64,000 bases of DNA from Macrostomum hystrix (lineage: Eukaryota > Animalia > Platyhelminthes). The translations under genes were made by a program, and so were the position numbers. Below the pieces are notes generated by a model. That model saw nothing but the letters and a program-made list of their open reading frames with translations, made no database searches and had not been told where the DNA came from. Numbering within the stretch: position 1 is the first letter of the stretch; the number at the start of each line of letters is the position of its first letter. The stretch is taken from the NCBI GenBank assembly GCA_950097015.1, contig CATNEN010000025.1:8742001-8806000 (forward strand), read 5' to 3'. Shown here in pieces: positions 1-64,000 of this stretch.

Positions 1-190
1 TGCTAAATTAGTATTAATTACTGGGGCACCCAGCAGTTGCTGGAAGTGATCAATTCCTAAAAGAGAAACAAGGAACTTATCAAGCTTTTATCGGGTGCAA
101 ATTGTTCCCATCAATGGGGAAGATGTGCAGCACTTGTTGGACACTTTTGGATCCTGTGTGAGTCTTCAGAGCTTTAGTTCCAGCAACTAA

Positions 191-761
191 GAGAGAGAGA
201 GAGTAGGGTGAGGATATGAGAGAGTAGAGTGAGGATATGAGAGAGTAGGGTGAGGATATGAGAGAGTAGGGTGAGGATATGAGAGAGTAGGGTGAGGATA
301 TGAGAGAGTAGGGTGAGGATATGAGAGAGTAGGGTGAGGATATGAGAGAGTAGAGTGAGGATATGAGAGAGTAGGGTGAGGATATGAGAGAGTAGAGTGA
401 GGATATGAGAGAGTAGGGTGATGATATGAGAGAGTAGGGTGAGGATATGAGAGAGTAGGGTGAGGATATGAGAGAGTAGAGTGAGGATATGAGAGAGTAG
501 AGTGAGGATATGAGAGAGTAGGGTGAGGATATGAGAGAGTAGAGTGAGGATATGAGAGAGTAGGGTGATGATATGAGAGAGTAGAGTGAGGATATGAGAG
601 AGTAGGGTGAGGATATGAGAGAGTAGGGTGAGGATATGAGAGAGTAGAGTGAGGATATGAGAGAGTAGGGTGAGGATATGAGAGAGTAGAGTGAGGATAT
701 GAGAGAGTAGGGTGAGGATATGAGAGAGTAGTGTGAGGATATGAGAGAGTAGTGTGAGGAT
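191..761. repeat. 21-bp minisatellite (gagagagtagggtgaggatat)n
   Basis: Direct tandem repeat with few variants (agt/ggt, gag/gat), upstream of the exon at 1798. Confidence 0.95.
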
Positions 762-850
762 GTAAGATCGAACGTGTTTTAAGATAAGCGCTACAACGCT
801 TACTAAATCCTGAACCGCCGCCAGATGGCCCTAGTCTACAGTGAGCTGCT

Positions 851-1078
851 TGAAGTTTTCTTTCCTGAAGTTTTCTTTCCTGGAGTTTTTTCCCTGAAGT
901 TTTCTTCCCTGAAGTTTTCTTCCCTGAAGTTTTCATTCCTGAAGTTTTCTTTCCTGAAGTTTTCTTTCCTGAAGTTTTCTTTCCTAAAGTTTTCTTCCCT
1001 GAAGTTTTCTTTCCTGAAGTTTTCTTTCCTGAAGTTTTCTTTCCTAAAGTTTTCTTTCCAGAGTTTCGCTTTCCTAAA
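851..1078. repeat. 15-bp minisatellite (ttttctttcctgaag)n
   Basis: Direct tandem repeat visible in the sequence. Confidence 0.95.
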
Positions 1079-1085
1079 CACTGGG

Positions 1086-1690
1086 TGCCCACCCACCCAC
1101 CTGTCTAATTAACCTGGCTGCCCACCCACCCACCTGTCTAATTAACCTGGCTGCCCACCCACCCACCTGTTTAATTAACCTGGCTGCCTACCCACCCACC
1201 TGTCTAATTAACCTGGCTGCCGACCCACCCACCTGTTTAATTAACCTGGCTGCCTATCCCACCCACCTGTCTAATTAACCTGGCTGCCCACCCACCTGTC
1301 TAATTAACCTGGCTGCCCACCCACCCACCTGTCTAATTAACCTGGCTGCCCACCCACCCACCTGTTTAATTAACCTGGCTGCCTACCCACCCACCTGTCT
1401 AATTAACCTGGCTGCCCACCCACCTGTCTAATTAACCTGGCTGCCCACCCACCCACCTGTCTAATTAACCTGGCTGCCCACCCACCCACCTGTCTAATTA
1501 ACCTGGCTGCCCACCCACCCACCTGTCTAATTAACCTAGCTGCCCACCCAACCACCTGTCTAATTAACCTGGCTGCCCACCCACCCACCTGTCTAATTAA
1601 CCTGGCTGCCCACATAACTGTCTAATTAACCTGCCCACCCACCCACCTGTCTAATAAACCTGGCTGCCCACATAACTGTCTAATTAACCT
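1086..1690. repeat. 33-bp minisatellite (cccacccacccacctgtctaattaacctggctg)n grading into (ccta)n before a splice acceptor
   Basis: Direct tandem repeat with 29-bp deletion variants, followed by cctacctac repeats ending at catcag| (1797). Confidence 0.95.
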
Positions 1691-1797
1691 GATTTTTCTA
1701 TCTAATCAACTTAGCTACCCACCCACTTACCTATCTACTTGCATACCTACCTGCCTGCTTACCTACCTACCTACCTACCTACCCACCTACCCATCAG

Positions 1798-2328
1798 GTG
1801 ATTCTGGCCGGCGACCCGATGCAGCTCGGCCCAGTGGTCCAATCAACCTGGGCACTGAAGTTCGGCCTAGGCGAGTCCCTGCTCCACCGCCTCATAGAGA
1901 CCTCGCCGGCCTACGCCCGACGTCCCGGTCGCTATCCGGACGACGGCTACGATCCCCTGCTGGTGACGAAACTGCTGGAGAACTACCGCAGCCATCCCGC
2001 ACTGCTCACAGTCTACTCCGACCTGTTCTACCATTCCGAATTGATTCCGCGAGTGGATCCCGCGGCCGGCAATCGGTTCCTGACCTGGCCCAGCCTGCCG
2101 AATCCCCAAGTGCCGCTGCTATTTCACGGCGTCATCGGCGAGGACCGGCGCGAAGGCGACTCGCCGTCATGGTTCAATCCGGCCGAGGCTGTGCTGGTGG
2201 TTCGCTACGTCATCGACCTGCTGGCGCTTTGGCCGCATCTCGGCGACACCAACGACGGCATGGGCGTGGTCACGCCGTACAGGAAGCAGGCCGAGAAGAT
2301 CCGATCGCTGCTATTTGCCGATCGCTGA
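1798..2328 (+). CDS. MOV10: Exon of MOV10/Armitage/SDE3-like SF1 (UPF1-family) RNA helicase, truncated by an in-frame TGA at a retrotransposon junction
   Basis: Acceptor catcag|GTG. Translation VILAGDPMQLGPV...SLLHRL...LVTKLLENYRSHPALL...FY..EL...PLLFHGVIGEDRREGDSPSWFNPAEA...GVVTPYRKQAEKIR matches MOV10-type helicase motifs from recall. Downstream motifs (GSVEEFQG, RFNVAxTRA) not found in the window. Confidence 0.8.
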   Translation: MILAGDPMQLGPVVQSTWALKFGLGESLLHRLIETSPAYARRPGRYPDDGYDPLLVTKLLENYRSHPALLTVYSDLFYHSELIPRVDPAAGNRFLTWPSLPNPQVPLLFHGVIGEDRREGDSPSWFNPAEAVLVVRYVIDLLALWPHLGDTNDGMGVVTPYRKQAEKIRSLLFADR

Positions 2329-2690
2329 GGTTGGCAAGGGAGCTACCGCATTGGCAAAAAGGTGGTACAAGATTGTGAACGACTTGTCAGTCTGCCAAAG
2401 CCTTCGCTTTCGACCTTGGCAGTCCAATCTTGAAACGATTTCTAGAAAGGGCCTGCGGGCAAGGTGTACTGCACCTACTGTGGATTAGGGCACAGGTCAG
2501 AAGCGTGCAACAAGGTTGCCACGGCTACTAGCCGCCGGACCTTCCTGCAACAAGAGAATCGCTGTTTTCGTTGCTTGCGCACAGGCCATTGGCTTCGCAT
2601 GTGCAATGACTCACGAAAGTGCAGAAACTGCGGAGGAGCTCATCACGTGAGCATTTGCATCCCTACCGCTCAAAAACCTAAAACTAGCGA
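2329..2690 (+). mobile_element. BEL/Pao LTR retrotransposon gag fragment (triple zinc knuckle)
   Basis: CTYCGLGHRSEAC...CFRCLRTGHWLRMC...CRNCGGAHHVSIC is the three-knuckle arrangement typical of BEL/Pao Gag. Confidence 0.8.
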
Positions 2691-2857
2691 TCGGCACATA
2701 CATGTAGCTCAAAATGAAGGCGGGAAAAGGGGAAAAGACCCATGTCACGTGACCAGTGTCTACCGACCTCCGCAGAGCAGACAGATGCATCGCTTGTGAG
2801 GCAGTGAATAAATTAGGACTTTTTTCATTTTAAATTCCCGCCACTTTTCCTCACGCG

Positions 2858-3244
2858 CTAGCTAAATATCGTAATCTCACGCAGTGCTCTTTGTTCGTAA
2901 TATTCGCTCTCAAGTGGAAACATGCACCCACCCCAATTTCTTTGTATATATGTATAGTGGAAAATATAAATGCGATCTTCAACCTGCTCCCTCGCTCCCC
3001 AGTCATACCAATAACACTGGTTAAACCTACTATACGTTCTCGACGAAATATAAGCGATTAAACTTCCTAACTCTTTTCCTGTTTCGCTATTAAATAGACC
3101 GAGTTCCTTAGTTATTTTCCTAATAAAAGGAAAACAGTTAAAGATACCTTTGCCTTCCCAATCCTCTCCCAAAGATCTCTGGTCGGCCTTCTTTACCAAA
3201 ACCCACCCTATTATATGATCCCTTTGAAATACCAATATACCGTC
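2858..3244 (-). CDS. Orphan stop-free reading frame (about 128 codons) in an AT-rich unidentified insert
   Basis: Open from a possible acceptor ttttag| to the stop at 2858; Trp/Tyr-rich; AT-rich codon use unlike host exons; no recognisable motif. Confidence 0.35.
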   Translation of the reverse strand, partial: DGILVFQRDHIIGWVLVKKADQRSLGEDWEGKGIFNCFPFIRKITKELGLFNSETGKELGSLIAYISSRTYSRFNQCYWYDWGAREQVEDRIYIFHYTYIQRNWGGCMFPLESEYYEQRALREITIFS

Positions 3245-3517
3245 CTAAAATCCCGTCCAAAAGTCCACCTGAAGTCTATCTGAAGTCCACCTAAAAGTTC
3301 CCTAAATACCCCCTGAAGTTCCTAAACTCCGCCTTTATCCCTCATGAGACTGTACTAATCCCGGACCCCATAGAGGAAAGTAAGTGAGAGCGCGAAGGAC
3401 GTTCACCAGGCTACTTCAATCCATCCTGATACGCCCCACGGACTGTGTGCCCCAGATCAGTGACCTTAGCCCTCGTGCCAGCAGCAGTAAATTCCGCTCC
3501 CATTGTTAGTAGCTAGT

Positions 3518-3754
3518 TGTAGGCGGCGCCAGCCGTCACGCGTGCGTGGGGTTGGCGGCGTTCTACGTTCTTTCTCTCTGCCGCCTCTCTCCCCCCTTGG
3601 CACGCACGTTAGCTAATGTACGGGGTGCGGCTTTAGCCGCCACCCCAGCTCAAACTCAGATTTTATAATAAAATATACTGTATCGCATATTATTCGCTCT
3701 TGTGTAATTTCGGCTATCGACTACTACAAACAGTCGCGTTTCACAATTCCTACA
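3518..3754 (+). repeat. 5' LTR of Gypsy element
   Basis: TG...CA with 6-bp terminal inverted repeat; identical by eye to 8060-8296; TATA/AATAAA-like ttttataataaaa at about 3661-3673. Confidence 0.97.
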
Positions 3755-3755
3755 G

Positions 3756-3766
3756 TGGCGTCGCAA
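3756..3766 (+). promoter_or_regulatory. Primer binding site TGGCGTCGCAA
   Basis: TGG (complement of tRNA CCA) one base after the 5' LTR; priming tRNA not identified. Confidence 0.75.
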
Positions 3767-3788
3767 GCCATCGCAGCCAACGCGGGGC

Positions 3789-6700
3789 ATGGCCACAAGC
3801 TACGTTTCTCTACCTCCACCCGAGCCATTTCTCATTACTCACGACCCGCACAACGCGGGCAAACGTTGGAACGAATGGTCAGCGCGATTCGCAGACTTTA
3901 TTGAGGCATCCGGAATTGCCAATGAAAACCAAAAATGCAAGCTGCTCTGCTACACGGCCGGAAAGGAAGTCTCGGACATCATTCGGGAACTACCAAAGCC
4001 CAGGTCTGACGCCGACGGCCAGGAGCAGGAACACACACTGCAGACCATCTTCAAGGGACTGAGGCAACACTTCGACGATAGAAAGAACATCGTTTACGCT
4101 CGATACCAGTTCCGTCTGTGTGTCCAACAATCTGGTGAGAAAATCGAAGCTTGGTACAGCAGGCTGCGGACGGCTGCTGAACCATGTGAATTCGGCGACT
4201 TACGCGACTCCCTCATCCGAGACCAACTTGTTGCTACATGCACCTCCGACAAGCTGCGCAGACGGCTGCTCCAGGAAGCAAACATCTCACTGGAAGACGC
4301 GCTGCGGAAGGCCAGAGCATTCGAAGCTGCGGAAGAACAGGCTGCTGAGATGGAGAAGACCACCGAGTCGCAGGTGGCCAGCGTGGCCAATAGAAGCCAA
4401 ACAGCGTCAGACAAACGCACGCCACACAGCGAGGCCAGGCAGAGCCGATCACAGACTTGCTACCGCTGCGGCGAGCGCGGCCACGCTTCCTGTGACGCAG
4501 CCAAGGGCAAAATCTGCCACAACTGCGGCAAGCCAAACCACCTAGCAAAGGCTTGCCGCCAGCCGCGGTTAAGCAGCAACAGAGTCCAACAGCAGATTCA
4601 CGCCAACGCATACCGCACAGCTCCTGGTGACACCTCCAGCCAAGACGTGTTCACACTGCACAGGGAAGGCATCTATCCGCCTGACGTCTCGCTGAAAGTC
4701 CGAGTGGGAGATCAGCAGCTCCCGATGATGATTGACAGCGGAGCTAGCTGCAGCATTATGAGCAAATGCACCTTCAAGACGCTCCGCCGGCCGCATCTGC
4801 GAGCTCCAAAATCCGAGGTGCGAGCCTACGGTTGCGCCTCACCGCTGAAGATCCTGGGTGTCTCCGACTTACAAGTCCACGTTGGATCAGCCAGCACCGT
4901 CACTCCGTTCTACATCATGGATGGTGACGGCCTGACGATTCTCGGTCGCGAGCCCGCATTCAGACTAGGAGTGCTCAAAATCCAGCGCCCCGATTCGAGC
5001 GAGACGGAAGCCGTGCACTCAAACAACACAGCGGGATTGTCACCGCAGCTGCAAGACATCCTGCACCGTCACAGAGAAGTCTTCGAAGGCATCGGATGCA
5101 TCAAGGGCGTGCAGGTGAAAGTGCAGCTGTCAGGCGACGCCGTTCCAGTCTGCCACGCGCCTTCCCGGGTAGCGGCGCATCTAAGAGCAACCGTGGTGGA
5201 CGAGCTGAAGGCATTGGAGCGACAGGACATCATCGAAGCAGTCAAGGGACCCAGCGCCTGGGTGGCACGCATGGTCGTAGTGCCCAAGGCGGACGGCGGT
5301 GTCAGAATATGCCAAGACCTTCGCGACTTGAACGCCTTCGTTGTTCCGGAAAAGCAGCAGATCCCGACACTGGACGAAGTCACCGAGGAGATGTCTGGAG
5401 CCAAGCTTTTCAGCGAGCTCGACATCCGGAAAGCTTTCTATCAGATCCCCGTGCACGAAGACAGCCGACATCTGTTCACATTCAGCACGCCGCTCGGACT
5501 GATGCGACTGAAGCGGCTGAGCATGGGATTTACCAACGCCTCAGAAATCCTTCAACGGGTTATGCTAGGCATCCTCAGCGGCATTGACGGCGTCAGGTGG
5601 GTCCATGACGATGTCATCGTGTACGCCGCAGATATCAAACAACATCATGAAAGACTGGATCTATGTCTTCAACGCCTCCGCGAGTTTGGCATCACGTTGA
5701 ACAAAGACAAGTGCAAGTTCGCCAAGCCAGCAGTCGACTTCCTCGGAATGCATCTGTCAGCCAAGGGCATCCAACCAGCTGCCGAGAAGATCCAAGCAAT
5801 GCAGGACTTCCGGCAGCCCGCCAATGTCTCAGAAATACGGTCATTCCTCGGCACAGCAAACTTTCTGGCGAAGTTTATTTCTGGATACGCTGACGTGTCA
5901 GCCCCGCTGCGCCAACTGACTAAAAAGGGCCAGCCGTGGGAATGGACCGACAGCCACACCAAGGCATTCAACAGCATCAAAAGTGCAATTGCCAACGCCG
6001 ACACGCTAGCATTCTTCGATCGCAAGCGGCACACGGAGCTCCTGGTGGACGCATCTCCGATCGGACTCGGCGCCATTCTCACCCAGAAGCAGCCAGATGG
6101 CAGCAGCCGACCCGTGGCCTATGCCAGCAGAGCTCTGTCGCCGGTGGAGCAGCGGTATGCGCAGATTGAGCGGGAGGCGCTGGCCATCAAGTTCGCCTGC
6201 CTGAAATTCGAACATTACCTGGCAGGCGACCCGAACTTCACCGTTGTGACGGACCACCGGCCCCTCGTTCCACTGTTCAAGCCGGGTTCCCGCCCACCGC
6301 CGCGGATCGAGCGAATGGCCCTCCGCATCCAGCACCTCCGCTTTACTCTGTTGTACAGGCCGGGACCAGCAAATCCAGCCGATCTGCTTAGCCGCCAGCC
6401 GCTGCCGGAGTCGAGGCTAAACATCGGCGAGGTCATCGATGAAGCCCACGTCAACGCTGTATCAACTGGTGCCGTGCCAAAGGGCTTCACAATCCAACAA
6501 ATCAGAGAGGCTGCAAGATCTGATGCGGAAATGCAGGCTGCACTCGGCGCGATCAGAACCGGCAACTGGAACACTCTCAGCCCGGTGCAACGCTCATTCA
6601 AGTCCATCAGCAGCGAACTAACCGAGAACGACGGCGTCCTGCTTCGCGGAGATCTCATCGTCATCCCCGAGGCACTGCGGAGGCCGATCCTGCAGCTGGC

Positions 6701-7949
6701 TCACACCGGACACCTCGGGGCGGACAGGACTCTCAAGCGCCTGCAAACCAAGGTCTGGTGGCCCAAAATGTACAGCGACTGCGAAGTCTTTGTCAAGTGC
6801 TGCATCTACTGTCAGGCAGCGGCAACGCACGTGCAGCAGACGCCTCTAAAGCCGACGGAAATGCCCGACGGGCCTTGGCAGCTGCTCGGCATGGACTTCT
6901 ACGGTCCGGTGCAAGGTCACATGCTGCTCGTCACCACCGACTTGTACTCCAAGTACCCAGAAGTCGACGTAATGCAGTCAACCACGGCCGGCAGCGTGAC
7001 ACCGCACCTGAGACGGCTCTTCAGTCGCCACGGAATTCCTGCGGAGGTCATTACGGACAACGGACCGCCCTTCAACTCCGCTGAATTTCGCAACTTCCTC
7101 ACCGATTATGGGGTTCATCACCGGCTTATCTGTCCGCTGCACCCGGAGTCCAACGGAGCCACCGAACGCGTCAACCGCAGTATCGGCAAGGTGATCAAGA
7201 CGGCGATTGCTGAGGGCCGGAACTGGAGAGAGGCCCTAGACGACTGGCTACTGGCATTCCGCACCACGCCACACAGAGCCACAGGACGCACCCCGGCCGA
7301 GCTACTCATGGGCAGGGCGATCAACGACGGAATCCCGGCTATTCGGCAGCCAACTGTGACTGGATGCGACCATCAAGCCGTGAGGGACTGGAGTCGGCAG
7401 TACACGCGCGAAATGAAGCGAGCCTTTGACAAGCGCAACACCGCCAAGGAGCACAGAGTAGTTCCCGGCACAATGGTTCTCCGAAAGCAGCAGACACGCA
7501 TCAAAACTCAGCTGCCATTCGAGACCCAGCCTTGGACGGTAGAAGAGGTTCGAGGCGACACCTGCATCCTACGACGAGGCCAACAGTCCTGCATGCGACA
7601 CGTGACTCAGCTACGACCAATTTTCCCGACTGCCGGCCCGCCTGCCGACCCGCCTGCCGGCCCGCCTGCCGGCCCGCCTGCCGGCCCGCCTGCCGGCCCG
7701 CCTGCCGACCCGCCTGCCGGCCCGCCTGCCGGCCCGCCTGCCGGCCCGCCTGCCGGCCCGCCTGCCGGCCCGCCTGCCGGCCCGCCTGCCGGCCCGCCTG
7801 CCGGCCCACCTGCCGGCCCGCCTGCCGGCCCACCTCCGCCTGCCGGCACGCCTCCGCCTGTCGGCCAGGATACTGGTCAGGAAAATGATGCCGTGGCACT
7901 GAGACGCCATCCTAGAGCTGCCCGTGACAAGCCTAAGCGGTACAAGTAA
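3789..7949 (+). CDS. gag-pol: Gag-Pol polyprotein (Gag with two CCHC knuckles, protease, RT, RNase H, integrase, Pro-rich tail)
   Basis: 1386 aa ORF: CHNCGKPNHLAKAC knuckle; IDSGA protease; RICQDLRDLN, LDIRKAFYQI and WVHDDVIV RT motifs; LVDASPIGLGA and TDHRPL RNase H; HTGH..CIYC zinc finger, MDFYG, TDNGPPF and ESNGATER integrase. Confidence 0.98.
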   Translation: MATSYVSLPPPEPFLITHDPHNAGKRWNEWSARFADFIEASGIANENQKCKLLCYTAGKEVSDIIRELPKPRSDADGQEQEHTLQTIFKGLRQHFDDRKNIVYARYQFRLCVQQSGEKIEAWYSRLRTAAEPCEFGDLRDSLIRDQLVATCTSDKLRRRLLQEANISLEDALRKARAFEAAEEQAAEMEKTTESQVASVANRSQTASDKRTPHSEARQSRSQTCYRCGERGHASCDAAKGKICHNCGKPNHLAKACRQPRLSSNRVQQQIHANAYRTAPGDTSSQDVFTLHREGIYPPDVSLKVRVGDQQLPMMIDSGASCSIMSKCTFKTLRRPHLRAPKSEVRAYGCASPLKILGVSDLQVHVGSASTVTPFYIMDGDGLTILGREPAFRLGVLKIQRPDSSETEAVHSNNTAGLSPQLQDILHRHREVFEGIGCIKGVQVKVQLSGDAVPVCHAPSRVAAHLRATVVDELKALERQDIIEAVKGPSAWVARMVVVPKADGGVRICQDLRDLNAFVVPEKQQIPTLDEVTEEMSGAKLFSELDIRKAFYQIPVHEDSRHLFTFSTPLGLMRLKRLSMGFTNASEILQRVMLGILSGIDGVRWVHDDVIVYAADIKQHHERLDLCLQRLREFGITLNKDKCKFAKPAVDFLGMHLSAKGIQPAAEKIQAMQDFRQPANVSEIRSFLGTANFLAKFISGYADVSAPLRQLTKKGQPWEWTDSHTKAFNSIKSAIANADTLAFFDRKRHTELLVDASPIGLGAILTQKQPDGSSRPVAYASRALSPVEQRYAQIEREALAIKFACLKFEHYLAGDPNFTVVTDHRPLVPLFKPGSRPPPRIERMALRIQHLRFTLLYRPGPANPADLLSRQPLPESRLNIGEVIDEAHVNAVSTGAVPKGFTIQQIREAARSDAEMQAALGAIRTGNWNTLSPVQRSFKSISSELTENDGVLLRGDLIVIPEALRRPILQLAHTGHLGADRTLKRLQTKVWWPKMYSDCEVFVKCCIYCQAAATHVQQTPLKPTEMPDGPWQLLGMDFYGPVQGHMLLVTTDLYSKYPEVDVMQSTTAGSVTPHLRRLFSRHGIPAEVITDNGPPFNSAEFRNFLTDYGVHHRLICPLHPESNGATERVNRSIGKVIKTAIAEGRNWREALDDWLLAFRTTPHRATGRTPAELLMGRAINDGIPAIRQPTVTGCDHQAVRDWSRQYTREMKRAFDKRNTAKEHRVVPGTMVLRKQQTRIKTQLPFETQPWTVEEVRGDTCILRRGQQSCMRHVTQLRPIFPTAGPPADPPAGPPAGPPAGPPAGPPADPPAGPPAGPPAGPPAGPPAGPPAGPPAGPPAGPPAGPPAGPPPPAGTPPPVGQDTGQENDAVALRRHPRAARDKPKRYK
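7631..7860 (+). repeat. 12-bp coding minisatellite (gccggcccgcct)n encoding (AGPP)n in the integrase tail
   Basis: About 17 copies, in frame, with two ADPP variants. Confidence 0.95.
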
Positions 7950-8048
7950 CTAAGGAATTGTGCTCTAATCATTCATTAAGTTTCTATCATCTGAACTGTT
8001 AATCTCGTGTTCAAAGTTTAGTTTTTTCCTATTTCGTTTTATTCCTTT

Positions 8049-8059
8049 GGGGGGAGAAG
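8049..8059 (+). promoter_or_regulatory. Polypurine tract ggggggagaag
   Basis: Directly abuts the 3' LTR TG at 8060. Confidence 0.9.
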
Positions 8060-8296
8060 TGTAGGCGGCGCCAGCCGTCACGCGTGCGTGGGGTTGGCGG
8101 CGTTCTACGTTCTTTCTCTCTGCCGCCTCTCTCCCCCCTTGGCACGCACGTTAGCTAATGTACGGGGTGCGGCTTTAGCCGCCACCCCAGCTCAAACTCA
8201 GATTTTATAATAAAATATACTGTATCGCATATTATTCGCTCTTGTGTAATTTCGGCTATCGACTACTACAAACAGTCGCGTTTCACAATTCCTACA
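8060..8296 (+). repeat. 3' LTR of Gypsy element
   Basis: Same length and, by eye, same sequence as the 5' LTR. Confidence 0.97.
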
Positions 8297-8465
8297 CTAG
8301 TGTCTTGCCGCTCGGGCATTAGCGCTACCTTAGGTATAGCCCGAACAGCGTGGAAAATACCTATTCTCACCCTCATAACTTACGCTACCATCCCCCCCAA
8401 ATACTCAGCTCACCAATCCCAAATCCAACAAATAGAGAGAGAGCTGAGAGGTCTGCTACACTTGA

Positions 8466-8738
8466 AATATTGAAAAAAACTTATTGTTTCATTATAAGGT
8501 TCAATATTCGCATAAAATAACCCAAGCCCAATAGTCTGCGGCAGAGTTTTTCGAAACTAATCAGCAGGCCCAGTCAAATAGGGAATTCGTTTTAACAACA
8601 AACCTATACCCTTACCTAAACCATAATTAACACTAAACCGAAACCAAAACCGAAACCGAAACCTAACGTTGTGACTGATTGTGTGAGTACACTTGCCCTG
8701 CCAGCAAACCTAGCGTGAGTGACCTTATACACAAAAAT
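8466..8738. repeat. Dispersed repeat A with telomere-like (aaacct/aaccct) tract
   Basis: Diverged homolog of 18865-19189 (also 30866-31190, 42764-43088, 55047-55371). Confidence 0.75.
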
Positions 8739-9276
8739 CGGGATTTCAAAAGCGATAGAAACGCTGTGGCTAAGAGTGTCGGCTTGACTGTGGACAATGT
8801 CGAAGGCACTTTCTGAAGTCTGTTTGGTGGGCGCTTTTACTCATAATTTTTTATTGGCTAACAATTAATTAACAATTAATTAATAATTAATTAACAATTA
8901 ATTAACAATTAATTAACAATTAATTATCAATTAATTAACAATTAATTAACAATTAATAAATTAAGCGTTGCTTAATTTTGTTTTGCTTATAAAAACAAAA
9001 ATGTTTTTACGATCGCTTATTCCCGGTCTCCGAAGGAAGGAAAACCGAAATTGTCATTTTTTGTTTTTAGTTGAAATCTAAAATAATCGGTAATACATGC
9101 TGAAGAAGCAGAAGTGCCCCATTGTCAGTCGACCTTTCGAACCCCCGCGCGTGCGCGTATCTAGTTTGTAATTGCGATCCCCGCGACCCAGTTCCTGTAT
9201 TCCCATGTTTTACTTCTCTGTTTAGTAGTAATTGGTGATGGAGCTAATGATATATTGATAAAGGTTCCCCAATTAA
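8739..9276. repeat. Dispersed repeat B with internal (aattaattaac)n expansion
   Basis: Homolog of 16875-17311 (and +12001, +23899, +36182 copies); the microsatellite at about 8862-8962 is absent from the array copies. Confidence 0.8.
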
Positions 9277-9950
9277 GTTCATCACTTAAAAGACAGTCTA
9301 CGTCTACGCTCAACGACTCAAATCCAGCGTCAGCTACTGGCTCCTCGGTCACGGCGTGTGCCACTCGAGATGAATAGAAAGTGTCCGATTCATCGACGAG
9401 CTTGTCCCACAGCTTTACAGCGACAATGTTTGTTAGTAGTAACCCATCTGTTGCCCTTCCTGTCGCCAAGGCTATTTCGCTCAGTACTGACGGTCAACGA
9501 GAACTTCTATAGTCCGAGTCTTGTTGGACACGGCTAGCAATAGGTCATACATCAGGAAGGATGTGTGTGAACTCTGAAACATCGAGTCCGCCACAACTGA
9601 ATCATTGACGGTGTCGACCTTTACAGGTATCAATACCACAATTGCATCAGGTAGCGTCTCAGTCTCAATTCGAAAAATCTATTCACACTAAGTTCTGAAA
9701 TTGCGTGCTAATTTTGTCAAAGAGATCTGCGAGCCTCAGCGCTCAGTCTTAGTGAACGAATTCCCTCACCTGAACGGCTTGGACTTAGCGGATCCGTACG
9801 ACCCTCGTGATGCAAGCACCGATCTCAATCCTAATTGGCGCTGATCACTACTACGATATTGTCGGTGGTAAAGTCGTTCGTGGGTGTGAGGGACCGGCGG
9901 CTGCGTCGTCCAATCTGGGATTCGTTCTCTGTGGACCAGTGAAACTTAAA
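9277..9950 (+). mobile_element. BEL/Pao retrotransposon protease region, decayed
   Basis: Frameshifted translation VALPVAKA...IVRVLLDTASNRSYI (catalytic DTA at 9527-9535)...FPHLNGLDLADP...ISILIGADHYYDIV...SNLGFVLCGP is typical of BEL/Pao; logical continuation of the gag knuckles at 2464-2660. Confidence 0.8.
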
Positions 9951-10089
9951 GAGAAAATGTCTAGTCGCTCTAGTAGATTAAAAATTCATTCGCTTATCCA
10001 CTCTCTTATCCGAGTTCAACTGGTATTCGTATTAATTCATTTCGCCTTGGTGTTGGTATATTTTTCACATAATCTCCATTACTACAAGT

Positions 10090-10208
10090 AATCTCTGCAT
10101 TAATTGCATTCTCTGCATTAATCTCTGCATTAATCTCTGCATTAATCTCTGCATTAATTGCATTCTCTGCATTAATCTCTGCATTAATTGCATTAATCTC
10201 TGCATTAA
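10090..10208. repeat. Short remnant of the 12/18-bp (tctgcattaatc / tctgcattaattgcattc) minisatellite
   Basis: Same motif as the 1.1-1.5 kb arrays in units 2-4 but only a few units long. Confidence 0.9.
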
Positions 10209-11949
10209 GAAAGAAAAATCTAAAGCCTGAGGACAGGTCGCTGACTAGCTATTGTAATTTGTAACAGAGTATGATGAGCTGACATTAATAATTGTATTCA
10301 GAAATGGACTACAAGTCAAAAAACTAAAAAATACCCAGCGGGAAAGCCTACCTCGAATCTAGCTGAATGTAACTCTAGTTTTTAGGATAGGCTTGAATTT
10401 TCTTTTTAGTGCACCAAAGATGCTTTTTGCATCAAAATCATGCACCAAAAAATCGTTCAGTTTCAGAAAAATCGGCCAAACAAAATTTTAACTTAAAATA
10501 GCAAGAATAAGTCTAGTTATATTCTAGCTATATAGTGTCTGTCGTTTTTCGAGAAAACTATTTTTTGTTTTAAAATATTTTCATAGCACAGAATAACAAA
10601 ACTTTACAATTATATTTTTGTTCTTACGCGAAACAAAGTCTGGGTTGTAAAATAGCAATCTCTTAATTAAGTATGATAATAAAAAAGAAAAAATTGAAAC
10701 GTCTTACCATTGGTACAGTCCATTTTTTAACTTTTCTTGTGTTCTCGCGCGCCGACTAACTAGCAAGCCTACATTTTATACTATAGATTTGACTGGTTCC
10801 TACGTCTCGCTTTTTTTGGTGGAAATTACCAAGGTACGGAAATGTTAAAACCTCTATCAGAACGTTTACAACTCTTATGTGTTTCTTTCTCATTTTGAAC
10901 TTTTTATTATTACTTATTTCGATACAGCAATTATGTACAATATAATGTTGTAGGTATTGCTAATGTAGCTATTTAGCTGGTCAATCAAAGCACTTTGCTG
11001 AGTTTTTTAATCAGAATATACATTTCAACTAGCTAAGCTAATATACAAATCAACGAAAATATACAAATCAGTTCCTTTAAAAGTATTTCGAGTTAGTGAC
11101 GTGACATTTTTAAAAGAAATGTTTATTTAAATTGAACTATTTTAAGAAGATAGATTATAAATTGTATTAGGAATTTAAGGGATTTAGTTTCATTAATTTT
11201 AACTCTTCAAAAAATACACACAGTAGAAACTCGAATTATTTTATGCATTGATCCCAGGAAGGAAGTATTAGAGCAAACAAAAAGCAGTTGCTAATATAGC
11301 TATCCAACCCTTTTCCTGAATTCAAAAGGAAATCAATAAAATTATTTGAAATCTTTGAAAGTGAAATATCCAAACTTATTTTGTCAGAAGAGATAACCAG
11401 AAAAACAATTCTCTTTTAGCTTAGCATCATTTTATATAATTAATATCTTTAATAACGCTTTTATATTCACTTTTTTATGGAAATCAAATATAATTATTCA
11501 TGTACAACTTAGTAGTCTAGCCTTTTCACTAGAATTCATGATGCAATAATTATTGGAATCGGCATTCAGCCAGCCAAGAATTTAACCTTTTTTGGCCTCT
11601 CATTAAATGCATTAGGCAAACTCGTTTTTCGAATATTTAATACCTTTAGAATAAAGGCACATTGTCGAAAATGTCAATGTGTCTTGCGAGTAACATTTGG
11701 ACTGTTTAGAAAAAAACACGACCAATTTTGGTTGAGGCATGCAGCCTGTAGAGCGACGTTCGACAGACAGACAGACAGACTTTAGAGATTTAGTATAGGT
11801 GGATGGATGGACTAGCAATTTTAGCCCCCTCTGGGCAGCGGAAACCGGATTTTGGGATCTATAAATTCCCCTCCTTTTTCAAGGTAGGCCTAAAGTACGC
11901 TAATAAACACATCAAAATATTTTTATGGTTTCATTTAGTGACACTAGAT

Positions 11950-12410
11950 CGCAGCCAGCGAACCCGCTCGGACTCCATCATTTTTAAGTTATTAGCAGAC
12001 CCAACTCTTATCTCTTATTCTAATTTTAAGCAATATTATTCAGACGATAAATATGTAAAAGTAATGTTACCCGGAGTTGAGACGTACTCTATACTCGTTT
12101 AGACTAGGAAACCATAAGCTAGCTTGAGAAACATTGCGAGCTGCCAGACAGAAAGTTCCCTATGAGAATAGATTATTTAGTAAGTGCAAACTTAAAGTGG
12201 AAAACGAGGTCCAGTTCTTATTCAAGTGCAGTTGGAATAGTTATAGCTCATCACGTTCGAATTTCGATAAGGAAATTTCAGGGCGTGAAACTCCTAATTT
12301 CACGTCCCTAACAGCAGAAGAAAAATCTATCCACATATTGGCGGCACAAGACGACAGGGAAACCTCTGAAGCACTGGCAAACTACATCGTCAAGAAACAT
12401 GTAAAATAAG
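11950..12410 (+). mobile_element. Decayed non-LTR retrotransposon 3' fragment (unit 1 only)
   Basis: RLGNHKLA*ETLR...ENRLFSKCKLKVENEVQFLFKC resembles the C-terminal CxxC..EDExHFLxxC zinc-finger region of LINE ORF2; has stops and frameshifts. Confidence 0.6.
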
Positions 12411-12821
12411 ATAAGCTGCCCTGAAGCAGCTAACATTTAAATGGCAATCAGGACGATTTATGAATAGTTCTTCTTGTTCTTCGCTGAAATGGGGGCGAAC
12501 CTTGCTTAAGGGGACATTGGTTCTATTCTTAAGAGGGGCATTGTTGGTTCTCTGCAATTGGGGGCATTGGTTTTCTGCTAAAGATGAATTATTTCTTACT
12601 AGTATCACTTACATTTACTAATTAGAGATTTGGTAAAGGTGGATGGATGGATAGGTGGGTTTTTTATTACTACTACTACTGTTGCGTAGTAGTATCGAAG
12701 TAATATCGAAGTAGGCTTACTAGGAGAGCAATACAAGATGTACTTTTATGAGGCACAAACTTTTGCATCCTAACATCATAAATCTAATTTTTGAATTCTG
12801 TTTCAGAACTGAAAGCTTAAC

Positions 12822-15800
12822 ATGACTACAAAGCTGAGCTCATTAATCGTTATTTCTCTGCTGCTGATCCGTAAGTGAAGTGGCTTGTTCGTTGAGGTTA
12901 CATAATGATATTGATTATTAATTATATTCGCTGATTACACTTGCCCGTTGGAGCTACATGTGCAACACAGCACAGCCGTAGCTATTGCGCGGCTCATCTG
13001 AAGGCAGCATGCAGCTGTTCAGTCCATGGACCGGGGGCCACACCTACCCTCAATTACCAGCTAGTACCCGTTTAACAGCTGGGTGAACTGAAGCAATGCT
13101 GAGTGAGTTGTCCTGCTAGTGGACACGAATTGTTCCAGCGAAGTCGGAATCGAACCCCCGACCTTCAAGTCGATTAGTTTGAGAAAACCACTAGGCTACA
13201 AACCCTGATTTCATATAATTTTATTTAAAATGAGTTCTGCTAAAATCTGTGCTACTAATTATTTATTAAACATTTTCAGCTACTGCCAGGTCTGATGATT
13301 TTCACTGCGTGCACGGCGCAACCCACGAAGCGGAAGCCAAAATTGGAGACATAAACGCGATTAGGGTGAGTAGTATGTTGCAAACGGCCTTTATCGACCA
13401 GAAGATAAGAAATCCTTAGAATAAAGATTCCTATGTACTGAGTACGTAAGCGATGCCTTAAGAATAGCCAAGTAAAGCGAGTTTTATTAGCACCCAGTTG
13501 GGTCAGATTTGCAGCCAATGACAATGGACAGCGCTTCCAAAGGCTGTGTGCCTGTACGTGGACTGAGGAGGCCGCGACTCCCCTCAAAAGTTTTTATCCG
13601 AGCTAATGCTGGCACTAGTTATATAGATGGCTAAATGTGAAGAAAATGCTTTTTAAACGACTTGCTCAACCTCCAAGACACATTTAGCTTCTATTCGTGC
13701 GGTTCTATCCAGTCAGCTGCAAGGAGCCAGGATAAAATAAAGCTGCGTCTGCTGTTTCAGGTGATGACGTATGTCCGAATTGATCCGGGCTATAGCAAGA
13801 ACCTGGAGTGCACGTGGACTCTGAAGGCGATCAACTATGACCAGCCCAGACAGATGTACATTGACGTGCCCGTGGTAGACTTTGACAACAATATTGACCC
13901 GTTTTGCAACAAAACCGACGTGTTCAGCTTCTGGCATAAGTACAACGAGAGTGAGTGGCTTGGCTTAAGACAAAAGTTTCCTCTAAGTTTCCTCTCAACC
14001 CTCGACAATTCAACACTCCTATCAAGGAGAAATCATTTATAGTAATAATTCAACTAAAACTACGAGTCACAGTAATTTCGTCGGCTTTCGATGCAAATTA
14101 AAACTCTAACGTGGAAGTACAAGCAGGCAATGTGTGGCTTTTTATTAAGGAAAATGTGGTGCTTTCGTTTTGGCTTTACGAGTGTAATTTCGTTACTCTA
14201 TAAATATTGCGAACATCTCTGTTTAATTCTTATTGAGTATTCACAACAGCTGCTATCAGCCGACTGCACACATTTCAGCTGATTCGCGGCAGGAGTCCTG
14301 GTGCAGTGAATCGTCCGTGTCACGCAGTTTCCAATTCTTGCCGTTCAGAAGGCAAATAATCAACTTGTGGGACTCGTGAGTAGCACTGCAGCTTCTTACT
14401 GAGCTCTCTTATGAGAATGCGAGTTGAGACCCTGCTGCCTCACTTACCACTTCACTCTGCAGGTCGTACTACCTGACTGCGCAATTCCGGTCTGACAATG
14501 AGCAAGTCCGCTCCGATGCCAAGGGATTGCAGTTGGATGTGCAGGTGCTGGACCCAGATTATTGCCACCTGAAAATGATGGATCTCGATAACTACTGCTA
14601 CCTGGTCACTCCTGAGAATGTGTCGCTAGCTCAATCCAATCAGGTTGGAAAACTCTTCCTCGGCAACTTTTTCACTGTCCGAGGCGCCTCTTCTGGCCGG
14701 GATATCTTAGACTTTCTGCGCAGATTCTCTGAGAGAAGTACGCATTTCTTTTTTGAATTTCTGATGAGGATATTTTTGCTCAATTGTGCTCAATCTTGTC
14801 ACCTCTTTGCGCTTCCCTCAGACAAAGCCAGGAAAGACGAGTATCCATACGAGTCGCCACTGGCCCTGACTAATCTCAGACTGTGGACCGGCTACTTTGT
14901 GAACGAATCCTCCTTCAGCGAGGAGGACCCGGTCATGTTTTACTCAGATCCGATAGACGACTGCATTGTCAAGCAAGTGAAAGTGTGAGTGCTGCTTCTC
15001 TATCCCGAGTCTAGTCTAAAGGATATTGTAAATATCATATGGTTTATGGCCAGGCAACGATTCGATGCCAGCTCTGATCCAGTTCAGCCAGATTCCTAAA
15101 ACCAAGGGCGACCTGCACCCGCAGCTGTTCCGCACCTGCGACATCGCGCCGCCAACAACGACAACTACAGCGCCGCCAACAACGACTACGACTCCGGAAC
15201 CAACGACAACTACAGCGCCGCCAACAACGACTACGACTCCGGAACCAACGACAACTACAGCGCCGCCAACAACGACTACGACTCCGGAACCAACGACAAC
15301 TACAGCGCCGCCAACAACGACTACGACTCCGGAACCAACGACAACTACAGCGCCGCCAACAACGACTACGACTCCGGAACCAACGACAACTACAGCGCCG
15401 CCAACAACGACTACGACTCCGGAACCAACGACAACTACAGCGCCGCCAACAACGACTACGACTCCGGAACCAACGACAACTACAGCGCCGCCAACAACGA
15501 CTACGACTCCGGAACCAACGACAACTACAGCGCCGCCAACAACGACTACGACTCCGGAACCAACGACAACTACAGCGCCGCCAACAACGACTACGACTCC
15601 GGAACCAACGACAACTACAGCGCCGCCAACAGCGACCACGACTCCGGAACCAACGACAACTACAGCGCCGCCAACAACGACTACGACTCCGGAACCAACG
15701 ACAACTACAGCGCCGCCAACAACGACTACGACTCCGGAACCAACGACAACTACAGCGCCGCCAACAACGACTACGACTCCGGAACCAACGACAACTACAG

Positions 15801-16747
15801 CGCCGCCAACAACGACTACGACTCCGGAACCAACGACAACTACAGCGCCGCCAACAACGACTACGACTCCGGAACCAACGACAACTACAGCGCCGCCAAC
15901 AACGACTACGACTCCGGAACCAACGACAACTACAGCGCCGCCAACAACGACTACGACTCCGGAACCAACGACAACTACAGCGCCGCCAACAACGACTACG
16001 ACTCCGGAACCAACGACAACTACAGCGCCGCCAACAACGACTACGACTCCGGAACCAACGACAACTACAGCGCCGCCAACAACGACTACGACTCCGGAAC
16101 CAACGACAACTACAGCGCCGCCAACAACGACTACGACTCCGGAACCAACGACAACTACAGCGCCGCCAACAACGACTACGACTCCGGAACCAACGACAAC
16201 TACAGCGCCGCCAACAACGACTACGACTCCGGAACCAACGACAACTACAGCGCCGCCAACAACGACTACGACTCCGGAACCAACGACAACTACAGCGCCG
16301 CCAACAACGACTACGACTCCGGAACCAACGACAACTACAGCGCCGCCAACAACGACTACGACTCCGGAACCAACGACAACTACAGCGCCGCCAACAACGA
16401 CTACGACTCCGGAACCAACGACAACTACAGCGCCGCCAACAACGACTACGACTCCGGAACCAACGACAACTACAGCGCCGCCAACAACGACTACGACTCC
16501 GGAACCAACGAAAACTACAGCGCCGCAAACAACGACTACGACTCCGGAACCAACGACAACTACAGCGCCGCCAACAACGACTACGACTCCGGAACCAACG
16601 ACAACTACAGCGCCGCCAACAACGACTACGACTCCGGAACCAACGACAACTACAGCGCCGCCACCAATCAGAGCAGTGCCGTCAGCGGCAATACTATCAT
16701 TATTATTGATTTTGTTGTTGCCCTTGTTATCATCGTGGCTATTGTGA
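12822..16747 (+). CDS. CUB + C-type-lectin-like + mucin-stalk protein, copy 1 (divergent; exon 7 acceptor deleted, possibly secreted or a pseudogene)
   Basis: Hand-built exons 12822-12870, 13280-13365, 13761-13950, 14279-14375, 14463-14737, 14822-14984, all GT-AG with compatible phases. Signal peptide MTTKLSSLIVISLLLI; CUB-like YSKNLECTWTL..C..D..WC..FRSD..GLQL; CTLD-like YCYLV..LWTGY..DDCIV. About 111 bp missing at 15046-15049 relative to the other copies. Confidence 0.65.
12911..13203 (-). mobile_element. tRNA-derived CORE-type SINE in intron 1 (copies 25117-25410, 36925-37218, 49208-49501)
   Basis: Minus strand: box A TAGCCTAGTGG, box B GGTTCGATTCC, CORE-like ...cagcattgcttcagttcacccagctgttaaacggg, AT-rich tail. 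Confidence 0.8.
15146..16662 (+). repeat. 45-bp coding VNTR (APPTTTTTPEPTTTT), 33 units plus one 24-bp partial
   Basis: Unit count derived from ORF length. Confidence 0.95.
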
Positions 16748-16874
16748 TCGGTGTCGTTGTCTACTTTAGTCGTCAAAGAGGACAGCAGCCGCCATCAACT
16801 AATGGGGACTAGCCGCCACTGCGGGGTAATCAGAAGGAGAAAAAGGCCAGAAGCCGCTACTGGGGACGAACACT

Positions 16875-17311
16875 CGGGATTTCAAAAGCGATAGAAACGC
16901 TGTGGCTAAGAGTGTCGGCTTGACTGTGGACAATGTCGAAGGCACTTTCTGAAGTCTGTTTGGTGGGCGCTTTTACTCATAATTTTGCATTGGCTAACAG
17001 CGTTGCTTAATTTTGTTTTGTTTATAAAGACAGAAATGTTTTTACGATCGCTTATTTCCGGTCTGCGAAGGAAGGAAAACCGGAATTGTCATTTTTCTGT
17101 TTTCATTTGAAATCTAAAATAATCTGTAATGCATGCTGAAGAAGCAGAAGTGCCCCATTGTCAGTCGACCTTTCGAACCCCCGCGCGTGCGCGTATCTAG
17201 CTTGTAATTGCGATCCCCGCGACCCAGTTCCTGTATTCCCATGTTTTACTTCTCTGTTTAGTAGTAATTGGTGATGGAGCTAATGATATATTGATAAGGT
17301 TCCGCAATTAA
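16875..17311. repeat. Dispersed repeat B (array copy; also at +12001, +23899, +36182)
   Basis: Homologous to 8739-9276 outside the array. Confidence 0.75.
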
Positions 17312-17685
17312 ATTTATATTTCCCGAACATAGAATCCTTTTCCCCGGATTCCTATGATTCGAAATCCCCCATCCCCGGATCATTAATTGGTTAACTTGAC
17401 TTGCTACATATCGAATTAAAGTAAGGATGCGAGAGGAAGCAGTCTATCTATTTGTGTGGTTATTATTATCATTAGTTAGAGGTTAGGATATAATTCTCCA
17501 TCCTCAATACCGTTTTCTGATTGTTAGTTGTTAGATTGTTTCGTAATTGATTGTAGTAATTTGTCTGCAGCAATATATTTGAAGCAATACCTGTCTTTAA
17601 TTTCACTATTCTAATTATACGTTCCTTAAATATTTGGGCTTAAGTTATTATTGTAGTGTCTGTTATTAATGCTTCTGATGACAGC

Positions 17686-18005
17686 TGTTGTATCTTAAAT
17701 AACTGACGCAACGGAGATTCAGATTTGTTAGACTTAGAGTAATAAGGAAAACACGCCGATAGGCGGCACTCGGCAGGCAGACGAATAGGAGTGTGTATTT
17801 GATATATTATAGCAATAGCCGTACGATATACGCATGAGTGCAGAGGTCGGGGCTTTTATTTATAGGCCCAAAGGCGTGTGGAGAGAGCATTCTAGAAAGT
17901 TACTAAAAATAGACTACACGGGAAAGTTCTGGAACCAGTGATGGACTTAACGCCTTACGACAAAGAATAGAAATTTCTGGAAAGTTCCCGGAAATTACAG
18001 CAACA
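17686..18005 (-). mobile_element. Probable solo LTR, 320 bp (copies 29687-30006, 41585-41904, 53868-54187)
   Basis: TGTTG...CAACA termini; minus-strand TATA cctataaataaaa; flanks ACAGC / ATAGT may be a decayed 5-bp TSD. Confidence 0.55.
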
Positions 18006-18429
18006 ATAGTCTCAACAGCTGCAGCGACCCTTTTGACCCTTTCGGCCAATCGGCAATTTATTGGCCGATTTATAATATTTGTGAAGTTAAAATAGGAGGC
18101 CGCATCAAGAAAAAGATGTAGCTAGTTTAACCTGTCCTCAGGTGACGGCAATTCTTTCGGACTGTTCTAGACCTAGTGCCACGGCCATAGTATTCGCTAT
18201 ACCATTATCTTAGTTCCTTTCGGCTTAGGCTCTATAGGTTCTTTAGGTTCTCAGTGCAGCTTTTTCGAAACAGTTGCAACTAGTTAGCTGATTTAAAAGT
18301 AATTAAGCTAGTCATTTTGATCAAATCAAAATGCAAAAGTACTGAGAACACGTCTAGTCCTTTATAAAGCTGAGCTGCGGAGCATGCTCCATTTTATCTA
18401 AGATTGCAATCTCTGCTTGAACAAACACA

Positions 18430-18735
18430 TGGGCAACGTTGCGAACACGTTGTCGGGCCATTGTCATGTTCCTGTGCCGCATCGCCAAGATCACCAAACT
18501 GAGCAGCGTCACTCTCAGGATGCTGTACAGGGCCTACGGTGAGAGTGCTCTCACCTACGGCGCCCCAATCTTGACTCTGATCTGCGTCACCAACCAGATC
18601 AAGCTGCAAAAGATCTAAACCCTTGCTCTGCGCATCTGCTATGGTGTGCCTTCTTACCTGAGCACCGAATACCTTCACAAACTGGCCGACATGCCAATGC
18701 TCTCAGCCAGAGAAAGCAGCTCGGTGTGGCCTGCA
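18430..18735 (+). mobile_element. Jockey/I-like LINE 3' RT fragment (copies 30431-30736, 42329-42634, 54612-54917)
   Basis: LRMLYRAYGESALTYGAPI...KLQKI*TLALRICYGVPSYLSTEYLHKLADMP matches the post-RT LYK..YG..LQ.IQN..LR...P.Y...LH pattern; internal stop. Confidence 0.75.
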
Positions 18736-18864
18736 TGCATGCCTTTTTATTTCAATTTTTATTTCAATATTTCAATTTTTATTAGATCCCTTCTTTGTGC
18801 GGGATTTCCCCTGTATATTTCTGCCTATTTTATCTCCCAATGCGTGCCTAAATATAGCCTTGCA

Positions 18865-19189
18865 AATATTGAATATTTTTTTGTTTCATTAAGGCTCAAT
18901 ATTCGCATAAAATAAGCCAAATCAAATCGAGTGTATATATATTATGAATTTCGATTAAATCCAATAATAGTCTGCGGCAGAGTTTTTCGAAACTGATCAG
19001 CAGCCCCAGTCAAATAGGGAATTCGTTTTAACAACAACCTATTATACCCTTGCCTCAACCATAACCCTAAACCTAAACCTAACCCTAAACCAAACCGTAA
19101 CCCTAAACCTAACCTTAATGTTGTGACTGATTGTGTGAGTACACTTGCCCTGTGAGTAAACCTAGCGTGAGTCACTTTATACACAAAAT
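18865..19189. repeat. Dispersed repeat A with interstitial telomere-like tract (taaccctaaacc)
   Basis: Homologous to 8466-8738; present once per unit. Confidence 0.75.
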
Positions 19190-19498
19190 ACAAGATACTA
19201 AATTGTGTATTTAGTATCTCCGTAATTAACCCGTCCAGTTTAACTAATCTTTAGCGGTATTCTTTAATTATTTGCGCGAATTCACTGAACAAGTTTCCAA
19301 GAAATTCGACTACTGCTTAATTCGACTTCTTTTTCTATTCCGGTATCACGCCGTATGCTACTATGGACTATGCTACTGTAAATATTTACTGCTTTGCCTT
19401 TATCACTTATTAGACTGACGTAATATTTTATTCCTATGTTACAGTTCTTTTCATTATGACGTATTTAAATGATGTGCTCTGTGGCTGCTATCTGCAAT

Positions 19499-19802
19499 TA
19501 ATAATTAATAATTGATTACACCTGCCCCAATTGGGTCAGATGTGCAGCCGACAGCACAGCCGCAGCTAATGCGCGGCGCATCTGAAGGCTGCGTACAGCT
19601 GTTCAGTCCATGGACTGGGGGGACGCCACACCCACCTTCAATTATCCCAGCTGATGCTGGTACCCATTTAACAGCTGGGTGAACTGAAGCAATGCAGAGT
19701 TAAGTGTCTTGCTAAAGGACACAAATTGTTTCAGGGGAGTCGGGAATCGAACCCCCGACCTTCAAGTCGTGAGTCCGACGCCCTAACCACTAGGCTACAA
19801 CC
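19499..19802 (-). mobile_element. tRNA-derived CORE-type SINE, better preserved copy (copies 31500-31803, 43398-43701, 55681-55984)
   Basis: Minus strand: GGTTGTAGCCTAGTGGTTAGGGCGTCGGACTCACGA..GGTTCGATTCCC head, then GTGTCCTTTAGCAAGACACTTAACTCTGCATTGCTTCAGTTCACCCAGCTGTTAAATGGG, which aligns by eye to the MIR CORE consensus; (aatt)n tail. Confidence 0.85.
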
Positions 19803-20010
19803 TCTGTTCAATCTGCAATTAAAATAGGCCTACTTTGTCTATAGTCGGCTAGCTAGCTAACGATTAAATGCTGAACAGCGAATTATATAACTATTTGACA
19901 AGCTCCTATGATTTGGCATTGCAAGCATATATGGAGCTATGCAGTAAATAAAAAACAGGCTAGACCTATTTCAGTTCTTATTGATTGAACATAATCTTCA
20001 TTACAACAAG

Positions 20011-21284
20011 TAATATCTGCATTAATTGCATTCTCTGCATTAATCTCTGCATTAATTGCATTCTCTGCATTAATCTCTGCATTAATCTCTGCATTAATCT
20101 CTGCATTAATTGCATTCTCTGCATTAATCTCTGCATTAATTGCATTCTTTGCATTAATCTCTGCATCAATTGCATTCTCTGCATTAATCTCTGCATCAAT
20201 TGCATTCTCTGCATTAATATCTGCATTAATCTCTGCATTAATATCTGCATTAATTGCATTCTCTGCATTAATCTCTGCATTAATTGCATTCTCTGCATTA
20301 ATCTCTGCATTAATTGCATTCTCTGCATTAATCTCTGCATTAATCTCTGCATCAATTGCATTCTCTGCATTAATCTCTGCATTAATCTCTGCATTAATTG
20401 CATTCTCTGCATTAATCTCTGCATTAATCTCTGCATTAATTGCACTCTCTGCATTAATCTCTGCATTAATCTCTGCATTAATTGCATTCTTTGCATTAAT
20501 CTCTGCATTAATCTCTGCATTAATCTCTGCATTAATCTCTGCATTAATCTCTGCATTAATTGCATTCTCTGCATTAATCTCTGCATTAATTGCATTCTCT
20601 GCATTAATATCTGCATTAATTGCATTCTCTGCATTAATCTCTGCATTAATCTCTGCATTAATTGCATTCTCTGCATTAATCTCTGCATTAATTGCATTCT
20701 CTGCATTAATCTCTGCATTAATTGCACTCTTTGCATTAATCTCTGCATTAATTGCATTCTCTGCATTAATCTCTGCATTAATCTCTGCATTAATCTCTGC
20801 ATTAATTGCACTCTTTGCATTAATCTCTGCATTAATTGCATTCTCTGCATTAATCTCTGCATTAATTGCATTCTCTGCATTAATCTCTGCATTAATTGCA
20901 TTCTCTGCATTAATCTCTGCATTAATTGCATTCTCTGCATTAATCTCTGCATTAATTGCATTCTCTGCATTAATCTCTGCATTAATTGCATTCTCTGCAT
21001 TAATCTCTGCATTAATTGCATTCTCTGCATTAATATCTGCATTAATTGCATTCTCTGCATTAATATATGCATTAATTGCATTCTCTGCATTAATCTCTGC
21101 ATTAATTGCATTCTCTGCATTAATCTCTGCATTAATTGCATTCTCTGCATTAATCTCTGCATTAATTGCATTCTCTGCATTAATCTCTGCATTAATTGCA
21201 TTCTCTGCATTAATCTCTGCATTAATTGCATTCTCTGCATTAATCTCTGCATTAATTGCATTCTCTGCATTAATCTCTGCATTA
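20011..21284. repeat. 12/18-bp composite minisatellite, unit 2
   Basis: Interspersed tctgcattaatc and tctgcattaattgcattc units with point variants. Confidence 0.95.
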
Positions 21285-21468
21285 AAAATAAAAACTACAA
21301 TTAATATCTTCAAACTGTCATCCATGTTTTTGAGCTACATCTCTTTTTTATAAATGCTTCTGAAGTTAAATTGCATTTAGCGACTCGTAATTATCCCAAT
21401 TAACTTTCCCAACCCCTGTCATGCCTTCTAAATGATTTCATAAAAAATGGCTTCGATTTTTGGGGGAG

Positions 21469-23043
21469 TGTCGTGAAATCACGAGTTATTATTAACCAAT
21501 CCTGTTCACTGTACACCCTTGTGGTAATCTCCTTTTCTAACCCCGGTTATTTGCCAGCTCAGCTCCACTCTTTGATCTCTATTATTGATTTTCCCCCGTG
21601 TCCCTTTACACTCTGACCCCTCCAGTCTAGCGTCTGCACCCATCATGTCTCTCCCTCTGCGCTCGTTATCGTGTGTACACCCTAGGGTTTTCATACCCTC
21701 ATTTGTCTCTCCTCGCTGTAGACCCCATCTGTCGCTTGTCCTTAAATTAAATCGGTCACGGAACTCAGATCCAAGATTTATTGTGGAAACGTTAAACGTT
21801 CTTCACTGGAATTCTTCTTCAGGAATTCTTCGCTGGAAGAGTCCGTGGTAGTTAAAAGCGGAAATTTTTTTCCTAATGTAGTGTCAGCTTGTTTGCCCTT
21901 CTATCTCCCCGTGTTATTATTCAGTACTTATTTTTAGACACGTGTTTTTTGCTAAAAGTCACCCACGCCAAGCCGGGCGGACCAGCCGGGGGAACGGACG
22001 CCCACCACCCCGCGAGCGCTACCCCTGGGCTACAGTCCCGGCCAATCAGCGAGCGACCCGGCCTCACTACCTGTCTACCCTCGGCAAGAAGCTACCCCGG
22101 GGCTCAGAACGGCGGTTGCAAGTCTACTGTGATTTGTCGCCTTGGCTACAGCCAGGCATCCACCTCGCCGATCGACCTAATTTGGGGTTAAAATGACTCT
22201 ATAAAAGGAAGCGTGTTTTTGCAGTGACTTTTATCGTTCTCCGCAATTCGCCTCACACTGTGAGAAGCACGTGCAAACCAGTCCACTTTGTTTTGTCTCT
22301 CCCCGCCCGACCACGCTCCGCTTGTTCAGTTAGGTAGCTTTCGGCGCTACGCGTCTTGAGAGTGCGCCGCTGACAAGGGTGGTCTAGATAGGCGCTTGTT
22401 GTCGAAGTCAGTACGTGCTCTCTTCGGAGACTCCGCCGTCACACAGAAGGAGTGCCAACCGATAGGATCTGTCGGGGCAGCGCTGAAAGCAGAGACAACC
22501 GGAGCCTCTCGGGAAGAGTAGGGCGCTGATTAGGCCAGTTTAAGTAAAATTGTTATATCCAAATTGTTAGACTAAACTTGCTTTTCACTGTGAGCGCGCT
22601 ATAATTTATTTCCGTGTGAACATCCTTATTCTGTCAATGGAACTTTTAAATCAAGTAAACGAGATTAAAATCAATTCCTGCTCTTATCTGGAATCTTAGC
22701 GAGTCACAACAGATTAAATCACTCACAATCAATTTATTCGAGTCTTCGCGTTCATACTGTGTTATTCTTTTTCATTGGGAGTTTCGCCGGGCCGGAGGAA
22801 CACGCGGGTCCCATCGCTTATCTATTCCGCTTCGCTCGCTACCGCAGTCTCTATAAACGCTATATAATTCCAGATTCCCTGCTGCTATTGAAACCATTGG
22901 TAGGACACCGACCCCGGTGAATAGTCGCTAGCTTTAAATTCCTCACGCTCCAGCTAGGACATTCATTTTATTACACTAACGAATTTTAAATGAATAGAGA
23001 TGATAAACTTAGGGATTTGACTAAATCAATGAAGTATGTAACA
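21469..23043 (+). mobile_element. LTR-like element preceded by a polypurine tract (copies 33277-34851, 45560-47134; absent from unit 1)
   Basis: gggggag|TGTCGTG start; CCAAT at about 22042 and TATA ctctataaaagg at about 22197; possible ends at ..gaaacCA (22896, followed by t-TGG) or ..tgtaaCA (23043). No coding domains seen. Confidence 0.45.
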
Positions 23044-25027
23044 AGAAGAAAAATCTAAAGCCTGCGGACTGGTCGCTGACTAGCTATTGTAATTTGTAAC
23101 AGAGTATGATGAGCTGACATTAATAATTGTATTCAGAAATGGACTACAAGTCAAAAAACTAAAAAAATACCCAGCGGGAAAGCCTACCTCGAATCTAGCT
23201 GAATGTAACTCTAGTTTTTAGGATAGGTTTGAATTTTCTTTTTAGTGCACCAAAGATGCTTTTTGCATCAAAATCATGCACCAAAAAAATCGTCCAGTTT
23301 CAGAAAAATCGGCCAAACAAAAGTTTAACTTAAAATAGCAAGAATAAGTCTAGTTATATATTCTAGCTATATAGTGTCTGTCGTTTTTCGAGAAAAAAAA
23401 ATTTTGTTTTAAAATATTTTCATAGCACAGAATAACAAAACTTTACAATTATATTTTTGTTCTTACGCGAAACAAAGTCTGGGTTGTAAAATAGCAATCT
23501 CTTAATTAAGTATGATAATAAAAAAGAAAAAAGTGAAACGTCTTACCATTGGTACAGTTCATTTTTTAACTTTTCTTGTGTTCTCGCGCGCCGACTAACT
23601 AGCAAGCCTACATTTTATACTATAGATTTGACTGGTTCCTACGTCTCGCTTTTTTTGGTGGAAATTACCAAGGTACGGAAATGTTAAAACCTCTATCAGA
23701 ACGTTTACAACTCTTATGTGTTTCTTTCTCATTTTGAACTTTTTATTATTACTTATTTCGATACAGCAATTATGTACAATATAATGTTGTAGGTATTGCT
23801 AATGTAGCTATTTAGCTGGTCAATCAAAGCACTTTGCTGAGTTTTTTTAATCAAAATATACATTTCAACTTGCTAAGGTTTGCTAAGGTAATAGACAAAT
23901 CAACGAAAATATACAAATCAGTTCCTTTAAAAGTATTTCGAGTTAGTGGCGTGACATTTTTTTAAAGAAATGTTTATTTAAATTGAACTATTTTAAGAAA
24001 ATATATTATAAATTGTATTAGGAATTTAAGGGATACGTTGCTGTCTTAAAAAACTATCCTAATTGCATGCAATGCAGAAGATGTTGAACTATTTAGATCC
24101 CCATTTTACCTTACAATATGTGATTGTTGTTTTTTACATCTTGTGATATGATTTTGTTAGTATGCTAAAAAGTTTTTTAAACTCTTTTTAGTTTTCTACT
24201 TGGCAATTTTAAACAGCCCGTGCTGTTTTACACCTTCTTGTAAAATCTTGATATCTTATGAAACTTTGCTGAAATTCAAAAGCTGAAGGAGCAAGCTATT
24301 GAAAATGTAATTCTTATCTATCATTGTTTTTTATTCACCGACTGGAATTACCTGGGTGGGACATCGGTTTTGGACCATATTAGAAGTGGAGGTGTCTATT
24401 TTATGCACCTGTTGTTTCTGCGGTTGAGTCCTATGAAAGGCAATATTTACTCGATTCTTAAATACCTTGTATGATTGTGGCTGTTTTAGTCTTTTGCAGC
24501 TGCTTTAAGAATACTTTATTATTGCTTTTGTATGACAGTTCTTCGTGAGTCACGTTAATCATCTATCTATTTTTCTAACATAGGTATTGTACTTGATTTT
24601 TTATTAACCTCATTTAACCTCATGGCGTCTTGTATCCAGCTATGTGCAATTTTCTAAGTAATTTTTGTGTATTCTAGTCATATTTATCTAAGTCACTTTG
24701 ATAAATGTGGGACTGTTTTATGTGGGACTTCATTTTATCTATTCAAAAAACATCTGAAAAATGTCCTTTTGCACAAACATCTTTGCAATCATTTGTATTG
24801 ATGTTCATTTTTATCTGCTTATTTGTGAAAGTATAGTATATAAAGTATAGTTAATATGAGTACCAATACTGTTGCGTTTTATTGAGTGGATTTGCTTGTT
24901 GTTATTAAAAAAATCGAAGTAGGCTTACTAGGAGCAATACAAGATGTACTTTTATGAGGCACAAACTTTTGCATCCTAACATCATAAATCTAATTCTTTA
25001 ACTCTGTTTCAGAACTGAAAGCTTAAC

Positions 25028-28000
25028 ATGACTACAAAACTGAGCTCATTAATCGTTATTTCTCTGCTGCTGATCGGTAAGTTAAGTGGCTTGTTCGTTG
25101 AGGTTACATAATGATATTGATTATTAATTATATTCGCTGATTACACTTGCCCGTTGGGGCTACATGTGCAACACAGCACAGCCGTAGCTATTGCGCGGCT
25201 CATCTGAAGGCAGCATGCAGCTGTTCAGTCCATGGACCGGGGGCCACACCTACCCTCAATTACCAGCTAGTACCCGTTTTACAGCTGGGTGAACTGAAGC
25301 AATGCTGAGTGAGTTGTCCTGCTAGTGGACACGAATTGTGCCAGCGAAGGCCGAATCGAACCCCCGACCGTCAAGTCGATTAGTTTGAGAAAACCACTAG
25401 ACTACAAACCTGATTTCATATAATTTTATTAAAAATCTGTACTATTAATTATTTATTAAACATTGTCAGATACTGCCAGGTCTGCGGTTTGGCACTGCAT
25501 ACACAACGTACGCCACGAAGACTTCGTCAAAATCGGAGACATCAACGCGATTAGGGTGAGTAGTATGTTGCAAACGGCCTTTATCGACCAGAAGATAAGA
25601 AATCCTTAGATTAAAGGATACTTATGTACTGAGTACGTAAGCGATGCCTTAAGAATAGCCAAGTAGGCGAGTTTTATAAGCACCCAGTTGTGTCAGATTT
25701 GCAGCCAATAACAATAGACTGCGCTTCCAAAGGCTGTGTGCCTGTACGTGCACTGAGGAGGCCGCGACTCCCCACAAAAGTTTTTATCCGAGCTAATGCT
25801 GGCACTAGTTATATAGATGGCTGAATGTGAAGAAAATGCTATTTAAACGACTTGCTCAACCCCCAAGACACATTTAGCTTCTATTCGTGCGGTTCTATCC
25901 AGTCAGCTGCAAGGAGCCAGGATAAAATAAAGCTGCGTCTGCTGTTTCAGGTGATAACGTATGTCCGAGGCGATCCGGGCTATAGGAAGAACCTGGAGTG
26001 CAGGTATCTTCTGAGAGTGATCAACTATGACCAGCCCAGACAGATGTACATTGACGTGCCCGTGGTGGACTTTGACAACAATACTGACCCGTTTTGCAAC
26101 AAAACCGACGTGTTCAGCTTCTGGCATAAGTACAACGAGAGTGAGTGGCTTGGCTTAAGACAAAAGTTTCCTCTAAGTTTCCTCTCAACCCTCGACAATT
26201 CAACACTCCTATCAAGGAGAAATCGTTTATAGTAATTCAACTAAAACTCCGAGTCACAGTAATTTCGTCGGCTTTCGATGCAAATTAAAACTCTAACGTG
26301 GAAGTACAAGCAGGCAATGTGTGACTTTTTATTAAGGAAAATGTGGTGCTTTCGTTTTGGCTTTACGAGTGTAATTTTATTACTCTATAAATATTGCGAA
26401 CATCTCTGTTTAATTATTATTGAGTATTCACAACAGCTGCTATCAGCCGACTGCACACATTTCAGCTGCTTGGCGGCGGGAGTCCTGGTGCAGTGAATCG
26501 TCCGTGTCACGCAGTTTCCAATTCTTGCCGTTTAGACGGCAAATAATCAACTTGTGGGACTCGTGAGTAGCACTGCAGCTTCTTACTGAGCTCTCTTATG
26601 AGAATGCGAGTTGAGACCCTGCTGCTTCACTACCCACTTCACTCTGCAGGTCGTACTACCTGACTGCGGAATTCCAGTCTGACAATGAGCAAGTCCGCTC
26701 CGATGCCAAGGGATTGCAGATGAATGTGCAGGTGCTGGGCAGAAATTGCCACAGGAACATGCTGTATCTCGATAACTACTGCTACCTGGTCACTCCTGAG
26801 AATGTGTCGCCAGCTCAATCCAATCAGGTTGGAAAACTCTTACTCGGCAACTTTTTCACTGTCCGAAACGCCTCTTCTGGCCGGGATATCTTAGACTTTC
26901 TGCGCAGATTCTCTGAGAGAAGTACGCATTTCTTTTTCGAATTTCTGATGAGGATATTTTTGCTCAATTGTGCTCAATCTTGTCACCTCTTTGCGCTTCC
27001 CTCAGACAAAGCCAGGAAAGACGAGTATCCTTACGAGTCGCCACTGGCCCTGACTAATCTCAGACTGTGGACCGGCTACTTTGTGAACGAATACTCCTTC
27101 AGCGAGGAGGACCCGGTCATGTTTTACTCAGATCCGATAGACGACTGCATTGTCAAGCAAGTGAAAGTGTGAGTGCTGCTTCTCTATCCTGATTCTAGTC
27201 TAAAGGATATTGTAAATATCATATGGTTTAGAATGTCAATCATTCGATTTCAGGACTCGTGAGATTTTGACCGGCTGTAATAAAAACCCAGCGCCTGTAG
27301 CCCTTAATTGGCTTAGCAACGGCAGCGTGCATTTTTCCTGTGTGCCAGGCAACGATTCGATGCCAGCTCTGATCCAGTTCAGCCAGATTCCTAAAACCAA
27401 GGGCGACCTGCACCCGCAGCTGTTCCGCACCTGCGACATCGCGCCGCCAACAACGACTACGACTCCGGAACCAACGACAACTACAGCGCCGCCAACAACG
27501 ACTACGACTCCGGAACCAACGACAACTACAGCGCCGCCAACAACGACTACGACTCCGGAACCAACGACAACTACAGCGCCGCCAACAACGACTACGACTC
27601 CGGAACCAACGACAACTACAGCGCCGCCAACAGCGACCACGACTCCGGAACCAACGACAACTACAGCGCCGCCAACAACGACTACGACTCCGGAACCAAC
27701 GACAACTACAGCGCCGCCAACAACGACTACGACTCCGGAACCAACGACAACTACAGCGCCGCCAACAACGACTACGACTCCGGAACCAACGACAACTACA
27801 GCGCCGCCAACAACGACTACGACTCCGGAACCAACGACAACTACAGCGCCGCCAACAACGACTACGACTCCGGAACCAACGACAACTACAGCGCCGCCAA
27901 CAACGACTACGACTCCGGAACCAACGACAACTACAGCGCCGCCAACAACGACTACGACTCCGGAACCAACGACAACTACAGCGCCGCCAACAACGACTAC

Positions 28001-28748
28001 GACTCCGGAACCAACGACAACTACAGCGCCGCCAACAACGACTACGACTCCGGAACCAACGACAACTACAGCGCCGCCAACAACGACTACGACTCCGGAA
28101 CCAACGACAACTACAGCGCCGCCAACAACGACTACGACTCCGGAACCAACGACAACTACAGCGCCGCCAACAACGACTACGACTCCGGAACCAACGACAA
28201 CTACAGCGCCGCCAACAACGACTACGACTCCGGAACCAACGACAACTACAGCGCCGCCAACAACGACTACGACTCCGGAACCAACGACAACTACAGCGCC
28301 GCCAACAACGACTACGACTCCGGAACCAACGAAAACTACAGCGCCGCAAACAACGACTACGACTCCGGAACCAACGACAACTACAGCGCCGCCAACAACG
28401 ACTACGACTCCGGAACCAACGACAACTACAGCGCCGCCAACAACGACTACGACTCCGGAACCAACGACAACTACAGCGCCGCCAACAACGACTACGACTC
28501 CGGAACCAACGAAAACTACAGCGCCGCAAACAACGACTACGACTCCGGAACCAACGACAACTACAGCGCCGCCAACAACGACTACGACTCCGGAACCAAC
28601 GACAACTACAGCGCCGCCAACAACGACTACGACTCCGGAACCAACGACAACTACAGCGCCGCCACCAATCAGAGCAGTGCCGTCAGCGGCAATACTATCA
28701 TTATTATTGATTTTGTTGTTGCCCTTGTTATCATCGTGGCTATTGTGA
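25028..28748 (+). CDS. CUB + C-type-lectin-like + mucin-stalk surface protein, copy 2 (783 aa predicted)
   Basis: Exons 25028-25076, 25470-25555, 25951-26140, 26466-26562, 26650-26921, 27006-27168, 27254-28748; GT-AG, phases compatible, total 2352 nt with no internal stop; ends AVPSAAILSLLLILLLPLLSSWLL. Confidence 0.8.
27441..28663 (+). repeat. 45-bp coding VNTR, 27 units
   Basis: Unit count from ORF length. Confidence 0.95.
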
Positions 28749-31700
28749 TCGGTGTCGTTGTCTACTTTAGTCGTCAAAGAGGACAGCAGCCGCCATCAAC
28801 TAATGGGGACTAGCCGCCACTGCGGGGTAATCAGAAGGAGAAAAAGGCCAGAAGCCGCTACTGGGGACGAACACTCGGGATTTCAAAAGCGATAGAAACG
28901 CTGTGGCTAAGAGTGTCGGCTTGACTGTGGACAATGTCGAAGGCACTTTCTGAAGTCTGTTTGGTGGGCGCTTTTACTCATAATTTTGCATTGGCTAACA
29001 GCGTTGCTTAATTTTGTTTTGTTTATAAAGACAGAAATGTTTTTACGATCGCTTATTTCCGGTCTGCGAAGGAAGGAAAACCGGAATTGTCATTTTTCTG
29101 TTTTCATTTGAAATCTAAAATAATCTGTAATGCATGCTGAAGAAGCAGAAGTGCCCCATTGTCAGTCGACCTTTCGAACCCCCGCGCGTGCGCGTATCTA
29201 GCTTGTAATTGCGATCCCCGCGACCCAGTTCCTGTATTCCCATGTTTTACTTCTCTGTTTAGTAGTAATTGGTGATGGAGCTAATGATATATTGATAAGG
29301 TTCCGCAATTAAATTTATATTTCCCGAACATAGAATCCTTTTCCCCGGATTCCTATGATTCGAAATCCCCCATCCCCGGATCATTAATTGGTTAACTTGA
29401 CTTGCTACATATCGAATTAAAGTAAGGATGCGAGAGGAAGCAGTCTATCTATTTGTGTGGTTATTATTATCATTAGTTAGAGGTTAGGATATAATTCTCC
29501 ATCCTCAATACCGTTTTCTGATTGTTAGTTGTTAGATTGTTTCGTAATTGATTGTAGTAATTTGTCTGCAGCAATATATTTGAAGCAATACCTGTCTTTA
29601 ATTTCACTATTCTAATTATACGTTCCTTAAATATTTGGGCTTAAGTTATTATTGTAGTGTCTGTTATTAATGCTTCTGATGACAGCTGTTGTATCTTAAA
29701 TAACTGACGCAACGGAGATTCAGATTTGTTAGACTTAGAGTAATAAGGAAAACACGCCGATAGGCGGCACTCGGCAGGCAGACGAATAGGAGTGTGTATT
29801 TGATATATTATAGCAATAGCCGTACGATATACGCATGAGTGCAGAGGTCGGGGCTTTTATTTATAGGCCCAAAGGCGTGTGGAGAGAGCATTCTAGAAAG
29901 TTACTAAAAATAGACTACACGGGAAAGTTCTGGAACCAGTGATGGACTTAACGCCTTACGACAAAGAATAGAAATTTCTGGAAAGTTCCCGGAAATTACA
30001 GCAACAATAGTCTCAACAGCTGCAGCGACCCTTTTGACCCTTTCGGCCAATCGGCAATTTATTGGCCGATTTATAATATTTGTGAAGTTAAAATAGGAAA
30101 CCGCATCAAGAAAAAGATGTAGCTAGTTTAACCTGTCCTCAGGTGACGGCAATTCTTTCGGACTGTTCTAGACCTAGTGCCACGGCCATAGTATTCGCTA
30201 TACCATTATCTTAGTTCCTTTCGGCTTAGGCTCTATAGGTTCTTTAGGTTCTCAGTGCAGCTTTTTCGAAACAGTTGCAACTAGTTAGCTGATTTAAAAG
30301 TAATTAAGCTAGTCATTTTGATCAAATCAAAATGCAAAAGTACTGAGAACACGTCTAGTCCTTTATAAAGCTGAGCTGCGGAGCATGCTCCATTTTATCT
30401 AAGATTGCAATCTCTGCTTGAACAAACACATGGGCAACGTTGCGAACACGTTGTCGGGCCATTGTCATGTTCCTGTGCCGCATCGCCAAGATCACCAAAC
30501 TGAGCAGCGTCACTCTCAGGATGCTGTACAGGGCCTACGGTGAGAGTGCTCTCACCTACGGCGCCCCAATCTTGACTCTGATCTGCGTCACCAACCAGAT
30601 CAAGCTGCAAAAGATCTAAACCCTTGCTCTGCGCATCTGCTATGGTGTGCCTTCTTACCTGAGCACCGAATACCTTCACAAACTGGCCGACATGCCAATG
30701 CTCTCAGCCAGAGAAAGCAGCTCGGTGTGGCCTGCATGCATGCCTTTTTATTTCAATTTTTATTTCAATATTTCAATTTTTATTAGATCCCTTCTTTGTG
30801 CGGGATTTCCCCTGTATATTTCTGCCTATTTTATCTCCCAATGCGTGCCTAAATATAGCCTTGCAAATATTGAATATTTTTTTGTTTCATTAAGGCTCAA
30901 TATTCGCATAAAATAAGCCAAATCAAATCGAGTGTATATATATTATGAATTTCGATTAAATCCAATAATAGTCTGCGGCAGAGTTTTTCGAAACTGATCA
31001 GCAGCCCCAGTCAAATAGGGAATTCGTTTTAACAACAACCTATTATACCCTTGCCTCAACCATAACCCTAAACCTAAACCTAACCCTAAACCAAACCGTA
31101 ACCCTAAACCTAACCTTAATGTTGTGACTGATTGTGTGAGTACACTTGCCCTGTGAGTAAACCTAGCGTGAGTCACTTTATACACAAAATACAAGATACT
31201 AAATTGTGTATTTAGTATCTCCGTAATTAACCCGTCCAGTTTAACTAATCTTTAGCGGTATTCTTTAATTATTTGCGCGAATTCACTGAACAAGTTTCCA
31301 AGAAATTCGACTACTGCTTAATTCGACTTCTTTTTCTATTCCGGTATCACGCCGTATGCTACTATGGACTATGCTACTGTAAATATTTACTGCTTTGCCT
31401 TTATCACTTATTAGACTGACGTAATATTTTATTCCTATGTTACAGTTCTTTTCATTATGACGTATTTAAATGATGTGCTCTGTGGCTGCTATCTGCAATT
31501 AATAATTAATAATTGATTACACCTGCCCCAATTGGGTCAGATGTGCAGCCGACAGCACAGCCGCAGCTAATGCGCGGCGCATCTGAAGGCTGCGTACAGC
31601 TGTTCAGTCCATGGACTGGGGGGACGCCACACCCACCTTCAATTATCCCAGCTGATGCTGGTACCCATTTAACAGCTGGGTGAACTGAAGCAATGCAGAG

Positions 31701-32011
31701 TTAAGTGTCTTGCTAAAGGACACAAATTGTTTCAGGGGAGTCGGGAATCGAACCCCCGACCTTCAAGTCGTGAGTCCGACGCCCTAACCACTAGGCTACA
31801 ACCTCTGTTCAATCTGCAATTAAAATAGGCCTACTTTGTCTATAGTCGGCTAGCTAGCTAACGATTAAATGCTGAACAGCGAATTATATAACTATTTGAC
31901 AAGCTCCTATGATTTGGCATTGCAAGCATATATGGAGCTATGCAGTAAATAAAAAACAGGCTAGACCTATTTCAGTTCTTATTGATTGAACATAATCTTC
32001 ATTACAACAAG

Positions 32012-33093
32012 TAATATCTGCATTAATTGCATTCTCTGCATTAATCTCTGCATTAATTGCATTCTCTGCATTAATCTCTGCATTAATCTCTGCATTAATC
32101 TCTGCATTAATTGCATTCTCTGCATTAATCTCTGCATTAATTGCATTCTTTGCATTAATCTCTGCATCAATTGCATTCTCTGCATTAATCTCTGCATCAA
32201 TTGCATTCTCTGCATTAATATCTGCATTAATCTCTGCATTAATATCTGCATTAATTGCATTCTCTGCATTAATCTCTGCATTAATTGCATTCTCTGCATT
32301 AATCTCTGCATTAATTGCATTCTCTGCATTAATCTCTGCATTAATCTCTGCATCAATTGCATTCTCTGCATTAATCTCTGCATTAATCTCTGCATTAATT
32401 GCATTCTCTGCATTAATCTCTGCATTAATCTCTGCATTAATTGCACTCTCTGCATTAATCTCTGCATTAATCTCTGCATTAATTGCATTCTTTGCATTAA
32501 TCTCTGCATTAATCTCTGCATTAATCTCTGCATTAATCTCTGCATTAATCTCTGCATTAATTGCATTCTCTGCATTAATCTCTGCATTAATTGCATTCTC
32601 TGCATTAATCTCTGCATTAATTGCATTCTCTGCATTAATCTCTGCATTAATTGCATTCTCTGCATTAATCTCTGCATTAATTGCACTCTTTGCATTAATC
32701 TCTGCATTAATTGCATTCTCTGCATTAATCTCTGCATTAATCTCTGCATTAATCTCTGCATTAATTGCACTCTTTGCATTAATCTCTGCATTAATTGCAT
32801 TCTCTGCATTAATCTCTGCATTAATTGCATTCTCTGCATTAATCTCTGCATTAATTGCATTCTCTGCATTAATCTCTGCATTAATTGCATTCTCTGCATT
32901 AATCTCTGCATTAATTGCATTCTCTGCATTAATCTCTGCATTAATTGCATTCTCTGCATTAATCTCTGCATTAATTGCATTCTCTGCATTAATATCTGCA
33001 TTAATTGCATTCTCTGCATTAATCTCTGCATTAATTGCATTCTCTGCATTAATCTCTGCATTAATTGCATTCTCTGCATTAATCTCTGCATTA
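32012..33093. repeat. 12/18-bp composite minisatellite, unit 3
   Basis: 192 bp shorter than in unit 2. Confidence 0.95.
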
Positions 33094-36000
33094 AAAATAA
33101 AAACTACAATTAATATCTTCAAACTGTCATCCATGTTTTTGAGCTACATCTCTTTTTTATAAATGCTTCTGAAGTTAAATTGCGTTTAGCGACTCGTAAT
33201 TATCCCAATTAACTTTCCCAACCCCTGTCATGCCTTCTAAATGATTTCATAAAAAATGGCTTCGATTTTTGGGGAGTGTCGTGAAATCACGAGTTATTAT
33301 TAACCAATCCTGTTCACTGTACACCCTTGTGGTAATCTCCTTTTCTAACCCCGGTTATTTGCCAGCTCAGCTCCACTCTTTGATCTCTATTATTGATTTT
33401 CCCCCGTGTCCCTTTACACTCTGACCCCTCCAGTCTAGCGTCTGCACCCATCATGTCTCTCCCTCTGCGCTCGTTATCGTGTGTACACCCTAGGGTTTTC
33501 ATACCCTCATTTGTCTCTCCTCGCTGTAGACCCCATCTGTCGCTTGTCCTTAAATTAAATCGGTCACGGAACTCAGATCCAAGATTTATTGTGGAAACGT
33601 TAAACGTTCTTCACTGGAATTCTTCTTCAGGAATTCTTCGCTGGAAGAGTCCGTGGTAGTTAAAAGCGGAAATTTTTTTCCTAATGTAGTGTCAGCTTGT
33701 TTGCCCTTCTATCTCCCCGTGTTATTATTCAGTACTTATTTTTAGACACGTGTTTTTTGCTAAAAGTCACCCACGCCAAGCCGGGCGGACCAGCCGGGGG
33801 AACGGACGCCCACCACCCCGCGAGCGCTACCCCTGGGCTACAGTCCCGGCCAATCAGCGAGCGACCCGGCCTCACTACCTGTCTACCCTCGGCAAGAAGC
33901 TACCCCGGGGCTCAGAACGGCGGTTGCAAGTCTACTGTGATTTGTCGCCTTGGCTACAGCCAGGCATCCACCTCGCCGATCGACCTAATTTGGGGTTAAA
34001 ATGACTCTATAAAAGGAAGCGTGTTTTTGCAGTGACTTTTATCGTTCTCCGCAATTCGCCTCACACTGTGAGAAGCACGTGCAAACCAGTCCACTTTGTT
34101 TTGTCTCTCCCCGCCCGACCACGCTCCGCTTGTTCAGTTAGGTAGCTTTCGGCGCTACGCGTCTTGAGAGTGCGCCGCTGACAAGGGTGGTCTAGATAGG
34201 CGCTTGTTGTCGAAGTCAGTACGTGCTCTCTTCGGAGACTCCGCCGTCACACAGAAGGAGTGCCAACCGATAGGATCTGTCGGGGCAGCGCTGAAAGCAG
34301 AGACAACCGGAGCCTCTCGGGAAGAGTAGGGCGCTGATTAGGCCAGTTTAAGTAAAATTGTTATATCCAAATTGTTAGACTAAACTTGCTTTTCACTGTG
34401 AGCGCGCTATAATTTATTTCCGTGTGAACATCCTTATTCTGTCAATGGAACTTTTAAATCAAGTAAACGAGATTAAAATCAATTCCTGCTCTTATCTGGA
34501 ATCTTAGCGAGTCACAACAGATTAAATCACTCACAATCAATTTATTCGAGTCTTCGCGTTCATACTGTGTTATTCTTTTTCATTGGGAGTTTCGCCGGGC
34601 CGGAGGAACACGCGGGTCCCATCGCTTATCTATTCCGCTTCGCTCGCTACCGCAGTCTCTATAAACGCTATATAATTCCAGATTCCCTGCTGCTATTGAA
34701 ACCATTGGTAGGACACCGACCCCGGTGAATAGTCGCTAGCTTTAAATTCCTCACGCTCCAGCTAGGACATTCATTTTATTACACTAACGAATTTTAAATG
34801 AATAGAGATGATAAACTTAGGGATTTGACTAAATCAATGAAGTATGTAACAAGAAGAAAAATCTAAAGCCTGCGGACTGGTCGCTGACTAGCTATTGTAA
34901 TTTGTAACAGAGTATGATGAGCTGACATTAATAATTGTATTCAGAAATGGACTACAAGTCAAAAAACTAAAAAAATACCCAGCGGGAAAGCCTACCTCGA
35001 ATCTAGCTGAATGTAACTCTAGTTTTTAGGATAGGTTTGAATTTTCTTTTTAGTGCACCAAAGATGCTTTTTGCATCAAAATCATGCACCAAAAAAATCG
35101 TCCAGTTTCAGAAAAATCGGCCAAACAAAAGTTTAACTTAAAATAGCAAGAATAAGTCTAGTTATATATTCTAGCTATATAGTGTCTGTCGTTTTTCGAG
35201 AAAAAAAAATTTTGTTTTAAAATATTTTCATAGCACAGAATAACAAAACTTTACAATTATATTTTTGTTCTTACGCGAAACAAAGTCTGGGTTGTAAAAT
35301 AGCAATCTCTTAATTAAGTATGATAATAAAAAAGAAAAAAGTGAAACGTCTTACCATTGGTACAGTTCATTTTTTAACTTTTCTTGTGTTCTCGCGCGCC
35401 GACTAACTAGCAAGCCTACATTTTATACTATAGATTTGACTGGTTCCTACGTCTCGCTTTTTTTGGTGGAAATTACCAAGGTACGGAAATGTTAAAACCT
35501 CTATCAGAACGTTTACAACTCTTATGTGTTTCTTTCTCATTTTGAACTTTTTATTATTACTTATTTCGATACAGCAATTATGTACAATATAATGTTGTAG
35601 GTATTGCTAATGTAGCTATTTAGCTGGTCAATCAAAGCACTTTGCTGAGTTTTTTTAATCAAAATATACATTTCAACTTGCTAAGGTTTGCTAAGGTAAT
35701 AGACAAATCAACGAAAATATACAAATCAGTTCCTTTAAAAGTATTTCGAGTTAGTGGCGTGACATTTTTTTAAAGAAATGTTTATTTAAATTGAACTATT
35801 TTAAGAAAATATATTATAAATTGTATTAGGAATTTAAGGGATACGTTGCTGTCTTAAAAAACTATCCTAATTGCATGCAATGCAGAAGATGTTGAACTAT
35901 TTAGATCCCCATTTTACCTTACAATATGTGATTGTTGTTTTTTACATCTTGTGATATGATTTTGTTAGTATGCTAAAAAGTTTTTTAAACTCTTTTTAGT

Positions 36001-36835
36001 TTTCTACTTGGCAATTTTAAACAGCCCGTGCTGTTTTACACCTTCTTGTAAAATCTTGATATCTTATGAAACTTTGCTGAAATTCAAAAGCTGAAGGAGC
36101 AAGCTATTGAAAATGTAATTCTTATCTATCATTGTTTTTTATTCACCGACTGGAATTACCTGGGTGGGACATCGGTTTTGGACCATATTAGAAGTGGAGG
36201 TGTCTATTTTATGCACCTGTTGTTTCTGCGGTTGAGTCCTATGAAAGGCAATATTTACTCGATTCTTAAATACCTTGTATGATTGTGGCTGTTTTAGTCT
36301 TTTGCAGCTGCTTTAAGAATACTTTATTATTGCTTTTGTATGACAGTTCTTCGTGAGTCACGTTAATCATCTATCTATTTTTCTAACATAGGTATTGTAC
36401 TTGATTTTTTATTAACCTCATTTAACCTCATGGCGTCTTGTATCCAGCTATGTGCAATTTTCTAAGTAATTTTTGTGTATTCTAGTCATATTTATCTAAG
36501 TCACTTTGATAAATGTGGGACTGTTTTATGTGGGACTTCATTTTATCTATTCAAAAAACATCTGAAAAATGTCCTTTTGCACAAACATCTTTGCAATCAT
36601 TTGTATTGATGTTCATTTTTATCTGCTTATTTGTGAAAGTATAGTATATAAAGTATAGTTAATATGAGTACCAATACTGTTGCGTTTTATTGAGTGGATT
36701 TGCTTGTTGTTATTAAAAAAATCGAAGTAGGCTTACTAGGAGCAATACAAGATGTACTTTTATGAGGCACAAACTTTTGCATCCTAACATCATAAATCTA
36801 ATTCTTTAACTCTGTTTCAGAACTGAAAGCTTAAC

Positions 36836-39800
36836 ATGACTACAAAACTGAGCTCATTAATCGTTATTTCTCTGCTGCTGATCGGTAAGTTAAGTGGCTT
36901 GTTCGTTGAGGTTACATAATGATATTGATTATTAATTATATTCGCTGATTACACTTGCCCGTTGGGGCTACATGTGCAACACAGCACAGCCGTAGCTATT
37001 GCGCGGCTCATCTGAAGGCAGCATGCAGCTGTTCAGTCCATGGACCGGGGGCCACACCTACCCTCAATTACCAGCTAGTACCCGTTTTACAGCTGGGTGA
37101 ACTGAAGCAATGCTGAGTGAGTTGTCCTGCTAGTGGACACGAATTGTGCCAGCGAAGGCCGAATCGAACCCCCGACCGTCAAGTCGATTAGTTTGAGAAA
37201 ACCACTAGACTACAAACCTGATTTCATATAATTTTATTAAAAATCTGTACTATTAATTATTTATTAAACATTGTCAGATACTGCCAGGTCTGCGGTTTGG
37301 CACTGCATACACAACGTACGCCACGAAGACTTCGTCAAAATCGGAGACATCAACGCGATTAGGGTGAGTAGTATGTTGCAAACGGCCTTTATCGACCAGA
37401 AGATAAGAAATCCTTAGATTAAAGGATACTTATGTACTGAGTACGTAAGCGATGCCTTAAGAATAGCCAAGTAGGCGAGTTTTATAAGCACCCAGTTGTG
37501 TCAGATTTGCAGCCAATAACAATAGACTGCGCTTCCAAAGGCTGTGTGCCTGTACGTGCACTGAGGAGGCCGCGACTCCCCACAAAAGTTTTTATCCGAG
37601 CTAATGCTGGCACTAGTTATATAGATGGCTGAATGTGAAGAAAATGCTATTTAAACGACTTGCTCAACCCCCAAGACACATTTAGCTTCTATTCGTGCGG
37701 TTCTATCCAGTCAGCTGCAAGGAGCCAGGATAAAATAAAGCTGCGTCTGCTGTTTCAGGTGATAACGTATGTCCGAGGCGATCCGGGCTATAGGAAGAAC
37801 CTGGAGTGCAGGTATCTTCTGAGAGTGATCAACTATGACCAGCCCAGACAGATGTACATTGACGTGCCCGTGGTGGACTTTGACAACAATACTGACCCGT
37901 TTTGCAACAAAACCGACGTGTTCAGCTTCTGGCATAAGTACAACGAGAGTGAGTGGCTTGGCTTAAGACAAAAGTTTCCTCTAAGTTTCCTCTCAACCCT
38001 CGACAATTCAACACTCCTATCAAGGAGAAATCGTTTATAGTAATTCAACTAAAACTCCGAGTCACAGTAATTTCGTCGGCTTTCGATGCAAATTAAAACT
38101 CTAACGTGGAAGTACAAGCAGGCAATGTGTGACTTTTTATTAAGGAAAATGTGGTGCTTTCGTTTTGGCTTTACGAGTGTAATTTTATTACTCTATAAAT
38201 ATTGCGAACATCTCTGTTTAATTATTATTGAGTATTCACAACAGCTGCTATCAGCCGACTGCACACATTTCAGCTGCTTGGCGGCGGGAGTCCTGGTGCA
38301 GTGAATCGTCCGTGTCACGCAGTTTCCAATTCTTGCCGTTTAGACGGCAAATAATCAACTTGTGGGACTCGTGAGTAGCACTGCAGCTTCTTACTGAGCT
38401 CTCTTATGAGAATGCGAGTTGAGACCCTGCTGCTTCACTACCCACTTCACTCTGCAGGTCGTACTACCTGACTGCGGAATTCCAGTCTGACAATGAGCAA
38501 GTCCGCTCCGATGCCAAGGGATTGCAGATGAATGTGCAGGTGCTGGGCAGAAATTGCCACAGGAACATGCTGTATCTCGATAACTACTGCTACCTGGTCA
38601 CTCCTGAGAATGTGTCGCCAGCTCAATCCAATCAGGTTGGAAAACTCTTACTCGGCAACTTTTTCACTGTCCGAAACGCCTCTTCTGGCCGGGATATCTT
38701 AGACTTTCTGCGCAGATTCTCTGAGAGAAGTACGCATTTCTTTTTCGAATTTCTGATGAGGATATTTTTGCTCAATTGTGCTCAATCTTGTCACCTCTTT
38801 GCGCTTCCCTCAGACAAAGCCAGGAAAGACGAGTATCCTTACGAGTCGCCACTGGCCCTGACTAATCTCAGACTGTGGACCGGCTACTTTGTGAACGAAT
38901 ACTCCTTCAGCGAGGAGGACCCGGTCATGTTTTACTCAGATCCGATAGACGACTGCATTGTCAAGCAAGTGAAAGTGTGAGTGCTGCTTCTCTATCCTGA
39001 TTCTAGTCTAAAGGATATTGTAAATATCATATGGTTTAGAATGTCAATCATTCGATTTCAGGACTCGTGAGATTTTGACCGGCTGTAATAAAAACCCAGC
39101 GCCTGTAGCCCTTAATTGGCTTAGCAACGGCAGCGTGCATTTTTCCTGTGTGCCAGGCAACGATTCGATGCCAGCTCTGATCCAGTTCAGCCAGATTCCT
39201 AAAACCAAGGGCGACCTGCACCCGCAGCTGTTCCGCACCTGCGACATCGCGCCGCCAACAACGACTACGACTCCGGAACCAACGACAACTACAGCGCCGC
39301 CAACAACGACTACGACTCCGGAACCAACGACAACTACAGCGCCGCCAACAACGACTACGACTCCGGAACCAACGACAACTACAGCGCCGCCAACAACGAC
39401 TACGACTCCGGAACCAACGACAACTACAGCGCCGCCAACAACGACTACGACTCCGGAACCAACGACAACTACAGCGCCGCCAACAACGACTACGACTCCG
39501 GAACCAACGACAACTACAGCGCCGCCAACAGCGACCACGACTCCGGAACCAACGACAACTACAGCGCCGCCAACAACGACTACGACTCCGGAACCAACGA
39601 CAACTACAGCGCCGCCAACAACGACTACGACTCCGGAACCAACGACAACTACAGCGCCGCCAACAACGACTACGACTCCGGAACCAACGACAACTACAGC
39701 GCCGCCAACAACGACTACGACTCCGGAACCAACGACAACTACAGCGCCGCCAACAACGACTACGACTCCGGAACCAACGACAACTACAGCGCCGCCAACA

Positions 39801-40646
39801 ACGACTACGACTCCGGAACCAACGACAACTACAGCGCCGCCAACAACGACTACGACTCCGGAACCAACGACAACTACAGCGCCGCCAACAACGACTACGA
39901 CTCCGGAACCAACGACAACTACAGCGCCGCCAACAACGACTACGACTCCGGAACCAACGACAACTACAGCGCCGCCAACAACGACTACGACTCCGGAACC
40001 AACGACAACTACAGCGCCGCCAACAACGACTACGACTCCGGAACCAACGACAACTACAGCGCCGCCAACAACGACTACGACTCCGGAACCAACGACAACT
40101 ACAGCGCCGCCAACAACGACTACGACTCCGGAACCAACGACAACTACAGCGCCGCCAACAACGACTACGACTCCGGAACCAACGACAACTACAGCGCCGC
40201 CAACAACGACTACGACTCCGGAACCAACGAAAACTACAGCGCCGCAAACAACGACTACGACTCCGGAACCAACGACAACTACAGCGCCGCCAACAACGAC
40301 TACGACTCCGGAACCAACGACAACTACAGCGCCGCCAACAACGACTACGACTCCGGAACCAACGACAACTACAGCGCCGCCAACAACGACTACGACTCCG
40401 GAACCAACGAAAACTACAGCGCCGCAAACAACGACTACGACTCCGGAACCAACGACAACTACAGCGCCGCCAACAACGACTACGACTCCGGAACCAACGA
40501 CAACTACAGCGCCGCCAACAACGACTACGACTCCGGAACCAACGACAACTACAGCGCCGCCACCAATCAGAGCAGTGCCGTCAGCGGCAATACTATCATT
40601 ATTATTGATTTTGTTGTTGCCCTTGTTATCATCGTGGCTATTGTGA
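36836..40646 (+). CDS. CUB + C-type-lectin-like + mucin-stalk surface protein, copy 3 (813 aa predicted)
   Basis: Exons 36836-36884, 37278-37363, 37759-37948, 38274-38370, 38458-38729, 38814-38976, 39062-40646; no difference from copy 2 seen except 2 extra stalk units. Confidence 0.8.
39249..40561 (+). repeat. 45-bp coding VNTR, 29 units
   Basis: Unit count from ORF length. Confidence 0.95.
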
Positions 40647-43600
40647 TCGGTGTCGTTGTCTACTTTAGTCGTCAAAGAGGACAGCAGCCGCCATCAACTA
40701 ATGGGGACTAGCCGCCACTGCGGGGTAATCAGAAGGAGAAAAAGGCCAGAAGCCGCTACTGGGGACGAACACTCGGGATTTCAAAAGCGATAGAAACGCT
40801 GTGGCTAAGAGTGTCGGCTTGACTGTGGACAATGTCGAAGGCACTTTCTGAAGTCTGTTTGGTGGGCGCTTTTACTCATAATTTTGCATTGGCTAACAGC
40901 GTTGCTTAATTTTGTTTTGTTTATAAAGACAGAAATGTTTTTACGATCGCTTATTTCCGGTCTGCGAAGGAAGGAAAACCGGAATTGTCATTTTTCTGTT
41001 TTCATTTGAAATCTAAAATAATCTGTAATGCATGCTGAAGAAGCAGAAGTGCCCCATTGTCAGTCGACCTTTCGAACCCCCGCGCGTGCGCGTATCTAGC
41101 TTGTAATTGCGATCCCCGCGACCCAGTTCCTGTATTCCCATGTTTTACTTCTCTGTTTAGTAGTAATTGGTGATGGAGCTAATGATATATTGATAAGGTT
41201 CCGCAATTAAATTTATATTTCCCGAACATAGAATCCTTTTCCCCGGATTCCTATGATTCGAAATCCCCCATCCCCGGATCATTAATTGGTTAACTTGACT
41301 TGCTACATATCGAATTAAAGTAAGGATGCGAGAGGAAGCAGTCTATCTATTTGTGTGGTTATTATTATCATTAGTTAGAGGTTAGGATATAATTCTCCAT
41401 CCTCAATACCGTTTTCTGATTGTTAGTTGTTAGATTGTTTCGTAATTGATTGTAGTAATTTGTCTGCAGCAATATATTTGAAGCAATACCTGTCTTTAAT
41501 TTCACTATTCTAATTATACGTTCCTTAAATATTTGGGCTTAAGTTATTATTGTAGTGTCTGTTATTAATGCTTCTGATGACAGCTGTTGTATCTTAAATA
41601 ACTGACGCAACGGAGATTCAGATTTGTTAGACTTAGAGTAATAAGGAAAACACGCCGATAGGCGGCACTCGGCAGGCAGACGAATAGGAGTGTGTATTTG
41701 ATATATTATAGCAATAGCCGTACGATATACGCATGAGTGCAGAGGTCGGGGCTTTTATTTATAGGCCCAAAGGCGTGTGGAGAGAGCATTCTAGAAAGTT
41801 ACTAAAAATAGACTACACGGGAAAGTTCTGGAACCAGTGATGGACTTAACGCCTTACGACAAAGAATAGAAATTTCTGGAAAGTTCCCGGGAATTACAGC
41901 AACAATAGTCTCAACAGCTGCAGCGACCCTTTTGACCCTTTCGGCCAATCGGCAATTTATTGGCCGATTTATAATATTTGTGAAGTTAAAATAGGAGGCC
42001 GCATCAAGAAAAAGATGTAGCTAGTTTAACCTGTCCTCAGGTGACGGCAATTCTTTCGGACTGTTCTAGACCTAGTGCCACGGCCATAGTATTCGCTATA
42101 CCATTATCTTAGTTCCTTTCGGCTTAGGCTCTATAGGTTCTTTAGGTTCTCAGTGCAGCTTTTTCGAAACAGTTGCAACTAGTTAGCTGATTTAAAAGTA
42201 ATTAAGCTAGTCATTTTGATCAAATCAAAATGCAAAAGTACTGAGAACACGTCTAGTCCTTTATAAAGCTGAGCTGCGGAGCATGCTCCATTTTATCTAA
42301 GATTGCAATCTCTGCTTGAACAAACACATGGGCAACGTTGCGAACACGTTGTCGGGCCATTGTCATGTTCCTGTGCCGCATCGCCAAGATCACCAAACTG
42401 AGCAGCGTCACTCTCAGGATGCTGTACAGGGCCTACGGTGAGAGTGCTCTCACCTACGGCGCCCCAATCTTGACTCTGATCTGCGTCACCAACCAGATCA
42501 AGCTGCAAAAGATCTAAACCCTTGCTCTGCGCATCTGCTATGGTGTGCCTTCTTACCTGAGCACCGAATACCTTCACAAACTGGCCGACATGCCAATGCT
42601 CTCAGCCAGAGAAAGCAGCTCGGTGTGGCCTGCATGCATGCCTTTTTATTTCAATTTTTATTTCAATATTTCAATTTTTATTAGATCCCTTCTTTGTGCG
42701 GGATTTCCCCTGTATATTTCTGCCTATTTTATCTCCCAATGCGTGCCTAAATATAGCCTTGCAAATATTGAATATTTTTTTGTTTCATTAAGGCTCAATA
42801 TTCGCATAAAATAAGCCAAATCAAATCGAGTGTATATATATTATGAATTTCGATTAAATCCAATAATAGTCTGCGGCAGAGTTTTTCGAAACTGATCAGC
42901 AGCCCCAGTCAAATAGGGAATTCGTTTTAACAACAACCTATTATACCCTTGCCTCAACCATAACCCTAAACCTAAACCTAACCCTAAACCAAACCGTAAC
43001 CCTAAACCTAACCTTAATGTTGTGACTGATTGTGTGAGTACACTTGCCCTGTGAGTAAACCTAGCGTGAGTCACTTTATACACAAAATACAAGATACTAA
43101 ATTGTGTATTTAGTATCTCCGTAATTAACCCGTCCAGTTTAACTAATCTTTAGCGGTATTCTTTAATTATTTGCGCGAATTCACTGAACAAGTTTCCAAG
43201 AAATTCGACTACTGCTTAATTCGACTTCTTTTTCTATTCCGGTATCACGCCGTATGCTACTATGGACTATGCTACTGTAAATATTTACTGCTTTGCCTTT
43301 ATCACTTATTAGACTGACGTAATATTTTATTCCTATGTTACAGTTCTTTTCATTATGACGTATTTAAATGATGTGCTCTGTGGCTGCTATCTGCAATTAA
43401 TAATTAATAATTGATTACACCTGCCCCAATTGGGTCAGATGTGCAGCCGACAGCACAGCCGCAGCTAATGCGCGGCGCATCTGAAGGCTGCGTACAGCTG
43501 TTCAGTCCATGGACTGGGGGGACGCCACACCCACCTTCAATTATCCCAGCTGATGCTGGTACCCATTTAACAGCTGGGTGAACTGAAGCAATGCAGAGTT

Positions 43601-43909
43601 AAGTGTCTTGCTAAAGGACACAAATTGTTTCAGGGGAGTCGGGAATCGAACCCCCGACCTTCAAGTCGTGAGTCCGACGCCCTAACCACTAGGCTACAAC
43701 CTCTGTTCAATCTGCAATTAAAATAGGCCTACTTTGTCTATAGTCGGCTAGCTAGCTAACGATTAAATGCTGAACAGCGAATTATATAACTATTTGACAA
43801 GCTCCTATGATTTGGCATTGCAAGCATATATGGAGCTATGCAGTAAATAAAAAACAGGCTAGACCTATTTCAGTTCTTATTGATTGAACATAATCTTCAT
43901 TACAACAAG

Positions 43910-45375
43910 TAATATCTGCATTAATTGCATTCTCTGCATTAATCTCTGCATTAATTGCATTCTCTGCATTAATCTCTGCATTAATCTCTGCATTAATCTC
44001 TGCATTAATTGCATTCTCTGCATTAATCTCTGCATTAATTGCATTCTTTGCATTAATCTCTGCATCAATTGCATTCTCTGCATTAATCTCTGCATCAATT
44101 GCATTCTCTGCATTAATATCTGCATTAATCTCTGCATTAATATCTGCATTAATTGCATTCTCTGCATTAATCTCTGCATTAATTGCATTCTCTGCATTAA
44201 TCTCTGCATTAATTGCATTCTCTGCATTAATCTCTGCATTAATCTCTGCATCAATTGCATTCTCTGCATTAATCTCTGCATTAATCTCTGCATTAATTGC
44301 ATTCTCTGCATTAATCTCTGCATTAATCTCTGCATTAATTGCACTCTCTGCATTAATCTCTGCATTAATCTCTGCATTAATTGCATTCTTTGCATTAATC
44401 TCTGCATTAATCTCTGCATTAATCTCTGCATTAATCTCTGCATTAATCTCTGCATTAATTGCATTCTCTGCATTAATCTCTGCATTAATTGCATTCTCTG
44501 CATTAATCTCTGCATTAATTGCATTCTCTGCATTAATCTCTGCATTAATCTCTGCATTAATTGCACTCTCTGCATTAATCTCTGCATTAATCTCTGCATT
44601 AATTGCATTCTTTGCATTAATCTCTGCATTAATCTCTGCATTAATCTCTGCATTAATCTCTGCATTAATCTCTGCATTAATTGCATTCTCTGCATTAATC
44701 TCTGCATTAATTGCATTCTCTGCATTAATATCTGCATTAATTGCATTCTCTGCATTAATCTCTGCATTAATCTCTGCATTAATTGCATTCTCTGCATTAA
44801 TCTCTGCATTAATTGCATTCTCTGCATTAATCTCTGCATTAATTGCACTCTTTGCATTAATCTCTGCATTAATTGCATTCTCTGCATTAATCTCTGCATT
44901 AATCTCTGCATTAATCTCTGCATTAATTGCACTCTTTGCATTAATCTCTGCATTAATTGCATTCTCTGCATTAATCTCTGCATTAATTGCATTCTCTGCA
45001 TTAATCTCTGCATTAATTGCATTCTCTGCATTAATCTCTGCATTAATTGCATTCTCTGCATTAATCTCTGCATTAATTGCATTCTCTGCATTAATATCTG
45101 CATTAATTGCATTCTCTGCATTAATCTCTGCATTAATTGCATTCTCTGCATTAATATCTGCATTAATTGCATTCTCTGCATTAATATCTGCATTAATTGC
45201 ATTCTCTGCATTAATCTCTGCATTAATTGCATTCTCTGCATTAATCTCTGCATTAATTGCATTCTCTGCATTAATCTCTGCATTAATTGCATTCTCTGCA
45301 TTAATCTCTGCATTAATTGCATTCTCTGCATTAATCTCTGCATTAATTGCATTCTCTGCATTAATCTCTGCATTA
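43910..45375. repeat. 12/18-bp composite minisatellite, unit 4
   Basis: 384 bp longer than in unit 3; contains an internally duplicated variant block. Confidence 0.95.
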
Positions 45376-48300
45376 AAAATAAAAACTACAATTAATATCT
45401 TCAAACTGTCATCCATGTTTTTGAGCTACATCTCTTTTTTATAAATGCTTCTGAAGTTAAATTGCATTTAGCGACTCGTAATTATCCCAATTAACTTTCC
45501 CAACCCCTGTCATGCCTTCTAAATGATTTCATAAAAAATGGCTTCGATTTTTGGGGGAGTGTCGTGAAATCACGAGTTATTATTAACCAATCCTGTTCAC
45601 TGTACACCCTTGTGGTAATCTCCTTTTCTAACCCCGGTTATTTGCCAGCTCAGCTCCACTCTTTGATCTCTATTATTGATTTTCCCCCGTGTCCCTTTAC
45701 ACTCTGACCCCTCCAGTCTAGCGTCTGCACCCATCATGTCTCTCCCTCTGCGCTCGTTATCGTGTGTACACCCTAGGGTTTTCATACCCTCATTTGTCTC
45801 TCCTCGCTGTAGACCCCATCTGTCGCTTGTCCTTAAATTAAATCGGTCACGGAACTCAGATCCAAGATTTATTGTGGAAACGTTAAACGTTCTTCACTGG
45901 AATTCTTCTTCAGGAATTCTTCGCTGGAAGAGTCCGTGGTAGTTAAAAGCGGAAATTTTTTTCCTAATGTAGTGTCAGCTTGTTTGCCCTTCTATCTCCC
46001 CGTGTTATTATTCAGTACTTATTTTTAGACACGTGTTTTTTGCTAAAAGTCACCCACGCCAAGCCGGGCGGACCAGCCGGGGGAACGGACGCCCACCACC
46101 CCGCGAGCGCTACCCCTGGGCTACAGTCCCGGCCAATCAGCGAGCGACCCGGCCTCACTACCTGTCTACCCTCGGCAAGAAGCTACCCCGGGGCTCAGAA
46201 CGGCGGTTGCAAGTCTACTGTGATTTGTCGCCTTGGCTACAGCCAGGCATCCACCTCGCCGATCGACCTAATTTGGGGTTAAAATGACTCTATAAAAGGA
46301 AGCGTGTTTTTGCAGTGACTTTTATCGTTCTCCGCAATTCGCCTCACACTGTGAGAAGCACGTGCAAACCAGTCCACTTTGTTTTGTCTCTCCCCGCCCG
46401 ACCACGCTCCGCTTGTTCAGTTAGGTAGCTTTCGGCGCTACGCGTCTTGAGAGTGCGCCGCTGACAAGGGTGGTCTAGATAGGCGCTTGTTGTCGAAGTC
46501 AGTACGTGCTCTCTTCGGAGACTCCGCCGTCACACAGAAGGAGTGCCAACCGATAGGATCTGTCGGGGCAGCGCTGAAAGCAGAGACAACCGGAGCCTCT
46601 CGGGAAGAGTAGGGCGCTGATTAGGCCAGTTTAAGTAAAATTGTTATATCCAAATTGTTAGACTAAACTTGCTTTTCACTGTGAGCGCGCTATAATTTAT
46701 TTCCGTGTGAACATCCTTATTCTGTCAATGGAACTTTTAAATCAAGTAAACGAGATTAAAATCAATTCCTGCTCTTATCTGGAATCTTAGCGAGTCACAA
46801 CAGATTAAATCACTCACAATCAATTTATTCGAGTCTTCGCGTTCATACTGTGTTATTCTTTTTCATTGGGAGTTTCGCCGGGCCGGAGGAACACGCGGGT
46901 CCCATCGCTTATCTATTCCGCTTCGCTCGCTACCGCAGTCTCTATAAACGCTATATAATTCCAGATTCCCTGCTGCTATTGAAACCATTGGTAGGACACC
47001 GACCCCGGTGAATAGTCGCTAGCTTTAAATTCCTCACGCTCCAGCTAGGACATTCATTTTATTACACTAACGAATTTTAAATGAATAGAGATGATAAACT
47101 TAGGGATTTGACTAAATCAATGAAGTATGTAACAAGAAGAAAAATCTAAAGCCTGCGGACTGGTCGCTGACTAGCTATTGTAATTTGTAACAGAGTATGA
47201 TGAGCTGACATTAATAATTGTATTCAGAAATGGACTACAAGTCAAAAAACTAAAAAAATACCCAGCGGGAAAGCCTACCTCGAATCTAGCTGAATGTAAC
47301 TCTAGTTTTTAGGATAGGTTTGAATTTTCTTTTTAGTGCACCAAAGATGCTTTTTGCATCAAAATCATGCACCAAAAAAATCGTCCAGTTTCAGAAAAAT
47401 CGGCCAAACAAAAGTTTAACTTAAAATAGCAAGAATAAGTCTAGTTATATATTCTAGCTATATAGTGTCTGTCGTTTTTCGAGAAAAAAAAATTTTGTTT
47501 TAAAATATTTTCATAGCACAGAATAACAAAACTTTACAATTATATTTTTGTTCTTACGCGAAACAAAGTCTGGGTTGTAAAATAGCAATCTCTTAATTAA
47601 GTATGATAATAAAAAAGAAAAAAGTGAAACGTCTTACCATTGGTACAGTTCATTTTTTAACTTTTCTTGTGTTCTCGCGCGCCGACTAACTAGCAAGCCT
47701 ACATTTTATACTATAGATTTGACTGGTTCCTACGTCTCGCTTTTTTTGGTGGAAATTACCAAGGTACGGAAATGTTAAAACCTCTATCAGAACGTTTACA
47801 ACTCTTATGTGTTTCTTTCTCATTTTGAACTTTTTATTATTACTTATTTCGATACAGCAATTATGTACAATATAATGTTGTAGGTATTGCTAATGTAGCT
47901 ATTTAGCTGGTCAATCAAAGCACTTTGCTGAGTTTTTTTAATCAAAATATACATTTCAACTTGCTAAGGTTTGCTAAGGTAATAGACAAATCAACGAAAA
48001 TATACAAATCAGTTCCTTTAAAAGTATTTCGAGTTAGTGGCGTGACATTTTTTAAAAGAAATGTTTATTTAAATTGAACTATTTTAAGAAAATATATTAT
48101 AAATTGTATTAGGAATTTAAGGGATACGTTGCTGTCTTAAAAAACTATCCTAATTGCATGCAATGCAGAAGATGTTGAACTATTTAGATCCCCATTTTAC
48201 CTTACAATATGTGATTGTTGTTTTTTACATCTTGTGATATGATTTTGTTAGTATGCTAAAAAGTTTTTTAAACTCTTTTTAGTTTTCTACTTGGCAATTT

Positions 48301-49118
48301 TAAACAGCCCGTGCTGTTTTACACCTTCTTGTAAAATCTTGATATCTTATGAAACTTTGCTGAAATTCAAAAGCTGAAGGAGCAAGCTATTGAAAATGTA
48401 ATTCTTATCTATCATTGTTTTTTATTCACCGACTGGAATTACCTGGGTGGGACATCGGTTTTGGACCATATTAGAAGTGGAGGTGTCTATTTTATGCACC
48501 TGTTGTTTCTGCGGTTGAGTCCTATGAAAGGCAATATTTACTCGATTCTTAAATACCTTGTATGATTGTGGCTGTTTTAGTCTTTTGCAGCTGCTTTAAG
48601 AATACTTTATTATTGCTTTTGTATGACAGTTCTTCGTGAGTCACGTTAATCATCTATCTATTTTTCTAACATAGGTATTGTACTTGATTTTTTATTAACC
48701 TCATTTAACCTCATGGCGTCTTGTATCCAGCTATGTGCAATTTTCTAAGTAATTTTTGTGTATTCTAGTCATATTTATCTAAGTCACTTTGATAAATGTG
48801 GGACTGTTTTATGTGGGACTTCATTTTATCTATTCAAAAAACATCTGAAAAATGTCCTTTTGCACAAACATCTTTGCAATCATTTGTATTGATGTTCATT
48901 TTTATCTGCTTATTTGTGAAAGTATAGTATATAAAGTATAGTTAATATGAGTACCAATACTGTTGCGTTTTATTGAGTGGATTTGCTTGTTGTTATTAAA
49001 AAAATCGAAGTAGGCTTACTAGGAGCAATACAAGATGTACTTTTATGAGGCACAAACTTTTGCATCCTAACATCATAAATCTAATTCTTTAACTCTGTTT
49101 CAGAACTGAAAGCTTAAC

Positions 49119-52100
49119 ATGACTACAAAACTGAGCTCATTAATCGTTATTTCTCTGCTGCTGATCGGTAAGTTAAGTGGCTTGTTCGTTGAGGTTACAT
49201 AATGATATTGATTATTAATTATATTCGCTGATTACACTTGCCCGTTGGGGCTACATGTGCAACACAGCACAGCCGTAGCTATTGCGCGGCTCATCTGAAG
49301 GCAGCATGCAGCTGTTCAGTCCATGGACCGGGGGCCACACCTACCCTCAATTACCAGCTAGTACCCGTTTTACAGCTGGGTGAACTGAAGCAATGCTGAG
49401 TGAGTTGTCCTGCTAGTGGACACGAATTGTGCCAGCGAAGGCCGAATCGAACCCCCGACCGTCAAGTCGATTAGTTTGAGAAAACCACTAGACTACAAAC
49501 CTGATTTCATATAATTTTATTAAAAATCTGTACTATTAATTATTTATTAAACATTGTCAGATACTGCCAGGTCTGCGGTTTGGCACTGCATACACAACGT
49601 ACGCCACGAAGACTTCGTCAAAATCGGAGACATCAACGCGATTAGGGTGAGTAGTATGTTGCAAACGGCCTTTATCGACCAGAAGATAAGAAATCCTTAG
49701 ATTAAAGGATACTTATGTACTGAGTACGTAAGCGATGCCTTAAGAATAGCCAAGTAGGCGAGTTTTATAAGCACCCAGTTGTGTCAGATTTGCAGCCAAT
49801 AACAATAGACTGCGCTTCCAAAGGCTGTGTGCCTGTACGTGCACTGAGGAGGCCGCGACTCCCCACAAAAGTTTTTATCCGAGCTAATGCTGGCACTAGT
49901 TATATAGATGGCTGAATGTGAAGAAAATGCTATTTAAACGACTTGCTCAACCCCCAAGACACATTTAGCTTCTATTCGTGCGGTTCTATCCAGTCAGCTG
50001 CAAGGAGCCAGGATAAAATAAAGCTGCGTCTGCTGTTTCAGGTGATAACGTATGTCCGAGGCGATCCGGGCTATAGGAAGAACCTGGAGTGCAGGTATCT
50101 TCTGAGAGTGATCAACTATGACCAGCCCAGACAGATGTACATTGACGTGCCCGTGGTGGACTTTGACAACAATACTGACCCGTTTTGCAACAAAACCGAC
50201 GTGTTCAGCTTCTGGCATAAGTACAACGAGAGTGAGTGGCTTGGCTTAAGACAAAAGTTTCCTCTAAGTTTCCTCTCAACCCTCGACAATTCAACACTCC
50301 TATCAAGGAGAAATCGTTTATAGTAATTCAACTAAAACTCCGAGTCACAGTAATTTCGTCGGCTTTCGATGCAAATTAAAACTCTAACGTGGAAGTACAA
50401 GCAGGCAATGTGTGACTTTTTATTAAGGAAAATGTGGTGCTTTCGTTTTGGCTTTACGAGTGTAATTTTATTACTCTATAAATATTGCGAACATCTCTGT
50501 TTAATTATTATTGAGTATTCACAACAGCTGCTATCAGCCGACTGCACACATTTCAGCTGCTTGGCGGCGGGAGTCCTGGTGCAGTGAATCGTCCGTGTCA
50601 CGCAGTTTCCAATTCTTGCCGTTTAGACGGCAAATAATCAACTTGTGGGACTCGTGAGTAGCACTGCAGCTTCTTACTGAGCTCTCTTATGAGAATGCGA
50701 GTTGAGACCCTGCTGCTTCACTACCCACTTCACTCTGCAGGTCGTACTACCTGACTGCGGAATTCCAGTCTGACAATGAGCAAGTCCGCTCCGATGCCAA
50801 GGGATTGCAGATGAATGTGCAGGTGCTGGGCAGAAATTGCCACAGGAACATGCTGTATCTCGATAACTACTGCTACCTGGTCACTCCTGAGAATGTGTCG
50901 CCAGCTCAATCCAATCAGGTTGGAAAACTCTTACTCGGCAACTTTTTCACTGTCCGAAACGCCTCTTCTGGCCGGGATATCTTAGACTTTCTGCGCAGAT
51001 TCTCTGAGAGAAGTACGCATTTCTTTTTCGAATTTCTGATGAGGATATTTTTGCTCAATTGTGCTCAATCTTGTCACCTCTTTGCGCTTCCCTCAGACAA
51101 AGCCAGGAAAGACGAGTATCCTTACGAGTCGCCACTGGCCCTGACTAATCTCAGACTGTGGACCGGCTACTTTGTGAACGAATACTCCTTCAGCGAGGAG
51201 GACCCGGTCATGTTTTACTCAGATCCGATAGACGACTGCATTGTCAAGCAAGTGAAAGTGTGAGTGCTGCTTCTCTATCCTGATTCTAGTCTAAAGGATA
51301 TTGTAAATATCATATGGTTTAGAATGTCAATCATTCGATTTCAGGACTCGTGAGATTTTGACCGGCTGTAATAAAAACCCAGCGCCTGTAGCCCTTAATT
51401 GGCTTAGCAACGGCAGCGTGCATTTTTCCTGTGTGCCAGGCAACGATTCGATGCCAGCTCTGATCCAGTTCAGCCAGATTCCTAAAACCAAGGGCGACCT
51501 GCACCCGCAGCTGTTCCGCACCTGCGACATCGCGCCGCCAACAACGACTACGACTCCGGAACCAACGACAACTACAGCGCCGCCAACAACGACTACGACT
51601 CCGGAACCAACGACAACTACAGCGCCGCCAACAACGACTACGACTCCGGAACCAACGACAACTACAGCGCCGCCAACAACGACTACGACTCCGGAACCAA
51701 CGACAACTACAGCGCCGCCAACAACGACTACGACTCCGGAACCAACGACAACTACAGCGCCGCCAACAACGACTACGACTCCGGAACCAACGACAACTAC
51801 AGCGCCGCCAACAGCGACCACGACTCCGGAACCAACGACAACTACAGCGCCGCCAACAACGACTACGACTCCGGAACCAACGACAACTACAGCGCCGCCA
51901 ACAACGACTACGACTCCGGAACCAACGACAACTACAGCGCCGCCAACAACGACTACGACTCCGGAACCAACGACAACTACAGCGCCGCCAACAACGACTA
52001 CGACTCCGGAACCAACGACAACTACAGCGCCGCCAACAACGACTACGACTCCGGAACCAACGACAACTACAGCGCCGCCAACAACGACTACGACTCCGGA

Positions 52101-52929
52101 ACCAACGACAACTACAGCGCCGCCAACAACGACTACGACTCCGGAACCAACGACAACTACAGCGCCGCCAACAACGACTACGACTCCGGAACCAACGACA
52201 ACTACAGCGCCGCCAACAACGACTACGACTCCGGAACCAACGACAACTACAGCGCCGCCAACAACGACTACGACTCCGGAACCAACGACAACTACAGCGC
52301 CGCCAACAACGACTACGACTCCGGAACCAACGACAACTACAGCGCCGCCAACAACGACTACGACTCCGGAACCAACGACAACTACAGCGCCGCCAACAAC
52401 GACTACGACTCCGGAACCAACGACAACTACAGCGCCGCCAACAACGACTACGACTCCGGAACCAACGACAACTACAGCGCCGCCAACAACGACTACGACT
52501 CCGGAACCAACGAAAACTACAGCGCCGCAAACAACGACTACGACTCCGGAACCAACGACAACTACAGCGCCGCCAACAACGACTACGACTCCGGAACCAA
52601 CGACAACTACAGCGCCGCCAACAACGACTACGACTCCGGAACCAACGACAACTACAGCGCCGCCAACAACGACTACGACTCCGGAACCAACGAAAACTAC
52701 AGCGCCGCAAACAACGACTACGACTCCGGAACCAACGACAACTACAGCGCCGCCAACAACGACTACGACTCCGGAACCAACGACAACTACAGCGCCGCCA
52801 ACAACGACTACGACTCCGGAACCAACGACAACTACAGCGCCGCCACCAATCAGAGCAGTGCCGTCAGCGGCAATACTATCATTATTATTGATTTTGTTGT
52901 TGCCCTTGTTATCATCGTGGCTATTGTGA
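49119..52929 (+). CDS. CUB + C-type-lectin-like + mucin-stalk surface protein, copy 4 (813 aa predicted)
   Basis: Exons 49119-49167, 49561-49646, 50042-50231, 50557-50653, 50741-51012, 51097-51259, 51345-52929; translations match copy 3. Confidence 0.8.
51532..52844 (+). repeat. 45-bp coding VNTR, 29 units
   Basis: Unit count from ORF length. Confidence 0.95.
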
Positions 52930-55900
52930 TCGGTGTCGTTGTCTACTTTAGTCGTCAAAGAGGACAGCAGCCGCCATCAACTAATGGGGACTAGCCGCCA
53001 CTGCGGGGTAATCAGAAGGAGAAAAAGGCCAGAAGCCGCTACTGGGGACGAACACTCGGGATTTCAAAAGCGATAGAAACGCTGTGGCTAAGAGTGTCGG
53101 CTTGACTGTGGACAATGTCGAAGGCACTTTCTGAAGTCTGTTTGGTGGGCGCTTTTACTCATAATTTTGCATTGCCTAACAGCGTTGCTTAATTTTGTTT
53201 TGTTTATAAAGACAGAAATGTTTTTACGATCGCTTATTTCCGGTCTGCGAAGGAAGGAAAACCGGAATTGTCATTTTTCTGTTTTCATTTGAAATCTAAA
53301 ATAATCTGTAATGCATGCTGAAGAAGCAGAAGTGCCCCATTGTCAGTCGACCTTTCGAACCCCCGCGCGTGCGCGTATCTAGCTTGTAATTGCGATCCCC
53401 GCGACCCAGTTCCTGTATTCCCATGTTTTACTTCTCTGTTTAGTAGTAATTGGTGATGGAGCTAATGATATATTGATAAGGTTCCGCAATTAAATTTATA
53501 TTTCCCGAACATAGAATCCTTTTCCCCGGATTCCTATGATTCGAAATCCCCCATCCCCGGATCATTAATTGGTTAACTTGACTTGCTACATATCGAATTA
53601 AAGTAAGGATGCGAGAGGAAGCAGTCTATCTATTTGTGTGGTTATTATTATCATTAGTTAGAGGTTAGGATATAATTCTCCATCCTCAATACCGTTTTCT
53701 GATTGTTAGTTGTTAGATTGTTTCGTAATTGATTGTAGTAATTTGTCTGCAGCAATATATTTGAAGCAATACCTGTCTTTAATTTCACTATTCTAATTAT
53801 ACGTTCCTTAAATATTTGGGCTTAAGTTATTATTGTAGTGTCTGTTATTAATGCTTCTGATGACAGCTGTTGTATCTTAAATAACTGACGCAACGGAGAT
53901 TCAGATTTGTTAGACTTAGAGTAATAAGGAAAACACGCCGATAGGCGGCACTCGGCAGGCAGACGAATAGGAGTGTGTATTTGATATATTATAGCAATAG
54001 CCGTACGATATACGCATGAGTGCAGAGGTCGGGGCTTTTATTTATAGGCCCAAAGGCGTGTGGAGAGAGCATTCTAGAAAGTTACTAAAAATAGACTACA
54101 CGGGAAAGTTCTGGAACCAGTGATGGACTTAACGCCTTACGACAAAGAATAGAAATTTCTGGAAAGTTCCCGGAAATTACAGCAACAATAGTCTCAACAG
54201 CTGCAGCGACCCTTTTGACCCTTTCGGCCAATCGGCAATTTATTGGCCGATTTATAATATTTGTGAAGTTAAAATAGGAGGCCGCATCAAGAAAAAGATG
54301 TAGCTAGTTTAACCTGTCCTCAGGTGACGGCAATTCTTTCGGACTGTTCTAGACCTAGTGCCACGGCCATAGTATTCGCTATACCATTATCTTAGTTCCT
54401 TTCGGCTTAGGCTCTATAGGTTCTTTAGGTTCTCAGTGCAGCTTTTTCGAAACAGTTGCAACTAGTTAGCTGATTTAAAAGTAATTAAGCTAGTCATTTT
54501 GATCAAATCAAAATGCAAAAGTACTGAGAACACGTCTAGTCCTTTATAAAGCTGAGCTGCGGAGCATGCTCCATTTTATCTAAGATTGCAATCTCTGCTT
54601 GAACAAACACATGGGCAACGTTGCGAACACGTTGTCGGGCCATTGTCATGTTCCTGTGCCGCATCGCCAAGATCACCAAACTGAGCAGCGTCACTCTCAG
54701 GATGCTGTACAGGGCCTACGGTGAGAGTGCTCTCACCTACGGCGCCCCAATCTTGACTCTGATCTGCGTCACCAACCAGATCAAGCTGCAAAAGATCTAA
54801 ACCCTTGCTCTGCGCATCTGCTATGGTGTGCCTTCTTACCTGAGCACCGAATACCTTCACAAACTGGCCGACATGCCAATGCTCTCAGCCAGAGAAAGCA
54901 GCTCGGTGTGGCCTGCATGCATGCCTTTTTATTTCAATTTTTATTTCAATATTTCAATTTTTATTAGATCCCTTCTTTGTGCGGGATTTCCCCTGTATAT
55001 TTCTGCCTATTTTATCTCCCAATGCGTGCCTAAATATAGCCTTGCAAATATTGAATATTTTTTTGTTTCATTAAGGCTCAATATTCGCATAAAATAAGCC
55101 AAATCAAATCGAGTGTATATATATTATGAATTTCGATTAAATCCAATAATAGTCTGCGGCAGAGTTTTTCGAAACTGATCAGCAGCCCCAGTCAAATAGG
55201 GAATTCGTTTTAACAACAACCTATTATACCCTTGCCTCAACCATAACCCTAAACCTAAACCTAACCCTAAACCAAACCGTAACCCTAAACCTAACCTTAA
55301 TGTTGTGACTGATTGTGTGAGTACACTTGCCCTGTGAGTAAACCTAGCGTGAGTCACTTTATACACAAAATACAAGATACTAAATTGTGTATTTAGTATC
55401 TCCGTAATTAACCCGTCCAGTTTAACTAATCTTTAGCGGTATTCTTTAATTATTTGCGCGAATTCACTGAACAAGTTTCCAAGAAATTCGACTACTGCTT
55501 AATTCGACTTCTTTTTCTATTCCGGTATCACGCCGTATGCTACTATGGACTATGCTACTGTAAATATTTACTGCTTTGCCTTTATCACTTATTAGACTGA
55601 TGTAATATTTTATTCCTATGTTACAGTTCTTTTCATTATGACGTATTTAAATGATGTGCTCTGTGGCTGCTATCTGCAATTAATAATTAATAATTGATTA
55701 CACCTGCCCCAATTGGGTCAGATGTGCAGCCGACAGCACAGCCGCAGCTAATGCGCGGCGCATCTGAAGGCTGCGTACAGCTGTTCAGTCCATGGACTGG
55801 GGGGACGCCACACCCACCTTCAATTATCCCAGCTGATGCTGGTACCCATTTAACAGCTGGGTGAACTGAAGCAATGCAGAGTTAAGTGTCTTGCTAAAGG

Positions 55901-56438
55901 ACACAAATTGTTTCAGGGGAGTCGGGAATCGAACCCCCGACCTTCAAGTCGTGAGTCCGACGCCCTAACCACTAGGCTACAACCTCTGTTCAATCTGCAA
56001 TTAAAATAGGCCTACTTTGTCTATAGTCGGCTAGCTAGCTAACGATTAAATGCTGAACAGCGAATTATATAACTATTTGACAAGCTCCTATGATTTGGCA
56101 TTGCAAGCATATATGGAGCTATGCAGTAAATAAAAAACAGGCTAGACCTATTTCAGTTCTTATTGATTGAACAAAACTTAAGAGTGATTTAGCAAGTTTA
56201 GCTTAATGATTGCATCTGAAATAAAAAGCAGTTAGCTAGGCCAATAAACCATAATGCCGCAACCACAAGCATATTCACTGGCCACTATAGATGGTATTTT
56301 TGTGTCATTGGGCTCTTTCTATATTATTATGTCATACTCAGTTTTAACTTCATAAATTAAATTAGGCTATCATATTTATTACTTTTGTCCACAGATTTAG
56401 TACTGCTTCATAGACTAGCTAGGCCTATATTAATTATT

Positions 56439-57036
56439 GGCAATAGTGCACTTTTGTTAGCAAAATTATATTTTTTTAAATTGAAATTTTAAAACCAGAA
56501 AACAATAACAACAAAAAAAATTGTGTCTTAAACAATTATAACAATTGTGGCAGAGCACAGTCTCTCTTTTTAGCTCCCTGGTTGCCGAACTTGCCAACTC
56601 GTCATTGTGTTCTAGTGGCAGATACAGAGCTTGTCACTGGGCACTGTAGTAGTGGCAAATCCAGAAAAGCATGTTTCCGAAAGCCCTGTTTGCTCTGAAC
56701 AGTCGGCGCCACATAAACTTGTGGATGTGGCCCTCAAAGAGGGCATCGCTTGTTCCATGCATGGCCCTGAATTTGGCCTTGCAATGCGGCCTTAATTTGG
56801 CCTTACATTCCCTTGATTGTGTTGGTGAGTGTTGCTTAAACTTATGAGTTTATGTGGCACAAACAGCGACTAGTGTTACATTCCGTGGCTTGGTGACAAG
56901 TTCTGTGACCAGTGAGCTCTGGCACAGTTGCTAGAATCGTTTAAAACATCAATTTTTATCATTGTTATTGTTTTCTGGTTTTAAACTTTCAAATTTAAAT
57001 GAAATATAATTTTGCAAACAAAAGTGCACTATTGCC
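56439..57036. mobile_element. Non-autonomous DNA transposon (MITE-like, 598 bp) with long imperfect TIRs
   Basis: GGCAATAGTGCACTTTTG... / ...CAAAAGTGCACTATTGCC, inverted similarity over about 120 bp; perfect 8-bp TSD TAATTATT (56431-56438, 57037-57044). Confidence 0.9.
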
Positions 57037-57058
57037 TAATTATTTCTCTTTGTGCTAT

Positions 57059-58306
57059 CAGTGCTAGGCACTTCCGGTACTTTGTTACTTAGGAATTTAC
57101 ATTTTTCTTAAAGTGTTACTTTTTTAGTTACTTTTTTCAACTGCTTTGAACAGTACTGGGTAATGGAGTAGCCACTGGGTCACTATTGGGTAATGGAGTA
57201 GCAATAACAGAGGCTTTTCTCTGTAGTCTGGTCCTCGGGTCCTCTTTTAATAGCCAAAAGCCATTAGAAACTGCTACAACACTGCTCTCCTAGCTAGTGC
57301 TGCAGTTGAGTGTGCATTCTCTGTAGCCAAGGATGTCCTATGCGGTAAACATGTGTCCTGAGCAATAGCATGCTCACAATGCTCACAAGGAATTCATTTA
57401 TGCAGAATTCATTTATGCAGAATTCATTTATGCAGAATTTATGCAGATATAATTAAAAAATATTTTTTTAAATAAAGTATTTTTACAGCAAATAAAAAAT
57501 TGTTAGAAATTTACAATAAATTTTACTTTTTACTTCTTAAACACAATTTAACTTCCCTATTTACAATCCCAGCTTCATTCCATTCCAGTCTAACTCTTGC
57601 CCATTGTCAGTTGCCCATTGTTGTTCATTGTCATGTCACGACTCATGTCAATTCTCTTCCTCTACATCACTCTTCAACTCTTTTCAGTTGTCCATTTTCT
57701 AGTTGTTTCCATCCTTCTATCCCTTCTCTCCATCCCTCTCCTTTCTCCTCTCCTTTCTCCATTCATCTCATTCATTCTTCTCACACAAAAAAATTGAAAA
57801 TGGAAAAGTTCCCAAAGGTTGCAAACCTGTTTGTTTATGTTTTTGCATGTTTACTGTTTATGCATCAGTGGTCACACTGGCTATCAATCTATCATATCAT
57901 AATGCATATTCTAATATTCTATTCATTCATATTCACATATTGTATTGAAATTGACAATAAAATAGCAACCGACATCCTATGCCGAGAATAATTTTTATAA
58001 GTTTATAATATTTCAACTAACCTGTCCTGTCTAACTGCTAGGCTGCAACTTTCACACCTAGCTTTTAGAAAATATTCGCTATTTGGTCCTGGCAAATTTT
58101 AAGTAATTTAAATAAATTGTTTTTAAATAATTTAAAATCTGAAAATCCAAAAATCTGAAAAAAATGACATTAGTAACAAAGTAACAGACTAAGTAACGGA
58201 AGTTACCTAAAAATCCAAAAGTACCAGTTACAAGTAACTAATGAAAAATCATTTTTGGAGAATTTTTAAACAAAAAGTACCCTAAAAGTAACATTGCCCA
58301 GCACTG
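57059..58306. mobile_element. Non-autonomous hAT-like DNA transposon, 1248 bp
   Basis: TIRs CAGTGCTAGGC / GCCCAGCACTG; subterminal gttact/agtaac repeats; 8-bp TSD TGTGCTAT / TATGCTAT (7 of 8 match). Confidence 0.8.
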
Positions 58307-58487
58307 TATGCTATATTTATGCCAGTTAGGCTTCTCCCTTTCCACTTTAGGGTAGCATTCATTAACAGTAGGCAATGTTATACATTGTTTTGCTCAATTA
58401 TTTTTTAACCTGATTCGAACTCATGTGACCACATTAGTGTGTAGTATGATGTGGCAAGGGTCACACACATGCTGATATAGCTTTTGC

Positions 58488-60537
58488 GCCTTTGCGACCG
58501 CCCTGGGATCAGCGCAGGCGCCGGACTACAGCAGAATCAGCTCAGCCATCGCCACTGCCGCTGCCAAGACTCTGCCGCTTATGGAACCCGCGTCACGGCA
58601 ACTTCCAGTTTGGGCGAGCGACCCGGAGGTCCGTGAGGCCCGCCGCACTGTCGAGCAGCTGCGGCGAGCCAGGCGACCGATATCCGATGCCGAGAAGGCC
58701 CTGGCAGACGCCTACGCAAGTCGACAGAAAGCCGCTGTTGACGACGCGATCCGGGCTGTCACCTCTGTCGGGCCTGAACGGCAGAGCAGGGTCGTCTGGC
58801 CGGTCGTGAACGCCCTCACCGGTCGAAAAAAAAAGAAGGCGGCGCTCAACCCGGCTGGCGACACTGCCGAGGAGCGCAGAAACGAGCTGCATACCTTCTT
58901 CGCCGCCGTCGACTCTGCCGAACGAGATGCCGCTGCCCCCCCGAGGTGGCGCTACCGCGGCAGGAGGACTTCGACACCAGTCCAGTGACCAGCACGGACA
59001 TCGTGGAGTTCGCCCGCAGGGCACCGCGCCCCCGGTCCGGATGAGGTCCCCGTCGAGGCGCTGCGGGTCACAAGGGTTGCCACCGAGGTGGCCCGCGTGA
59101 TGAACGGCGTCCTGGCGGGAGGCCCTGCGCCCCGCGAGTGGACCCAGGCCACCATCGTCGGCATCCCGAAGAAGCCCGGCACTACGCGGAATGAGGAGCA
59201 TCGCGGGATCTCGCTCATGTCCTGTGCCGCGAAGCTGTTCAACCGGGTGCTGTTAGCACGGTTACAGCCTGTGCTGGACTCGTTTCTGCGGTACGAGCAG
59301 AACGGGTTCCGGCACGGTGACTCAGATCCTGGCCCTCCGCCGCATCATCGAGGAGGCGCGCATCCACCAGTCAAGCCTTGTCGTCATCTTTGTTTACTTT
59401 CTCAAGGCTTTCGACTCGGTGGCCCGCGGCGCGCTGCCTCACGTACTCCGTGCCTACAACATACCGCAGCAGCTGATCTCCGCCATCATCGCGCTGTATC
59501 AGGACACAACCGCTGTGTTAGCGACGCCAGACGGACCGTCGGACCAGTTCAGCACTACCTCCGGAGTGCTGCAGGGTGACACTCTGGCGCCCTTTCTCTT
59601 CGTGCTGGTGATGGACTGGGTGCTCAGGACCGGCCTGCCGACTGCAGAGGACGGTTTTCTGCTTCAAAGGCGCACTAGTCGACGGCACCCGAAGAAGAAG
59701 CTGTCTGTCCTCAGCTACGCGGACGACCTGCCCCGCTGTCTACGACGGCCGAAGGCGCCCAACGGCTGCTGGATGGCCTGACTGCGGCGGCGGCGAGGGT
59801 CGGCCTCGCTATCAACGCCATGCACAACGAGATGCTGACGGTGCCGCATAACCTACCTGCCGAGATTCGACTACAAGACGGTGACGGCCCGGGACCGGGC
59901 TCCCGAAGTGCCGTCAGTTCGTCTACCTCGGCGGACTGGTGCCTGACGTGGGCGACGACCTGGCGAGACGGTGCGGCAAGGCCTGGGCCGCCTTCCGTTC
60001 TGTGCGGGCGGTGCTGCTCTCCGAGGCCCTGTCGAACGGCGCCAGGTCCCAGCTGTTCCAGGCGGTTGTCGAGACCGCCCTGTTGTACAATGCTGAGACC
60101 TGGACGATGACCGGGGCGCTCGAGGCGCAGCTCGACGCGGCGCATGCGGCCCTAGTTCGCGCCGCTTTCGGTGCCCGACGCGGCCCTGGCAGCGAGACAT
60201 CCGATTCCCTCTACCAGCGTGCGTGCCTAACTCGGCCTTCTGTCCTGCTGAGTCAGCGGCGCCTGTGTCAGGCCGGGCATGTCTTCCGGGCCGAAGCCTA
60301 CTGCCCAGAGCCGCTGCAGGATGTCCTGCTGCGGACATCGCAGTGACCGCGCAGGCGCGGCCTGGGTCAATCAGCCCGCTATGTCGACCGTCTTTTTGAA
60401 GACGCCCGAGCACCCAGCCAGGCGGCCGGCGTGAAGTATGTCAGAGACCTGGCTCTGAAACGCGCGATTTGACGCTCCCCCCTCTTGGCCACTTTTGTGT
60501 TCGGCTTGGGCGTAACTATTATTATTATTATTATTAT
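58488..60537 (+). mobile_element. 5'-truncated, frameshifted RTE-clade non-LTR retrotransposon
   Basis: RT motifs WTQATIVGIPKK, HRGISLMSCAAKLFNRVL, EQNGFR, QILALRRIIEE, KAFDSV, GVLQGDTLAPFLF, YADD across several frames; (att)n tail at 60517-60540; TSD-like tatagctttTgc / tatagctttgc. Confidence 0.88.
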
Positions 60538-61952
60538 TATAGCTTTGCAAGGTTTTAAGTGCTGATGTGGATTTATTGGGCTTAAATGCCATAGACATGT
60601 GGGCTTTGTGTGCTGTTGCTGGGGATGACTAGTGGCAAAATATAAGAAGTGCATCTTGATTCTCCTAACAGCTAATATTTCTATGCCATGGCTGATTGGC
60701 CAGCTGCTCCATCTTGGATTGTGCCACCAAATGAGGTATGAGGTGCAGCAGAGTTACTGGATTTGTCAATGTCAACAATTACCTTTCGGGACATTTCATT
60801 ACTATTTTACTACCCACTACCTATTTCATTACTCTTCTGAATGACTGACCGACAGAGCATTTTCACTTGTTGCTATTTGTTTTTCCTTGTTCATTTCATT
60901 GTTTTCCAATATTCCCTGATGAGGATGTGCAATTTCATAAAAAAATAATTATGCAAAACAAAGTACAACATTGCCCATTGTCCAAGTGGCAAGACACTCT
61001 TCTCCTATTTGCTCATAGGCTAACTGGCTTTTTGTTAAGAAAAACCTTCTAGGCTTCTCATGGGCTGAAGTTGCTCAGCCTCACACAGGATATTTGTGCT
61101 TGTCACACAGGATATTTACTTTACTTATACTTATAGAATTTCTCTGGCCTGCTTTTTCTTCTTAGTCAAATAACACTTGAACACTTTGGGAATGGGCAAA
61201 GTTTTTCCAAGCTAGCAAGTGATTATATTTATAGCCATAATTTGAGGTGGGTGTCATAGAGCAGTTAAAGGTTAAAATATCAAAGTATTATGCCCCAGAG
61301 ATTTAAATTAGCATTTTATGATTATGTTATTATTAGCTTGTCACATATGGTTACTGGTCAATTTGGACATATGGCCATATTGCCACAGAAAATTTGGTTA
61401 TTGACATTGGTCTTTATGTAGACCTATGCATATGGCCACACCACATATGCAATGCTATATATACACTTGTATAACGTATATAAAATTGTGCTAGATTGTG
61501 AATGCCCTAGACTGAATAATAACTTTTTAAATCTCGTCAGATATCTCTATAGTTTAACATATGTGTATTAGCTATAGATGGCAATGCTCAGAATCATTGT
61601 TTGTCACTGCTTTGAGTTTACAAAGCCAATGCCTTGTCTAAAAAGTTAACAATTGTCATAAAATGGTTGCTCAATTAAAATGGTTGCAAAACTGACAACT
61701 GAACATATTTGTACAACTACAAGCTAGCTTTAAGAAAATATTAAGGGGACAAAGCTATGCAGGTGGAAAATCATTGGTGGAATACAGAAACAAAATTAAC
61801 AGAGTTAACAAAGTTATGACATTCTATATTTGTATTAGTATATGCTGGGAGCTAGGTATTATAATTTAGTTCTACAGAAGGAAAAAATTTAAGAGCAAGT
61901 ACTTTAGGTACTGACTAATAAATGTAAATTATATTTGCTTTCAACGTTTCAG

Positions 61953-62088
61953 CCAAATTAGCACTAAATATGCGAATTGAAAACATAGCTAATTATGAAG
62001 AGAAGGTGAAAGATTTTGCCTCCAAGCTTCAACCTGTGGACTGTCTGCTAGTGATTGAAAATGTCCGGGTCTTCAGTGGCTCAACAAA
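61953..62088 (+). CDS. Putative exon of unidentified gene
   Basis: tttcag| ... |gtgagt, stop-free (KLALNMRIENIANYEEKVKDFASKLQPVDCLLVIENVRVFSGST). Confidence 0.5.
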
Positions 62089-62762
62089 GTGAGTAAATGA
62101 GTGTTTGATGCCCGTTAGTTTTAGACTAACAGTTTTCAGTCACCTTTTAGGCAGTGTAGAAATATTAATTTACTGACAAAATCTGCTCGCTTGATGCTTA
62201 ACAGTAGGACTACCAAGCCATTTTGCCGCCAGTTTTTATACCAAGGGAGAGAAACCCCTGAAACATTTTTTGGCAGCGCCTGAATGCTGGTGGTGACTGT
62301 TTGATAGGCAATGGACTAGGCAATGGTGTACTGTGGTTGAGCTGCGCCTAATGTTTGGAGAAATTCGCGTCAGTGTGTCCACATTCGCCTATTTCCACCT
62401 GTTGTAGCCATTGAAGGTCCAGCAAATCCGTCTAGATAAAGTTAGGTGACCACCGAAGACGGAGATGATGCAGGCACATTCGGGTGACATGCTGATCAAT
62501 TTTGAAGGACTGGCAAGGCCGCACTGAGGCGCATTGCTAATTTGTGTATAGGTGCATGAAATACTCTAGCGCTTATGGGAGAATCCGACCTTCGGCAAGA
62601 AACATTGAATATCTTGACGATCTGAAGAGCTGGCAACTAGGTTATTGTTTCCGATGATGCGCAACAAAAAGTTGACCCGTGTTTTGAAGTTTCGTGTGCT
62701 TGCGTTGTTCCGTTCAGGTTAATTTTGCTGCTGGGGTAACTTCGCATTTGCCATGCCTTCAG

Positions 62763-63060
62763 ATGACTCGTCATCTACAAGTGTAATTAACAAGATGAAA
62801 TTGAATTTTACCATAAGGTACATGGCCCACGCGCTGCCGCACTACGTGAAACCCTACCTGGAGAGCCTAAATGGTGCCGAAGGATTAAAATCAGATTTTG
62901 GCTACGACGAGTTAACTTCGCTATTCCGAGTGGTCTCATTCAATAGGGACACTGTTAAGGAGTCCTTTAGCGAAGCTCTAGGAGACCGGACACCGATGAT
63001 TCATCGGGTACTGAAGCTGCTGGAGGCTGCGCAATTTGATCGCTACCCTGATCCTCACAG
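62763..63060 (+). CDS. Putative exon of unidentified gene (5' boundary uncertain)
   Basis: Open frame ...YMAHALPHYVKPYLESL...FDRYPDPH ending at strong donor cag|gtaaga; phase 2 matches the exon at 63839. Confidence 0.6.
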
Positions 63061-63109
63061 GTAAGAATTCAACTTTCCAAAAGTATTTTTTTCTTCCCAA
63101 CATTCGTAT

Positions 63110-63390
63110 TTTTCTTCCCCATATCTCATCTTTTCCCCCAAATCTCATCCTTTCCCCCAAATTCCATCCTTTTCCCCCAAATTCCATCCTTTTCCCATAA
63201 ATCTCATCCTTTCCCCCAAATCTCATCCTTTTCCCCCAAATCTCATCCTTTCCCCCAAATTCCATCCTTTTCCCCCAAATTCCATCCTTTTCCCATAAAT
63301 CTCATCCTTTCCCCCAAATCTCATCCTTTTCCCCCAAATCTCATCCTTTCCTCCCAAATCCCATCCTTTTTCCCCAAATCCCATCTTCCC
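63110..63390. repeat. 19/20-bp intronic minisatellite (ccccaaatctcatcctttt)n
   Basis: Direct tandem repeat after the donor at 63061. Confidence 0.9.
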
Positions 63391-63825
63391 CCAGATGCTT
63401 ATCATTCATCCCCAAATCCCATCCTATTCCTCAGATGCTTATCATTCATCCCCAAATCACATCCTATTCCTCAGATGCTTATCATTCATCCCCAAATCAC
63501 ATCCTATTCCTCAGATGCTTATCATTCATCCCCAAATCCCATCCTATTCCCCAGATGCTTATCATTCATCCCCAAATCCCATCCTATTCCCCAGATGCTT
63601 ATCATTCATCCCCAAATCCCATCCTATTCCTCAGATGCTTATCATTCATCCCCAAATCACATCCTATTCCTCAGATGCTTATCATTCATCCCCAAATCCC
63701 ATCCTATTCCTCAGATGCTTATCATTCATCCCCAAATCACATCCTATTCCTCAGATGCTTATCATTCATCCCCAAATCCCATCCTATTCCTCAGATGCTT
63801 ATCATTCATCCCCAAATCCCATCTC
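63391..63825. repeat. 40-bp intronic minisatellite (cagatgcttatcattcatccccaaatcccatcctattcct)n
   Basis: About 11 copies running up to the acceptor tctcccacag| at 63838. Confidence 0.95.
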
Positions 63826-63838
63826 ATGTCTCCCACAG

Positions 63839-64000
63839 GAAGGAGTGCGCCAGCTCCAGCCTGCTAGCCCAGCTGGTGTCCGAGGAGTTTGCCGCCCTGT
63901 CTGAATACAGAGCTGGACGATGTCAGTCAACGCGCCGACACGCCTGCCTGATCGTCCATAGTCGCCTCTCTCCAGACGGCCTGTCTGCGTTGGAGTCCGT
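63839..64000 (+). CDS. Putative exon of unidentified gene, runs off window end
   Basis: GC-rich, open: (R)KECASSSLLAQLVSEEFAALSEYRAGRCQSTRRHACLIVHSRLSPDGLSALES; phase-compatible with the donor at 63060. Confidence 0.65.

Follow-up and report, generated by a model that had tools for sequence, protein, structure and literature searches.

Four copies of one gene lie on the + strand of the window, the whole 64-kb stretch of Macrostomum DNA analysed here, and copies 1 and 2 differ mainly in patches of amino-acid replacements in the outermost binding domain of the product, a pattern that fits a fast-diversifying recognition protein. As an explanation we lean towards diversifying selection that acted episodically on the CUB domain, combined with patchwise gene conversion, and give this reading somewhat more credence than doubt.

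Gene copies and the encoded protein

Copies 2, 3 and 4 show no difference between the 5' flank and the point where the mucin repeat begins, and are not fully alike beyond it. The features, in window positions, are as follows.

10211..11183 (+): spacer upstream of copy 1, 19 substitutions in 989 nt away from the unit spacer and an older duplicate of it
12805..12806 (+): AG acceptor for trans-splicing of copy 1, placed by homology to copy 2 25011-25012
12822..12870 (+): copy 1 exon 1, signal peptide
12914..13207 (+): SINE-like repeat within intron 1 of copy 1, present too in copies 2-4
13280..13365 (+): copy 1 exon 2, mature N-terminus and first CUB Cys
13761..13950 (+): copy 1 exon 3, CUB
14279..14375 (+): copy 1 exon 4, CUB
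14463..14737 (+): copy 1 exon 5, CUB end, linker and start of the lectin-like domain
14822..14984 (+): copy 1 exon 6, differing from copy 2 at 2/163 nt
15046..15049 (+): copy 1 deletion junction, exon-7 acceptor and first 30 codons gone
15049..16747 (+): copy 1 exon-7 remnant, 33 Thr/Pro repeats (15156-16667), hydrophobic tail
25011..25012 (+): copy 2 trans-splice acceptor, marked in run X5 by a loose end with the spliced leader
25028..25076 (+): copy 2 exon 1
25470..25555 (+): copy 2 exon 2
25951..26140 (+): copy 2 exon 3, joints in runs X5, X9 and X11
26466..26562 (+): copy 2 exon 4
26650..26921 (+): copy 2 exon 5
27006..27168 (+): copy 2 exon 6
27254..28748 (+): copy 2 exon 7, comprising the last part of the lectin-like domain, a run of 27 Thr/Pro repeats (27441-28668), a GPI-like hydrophobic tail and the stop (acceptor joint 27168/27254 and translation)
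28664..28813 (+): shifted-frame type I transmembrane helix of copy 2, with its short tail
36836..40646 (+): copy 3, with 29 repeats and no difference from copy 2 5' of them
49119..52929 (+): copy 4, with 29 repeats and likewise no difference from copy 2 5' of them

Five GT-AG joints in spliced contigs back the exon model, and spliced family members were found in three runs. The copy 2 gene is spliced-leader trans-spliced, a contig of run X5 carrying the Macrostomum spliced leader (PMC5173321). The SINE-like repeat of intron 1 is 80% like a copy at 19497-19806, and related repeats occur in M. lignano loci. 3' of the Thr/Pro repeat, copy 1 and copies 2-4 show only 1-2 differences in 3180 nt.

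Copy 1 keeps its frame and every splice site through the exon-6 donor, but the stretch matching copy 2 27231-27343 has been lost (113 nt reduced to 2, a net loss of 111). This 111-bp deletion, overlooked by the earlier note, takes the exon-7 acceptor, 30 codons and both Cys294 and Cys315, so the claim that all Cys are kept holds for exons 1-6 (7 Cys) and fails after them. Most cryptic acceptors for exon 7 in copy 1 yield stops or wrong frames.

Sequence, splicing and fold give an architecture that begins with a signal peptide and a single CUB domain at the tip and continues through a degenerate C-type-lectin-like domain and a Thr/Pro stalk of 400-500 residues to a membrane anchor. The stalk is probably O-glycosylated and the protein displayed at the surface, which would make it a surface-tethered binding protein and, judging by this architecture, a putative recognition receptor. 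The CUB domain proposed earlier was borne out by the predicted fold (AF2 and Foldseek): residues 26-175 of the M. lignano member P0022, modelled with the window exons in the alignment, form a CUB jelly-roll beta-sandwich (pLDDT 61, with the N-terminal variable patch modelled poorly), and all nine Foldseek matches of this model at E<=1e-3 are CUB-containing structures. Pfam PF00431 (CUB) gave no match above cut-off in the window exons or their homologues. The two conserved CUB disulfides are presumably formed by Cys26/62 and Cys94/117, which neither copy has lost and which 12/12 aligned M. lignano genes share. The Ca2+-binding signature of CUB domains consists of Tyr/Glu/Asp/Asp in loops L3, L5 and L9; Tyr56, Asp98 and Asp152 are present here, the Glu not clearly, which leaves the signature only partly recognisable. 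The Ca2+-binding CUB subgroup is described in PMC8051872.

A CTLD as second domain, also claimed by the earlier note, is suggested by a low-confidence model (pLDDT 43) with a CTLD-like order of helices and strands, by weak hits to Mincle and DEC205, and by ESM features of 0.91-0.92, 141 of them shared where true members typically share 170, but Pfam PF00059 (C-type lectin) matched neither the window exons nor the homologues. C-type lectins bind sugar through EPN/QPD and WND motifs and have a canonical helix-1 cysteine; these motifs and the helix-1 to strand-5 disulfide are absent from the second-domain translation. The family profile matched no sequence in the PDB, the whole-ectodomain AF2 model was of too low quality for a fold search, and no database protein matching exon 7 of the window gene was found.

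With single exons and the stop-free read-through 26651-27166 as queries, homologues were found only in Macrostomum lignano, in agreement with the view that the family is uncharacterised. They are the hypothetical genes BOX15_Mlig016362, Mlig011208, Mlig004633, Mlig026576, Mlig029759, Mlig022503 and Mlig016910, labelled 'CUB domain-containing protein' in UniRef. Searches of the literature and of two supplements turned up no mention of these ids, and literature searches nothing on the CUB/lectin-like stalked architecture of the window gene. The relatives share seven exons, intron phases, the CUB Cys pattern, a tandem cluster and a variable exon 2 with the window gene, but in most of them the stalk is short and the transmembrane helix, which the shifted-frame helix of copy 2 resembles, lies in frame. 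Overall they are under purifying selection. Nucleotide identity is 72-80% and confined to conserved exon stretches. Equating the window gene with an annotated M. lignano gene was rejected.

Divergence between copies 1 and 2

The earlier counts of about 38 replacements, one codon indel and about 7 silent changes proved exact for exons 1-6 (285 aligned codons), as did the 21/86 nt of exon 2. Intron 3 differs at 6/325 nt, close to the earlier figure, but it is among the least diverged introns and therefore an unfair baseline, for which the pooled intron value is the proper substitute. On that basis exons differ at 62/857 nt (7.2%) and introns at 40/1347 (3.0%; Fisher p=6e-6), and the excess persists without exon 2 (p=0.009). 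Divergence is heterogeneous among exons (p=3e-9) and not among introns (p=0.71). Fourfold sites (2/98, about 2%) equal the introns, and the upstream spacer of copy 1 provides a second neutral baseline, again of about 2%.

Clustering of the changes was likewise upheld, with 10 replacements in 15 codons (permutation p=0.0003). The variable patches are these.

13294..13338 (+), copy 2 25484-25528: patch 1, codons 22-36, 10 replacements
13779..13829 (+), copy 2 25969-26019: patch 2, codons 52-68, loop and strand around Cys62
14281-14292 (+), copy 2 26468-26479: patch 3, exon 4, codons 110-113
14551..14583 (+), copy 2 26738-26767: patch 4, CUB/lectin linker

The patches, whose limits were set after the data were seen, hold 27 replacements and no silent codon in 46 codons, against 11 replacements and 7 silent changes in the remaining 239. 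Patch 4, with 7 replacements and the codon indel, is mostly derived in copy 1, and in patch 2 copy 1 retains the M. lignano-like state W64/T65; derived patches thus lie on both lineages, in exon 3 of the intact copy 2 and in the linker of copy 1.

Transcripts point to the same positions. Spliced contigs carry third states at codons 35, 63, 67 and 205, sites that already differ between copies 1 and 2, and among the 40 best-supported read variants 4/7 new sites fall on already variable codons (p=0.007). Copy-1-like letters are present in spliced contigs as well; the read comparison covers sequence at least 80% like the query, and exon 2 of copy 1 is 76% like that of copy 2. The additional variants indicate that further close paralogs exist beyond the copies in the window.

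Selection, gene conversion and other readings

The diversifying selection proposed in the earlier note finds support when introns and fourfold sites serve as baseline and in the composition of the patches, but not in whole-gene dN/dS or in the M. lignano paralogs. Between copies 1 and 2 whole-gene dN/dS is not significantly above 1 (NG86 1.19; ML M0 1.36, p=0.41) and the probability of at most 7 silent changes in 45 is 0.09-0.21; given these values, the ratio of 38:7 taken alone does not speak for dN/dS>1 and was rejected as proof of it. Second codon positions, however, differ at 27/285, compared with 40/1347 in introns (p=8e-6) and 2/98 at fourfold sites (p=0.014), and nonsynonymous divergence exceeds that of introns about 2.6-fold (p=1e-5; p=0.0015 with multi-hit codons counted once). 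The pairwise M1a/M2a comparison gave p=4.5e-9, and p=0.005 at a 10% double-nucleotide rate, with no signal left at 30%; since M2a is highly significant too for an M. lignano pair that differs by a plain exon swap, this test is confounded by mosaicism. Exon 2 shows 10 replacements and 2 silent changes between copies 1 and 2, and 48/48 M. lignano exon-2 pairs with at least 7 replacements have at least 3 silent codons (mean 7.1). The M. lignano paralogs gave no M2a signal per exon and per-exon dN/dS of 0.3-0.5, one pair having 26 replacements and 1 silent change (M0 p=0.08). Site by site, variable positions of the window gene and of M. lignano do not coincide significantly.

Exons more diverged than introns are already well known as a type of pattern, for instance between tandem paralogs of snake-venom and abalone sperm genes. 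Among the other readings, one that we hold doubtful but still the most serious is exon-confined gene conversion free of positive selection, in which old paralogs are alignable only in exons and conversion tracts bring many of their differences into the exons of recent duplicates while sparing introns. Patchwise conversion from unseen paralogs, the alternative that the earlier note itself raised, does operate in the family. The M. lignano cluster is an exon mosaic with conflicting per-exon trees, in which exon 6 differs by 46% between paralogs that are 2-6% apart in exons 3-5, and two M. lignano duplicates (D) with a common in-frame stop in exon 3 are identical at 2167/2172 nt, with all 5 differences in exon 2 and all of them non-synonymous, one duplicate carrying the exact exon 2 of paralog E. 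Since these dead duplicates differ in that exon only, conversion alone can mimic the pattern, and a higher divergence of exons than of introns is no proof of selection in tandem families. In the window gene, 15 codons with differences at 2-3 positions, a count of 17 adjacent exonic differences where 4.5 are expected, the location of 2/7 silent changes just 3' of patch 1 and the unseen close paralogs indicated by transcripts all favour such conversion. An old neutral donor should nevertheless have imported silent changes, and the 19 patch codons without a replacement show none (p=0.014 for a donor pS equal to patch pN; 0.1 at pS 0.2), while fourfold sites are only 2% diverged. Conversion also relocates variants and leaves unexplained why the donors differ mostly by replacements.

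We consider it improbable that the copies are older than their introns suggest, with conversion homogenising introns and most exon sequence while selection shields functionally distinct patches. Primate L/M opsins, where exons of tandem paralogs are more diverged than introns, offer a precedent, in gibbons in particular (PMC3213168), copies 1-4 are homogenised in their 3' halves, and in DNA contigs of run X1 each of the 12 comparable sites listed shows the copy-1 letter within otherwise copy-2-like sequence, although these contigs may be a bubble-collapsed consensus. In the opsins, however, synonymous sites exceed introns, whereas here introns, fourfold sites and upstream spacer all lie at 2-3%, intron divergence is uniform and silent sites do not rise within the patches.

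The earlier note had allowed that copy 1 might be silent and its changes a product of relaxed constraint. Copy 1 is indeed structurally broken, its cryptic acceptors give no joint among the joints listed and overall dN/dS is near 1, but relaxed constraint predicts equal, unclustered divergence of exons and introns and we observe a 2.4-fold exon excess, which largely refutes it as sole cause. The 7/7 Cys, frame and splice sites kept up to the exon-6 donor, the exon-3 patch derived in the intact copy 2 and the copy-1-like letters in spliced contigs also speak against this reading, which we regard as very unlikely. Least credible of all is an artefact in which reads of other paralogs were polished into exons and copies 2-4 over-expanded: the published M. 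hystrix assembly, if the window comes from there, consists of long reads polished with short reads and copies 2-4 are near-identical, but the differences preserve frame and Cys, both linker types occur in independent DNA contigs and in spliced contigs, and among copies 2-4 the repeat number varies, as do a few bases.

Under selection on the CUB domain together with patchwise conversion, the reading that we favour, copies 1 and 2 would have split at a neutral DNA divergence of about 2-3%, and short CUB and linker patches would since have changed several-fold faster than neutral DNA, nearly all by replacements. The most likely cause would be episodes of diversifying selection on that part of the CUB domain which contacts the ligand, and short conversion tracts of the kind seen in M. 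lignano would have shuttled variants among the members of a larger tandem family. Copy 1 would later have lost its exon-7 acceptor, leaving it truncated or dead now, and the copy-2-type unit would have been amplified three times and the 3' halves homogenised.

Known systems and possible role

The best Foldseek matches of the M. lignano model are the CUB domains of C1r/C1s, MASP, TSG-6 and neuropilin (E 1e-4 to 1e-3, target TM 0.64-0.70), which have two disulfides at the usual places, as in the window family, but share only 11-19% identity with a family that lacks a Pfam CUB match. By features, the nearest ESM Atlas clusters are nematode CUB and C-type lectin proteins (0.92; Lectin_C with CUB), with no match at sequence level; unlike these, the window family has a membrane anchor, a long stalk and a second domain devoid of EPN/QPD/WND and of the canonical helix-1 cysteine. 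Hydractinia Alr2 (PMC8282982) and further invertebrate hypervariable surface families such as Sp185/333 (PMC5103432) are reported to resemble the window gene in their way of working, as membrane proteins with clustered paralogs and variation centred on the distal domain; they differ in fold, and the window variants are paralogs known from sequence, not demonstrated alleles.

By analogy, the binding partner could be a variable foreign surface, microbe or parasite, at an epithelium, which is the leading candidate though short of an even chance; sperm, ejaculate or mate tissue would be the least probable, and some other partner slightly more probable than that. It is a rather unlikely idea that the window forms one end of a Macrostomum locus of several hundred kb coding for CUB/lectin-like stalked receptors, diversified by selection and exon-2-centred micro-conversion and serving a self/non-self or mate/sperm recognition not described in flatworms. 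Fast-evolving surface receptors are barely known from free-living flatworms and, as Macrostomum is amenable to RNAi, transgenesis and inbred lines, a family with a defined variable domain can be put to the test there as a candidate in the recognition of microbes or mates.

Organization of the tandem units and their gene

The window contains four tandem units of ~12 kb with one gene each, whose start codons are given below.

Gene start codons (ATG) in the window
12822, + strand, copy 1
25028, + strand, copy 2
36836, + strand, copy 3
49119, + strand, copy 4

Between the 5′ flank and the point where the Thr/Pro repeat begins, copies 2-4 are identical; outside this part, 1-4 base differences occur per 3-4 kb, and the repeat number varies. 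Copy 1 is ~5% diverged in its 5′ half and matches copies 2-4 3′ of the repeat. Upstream of it, a remnant of the unit 3′ region (8738-9282, 95-98% identical to 16874-17317) suggests that an additional unit copy formerly stood there. An AT-rich 12/18-bp satellite of differing length is found in every unit (20011-21285, 32012-33094, 43910-45376, 10089-10208). The window also holds an apparently recent, Ty3/Gypsy-like LTR retrotransposon (3518-8304; 245-bp LTRs, 98.8% identical; 5-bp target duplication), a coding-looking stretch that, judged by eye, is similar to an SF1 (MOV10/UPF1-like) helicase in its C-terminal portion (1797-2330) and a degraded non-LTR reverse-transcriptase-like sequence (58550-60470) weakly matching the M. 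lignano locus L001.

The gene has seven exons, which are common, with their phases, to all M. lignano paralogs. Family members are spliced in three sequencing runs (X5, X9 and X11), whose contigs contain five GT-AG joints, and one contig carries the Macrostomum spliced leader end (PMC5173321) at acceptor 25011-25012. Since the base at 26520 in every listed transcript is in neither copy 1 nor copy 2, these transcripts come from other strains or paralogs rather than from copies 1-4 themselves. The 84-nt intron 5 (26922-27005; 14738-14821 in copy 1), spliced out in the contigs, is in frame and free of stops, and its retention would add 28 residues.

The product starts with a signal peptide, followed by a first domain of 150 residues and a second of ~170, then by 27-33 Thr/Pro units of 15 residues and a hydrophobic end. 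The earlier note had proposed a CUB-CTLD architecture, and its CUB half is supported: for one M. lignano member, the first domain as modelled by AlphaFold (pLDDT 61) matches the CUB domains in C1r, TSG-6, neuropilin and MASP. Evidence for a lectin-like second domain is weak, and sugar-binding motifs are absent from it. A Pfam search detected neither domain. M. lignano was the sole organism with homologues in our search, which took the spliced model one exon at a time, and these are only 72-80% identical to the window gene. Past the repeat (28640-28813; also 16639-16812, 40538-40711, 52821-52994), the reading frame closes with a hydrophobic tail of GPI-like type, and in all four copies the frame one base off codes for a type I transmembrane helix plus tail like the anchor of the M. 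lignano paralogs; the offset is either a true frameshift or an assembly error. Some M. lignano paralogs are annotated with poly-Gln/Leu tails (L002:39342-39632, L005:17148-17438, L006 after 28745), which look like the Thr/Pro stalk in a shifted frame.

Divergence between copies 1 and 2

Pooled exons of copies 1 and 2 differ more than introns (7.2% vs 3.0%, p=6e-6). Our recount reproduced the previously reported 38 replacements, one codon indel and 7 silent codons, as well as the 21/86 differences in exon 2 and, over 325 nt compared, the 6 in intron 3. Replacements are clustered (p=0.0003): the CUB domain has 26, the 10-codon linker 7 and the lectin-like part 4. Four patches with limits set after data inspection (codons 22-36, 52-68, 110-113 and the linker; 46 codons) hold 27 replacements and no silent codons; the remaining 239 codons hold 11 and 7, a sign of purifying selection.

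The diversifying selection proposed earlier is supported in part. Whole-coding-sequence dN/dS is 1.19 (NG86) or 1.36 (maximum likelihood; p=0.41), and the case from coding sequence alone is weak. It is stronger against the neutral baselines, which are concordant (2/98 fourfold sites, introns as above, 1.9% of the upstream spacer), with 9.5% of second codon positions different, and the replacement excess holds with every multi-hit codon counted once (p=0.0015). Codons 35, 63, 67 and 205 have third states in spliced contigs that derive from other strains, species or paralogs, and the linker likewise has a third type there; among the variants listed, variation recurs at already variable codons (p=0.007). 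Going by the standard CUB strand order, positions 35, 63, 65, 67, 113 and 148 would point outward on a single sheet, which would fit the exposed face that had been predicted.

Overlooked in the earlier note was the loss of 113 nt from copy 1 (2 nt in place), which removed the acceptor of exon 7 together with 30 codons and two cysteines. Retaining the intron, or splicing to the closest cryptic acceptors, leads to early stops or wrong frames, the acceptor at 15087 restores the frame with much of the second domain missing, and no joint to a copy-1 cryptic acceptor is among the contig joints listed. Copy 1 is therefore either truncated or dead today. Polarized against M. lignano, copy 2, which is intact, carries the derived form of the exon-3 patch, and copy 1 that of the linker, so copy-1 decay is not the cause. 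Relaxed constraint is very improbable.

Exon exchange among paralogs and origin of the patches

The roughly nine paralogs of the M. lignano cluster (loci L001-L006) form a mosaic of exons: trees built from single exons conflict with one another, and certain pairs diverge by 2-6% in exons 3-5 and by 46% in exon 6. Two duplicates sharing an exon 3 stop (L002:148-1882 and L002:10523-12257) differ at 5/2172 nt, all in exon 2 and non-synonymous, and in one of them exon 2 is identical to that of a third paralog. This is a clean exon-limited exchange, a small-scale version of the pattern between copies 1 and 2 that apparently arose without selection. Because a M. lignano pair with a plain exon swap is also highly significant under M2a, such significance for copies 1 and 2 is not acceptable at face value. 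Tested exon by exon, the M. lignano paralogs gave dN/dS values of 0.3-0.5 and no positive class. Exon 3 of L001:14963-15170 and L003:15218-15425 differs by 13 replacements and no silent codons, and the next intron is identical over 230 nt.

Exon exchange, raised earlier as patchwise conversion, thus occurs in the family, but conversion alone as the source of the window patches, although the L002 duplicates favor it, is rather unlikely. Between copies 1 and 2, exon 2 has 10 replacements with 2 silent codons, whereas all M. lignano exon-2 pairs with 7 or more replacements have at least 3 silent (mean 7.1; pairs non-independent), and patch codons without a replacement also lack silent differences. 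Homogenization as in the opsin precedent (PMC3213168) seems improbable, and an artefact is hardly credible.

We lean, at slightly better than even confidence, toward episodic selection combined with patch shuffling. The gene product would be a binding protein held at the surface by a stalk, with a distal CUB domain that episodic selection diversified in this lineage and patches shuffled between tandem relatives; copy 1 would afterwards have lost function and the copy-2 unit been triplicated. In mode of working, the gene would resemble known hypervariable invertebrate surface families, such as Hydractinia Alr2 (PMC8282982). It may be considered a candidate member of a recognition system, and, by analogy, our best guess is that its ligand would come from a microbe or a parasite.

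What the first reader, a model, noticed from the sequence alone, without database searches (positions are those of the whole stretch)
28656..28813. Two membrane anchors encoded in overlapping frames: GPI-like tail versus transmembrane helix one base away
Seen in all four copies (16655-16812, 28656-28813, 40554-40711, 52837-52994). In frame with the stalk, the protein ends APPPIRAVPSAAILSLLLILLLPLLSSWLL*, a small-residue spacer plus terminal hydrophobic run. In the -1 frame the same DNA reads TNQSSAVSGNTIIIIDFVVALVIIVAIVIGVVVYF-SRQRGQQPPSTNGD*, a typical type-I TM helix with basic residues inside and a short cytoplasmic tail. Adding one A at the end of the last repeat (gcg ccg cc[a] acc aat cag) would fuse the stalk to the TM frame. 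A possible acceptor aatcag|AGC also sits at the start of the TM frame. Known: TM-to-GPI conversion by small mutations in a TM exon is described for CEACAMs. Inference: either a fixed 1-nt deletion converted a TM receptor to a GPI-anchored one before amplification, or both forms are made by slippage, frameshifting or splicing. Caveat: NTT-rich hydrophobic codons tend to stay hydrophobic when shifted.
Basis: partly seen in the sequence, partly recalled or inferred. Interest (0 to 1): 0.8.

Follow-up and report, generated by a model that had tools for sequence, protein, structure and literature searches.

The report
Frameshifted membrane anchor in flatworm receptor
Four tandem copies of a flatworm surface-receptor gene carry a real, fixed one-base deletion just before their membrane-spanning segment, so the protein ends in a short greasy tail (possibly a lipid-anchor signal) instead of a helix plus inner tail, a kind of switch already known from mammalian CEACAM genes.

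Summary
All four 158-nt tails are identical. Frame 0, fixed by a consensus phase-2 splice into the last exon, reads Thr/Pro stalk then APPPIRAVPSAAILSLLLILLLPLLSSWLL*. One base away lies a typical transmembrane (TM) helix with SRQRG and a short tail.

It is not an assembly error. Contigs from a second study, and from a run labelled as another species, cross the junction with no indel.

Those runs also hold a diverged paralog or allele with one extra base at 28686-28689. It reads PEPTT-VVPPADNT-IIIIDFVV, so stalk and TM helix are in frame. There the TM-frame stop (28811) is GAG, giving a longer inner tail.

The only detectable relatives, Macrostomum lignano 'CUB domain-containing' proteins, end in a TM helix plus a Cys-rich/basic tail.

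Dual decoding has no support: no slippery site, no homopolymer, no GT in the array, and RNA-like contigs are colinear.

GPI anchoring is plausible but unproven: an S-A-A site is present, the polar spacer is missing.

A single-base deletion making a GPI signal is described for Old World monkey CEACAMs.

The scan noted the same tail 75 kb downstream (s1-408161).

The parts
27254..28748 (+). Last exon (exon 7) of copy 2, coding part in frame 0: end of the ectodomain (..TREILTGCNKNP..LFRTCDI), the Thr/Pro stalk and the hydrophobic C-terminus. Stop TGA at 28746-28748.
   Evidence: Donor AAAGT|GTGAGT (exon 6 ends at 27168, phase 2) and acceptor tttcag|G (exon 7 starts at 27254, phase 2) fit each other. 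tblastn of M. lignano P0008 and P0007 aligns up to LFRTC in this frame.
27441..28668 (+). 45-nt tandem array, 27.3 units, reading APPTTTTTPEPTTTT in frame 0 (mucin-like stalk). It is open in all three + frames.
   Evidence: (no GT, no stop trinucleotides, 6.6% T).
28686..28689 (+). Site of the 1-nt gap relative to the in-frame paralog (CAG-CGGCAAT against CAGCCGACAAT). Upstream of it frame 0 is the shared frame. Downstream the ancestral frame is frame 2.
   Evidence: Loose ends and contig pieces (X5 records 11 and 12; X2 record 2: 143 letters laid on 142, 13 differences, 1 gap). Alignment.
28656..28813 (+). The reported overlap region in copy 2: frame-0 tail APPPIRAVPSAAILSLLLILLLPLLSSWLL* over frame-2 TNQSS..TM..SRQRGQQPPSTNGD*.
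28697..28768 (+). Relic TM helix IIIIDFVVALVIIVAIVIGVVVYF in frame 2 (best 19-residue Kyte-Doolittle window 3.3), followed by SRQRG. It is not reached by the frame that the splice sites set.
   Evidence: In the paralog it is in frame with the stalk.
28811..28813 (+). TAG that ends the relic TM frame. The paralog has GAG here, and its TM frame runs on for about 33 more codons.
   Evidence: table 3 (28811 T>G in X2, X5 and X9). Partial rebuild.
28814..29199 (+). 3' untranslated region as far as RNA-like contigs follow the window.
   Evidence: tables 2 and 8: X5, X9 and X10 cover up to about 29150-29199 and then fall to low or zero depth. The DNA run X2 is covered throughout.
16655..16812 (+). 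Identical tail of copy 1. The gene itself has a 111-nt deletion at the start of exon 7.
40554..40711 (+). Identical tail of copy 3.
52837..52994 (+). Identical tail of copy 4.
25028..27168 (+). Exons 1-6 of copy 2: signal peptide MTTKLSSLIVISLLLI, then an ectodomain homologous to M. lignano 'CUB domain-containing' proteins. Copies 2-4 encode identical ectodomains.

Best explanation
One base was lost at 28686-28689, just 5' of the TM-coding stretch, before the roughly 12-kb unit was amplified. Translation set by the splice sites now enters the T-rich TM codons one base out of register. There NTT and NTC codons read as TTN Leu/Phe or TCN Ser, until a TGA at 28746. The product ends in about 20 hydrophobic residues, AAILSLLLILLLPLLSSWLL, with no cytoplasmic residues. 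The TM-helix reading is a relic and not a second product. Shown: the frame, the deletion relative to a co-existing in-frame paralog, TM-anchored homologues, and the junction in independent runs. Inferred: the tail keeps the protein on the membrane, either as a GPI-attachment signal (omega site S in VPS-A-A; my estimate about 0.4) or as a tail-less anchor (about 0.35). Either would give a non-signalling partner of the in-frame TM paralog.
For: Splice phases fix frame 0 for the last exon, and homology to M. lignano proteins runs in that frame up to LFRTC. Window-type junction contigs without an indel are X5 record 11 (28639-28780, a different study) and X9 record 21 (28635-28746, 0 differences, run labelled as another organism). 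The in-frame paralog is seen in X5 loose ends at 28604 and 28690 and in X2 record 2 with exactly one extra letter. It reads PPTTVVPPADNT-IIIIDFVV, and TAG 28811 is GAG there. All full-length relatives found in 1.8 billion representatives (P0002, P0008, P0007, all M. lignano) end in a TM helix plus a Cys-rich/basic tail, encoded in the same last exon. Leu codons of the frame-0 tail are 9 of 11 TTR, against 4 of 27 in the other exons (p=2e-4). That is foreign codon usage, as expected for a recently shifted frame. Precedent: a single-nucleotide deletion in a TM exon gave GPI signals in Old World monkey CEACAMs (PMC2832619).
Against: GPI attachment is untested. The only acceptable omega triplet, S-A-A, abuts the hydrophobic run with no 5-10-residue polar spacer (a rule from the GPI literature, applied by eye; no predictor was available). 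The stalk frame of the paralog is inferred from its alignment to the window's array and not from its own upstream exons. X5 and X9 are not on record as RNA; their RNA nature is inferred from coverage that stops near 29200. Contigs drop rare variants, so a minor spliced or slipped form cannot be excluded. The copies are too alike (98.6-100%) to show selection on either frame.
Confidence: 0.72

Rival explanations
1. The window-type genes are young pseudogenes. On this view the frameshift is a plain loss of function, carried along by the amplification or spread by gene conversion, and the hydrophobic tail is an accident of T-rich codons.
For: Copy 1 already has a 111-nt deletion that removes the exon-7 acceptor. 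The TM frame has a stop (28811) that the paralog lacks. The copies are so alike that decay would not yet show. The frame-0 tail has foreign codon usage.
Against: Copies 2-4 keep all seven exons open with identical ectodomains. RNA-like contigs of two run sets carry the window-type junction at depths similar to the paralog's. The unit stands at about 7 times the paralog's depth in DNA. A shifted tail that stays open and hydrophobic is a 0.05-0.1% outcome, which fits survival of a still-anchored product.
Confidence: 0.18
2. This is an assembly or polishing error: the true sequence has one more base and the genes encode ordinary TM receptors.
For: All four copies are identical, as a collapsed or polished repeat could be. 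The extra-base form does exist in the same runs.
Against: Short-read contigs from a different study (X5) and from a run labelled as another organism (X9) reproduce the window junction exactly. The form with the extra base differs at 13 other positions in 142 nt and in its 3' UTR, so it is another gene and not the corrected window. In DNA run X2 the window type is the major form at 28736: depth 1487 in all, of which 137 is the paralog.
Confidence: 0.03
3. One gene makes both anchors, by -1 ribosomal frameshifting, by transcript slippage, or by splicing to aatcag|AGC.
For: The TM frame is open from 27395 to 28810, and a phase-0 AG sits at 28672. T-ending codons are enriched in the helix, p=0.004.
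Against: The last exon holds no X XXY YYZ heptamer in frame 0 and no run of 6 or more identical bases. There is no GT in any of the four arrays. The five in-frame GT donors upstream (27297, 27327, 27342, 27377, 27422) all fit the donor consensus poorly. No AG in 27374-27420 is in the phase needed to enter the array in frame 2; I worked this out by hand from the sequence, not from a tool output. RNA-like contigs are colinear across 28635-28780. A separate in-frame paralog already supplies the TM form.
Confidence: 0.04
4. The real stalk frame is the TM frame, so the protein has an Asn/Asp/Tyr-rich (NDNYSAANNDYDSGT) stalk and an ordinary TM anchor.
For: That frame is continuous from 27395 to the TM helix and tail.
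Against: The frame is closed upstream of 27395, and no acceptor in the right phase exists for the phase-2 donor of exon 6. The conserved ectodomain end (..LPALIQF..LFRTC) lies in frame 0, directly abutting the array. The paralog joins the TP frame to the TM helix.
Confidence: 0.03

Closest known systems
Primate CEACAM5-8: GPI-anchored members derived from a CEACAM1-like TM exon (Naghibalhossaini & Stanners 2004, as cited and summarised in PMC2832619)
   Same: A small mutation inside the TM-coding exon of a fast-evolving, tandemly amplified surface-receptor family. [quoted passage not shown] It leaves a C-terminal hydrophobic peptide without a cytoplasmic tail. TM paralogs with similar ectodomains persist beside it.
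   Different: Anchoring of the CEACAMs by GPI is experimentally shown, and here it is not. The present tail has no polar spacer. The ectodomain is CUB-like/lectin-like plus mucin stalk, not Ig. The host is a macrostomid flatworm. The TM and tail are in the same exon as the stalk.
Macrostomum lignano 'CUB domain-containing proteins' (PAA88469.1, PAA70984.1, A0A1I8GC78)
   Same: The ectodomain is homologous at 35-50% identity up to the LFRTC motif. The last exon carries the ectodomain end plus the anchor. The genes are arranged in tandem.
   Different: They have no mucin stalk. The TM helix and Cys-rich/basic tail are in frame. Their GC-rich TM codons give no hydrophobic shifted frame.
Frameshift robustness of hydrophobicity profiles (Bartonek, Braun & Zagrovic 2020, PMC7084103)
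   Same: A one-base shift of a hydrophobic, NTN-rich coding stretch stays hydrophobic.
   Different: That is a statistical tendency. Here the shifted frame also had to stay open for 27 codons, which resampling makes rare.

Membership tests
GPI-anchored protein (C-terminal GPI attachment signal) | N-terminal signal peptide | tested here: inconclusive
   Exon 1 reads MTTKLSSLIVISLLLI and is followed by a G|GTAAGT donor. This was judged by eye; no SignalP was available.
GPI-anchored protein (C-terminal GPI attachment signal) | Small residues at omega and omega+2 | tested here: met
   There is one acceptable triplet, S-A-A in VPSAA. The other candidates have Pro or Ile at omega+2 (sequence; rule from the GPI literature).
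GPI-anchored protein (C-terminal GPI attachment signal) | Polar spacer of about 5-10 residues between omega+2 and the hydrophobic tail | tested here: not met
   ILSLLL follows omega+2 directly.
GPI-anchored protein (C-terminal GPI attachment signal) | Hydrophobic stretch that reaches the C-terminus, with no cytoplasmic residues | tested here: met
   The protein ends AAILSLLLILLLPLLSSWLL*. The best 17-residue Kyte-Doolittle window scores 2.5.
GPI-anchored protein (C-terminal GPI attachment signal) | Release by PI-PLC, or a lipid-modified C-terminus | not testable with these tools
   This needs an experiment. NetGPI, PredGPI and big-PI are also not on hand.
Type-I single-pass TM receptor of the Macrostomum CUB-like/lectin-like family | Homologous ectodomain | tested here: met
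   phmmer E-values of 6e-27 to 1e-4 against M. lignano proteins only. tblastn hits over exons 3-7.
Type-I single-pass TM receptor of the Macrostomum CUB-like/lectin-like family | TM helix and cytoplasmic tail in frame with the ectodomain | tested here: not met
   Out of frame by one base in all four copies. Met in the paralog and in the M. lignano proteins.
CUB domain / C-type lectin domain (Pfam PF00431, PF00059) | Significant match to the family profile | tested here: not met
   No Pfam hit at E<=1 for the window's exon pieces or for P0002, P0007 and P0010. The AlphaFold model was unusable, pLDDT 31. ESM Atlas neighbours are CUB plus Lectin_C at 0.84-0.85, which is a lead only. UniProt names the M. 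lignano proteins 'CUB domain-containing'.
Programmed -1 ribosomal frameshift or transcriptional slippage | Slippery heptamer X XXY YYZ in the zero frame, or a homopolymer run | tested here: not met
   None in 27254-28813.
Alternative splicing giving TM and GPI isoforms (NCAM or CD58 type) | A usable donor and acceptor pair, and spliced transcripts | tested here: not met
   There is no GT in the array. The upstream donors fit the consensus poorly. RNA-like contigs are colinear. Only contigs were available, no raw RNA reads.

The most novel reading that the evidence does not exclude
The T-rich TM-coding stretch of this stalked subfamily is a selected two-frame 'anchor switch'. Because both registers encode a membrane anchor, +/-1 indels can toggle tandem paralogs between a signalling TM form and a tail-less or GPI form. 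That would generate paired receptors with the same hypervariable ectodomain. The T3 enrichment (p=0.004) and the 0.05-0.1% chance of an open hydrophobic shifted frame would then be its footprint.
Probability: 0.1. Interest if true: 0.7.

Novelty: new member of a known kind. Interest (0 to 1): 0.4.

Why it matters
The finding gives a clean invertebrate example of a route known from primate CEACAMs. One lost base in a TM exon turns a signalling receptor into a tail-less, perhaps lipid-anchored, form, and that form is then amplified beside its TM paralog. In a flatworm family with hypervariable ectodomains, this hints at paired signalling and non-signalling (decoy or shed) receptors. Practically, it tells annotators that the frame is real. 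These genes should not be 'corrected' to TM proteins, and the TM-helix reading here should not be annotated as a product.

Tried and rejected
Three word-index protein searches were blank: the TM-frame tail within the 472-aa open frame, the pre-repeat 62 residues, and a 79-aa TM-frame piece. Each sees only proteins of 0.55-1.75 times the query length, so a blank says little.

Pfam on six exon pieces and on three M. lignano homologues gave nothing for the ectodomain.

AlphaFold on P0008 with a 10-row alignment gave pLDDT 31, so no fold search was run on it.

The repeat finder over the whole window only re-listed the 45-nt array.

It gives a plausible APPTNQSS reading, but the paralog alignment has no gap there and one gap at 28686-28689.

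Entry into the array in the TM frame through an alternative acceptor was rejected, because no AG lies in the required phase. I worked this out by hand from the coordinates.

The paralog's full sequence could not be obtained. Read laying allows one call, and 19 of its difference rows were hidden. The rebuild is therefore partial and only indicative.

Full report
**What is in the sequence**

The window holds four tandem copies of a roughly 12-kb unit. Copies 2-4 are 98.6-99.9% alike, and copy 1 is about 95% alike over the gene. Each unit carries a seven-exon gene.

The two readings are exactly as described.
- Frame 0 ends ...TTTTAPPPIRAVPSAAILSLLLILLLPLLSSWLL*, with its stop at 28746-28748.
- Frame 2 reads TNQSSAVSGNT-IIIIDFVVALVIIVAIVIGVVVYF-SRQRGQQPPSTNGD*, with its stop at 28811-28813.

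The 45-nt array (27441-28668, 27.3 units) has only 6.6% T, no GT and no stop trinucleotide. All three forward frames are therefore open, and the TM frame runs back to 27395 as (NDNYSAANNDYDSGT)n.

**Which frame is used**

Exon 6 ends at 27168 on a consensus donor (AAAGT|GTGAGT, phase 2). Exon 7 starts at 27254 after tttcag (phase 2). Joined, they read ..CIVKQVK-V-TREILTGCNKNP..LPALIQF..LFRTCDIAPP and run straight into the Thr/Pro repeat.

That stretch is homologous, in this frame, to Macrostomum lignano proteins up to their LFRTC motif. No AG between 27374 and 27420 is in the phase needed to enter the array in frame 2; I checked this by hand from the coordinates. So the stalk is APPTTTTTPEPTTTT, and translation reaches the frame-0 tail.

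**Is it an assembly error**

No. Contigs of public runs were laid on 28530-30500.
- X5 is from a different study. Its contig across 28639-28780 has one substitution and no gap.
- X9 is labelled as another organism. Its contig across 28635-28746 has no difference at all.
- In the DNA run X2 the window type is the major form: depth about 1487 at 28736, of which 137 belongs to a variant.

X5, X9 and X10 cover the tail and about 400 nt behind it, then fall to low or zero depth. X2 is covered throughout. This is the pattern of RNA, though the runs are not on record as RNA.

**The key result: an in-frame paralog**

The same runs hold a diverged version, with 13 differences in 142 nt and about 13% divergence in the 3' UTR. 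Its letters are visible as loose ends: behind 28604, GTAGTGCCTCCAGCC; before 28690, GCCACCAACCACAGTAGTGCCTCCAGCCGA.

X2's contig of this version places 143 letters on 142 window positions, which is exactly one extra base.

Read from the Thr/Pro frame, the paralog gives PEPTT-VVPPADNT-IIIIDFVV.. . Stalk and TM helix are in one frame. Two of the six substitutions 5' of the gap are silent in frame 0 (CCG/CCT, GCG/GCC), as expected if frame 0 is the shared frame up to the gap.

In the paralog the TAG at 28811 is GAG. A partial rebuild from the listed differences continues the cytoplasmic tail for about 33 more codons. That rebuild is incomplete, because some difference rows were hidden.

In X5 the two forms have equal depth, about 190 each. 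In X2 the unit is about seven times deeper than the paralog. Both forms also occur in X9.

**The family**

An exhaustive HMMER search with the exon 5-6 stretch found only seven proteins among 1.8 billion representatives, all from M. lignano. The full-length ones (P0002 and P0008 at 426 and 428 aa; P0007 at 368 aa) have a signal peptide and the homologous ectodomain. Directly after LFRTC they have a TM helix with a Cys-rich/basic cytoplasmic tail. This is encoded in the same last exon.

The family is thus ancestrally type-I TM. The mucin stalk is an insertion of this subfamily.

Pfam sees no domain, and the structure model was unusable. ESM Atlas neighbours are CUB plus C-type lectin proteins, at scores that count only as a lead. 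UniProt calls the M. lignano proteins CUB domain-containing.

The window's organism is therefore a macrostomid flatworm. Earlier notes of this scan say the same. A 2023 paper reports genome assemblies of M. cliftonense and M. hystrix (PMC10468722). I did not establish which species this is.

**Is the second anchor more than chance**

Synonymous codons of the TM-frame peptide were resampled, uniformly or with the gene's own usage. The shifted frame stayed open for at least 24 codons with a hydrophobic end in 0.1% and 0.05% of trials.

The reason is codon choice.
- 14 of 24 helix codons end in T, against 29 of 110 same-class (I, V, F, A, L, G, Y) codons in the other exons (p=0.004).
- Conversely, the frame-0 tail uses TTR for 9 of 11 leucines, where the rest of the gene uses CTN for 23 of 27 (p=2e-4).

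The frame-0 tail thus wears the TM frame's clothes, which points to TM as the native reading. The GC-rich TM exons of M. lignano give no hydrophobic shifted frame.

The rarity is best read as survivorship. Among possible frameshifts, one that keeps a membrane anchor is the one that can persist and be amplified. A selected two-frame switch is not excluded, and I keep it as the novel case.

**Dual decoding**

The last exon has no X XXY YYZ heptamer in frame 0 and no homopolymer of 6 or more. None of the four arrays contains a GT. The five upstream GT sites that would join in frame to 28673 or 28678 fit the donor consensus poorly. RNA-like contigs are colinear across aatcag|AGC. Contigs hide rare forms, so a minor isoform cannot be excluded, but nothing calls for one.

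**What the product does**

This part is inferred. With a signal peptide, a long O-glycosylated stalk and a 20-residue hydrophobic end without cytoplasmic residues, the protein should stay membrane-bound.

For a GPI signal, the small S-A-A triplet and the terminal hydrophobic run are present. The usual polar spacer is not. No predictor could be run. My estimates are about 0.4 for GPI, about 0.35 for a tail-less TM anchor, and about 0.2 for a decaying gene.

Copies 2-4 keep all exons open and encode identical ectodomains. Copy 1 has a 111-nt deletion over the exon-7 acceptor.

**Comparison with what is known**

GPI-anchored primate CEACAMs arose by small changes in a CEACAM1-like TM exon. [quoted passage not shown] That frameshifts tend to preserve hydrophobicity is also described (PMC7084103).

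The present case works like the CEACAM one, in a different protein family and phylum. It is a new member of a known kind.

**Limits**

- Read laying gave contigs, not reads.
- The paralog is known only in pieces.
- The joined protein was not searched or folded, by rule.

Noticed in passing
window 15046-15130 (copy 1; corresponds to 27233-27343 of copy 2): Copy 1 lacks 111 nt covering the intron-6 acceptor and the first 90 nt of exon 7 (the Cys-bearing TREILTGCNKNP..HFSCV part). A phase-compatible acceptor gttcag|C remains further on. Copy 1 may be a shortened variant or a pseudogene.
   Followed up: partly
window 25400-25560, 25945-26060, 26700-26800 (copy-2 coordinates): Copy 1 differs from copies 2-4 in amino-acid-changing patches in exons 2, 3 and 5, while flanking introns are nearly identical. 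Copies 2-4 encode identical ectodomains.
   Followed up: partly
window 15156-16667, 27441-28668, 39249-40566, 51532-52849: The 45-nt stalk array varies in length between copies (33.6, 27.3, 29.3 and 29.3 units). It carries the same rare variant units (PTKTT, APQ, TATTT) in copies 2-4.
   Followed up: no
window 20011-21285, 32012-33094, 43910-45376 (also 10089-10208): An intergenic 30-nt minisatellite (TAATCTCTGCATTAATTGCATTCTCTGCAT) of 22-40 units sits in every unit. It is open in several frames on both strands (for example AEINAENAIN), giving long mechanical ORFs.
   Followed up: no
window 29150-29199: RNA-like contigs of X5 and X9 carry 161 extra letters between 29150 and 29152 and leave the window sequence at 29199. 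The expressed copies, or the other species, differ from the window in the 3' UTR by insertions or deletions.
   Followed up: no
window 28530-30500 (depths): In DNA run X2 the unit's word depth (about 930-1000) is about seven times that of the in-frame paralog (about 136). This suggests more window-type copies than the four seen here, in line with notes of further arrays 70-122 kb downstream.
   Followed up: no
L001 3301-8067 and 10001-12978 (M. lignano NIVC01000186.1): The M. lignano homologues are also tandem neighbours, a 457-aa and a 428-aa gene on the same strand. UniProt entry P0010 (714 aa) looks like a fusion of two adjacent genes.
   Followed up: partly
window 197-1671, 7625-7866, 63117-63823: Several unrelated short tandem arrays (periods 21, 15, 33, 12, 20 and 40 nt) lie at the window's edges.
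   Followed up: no
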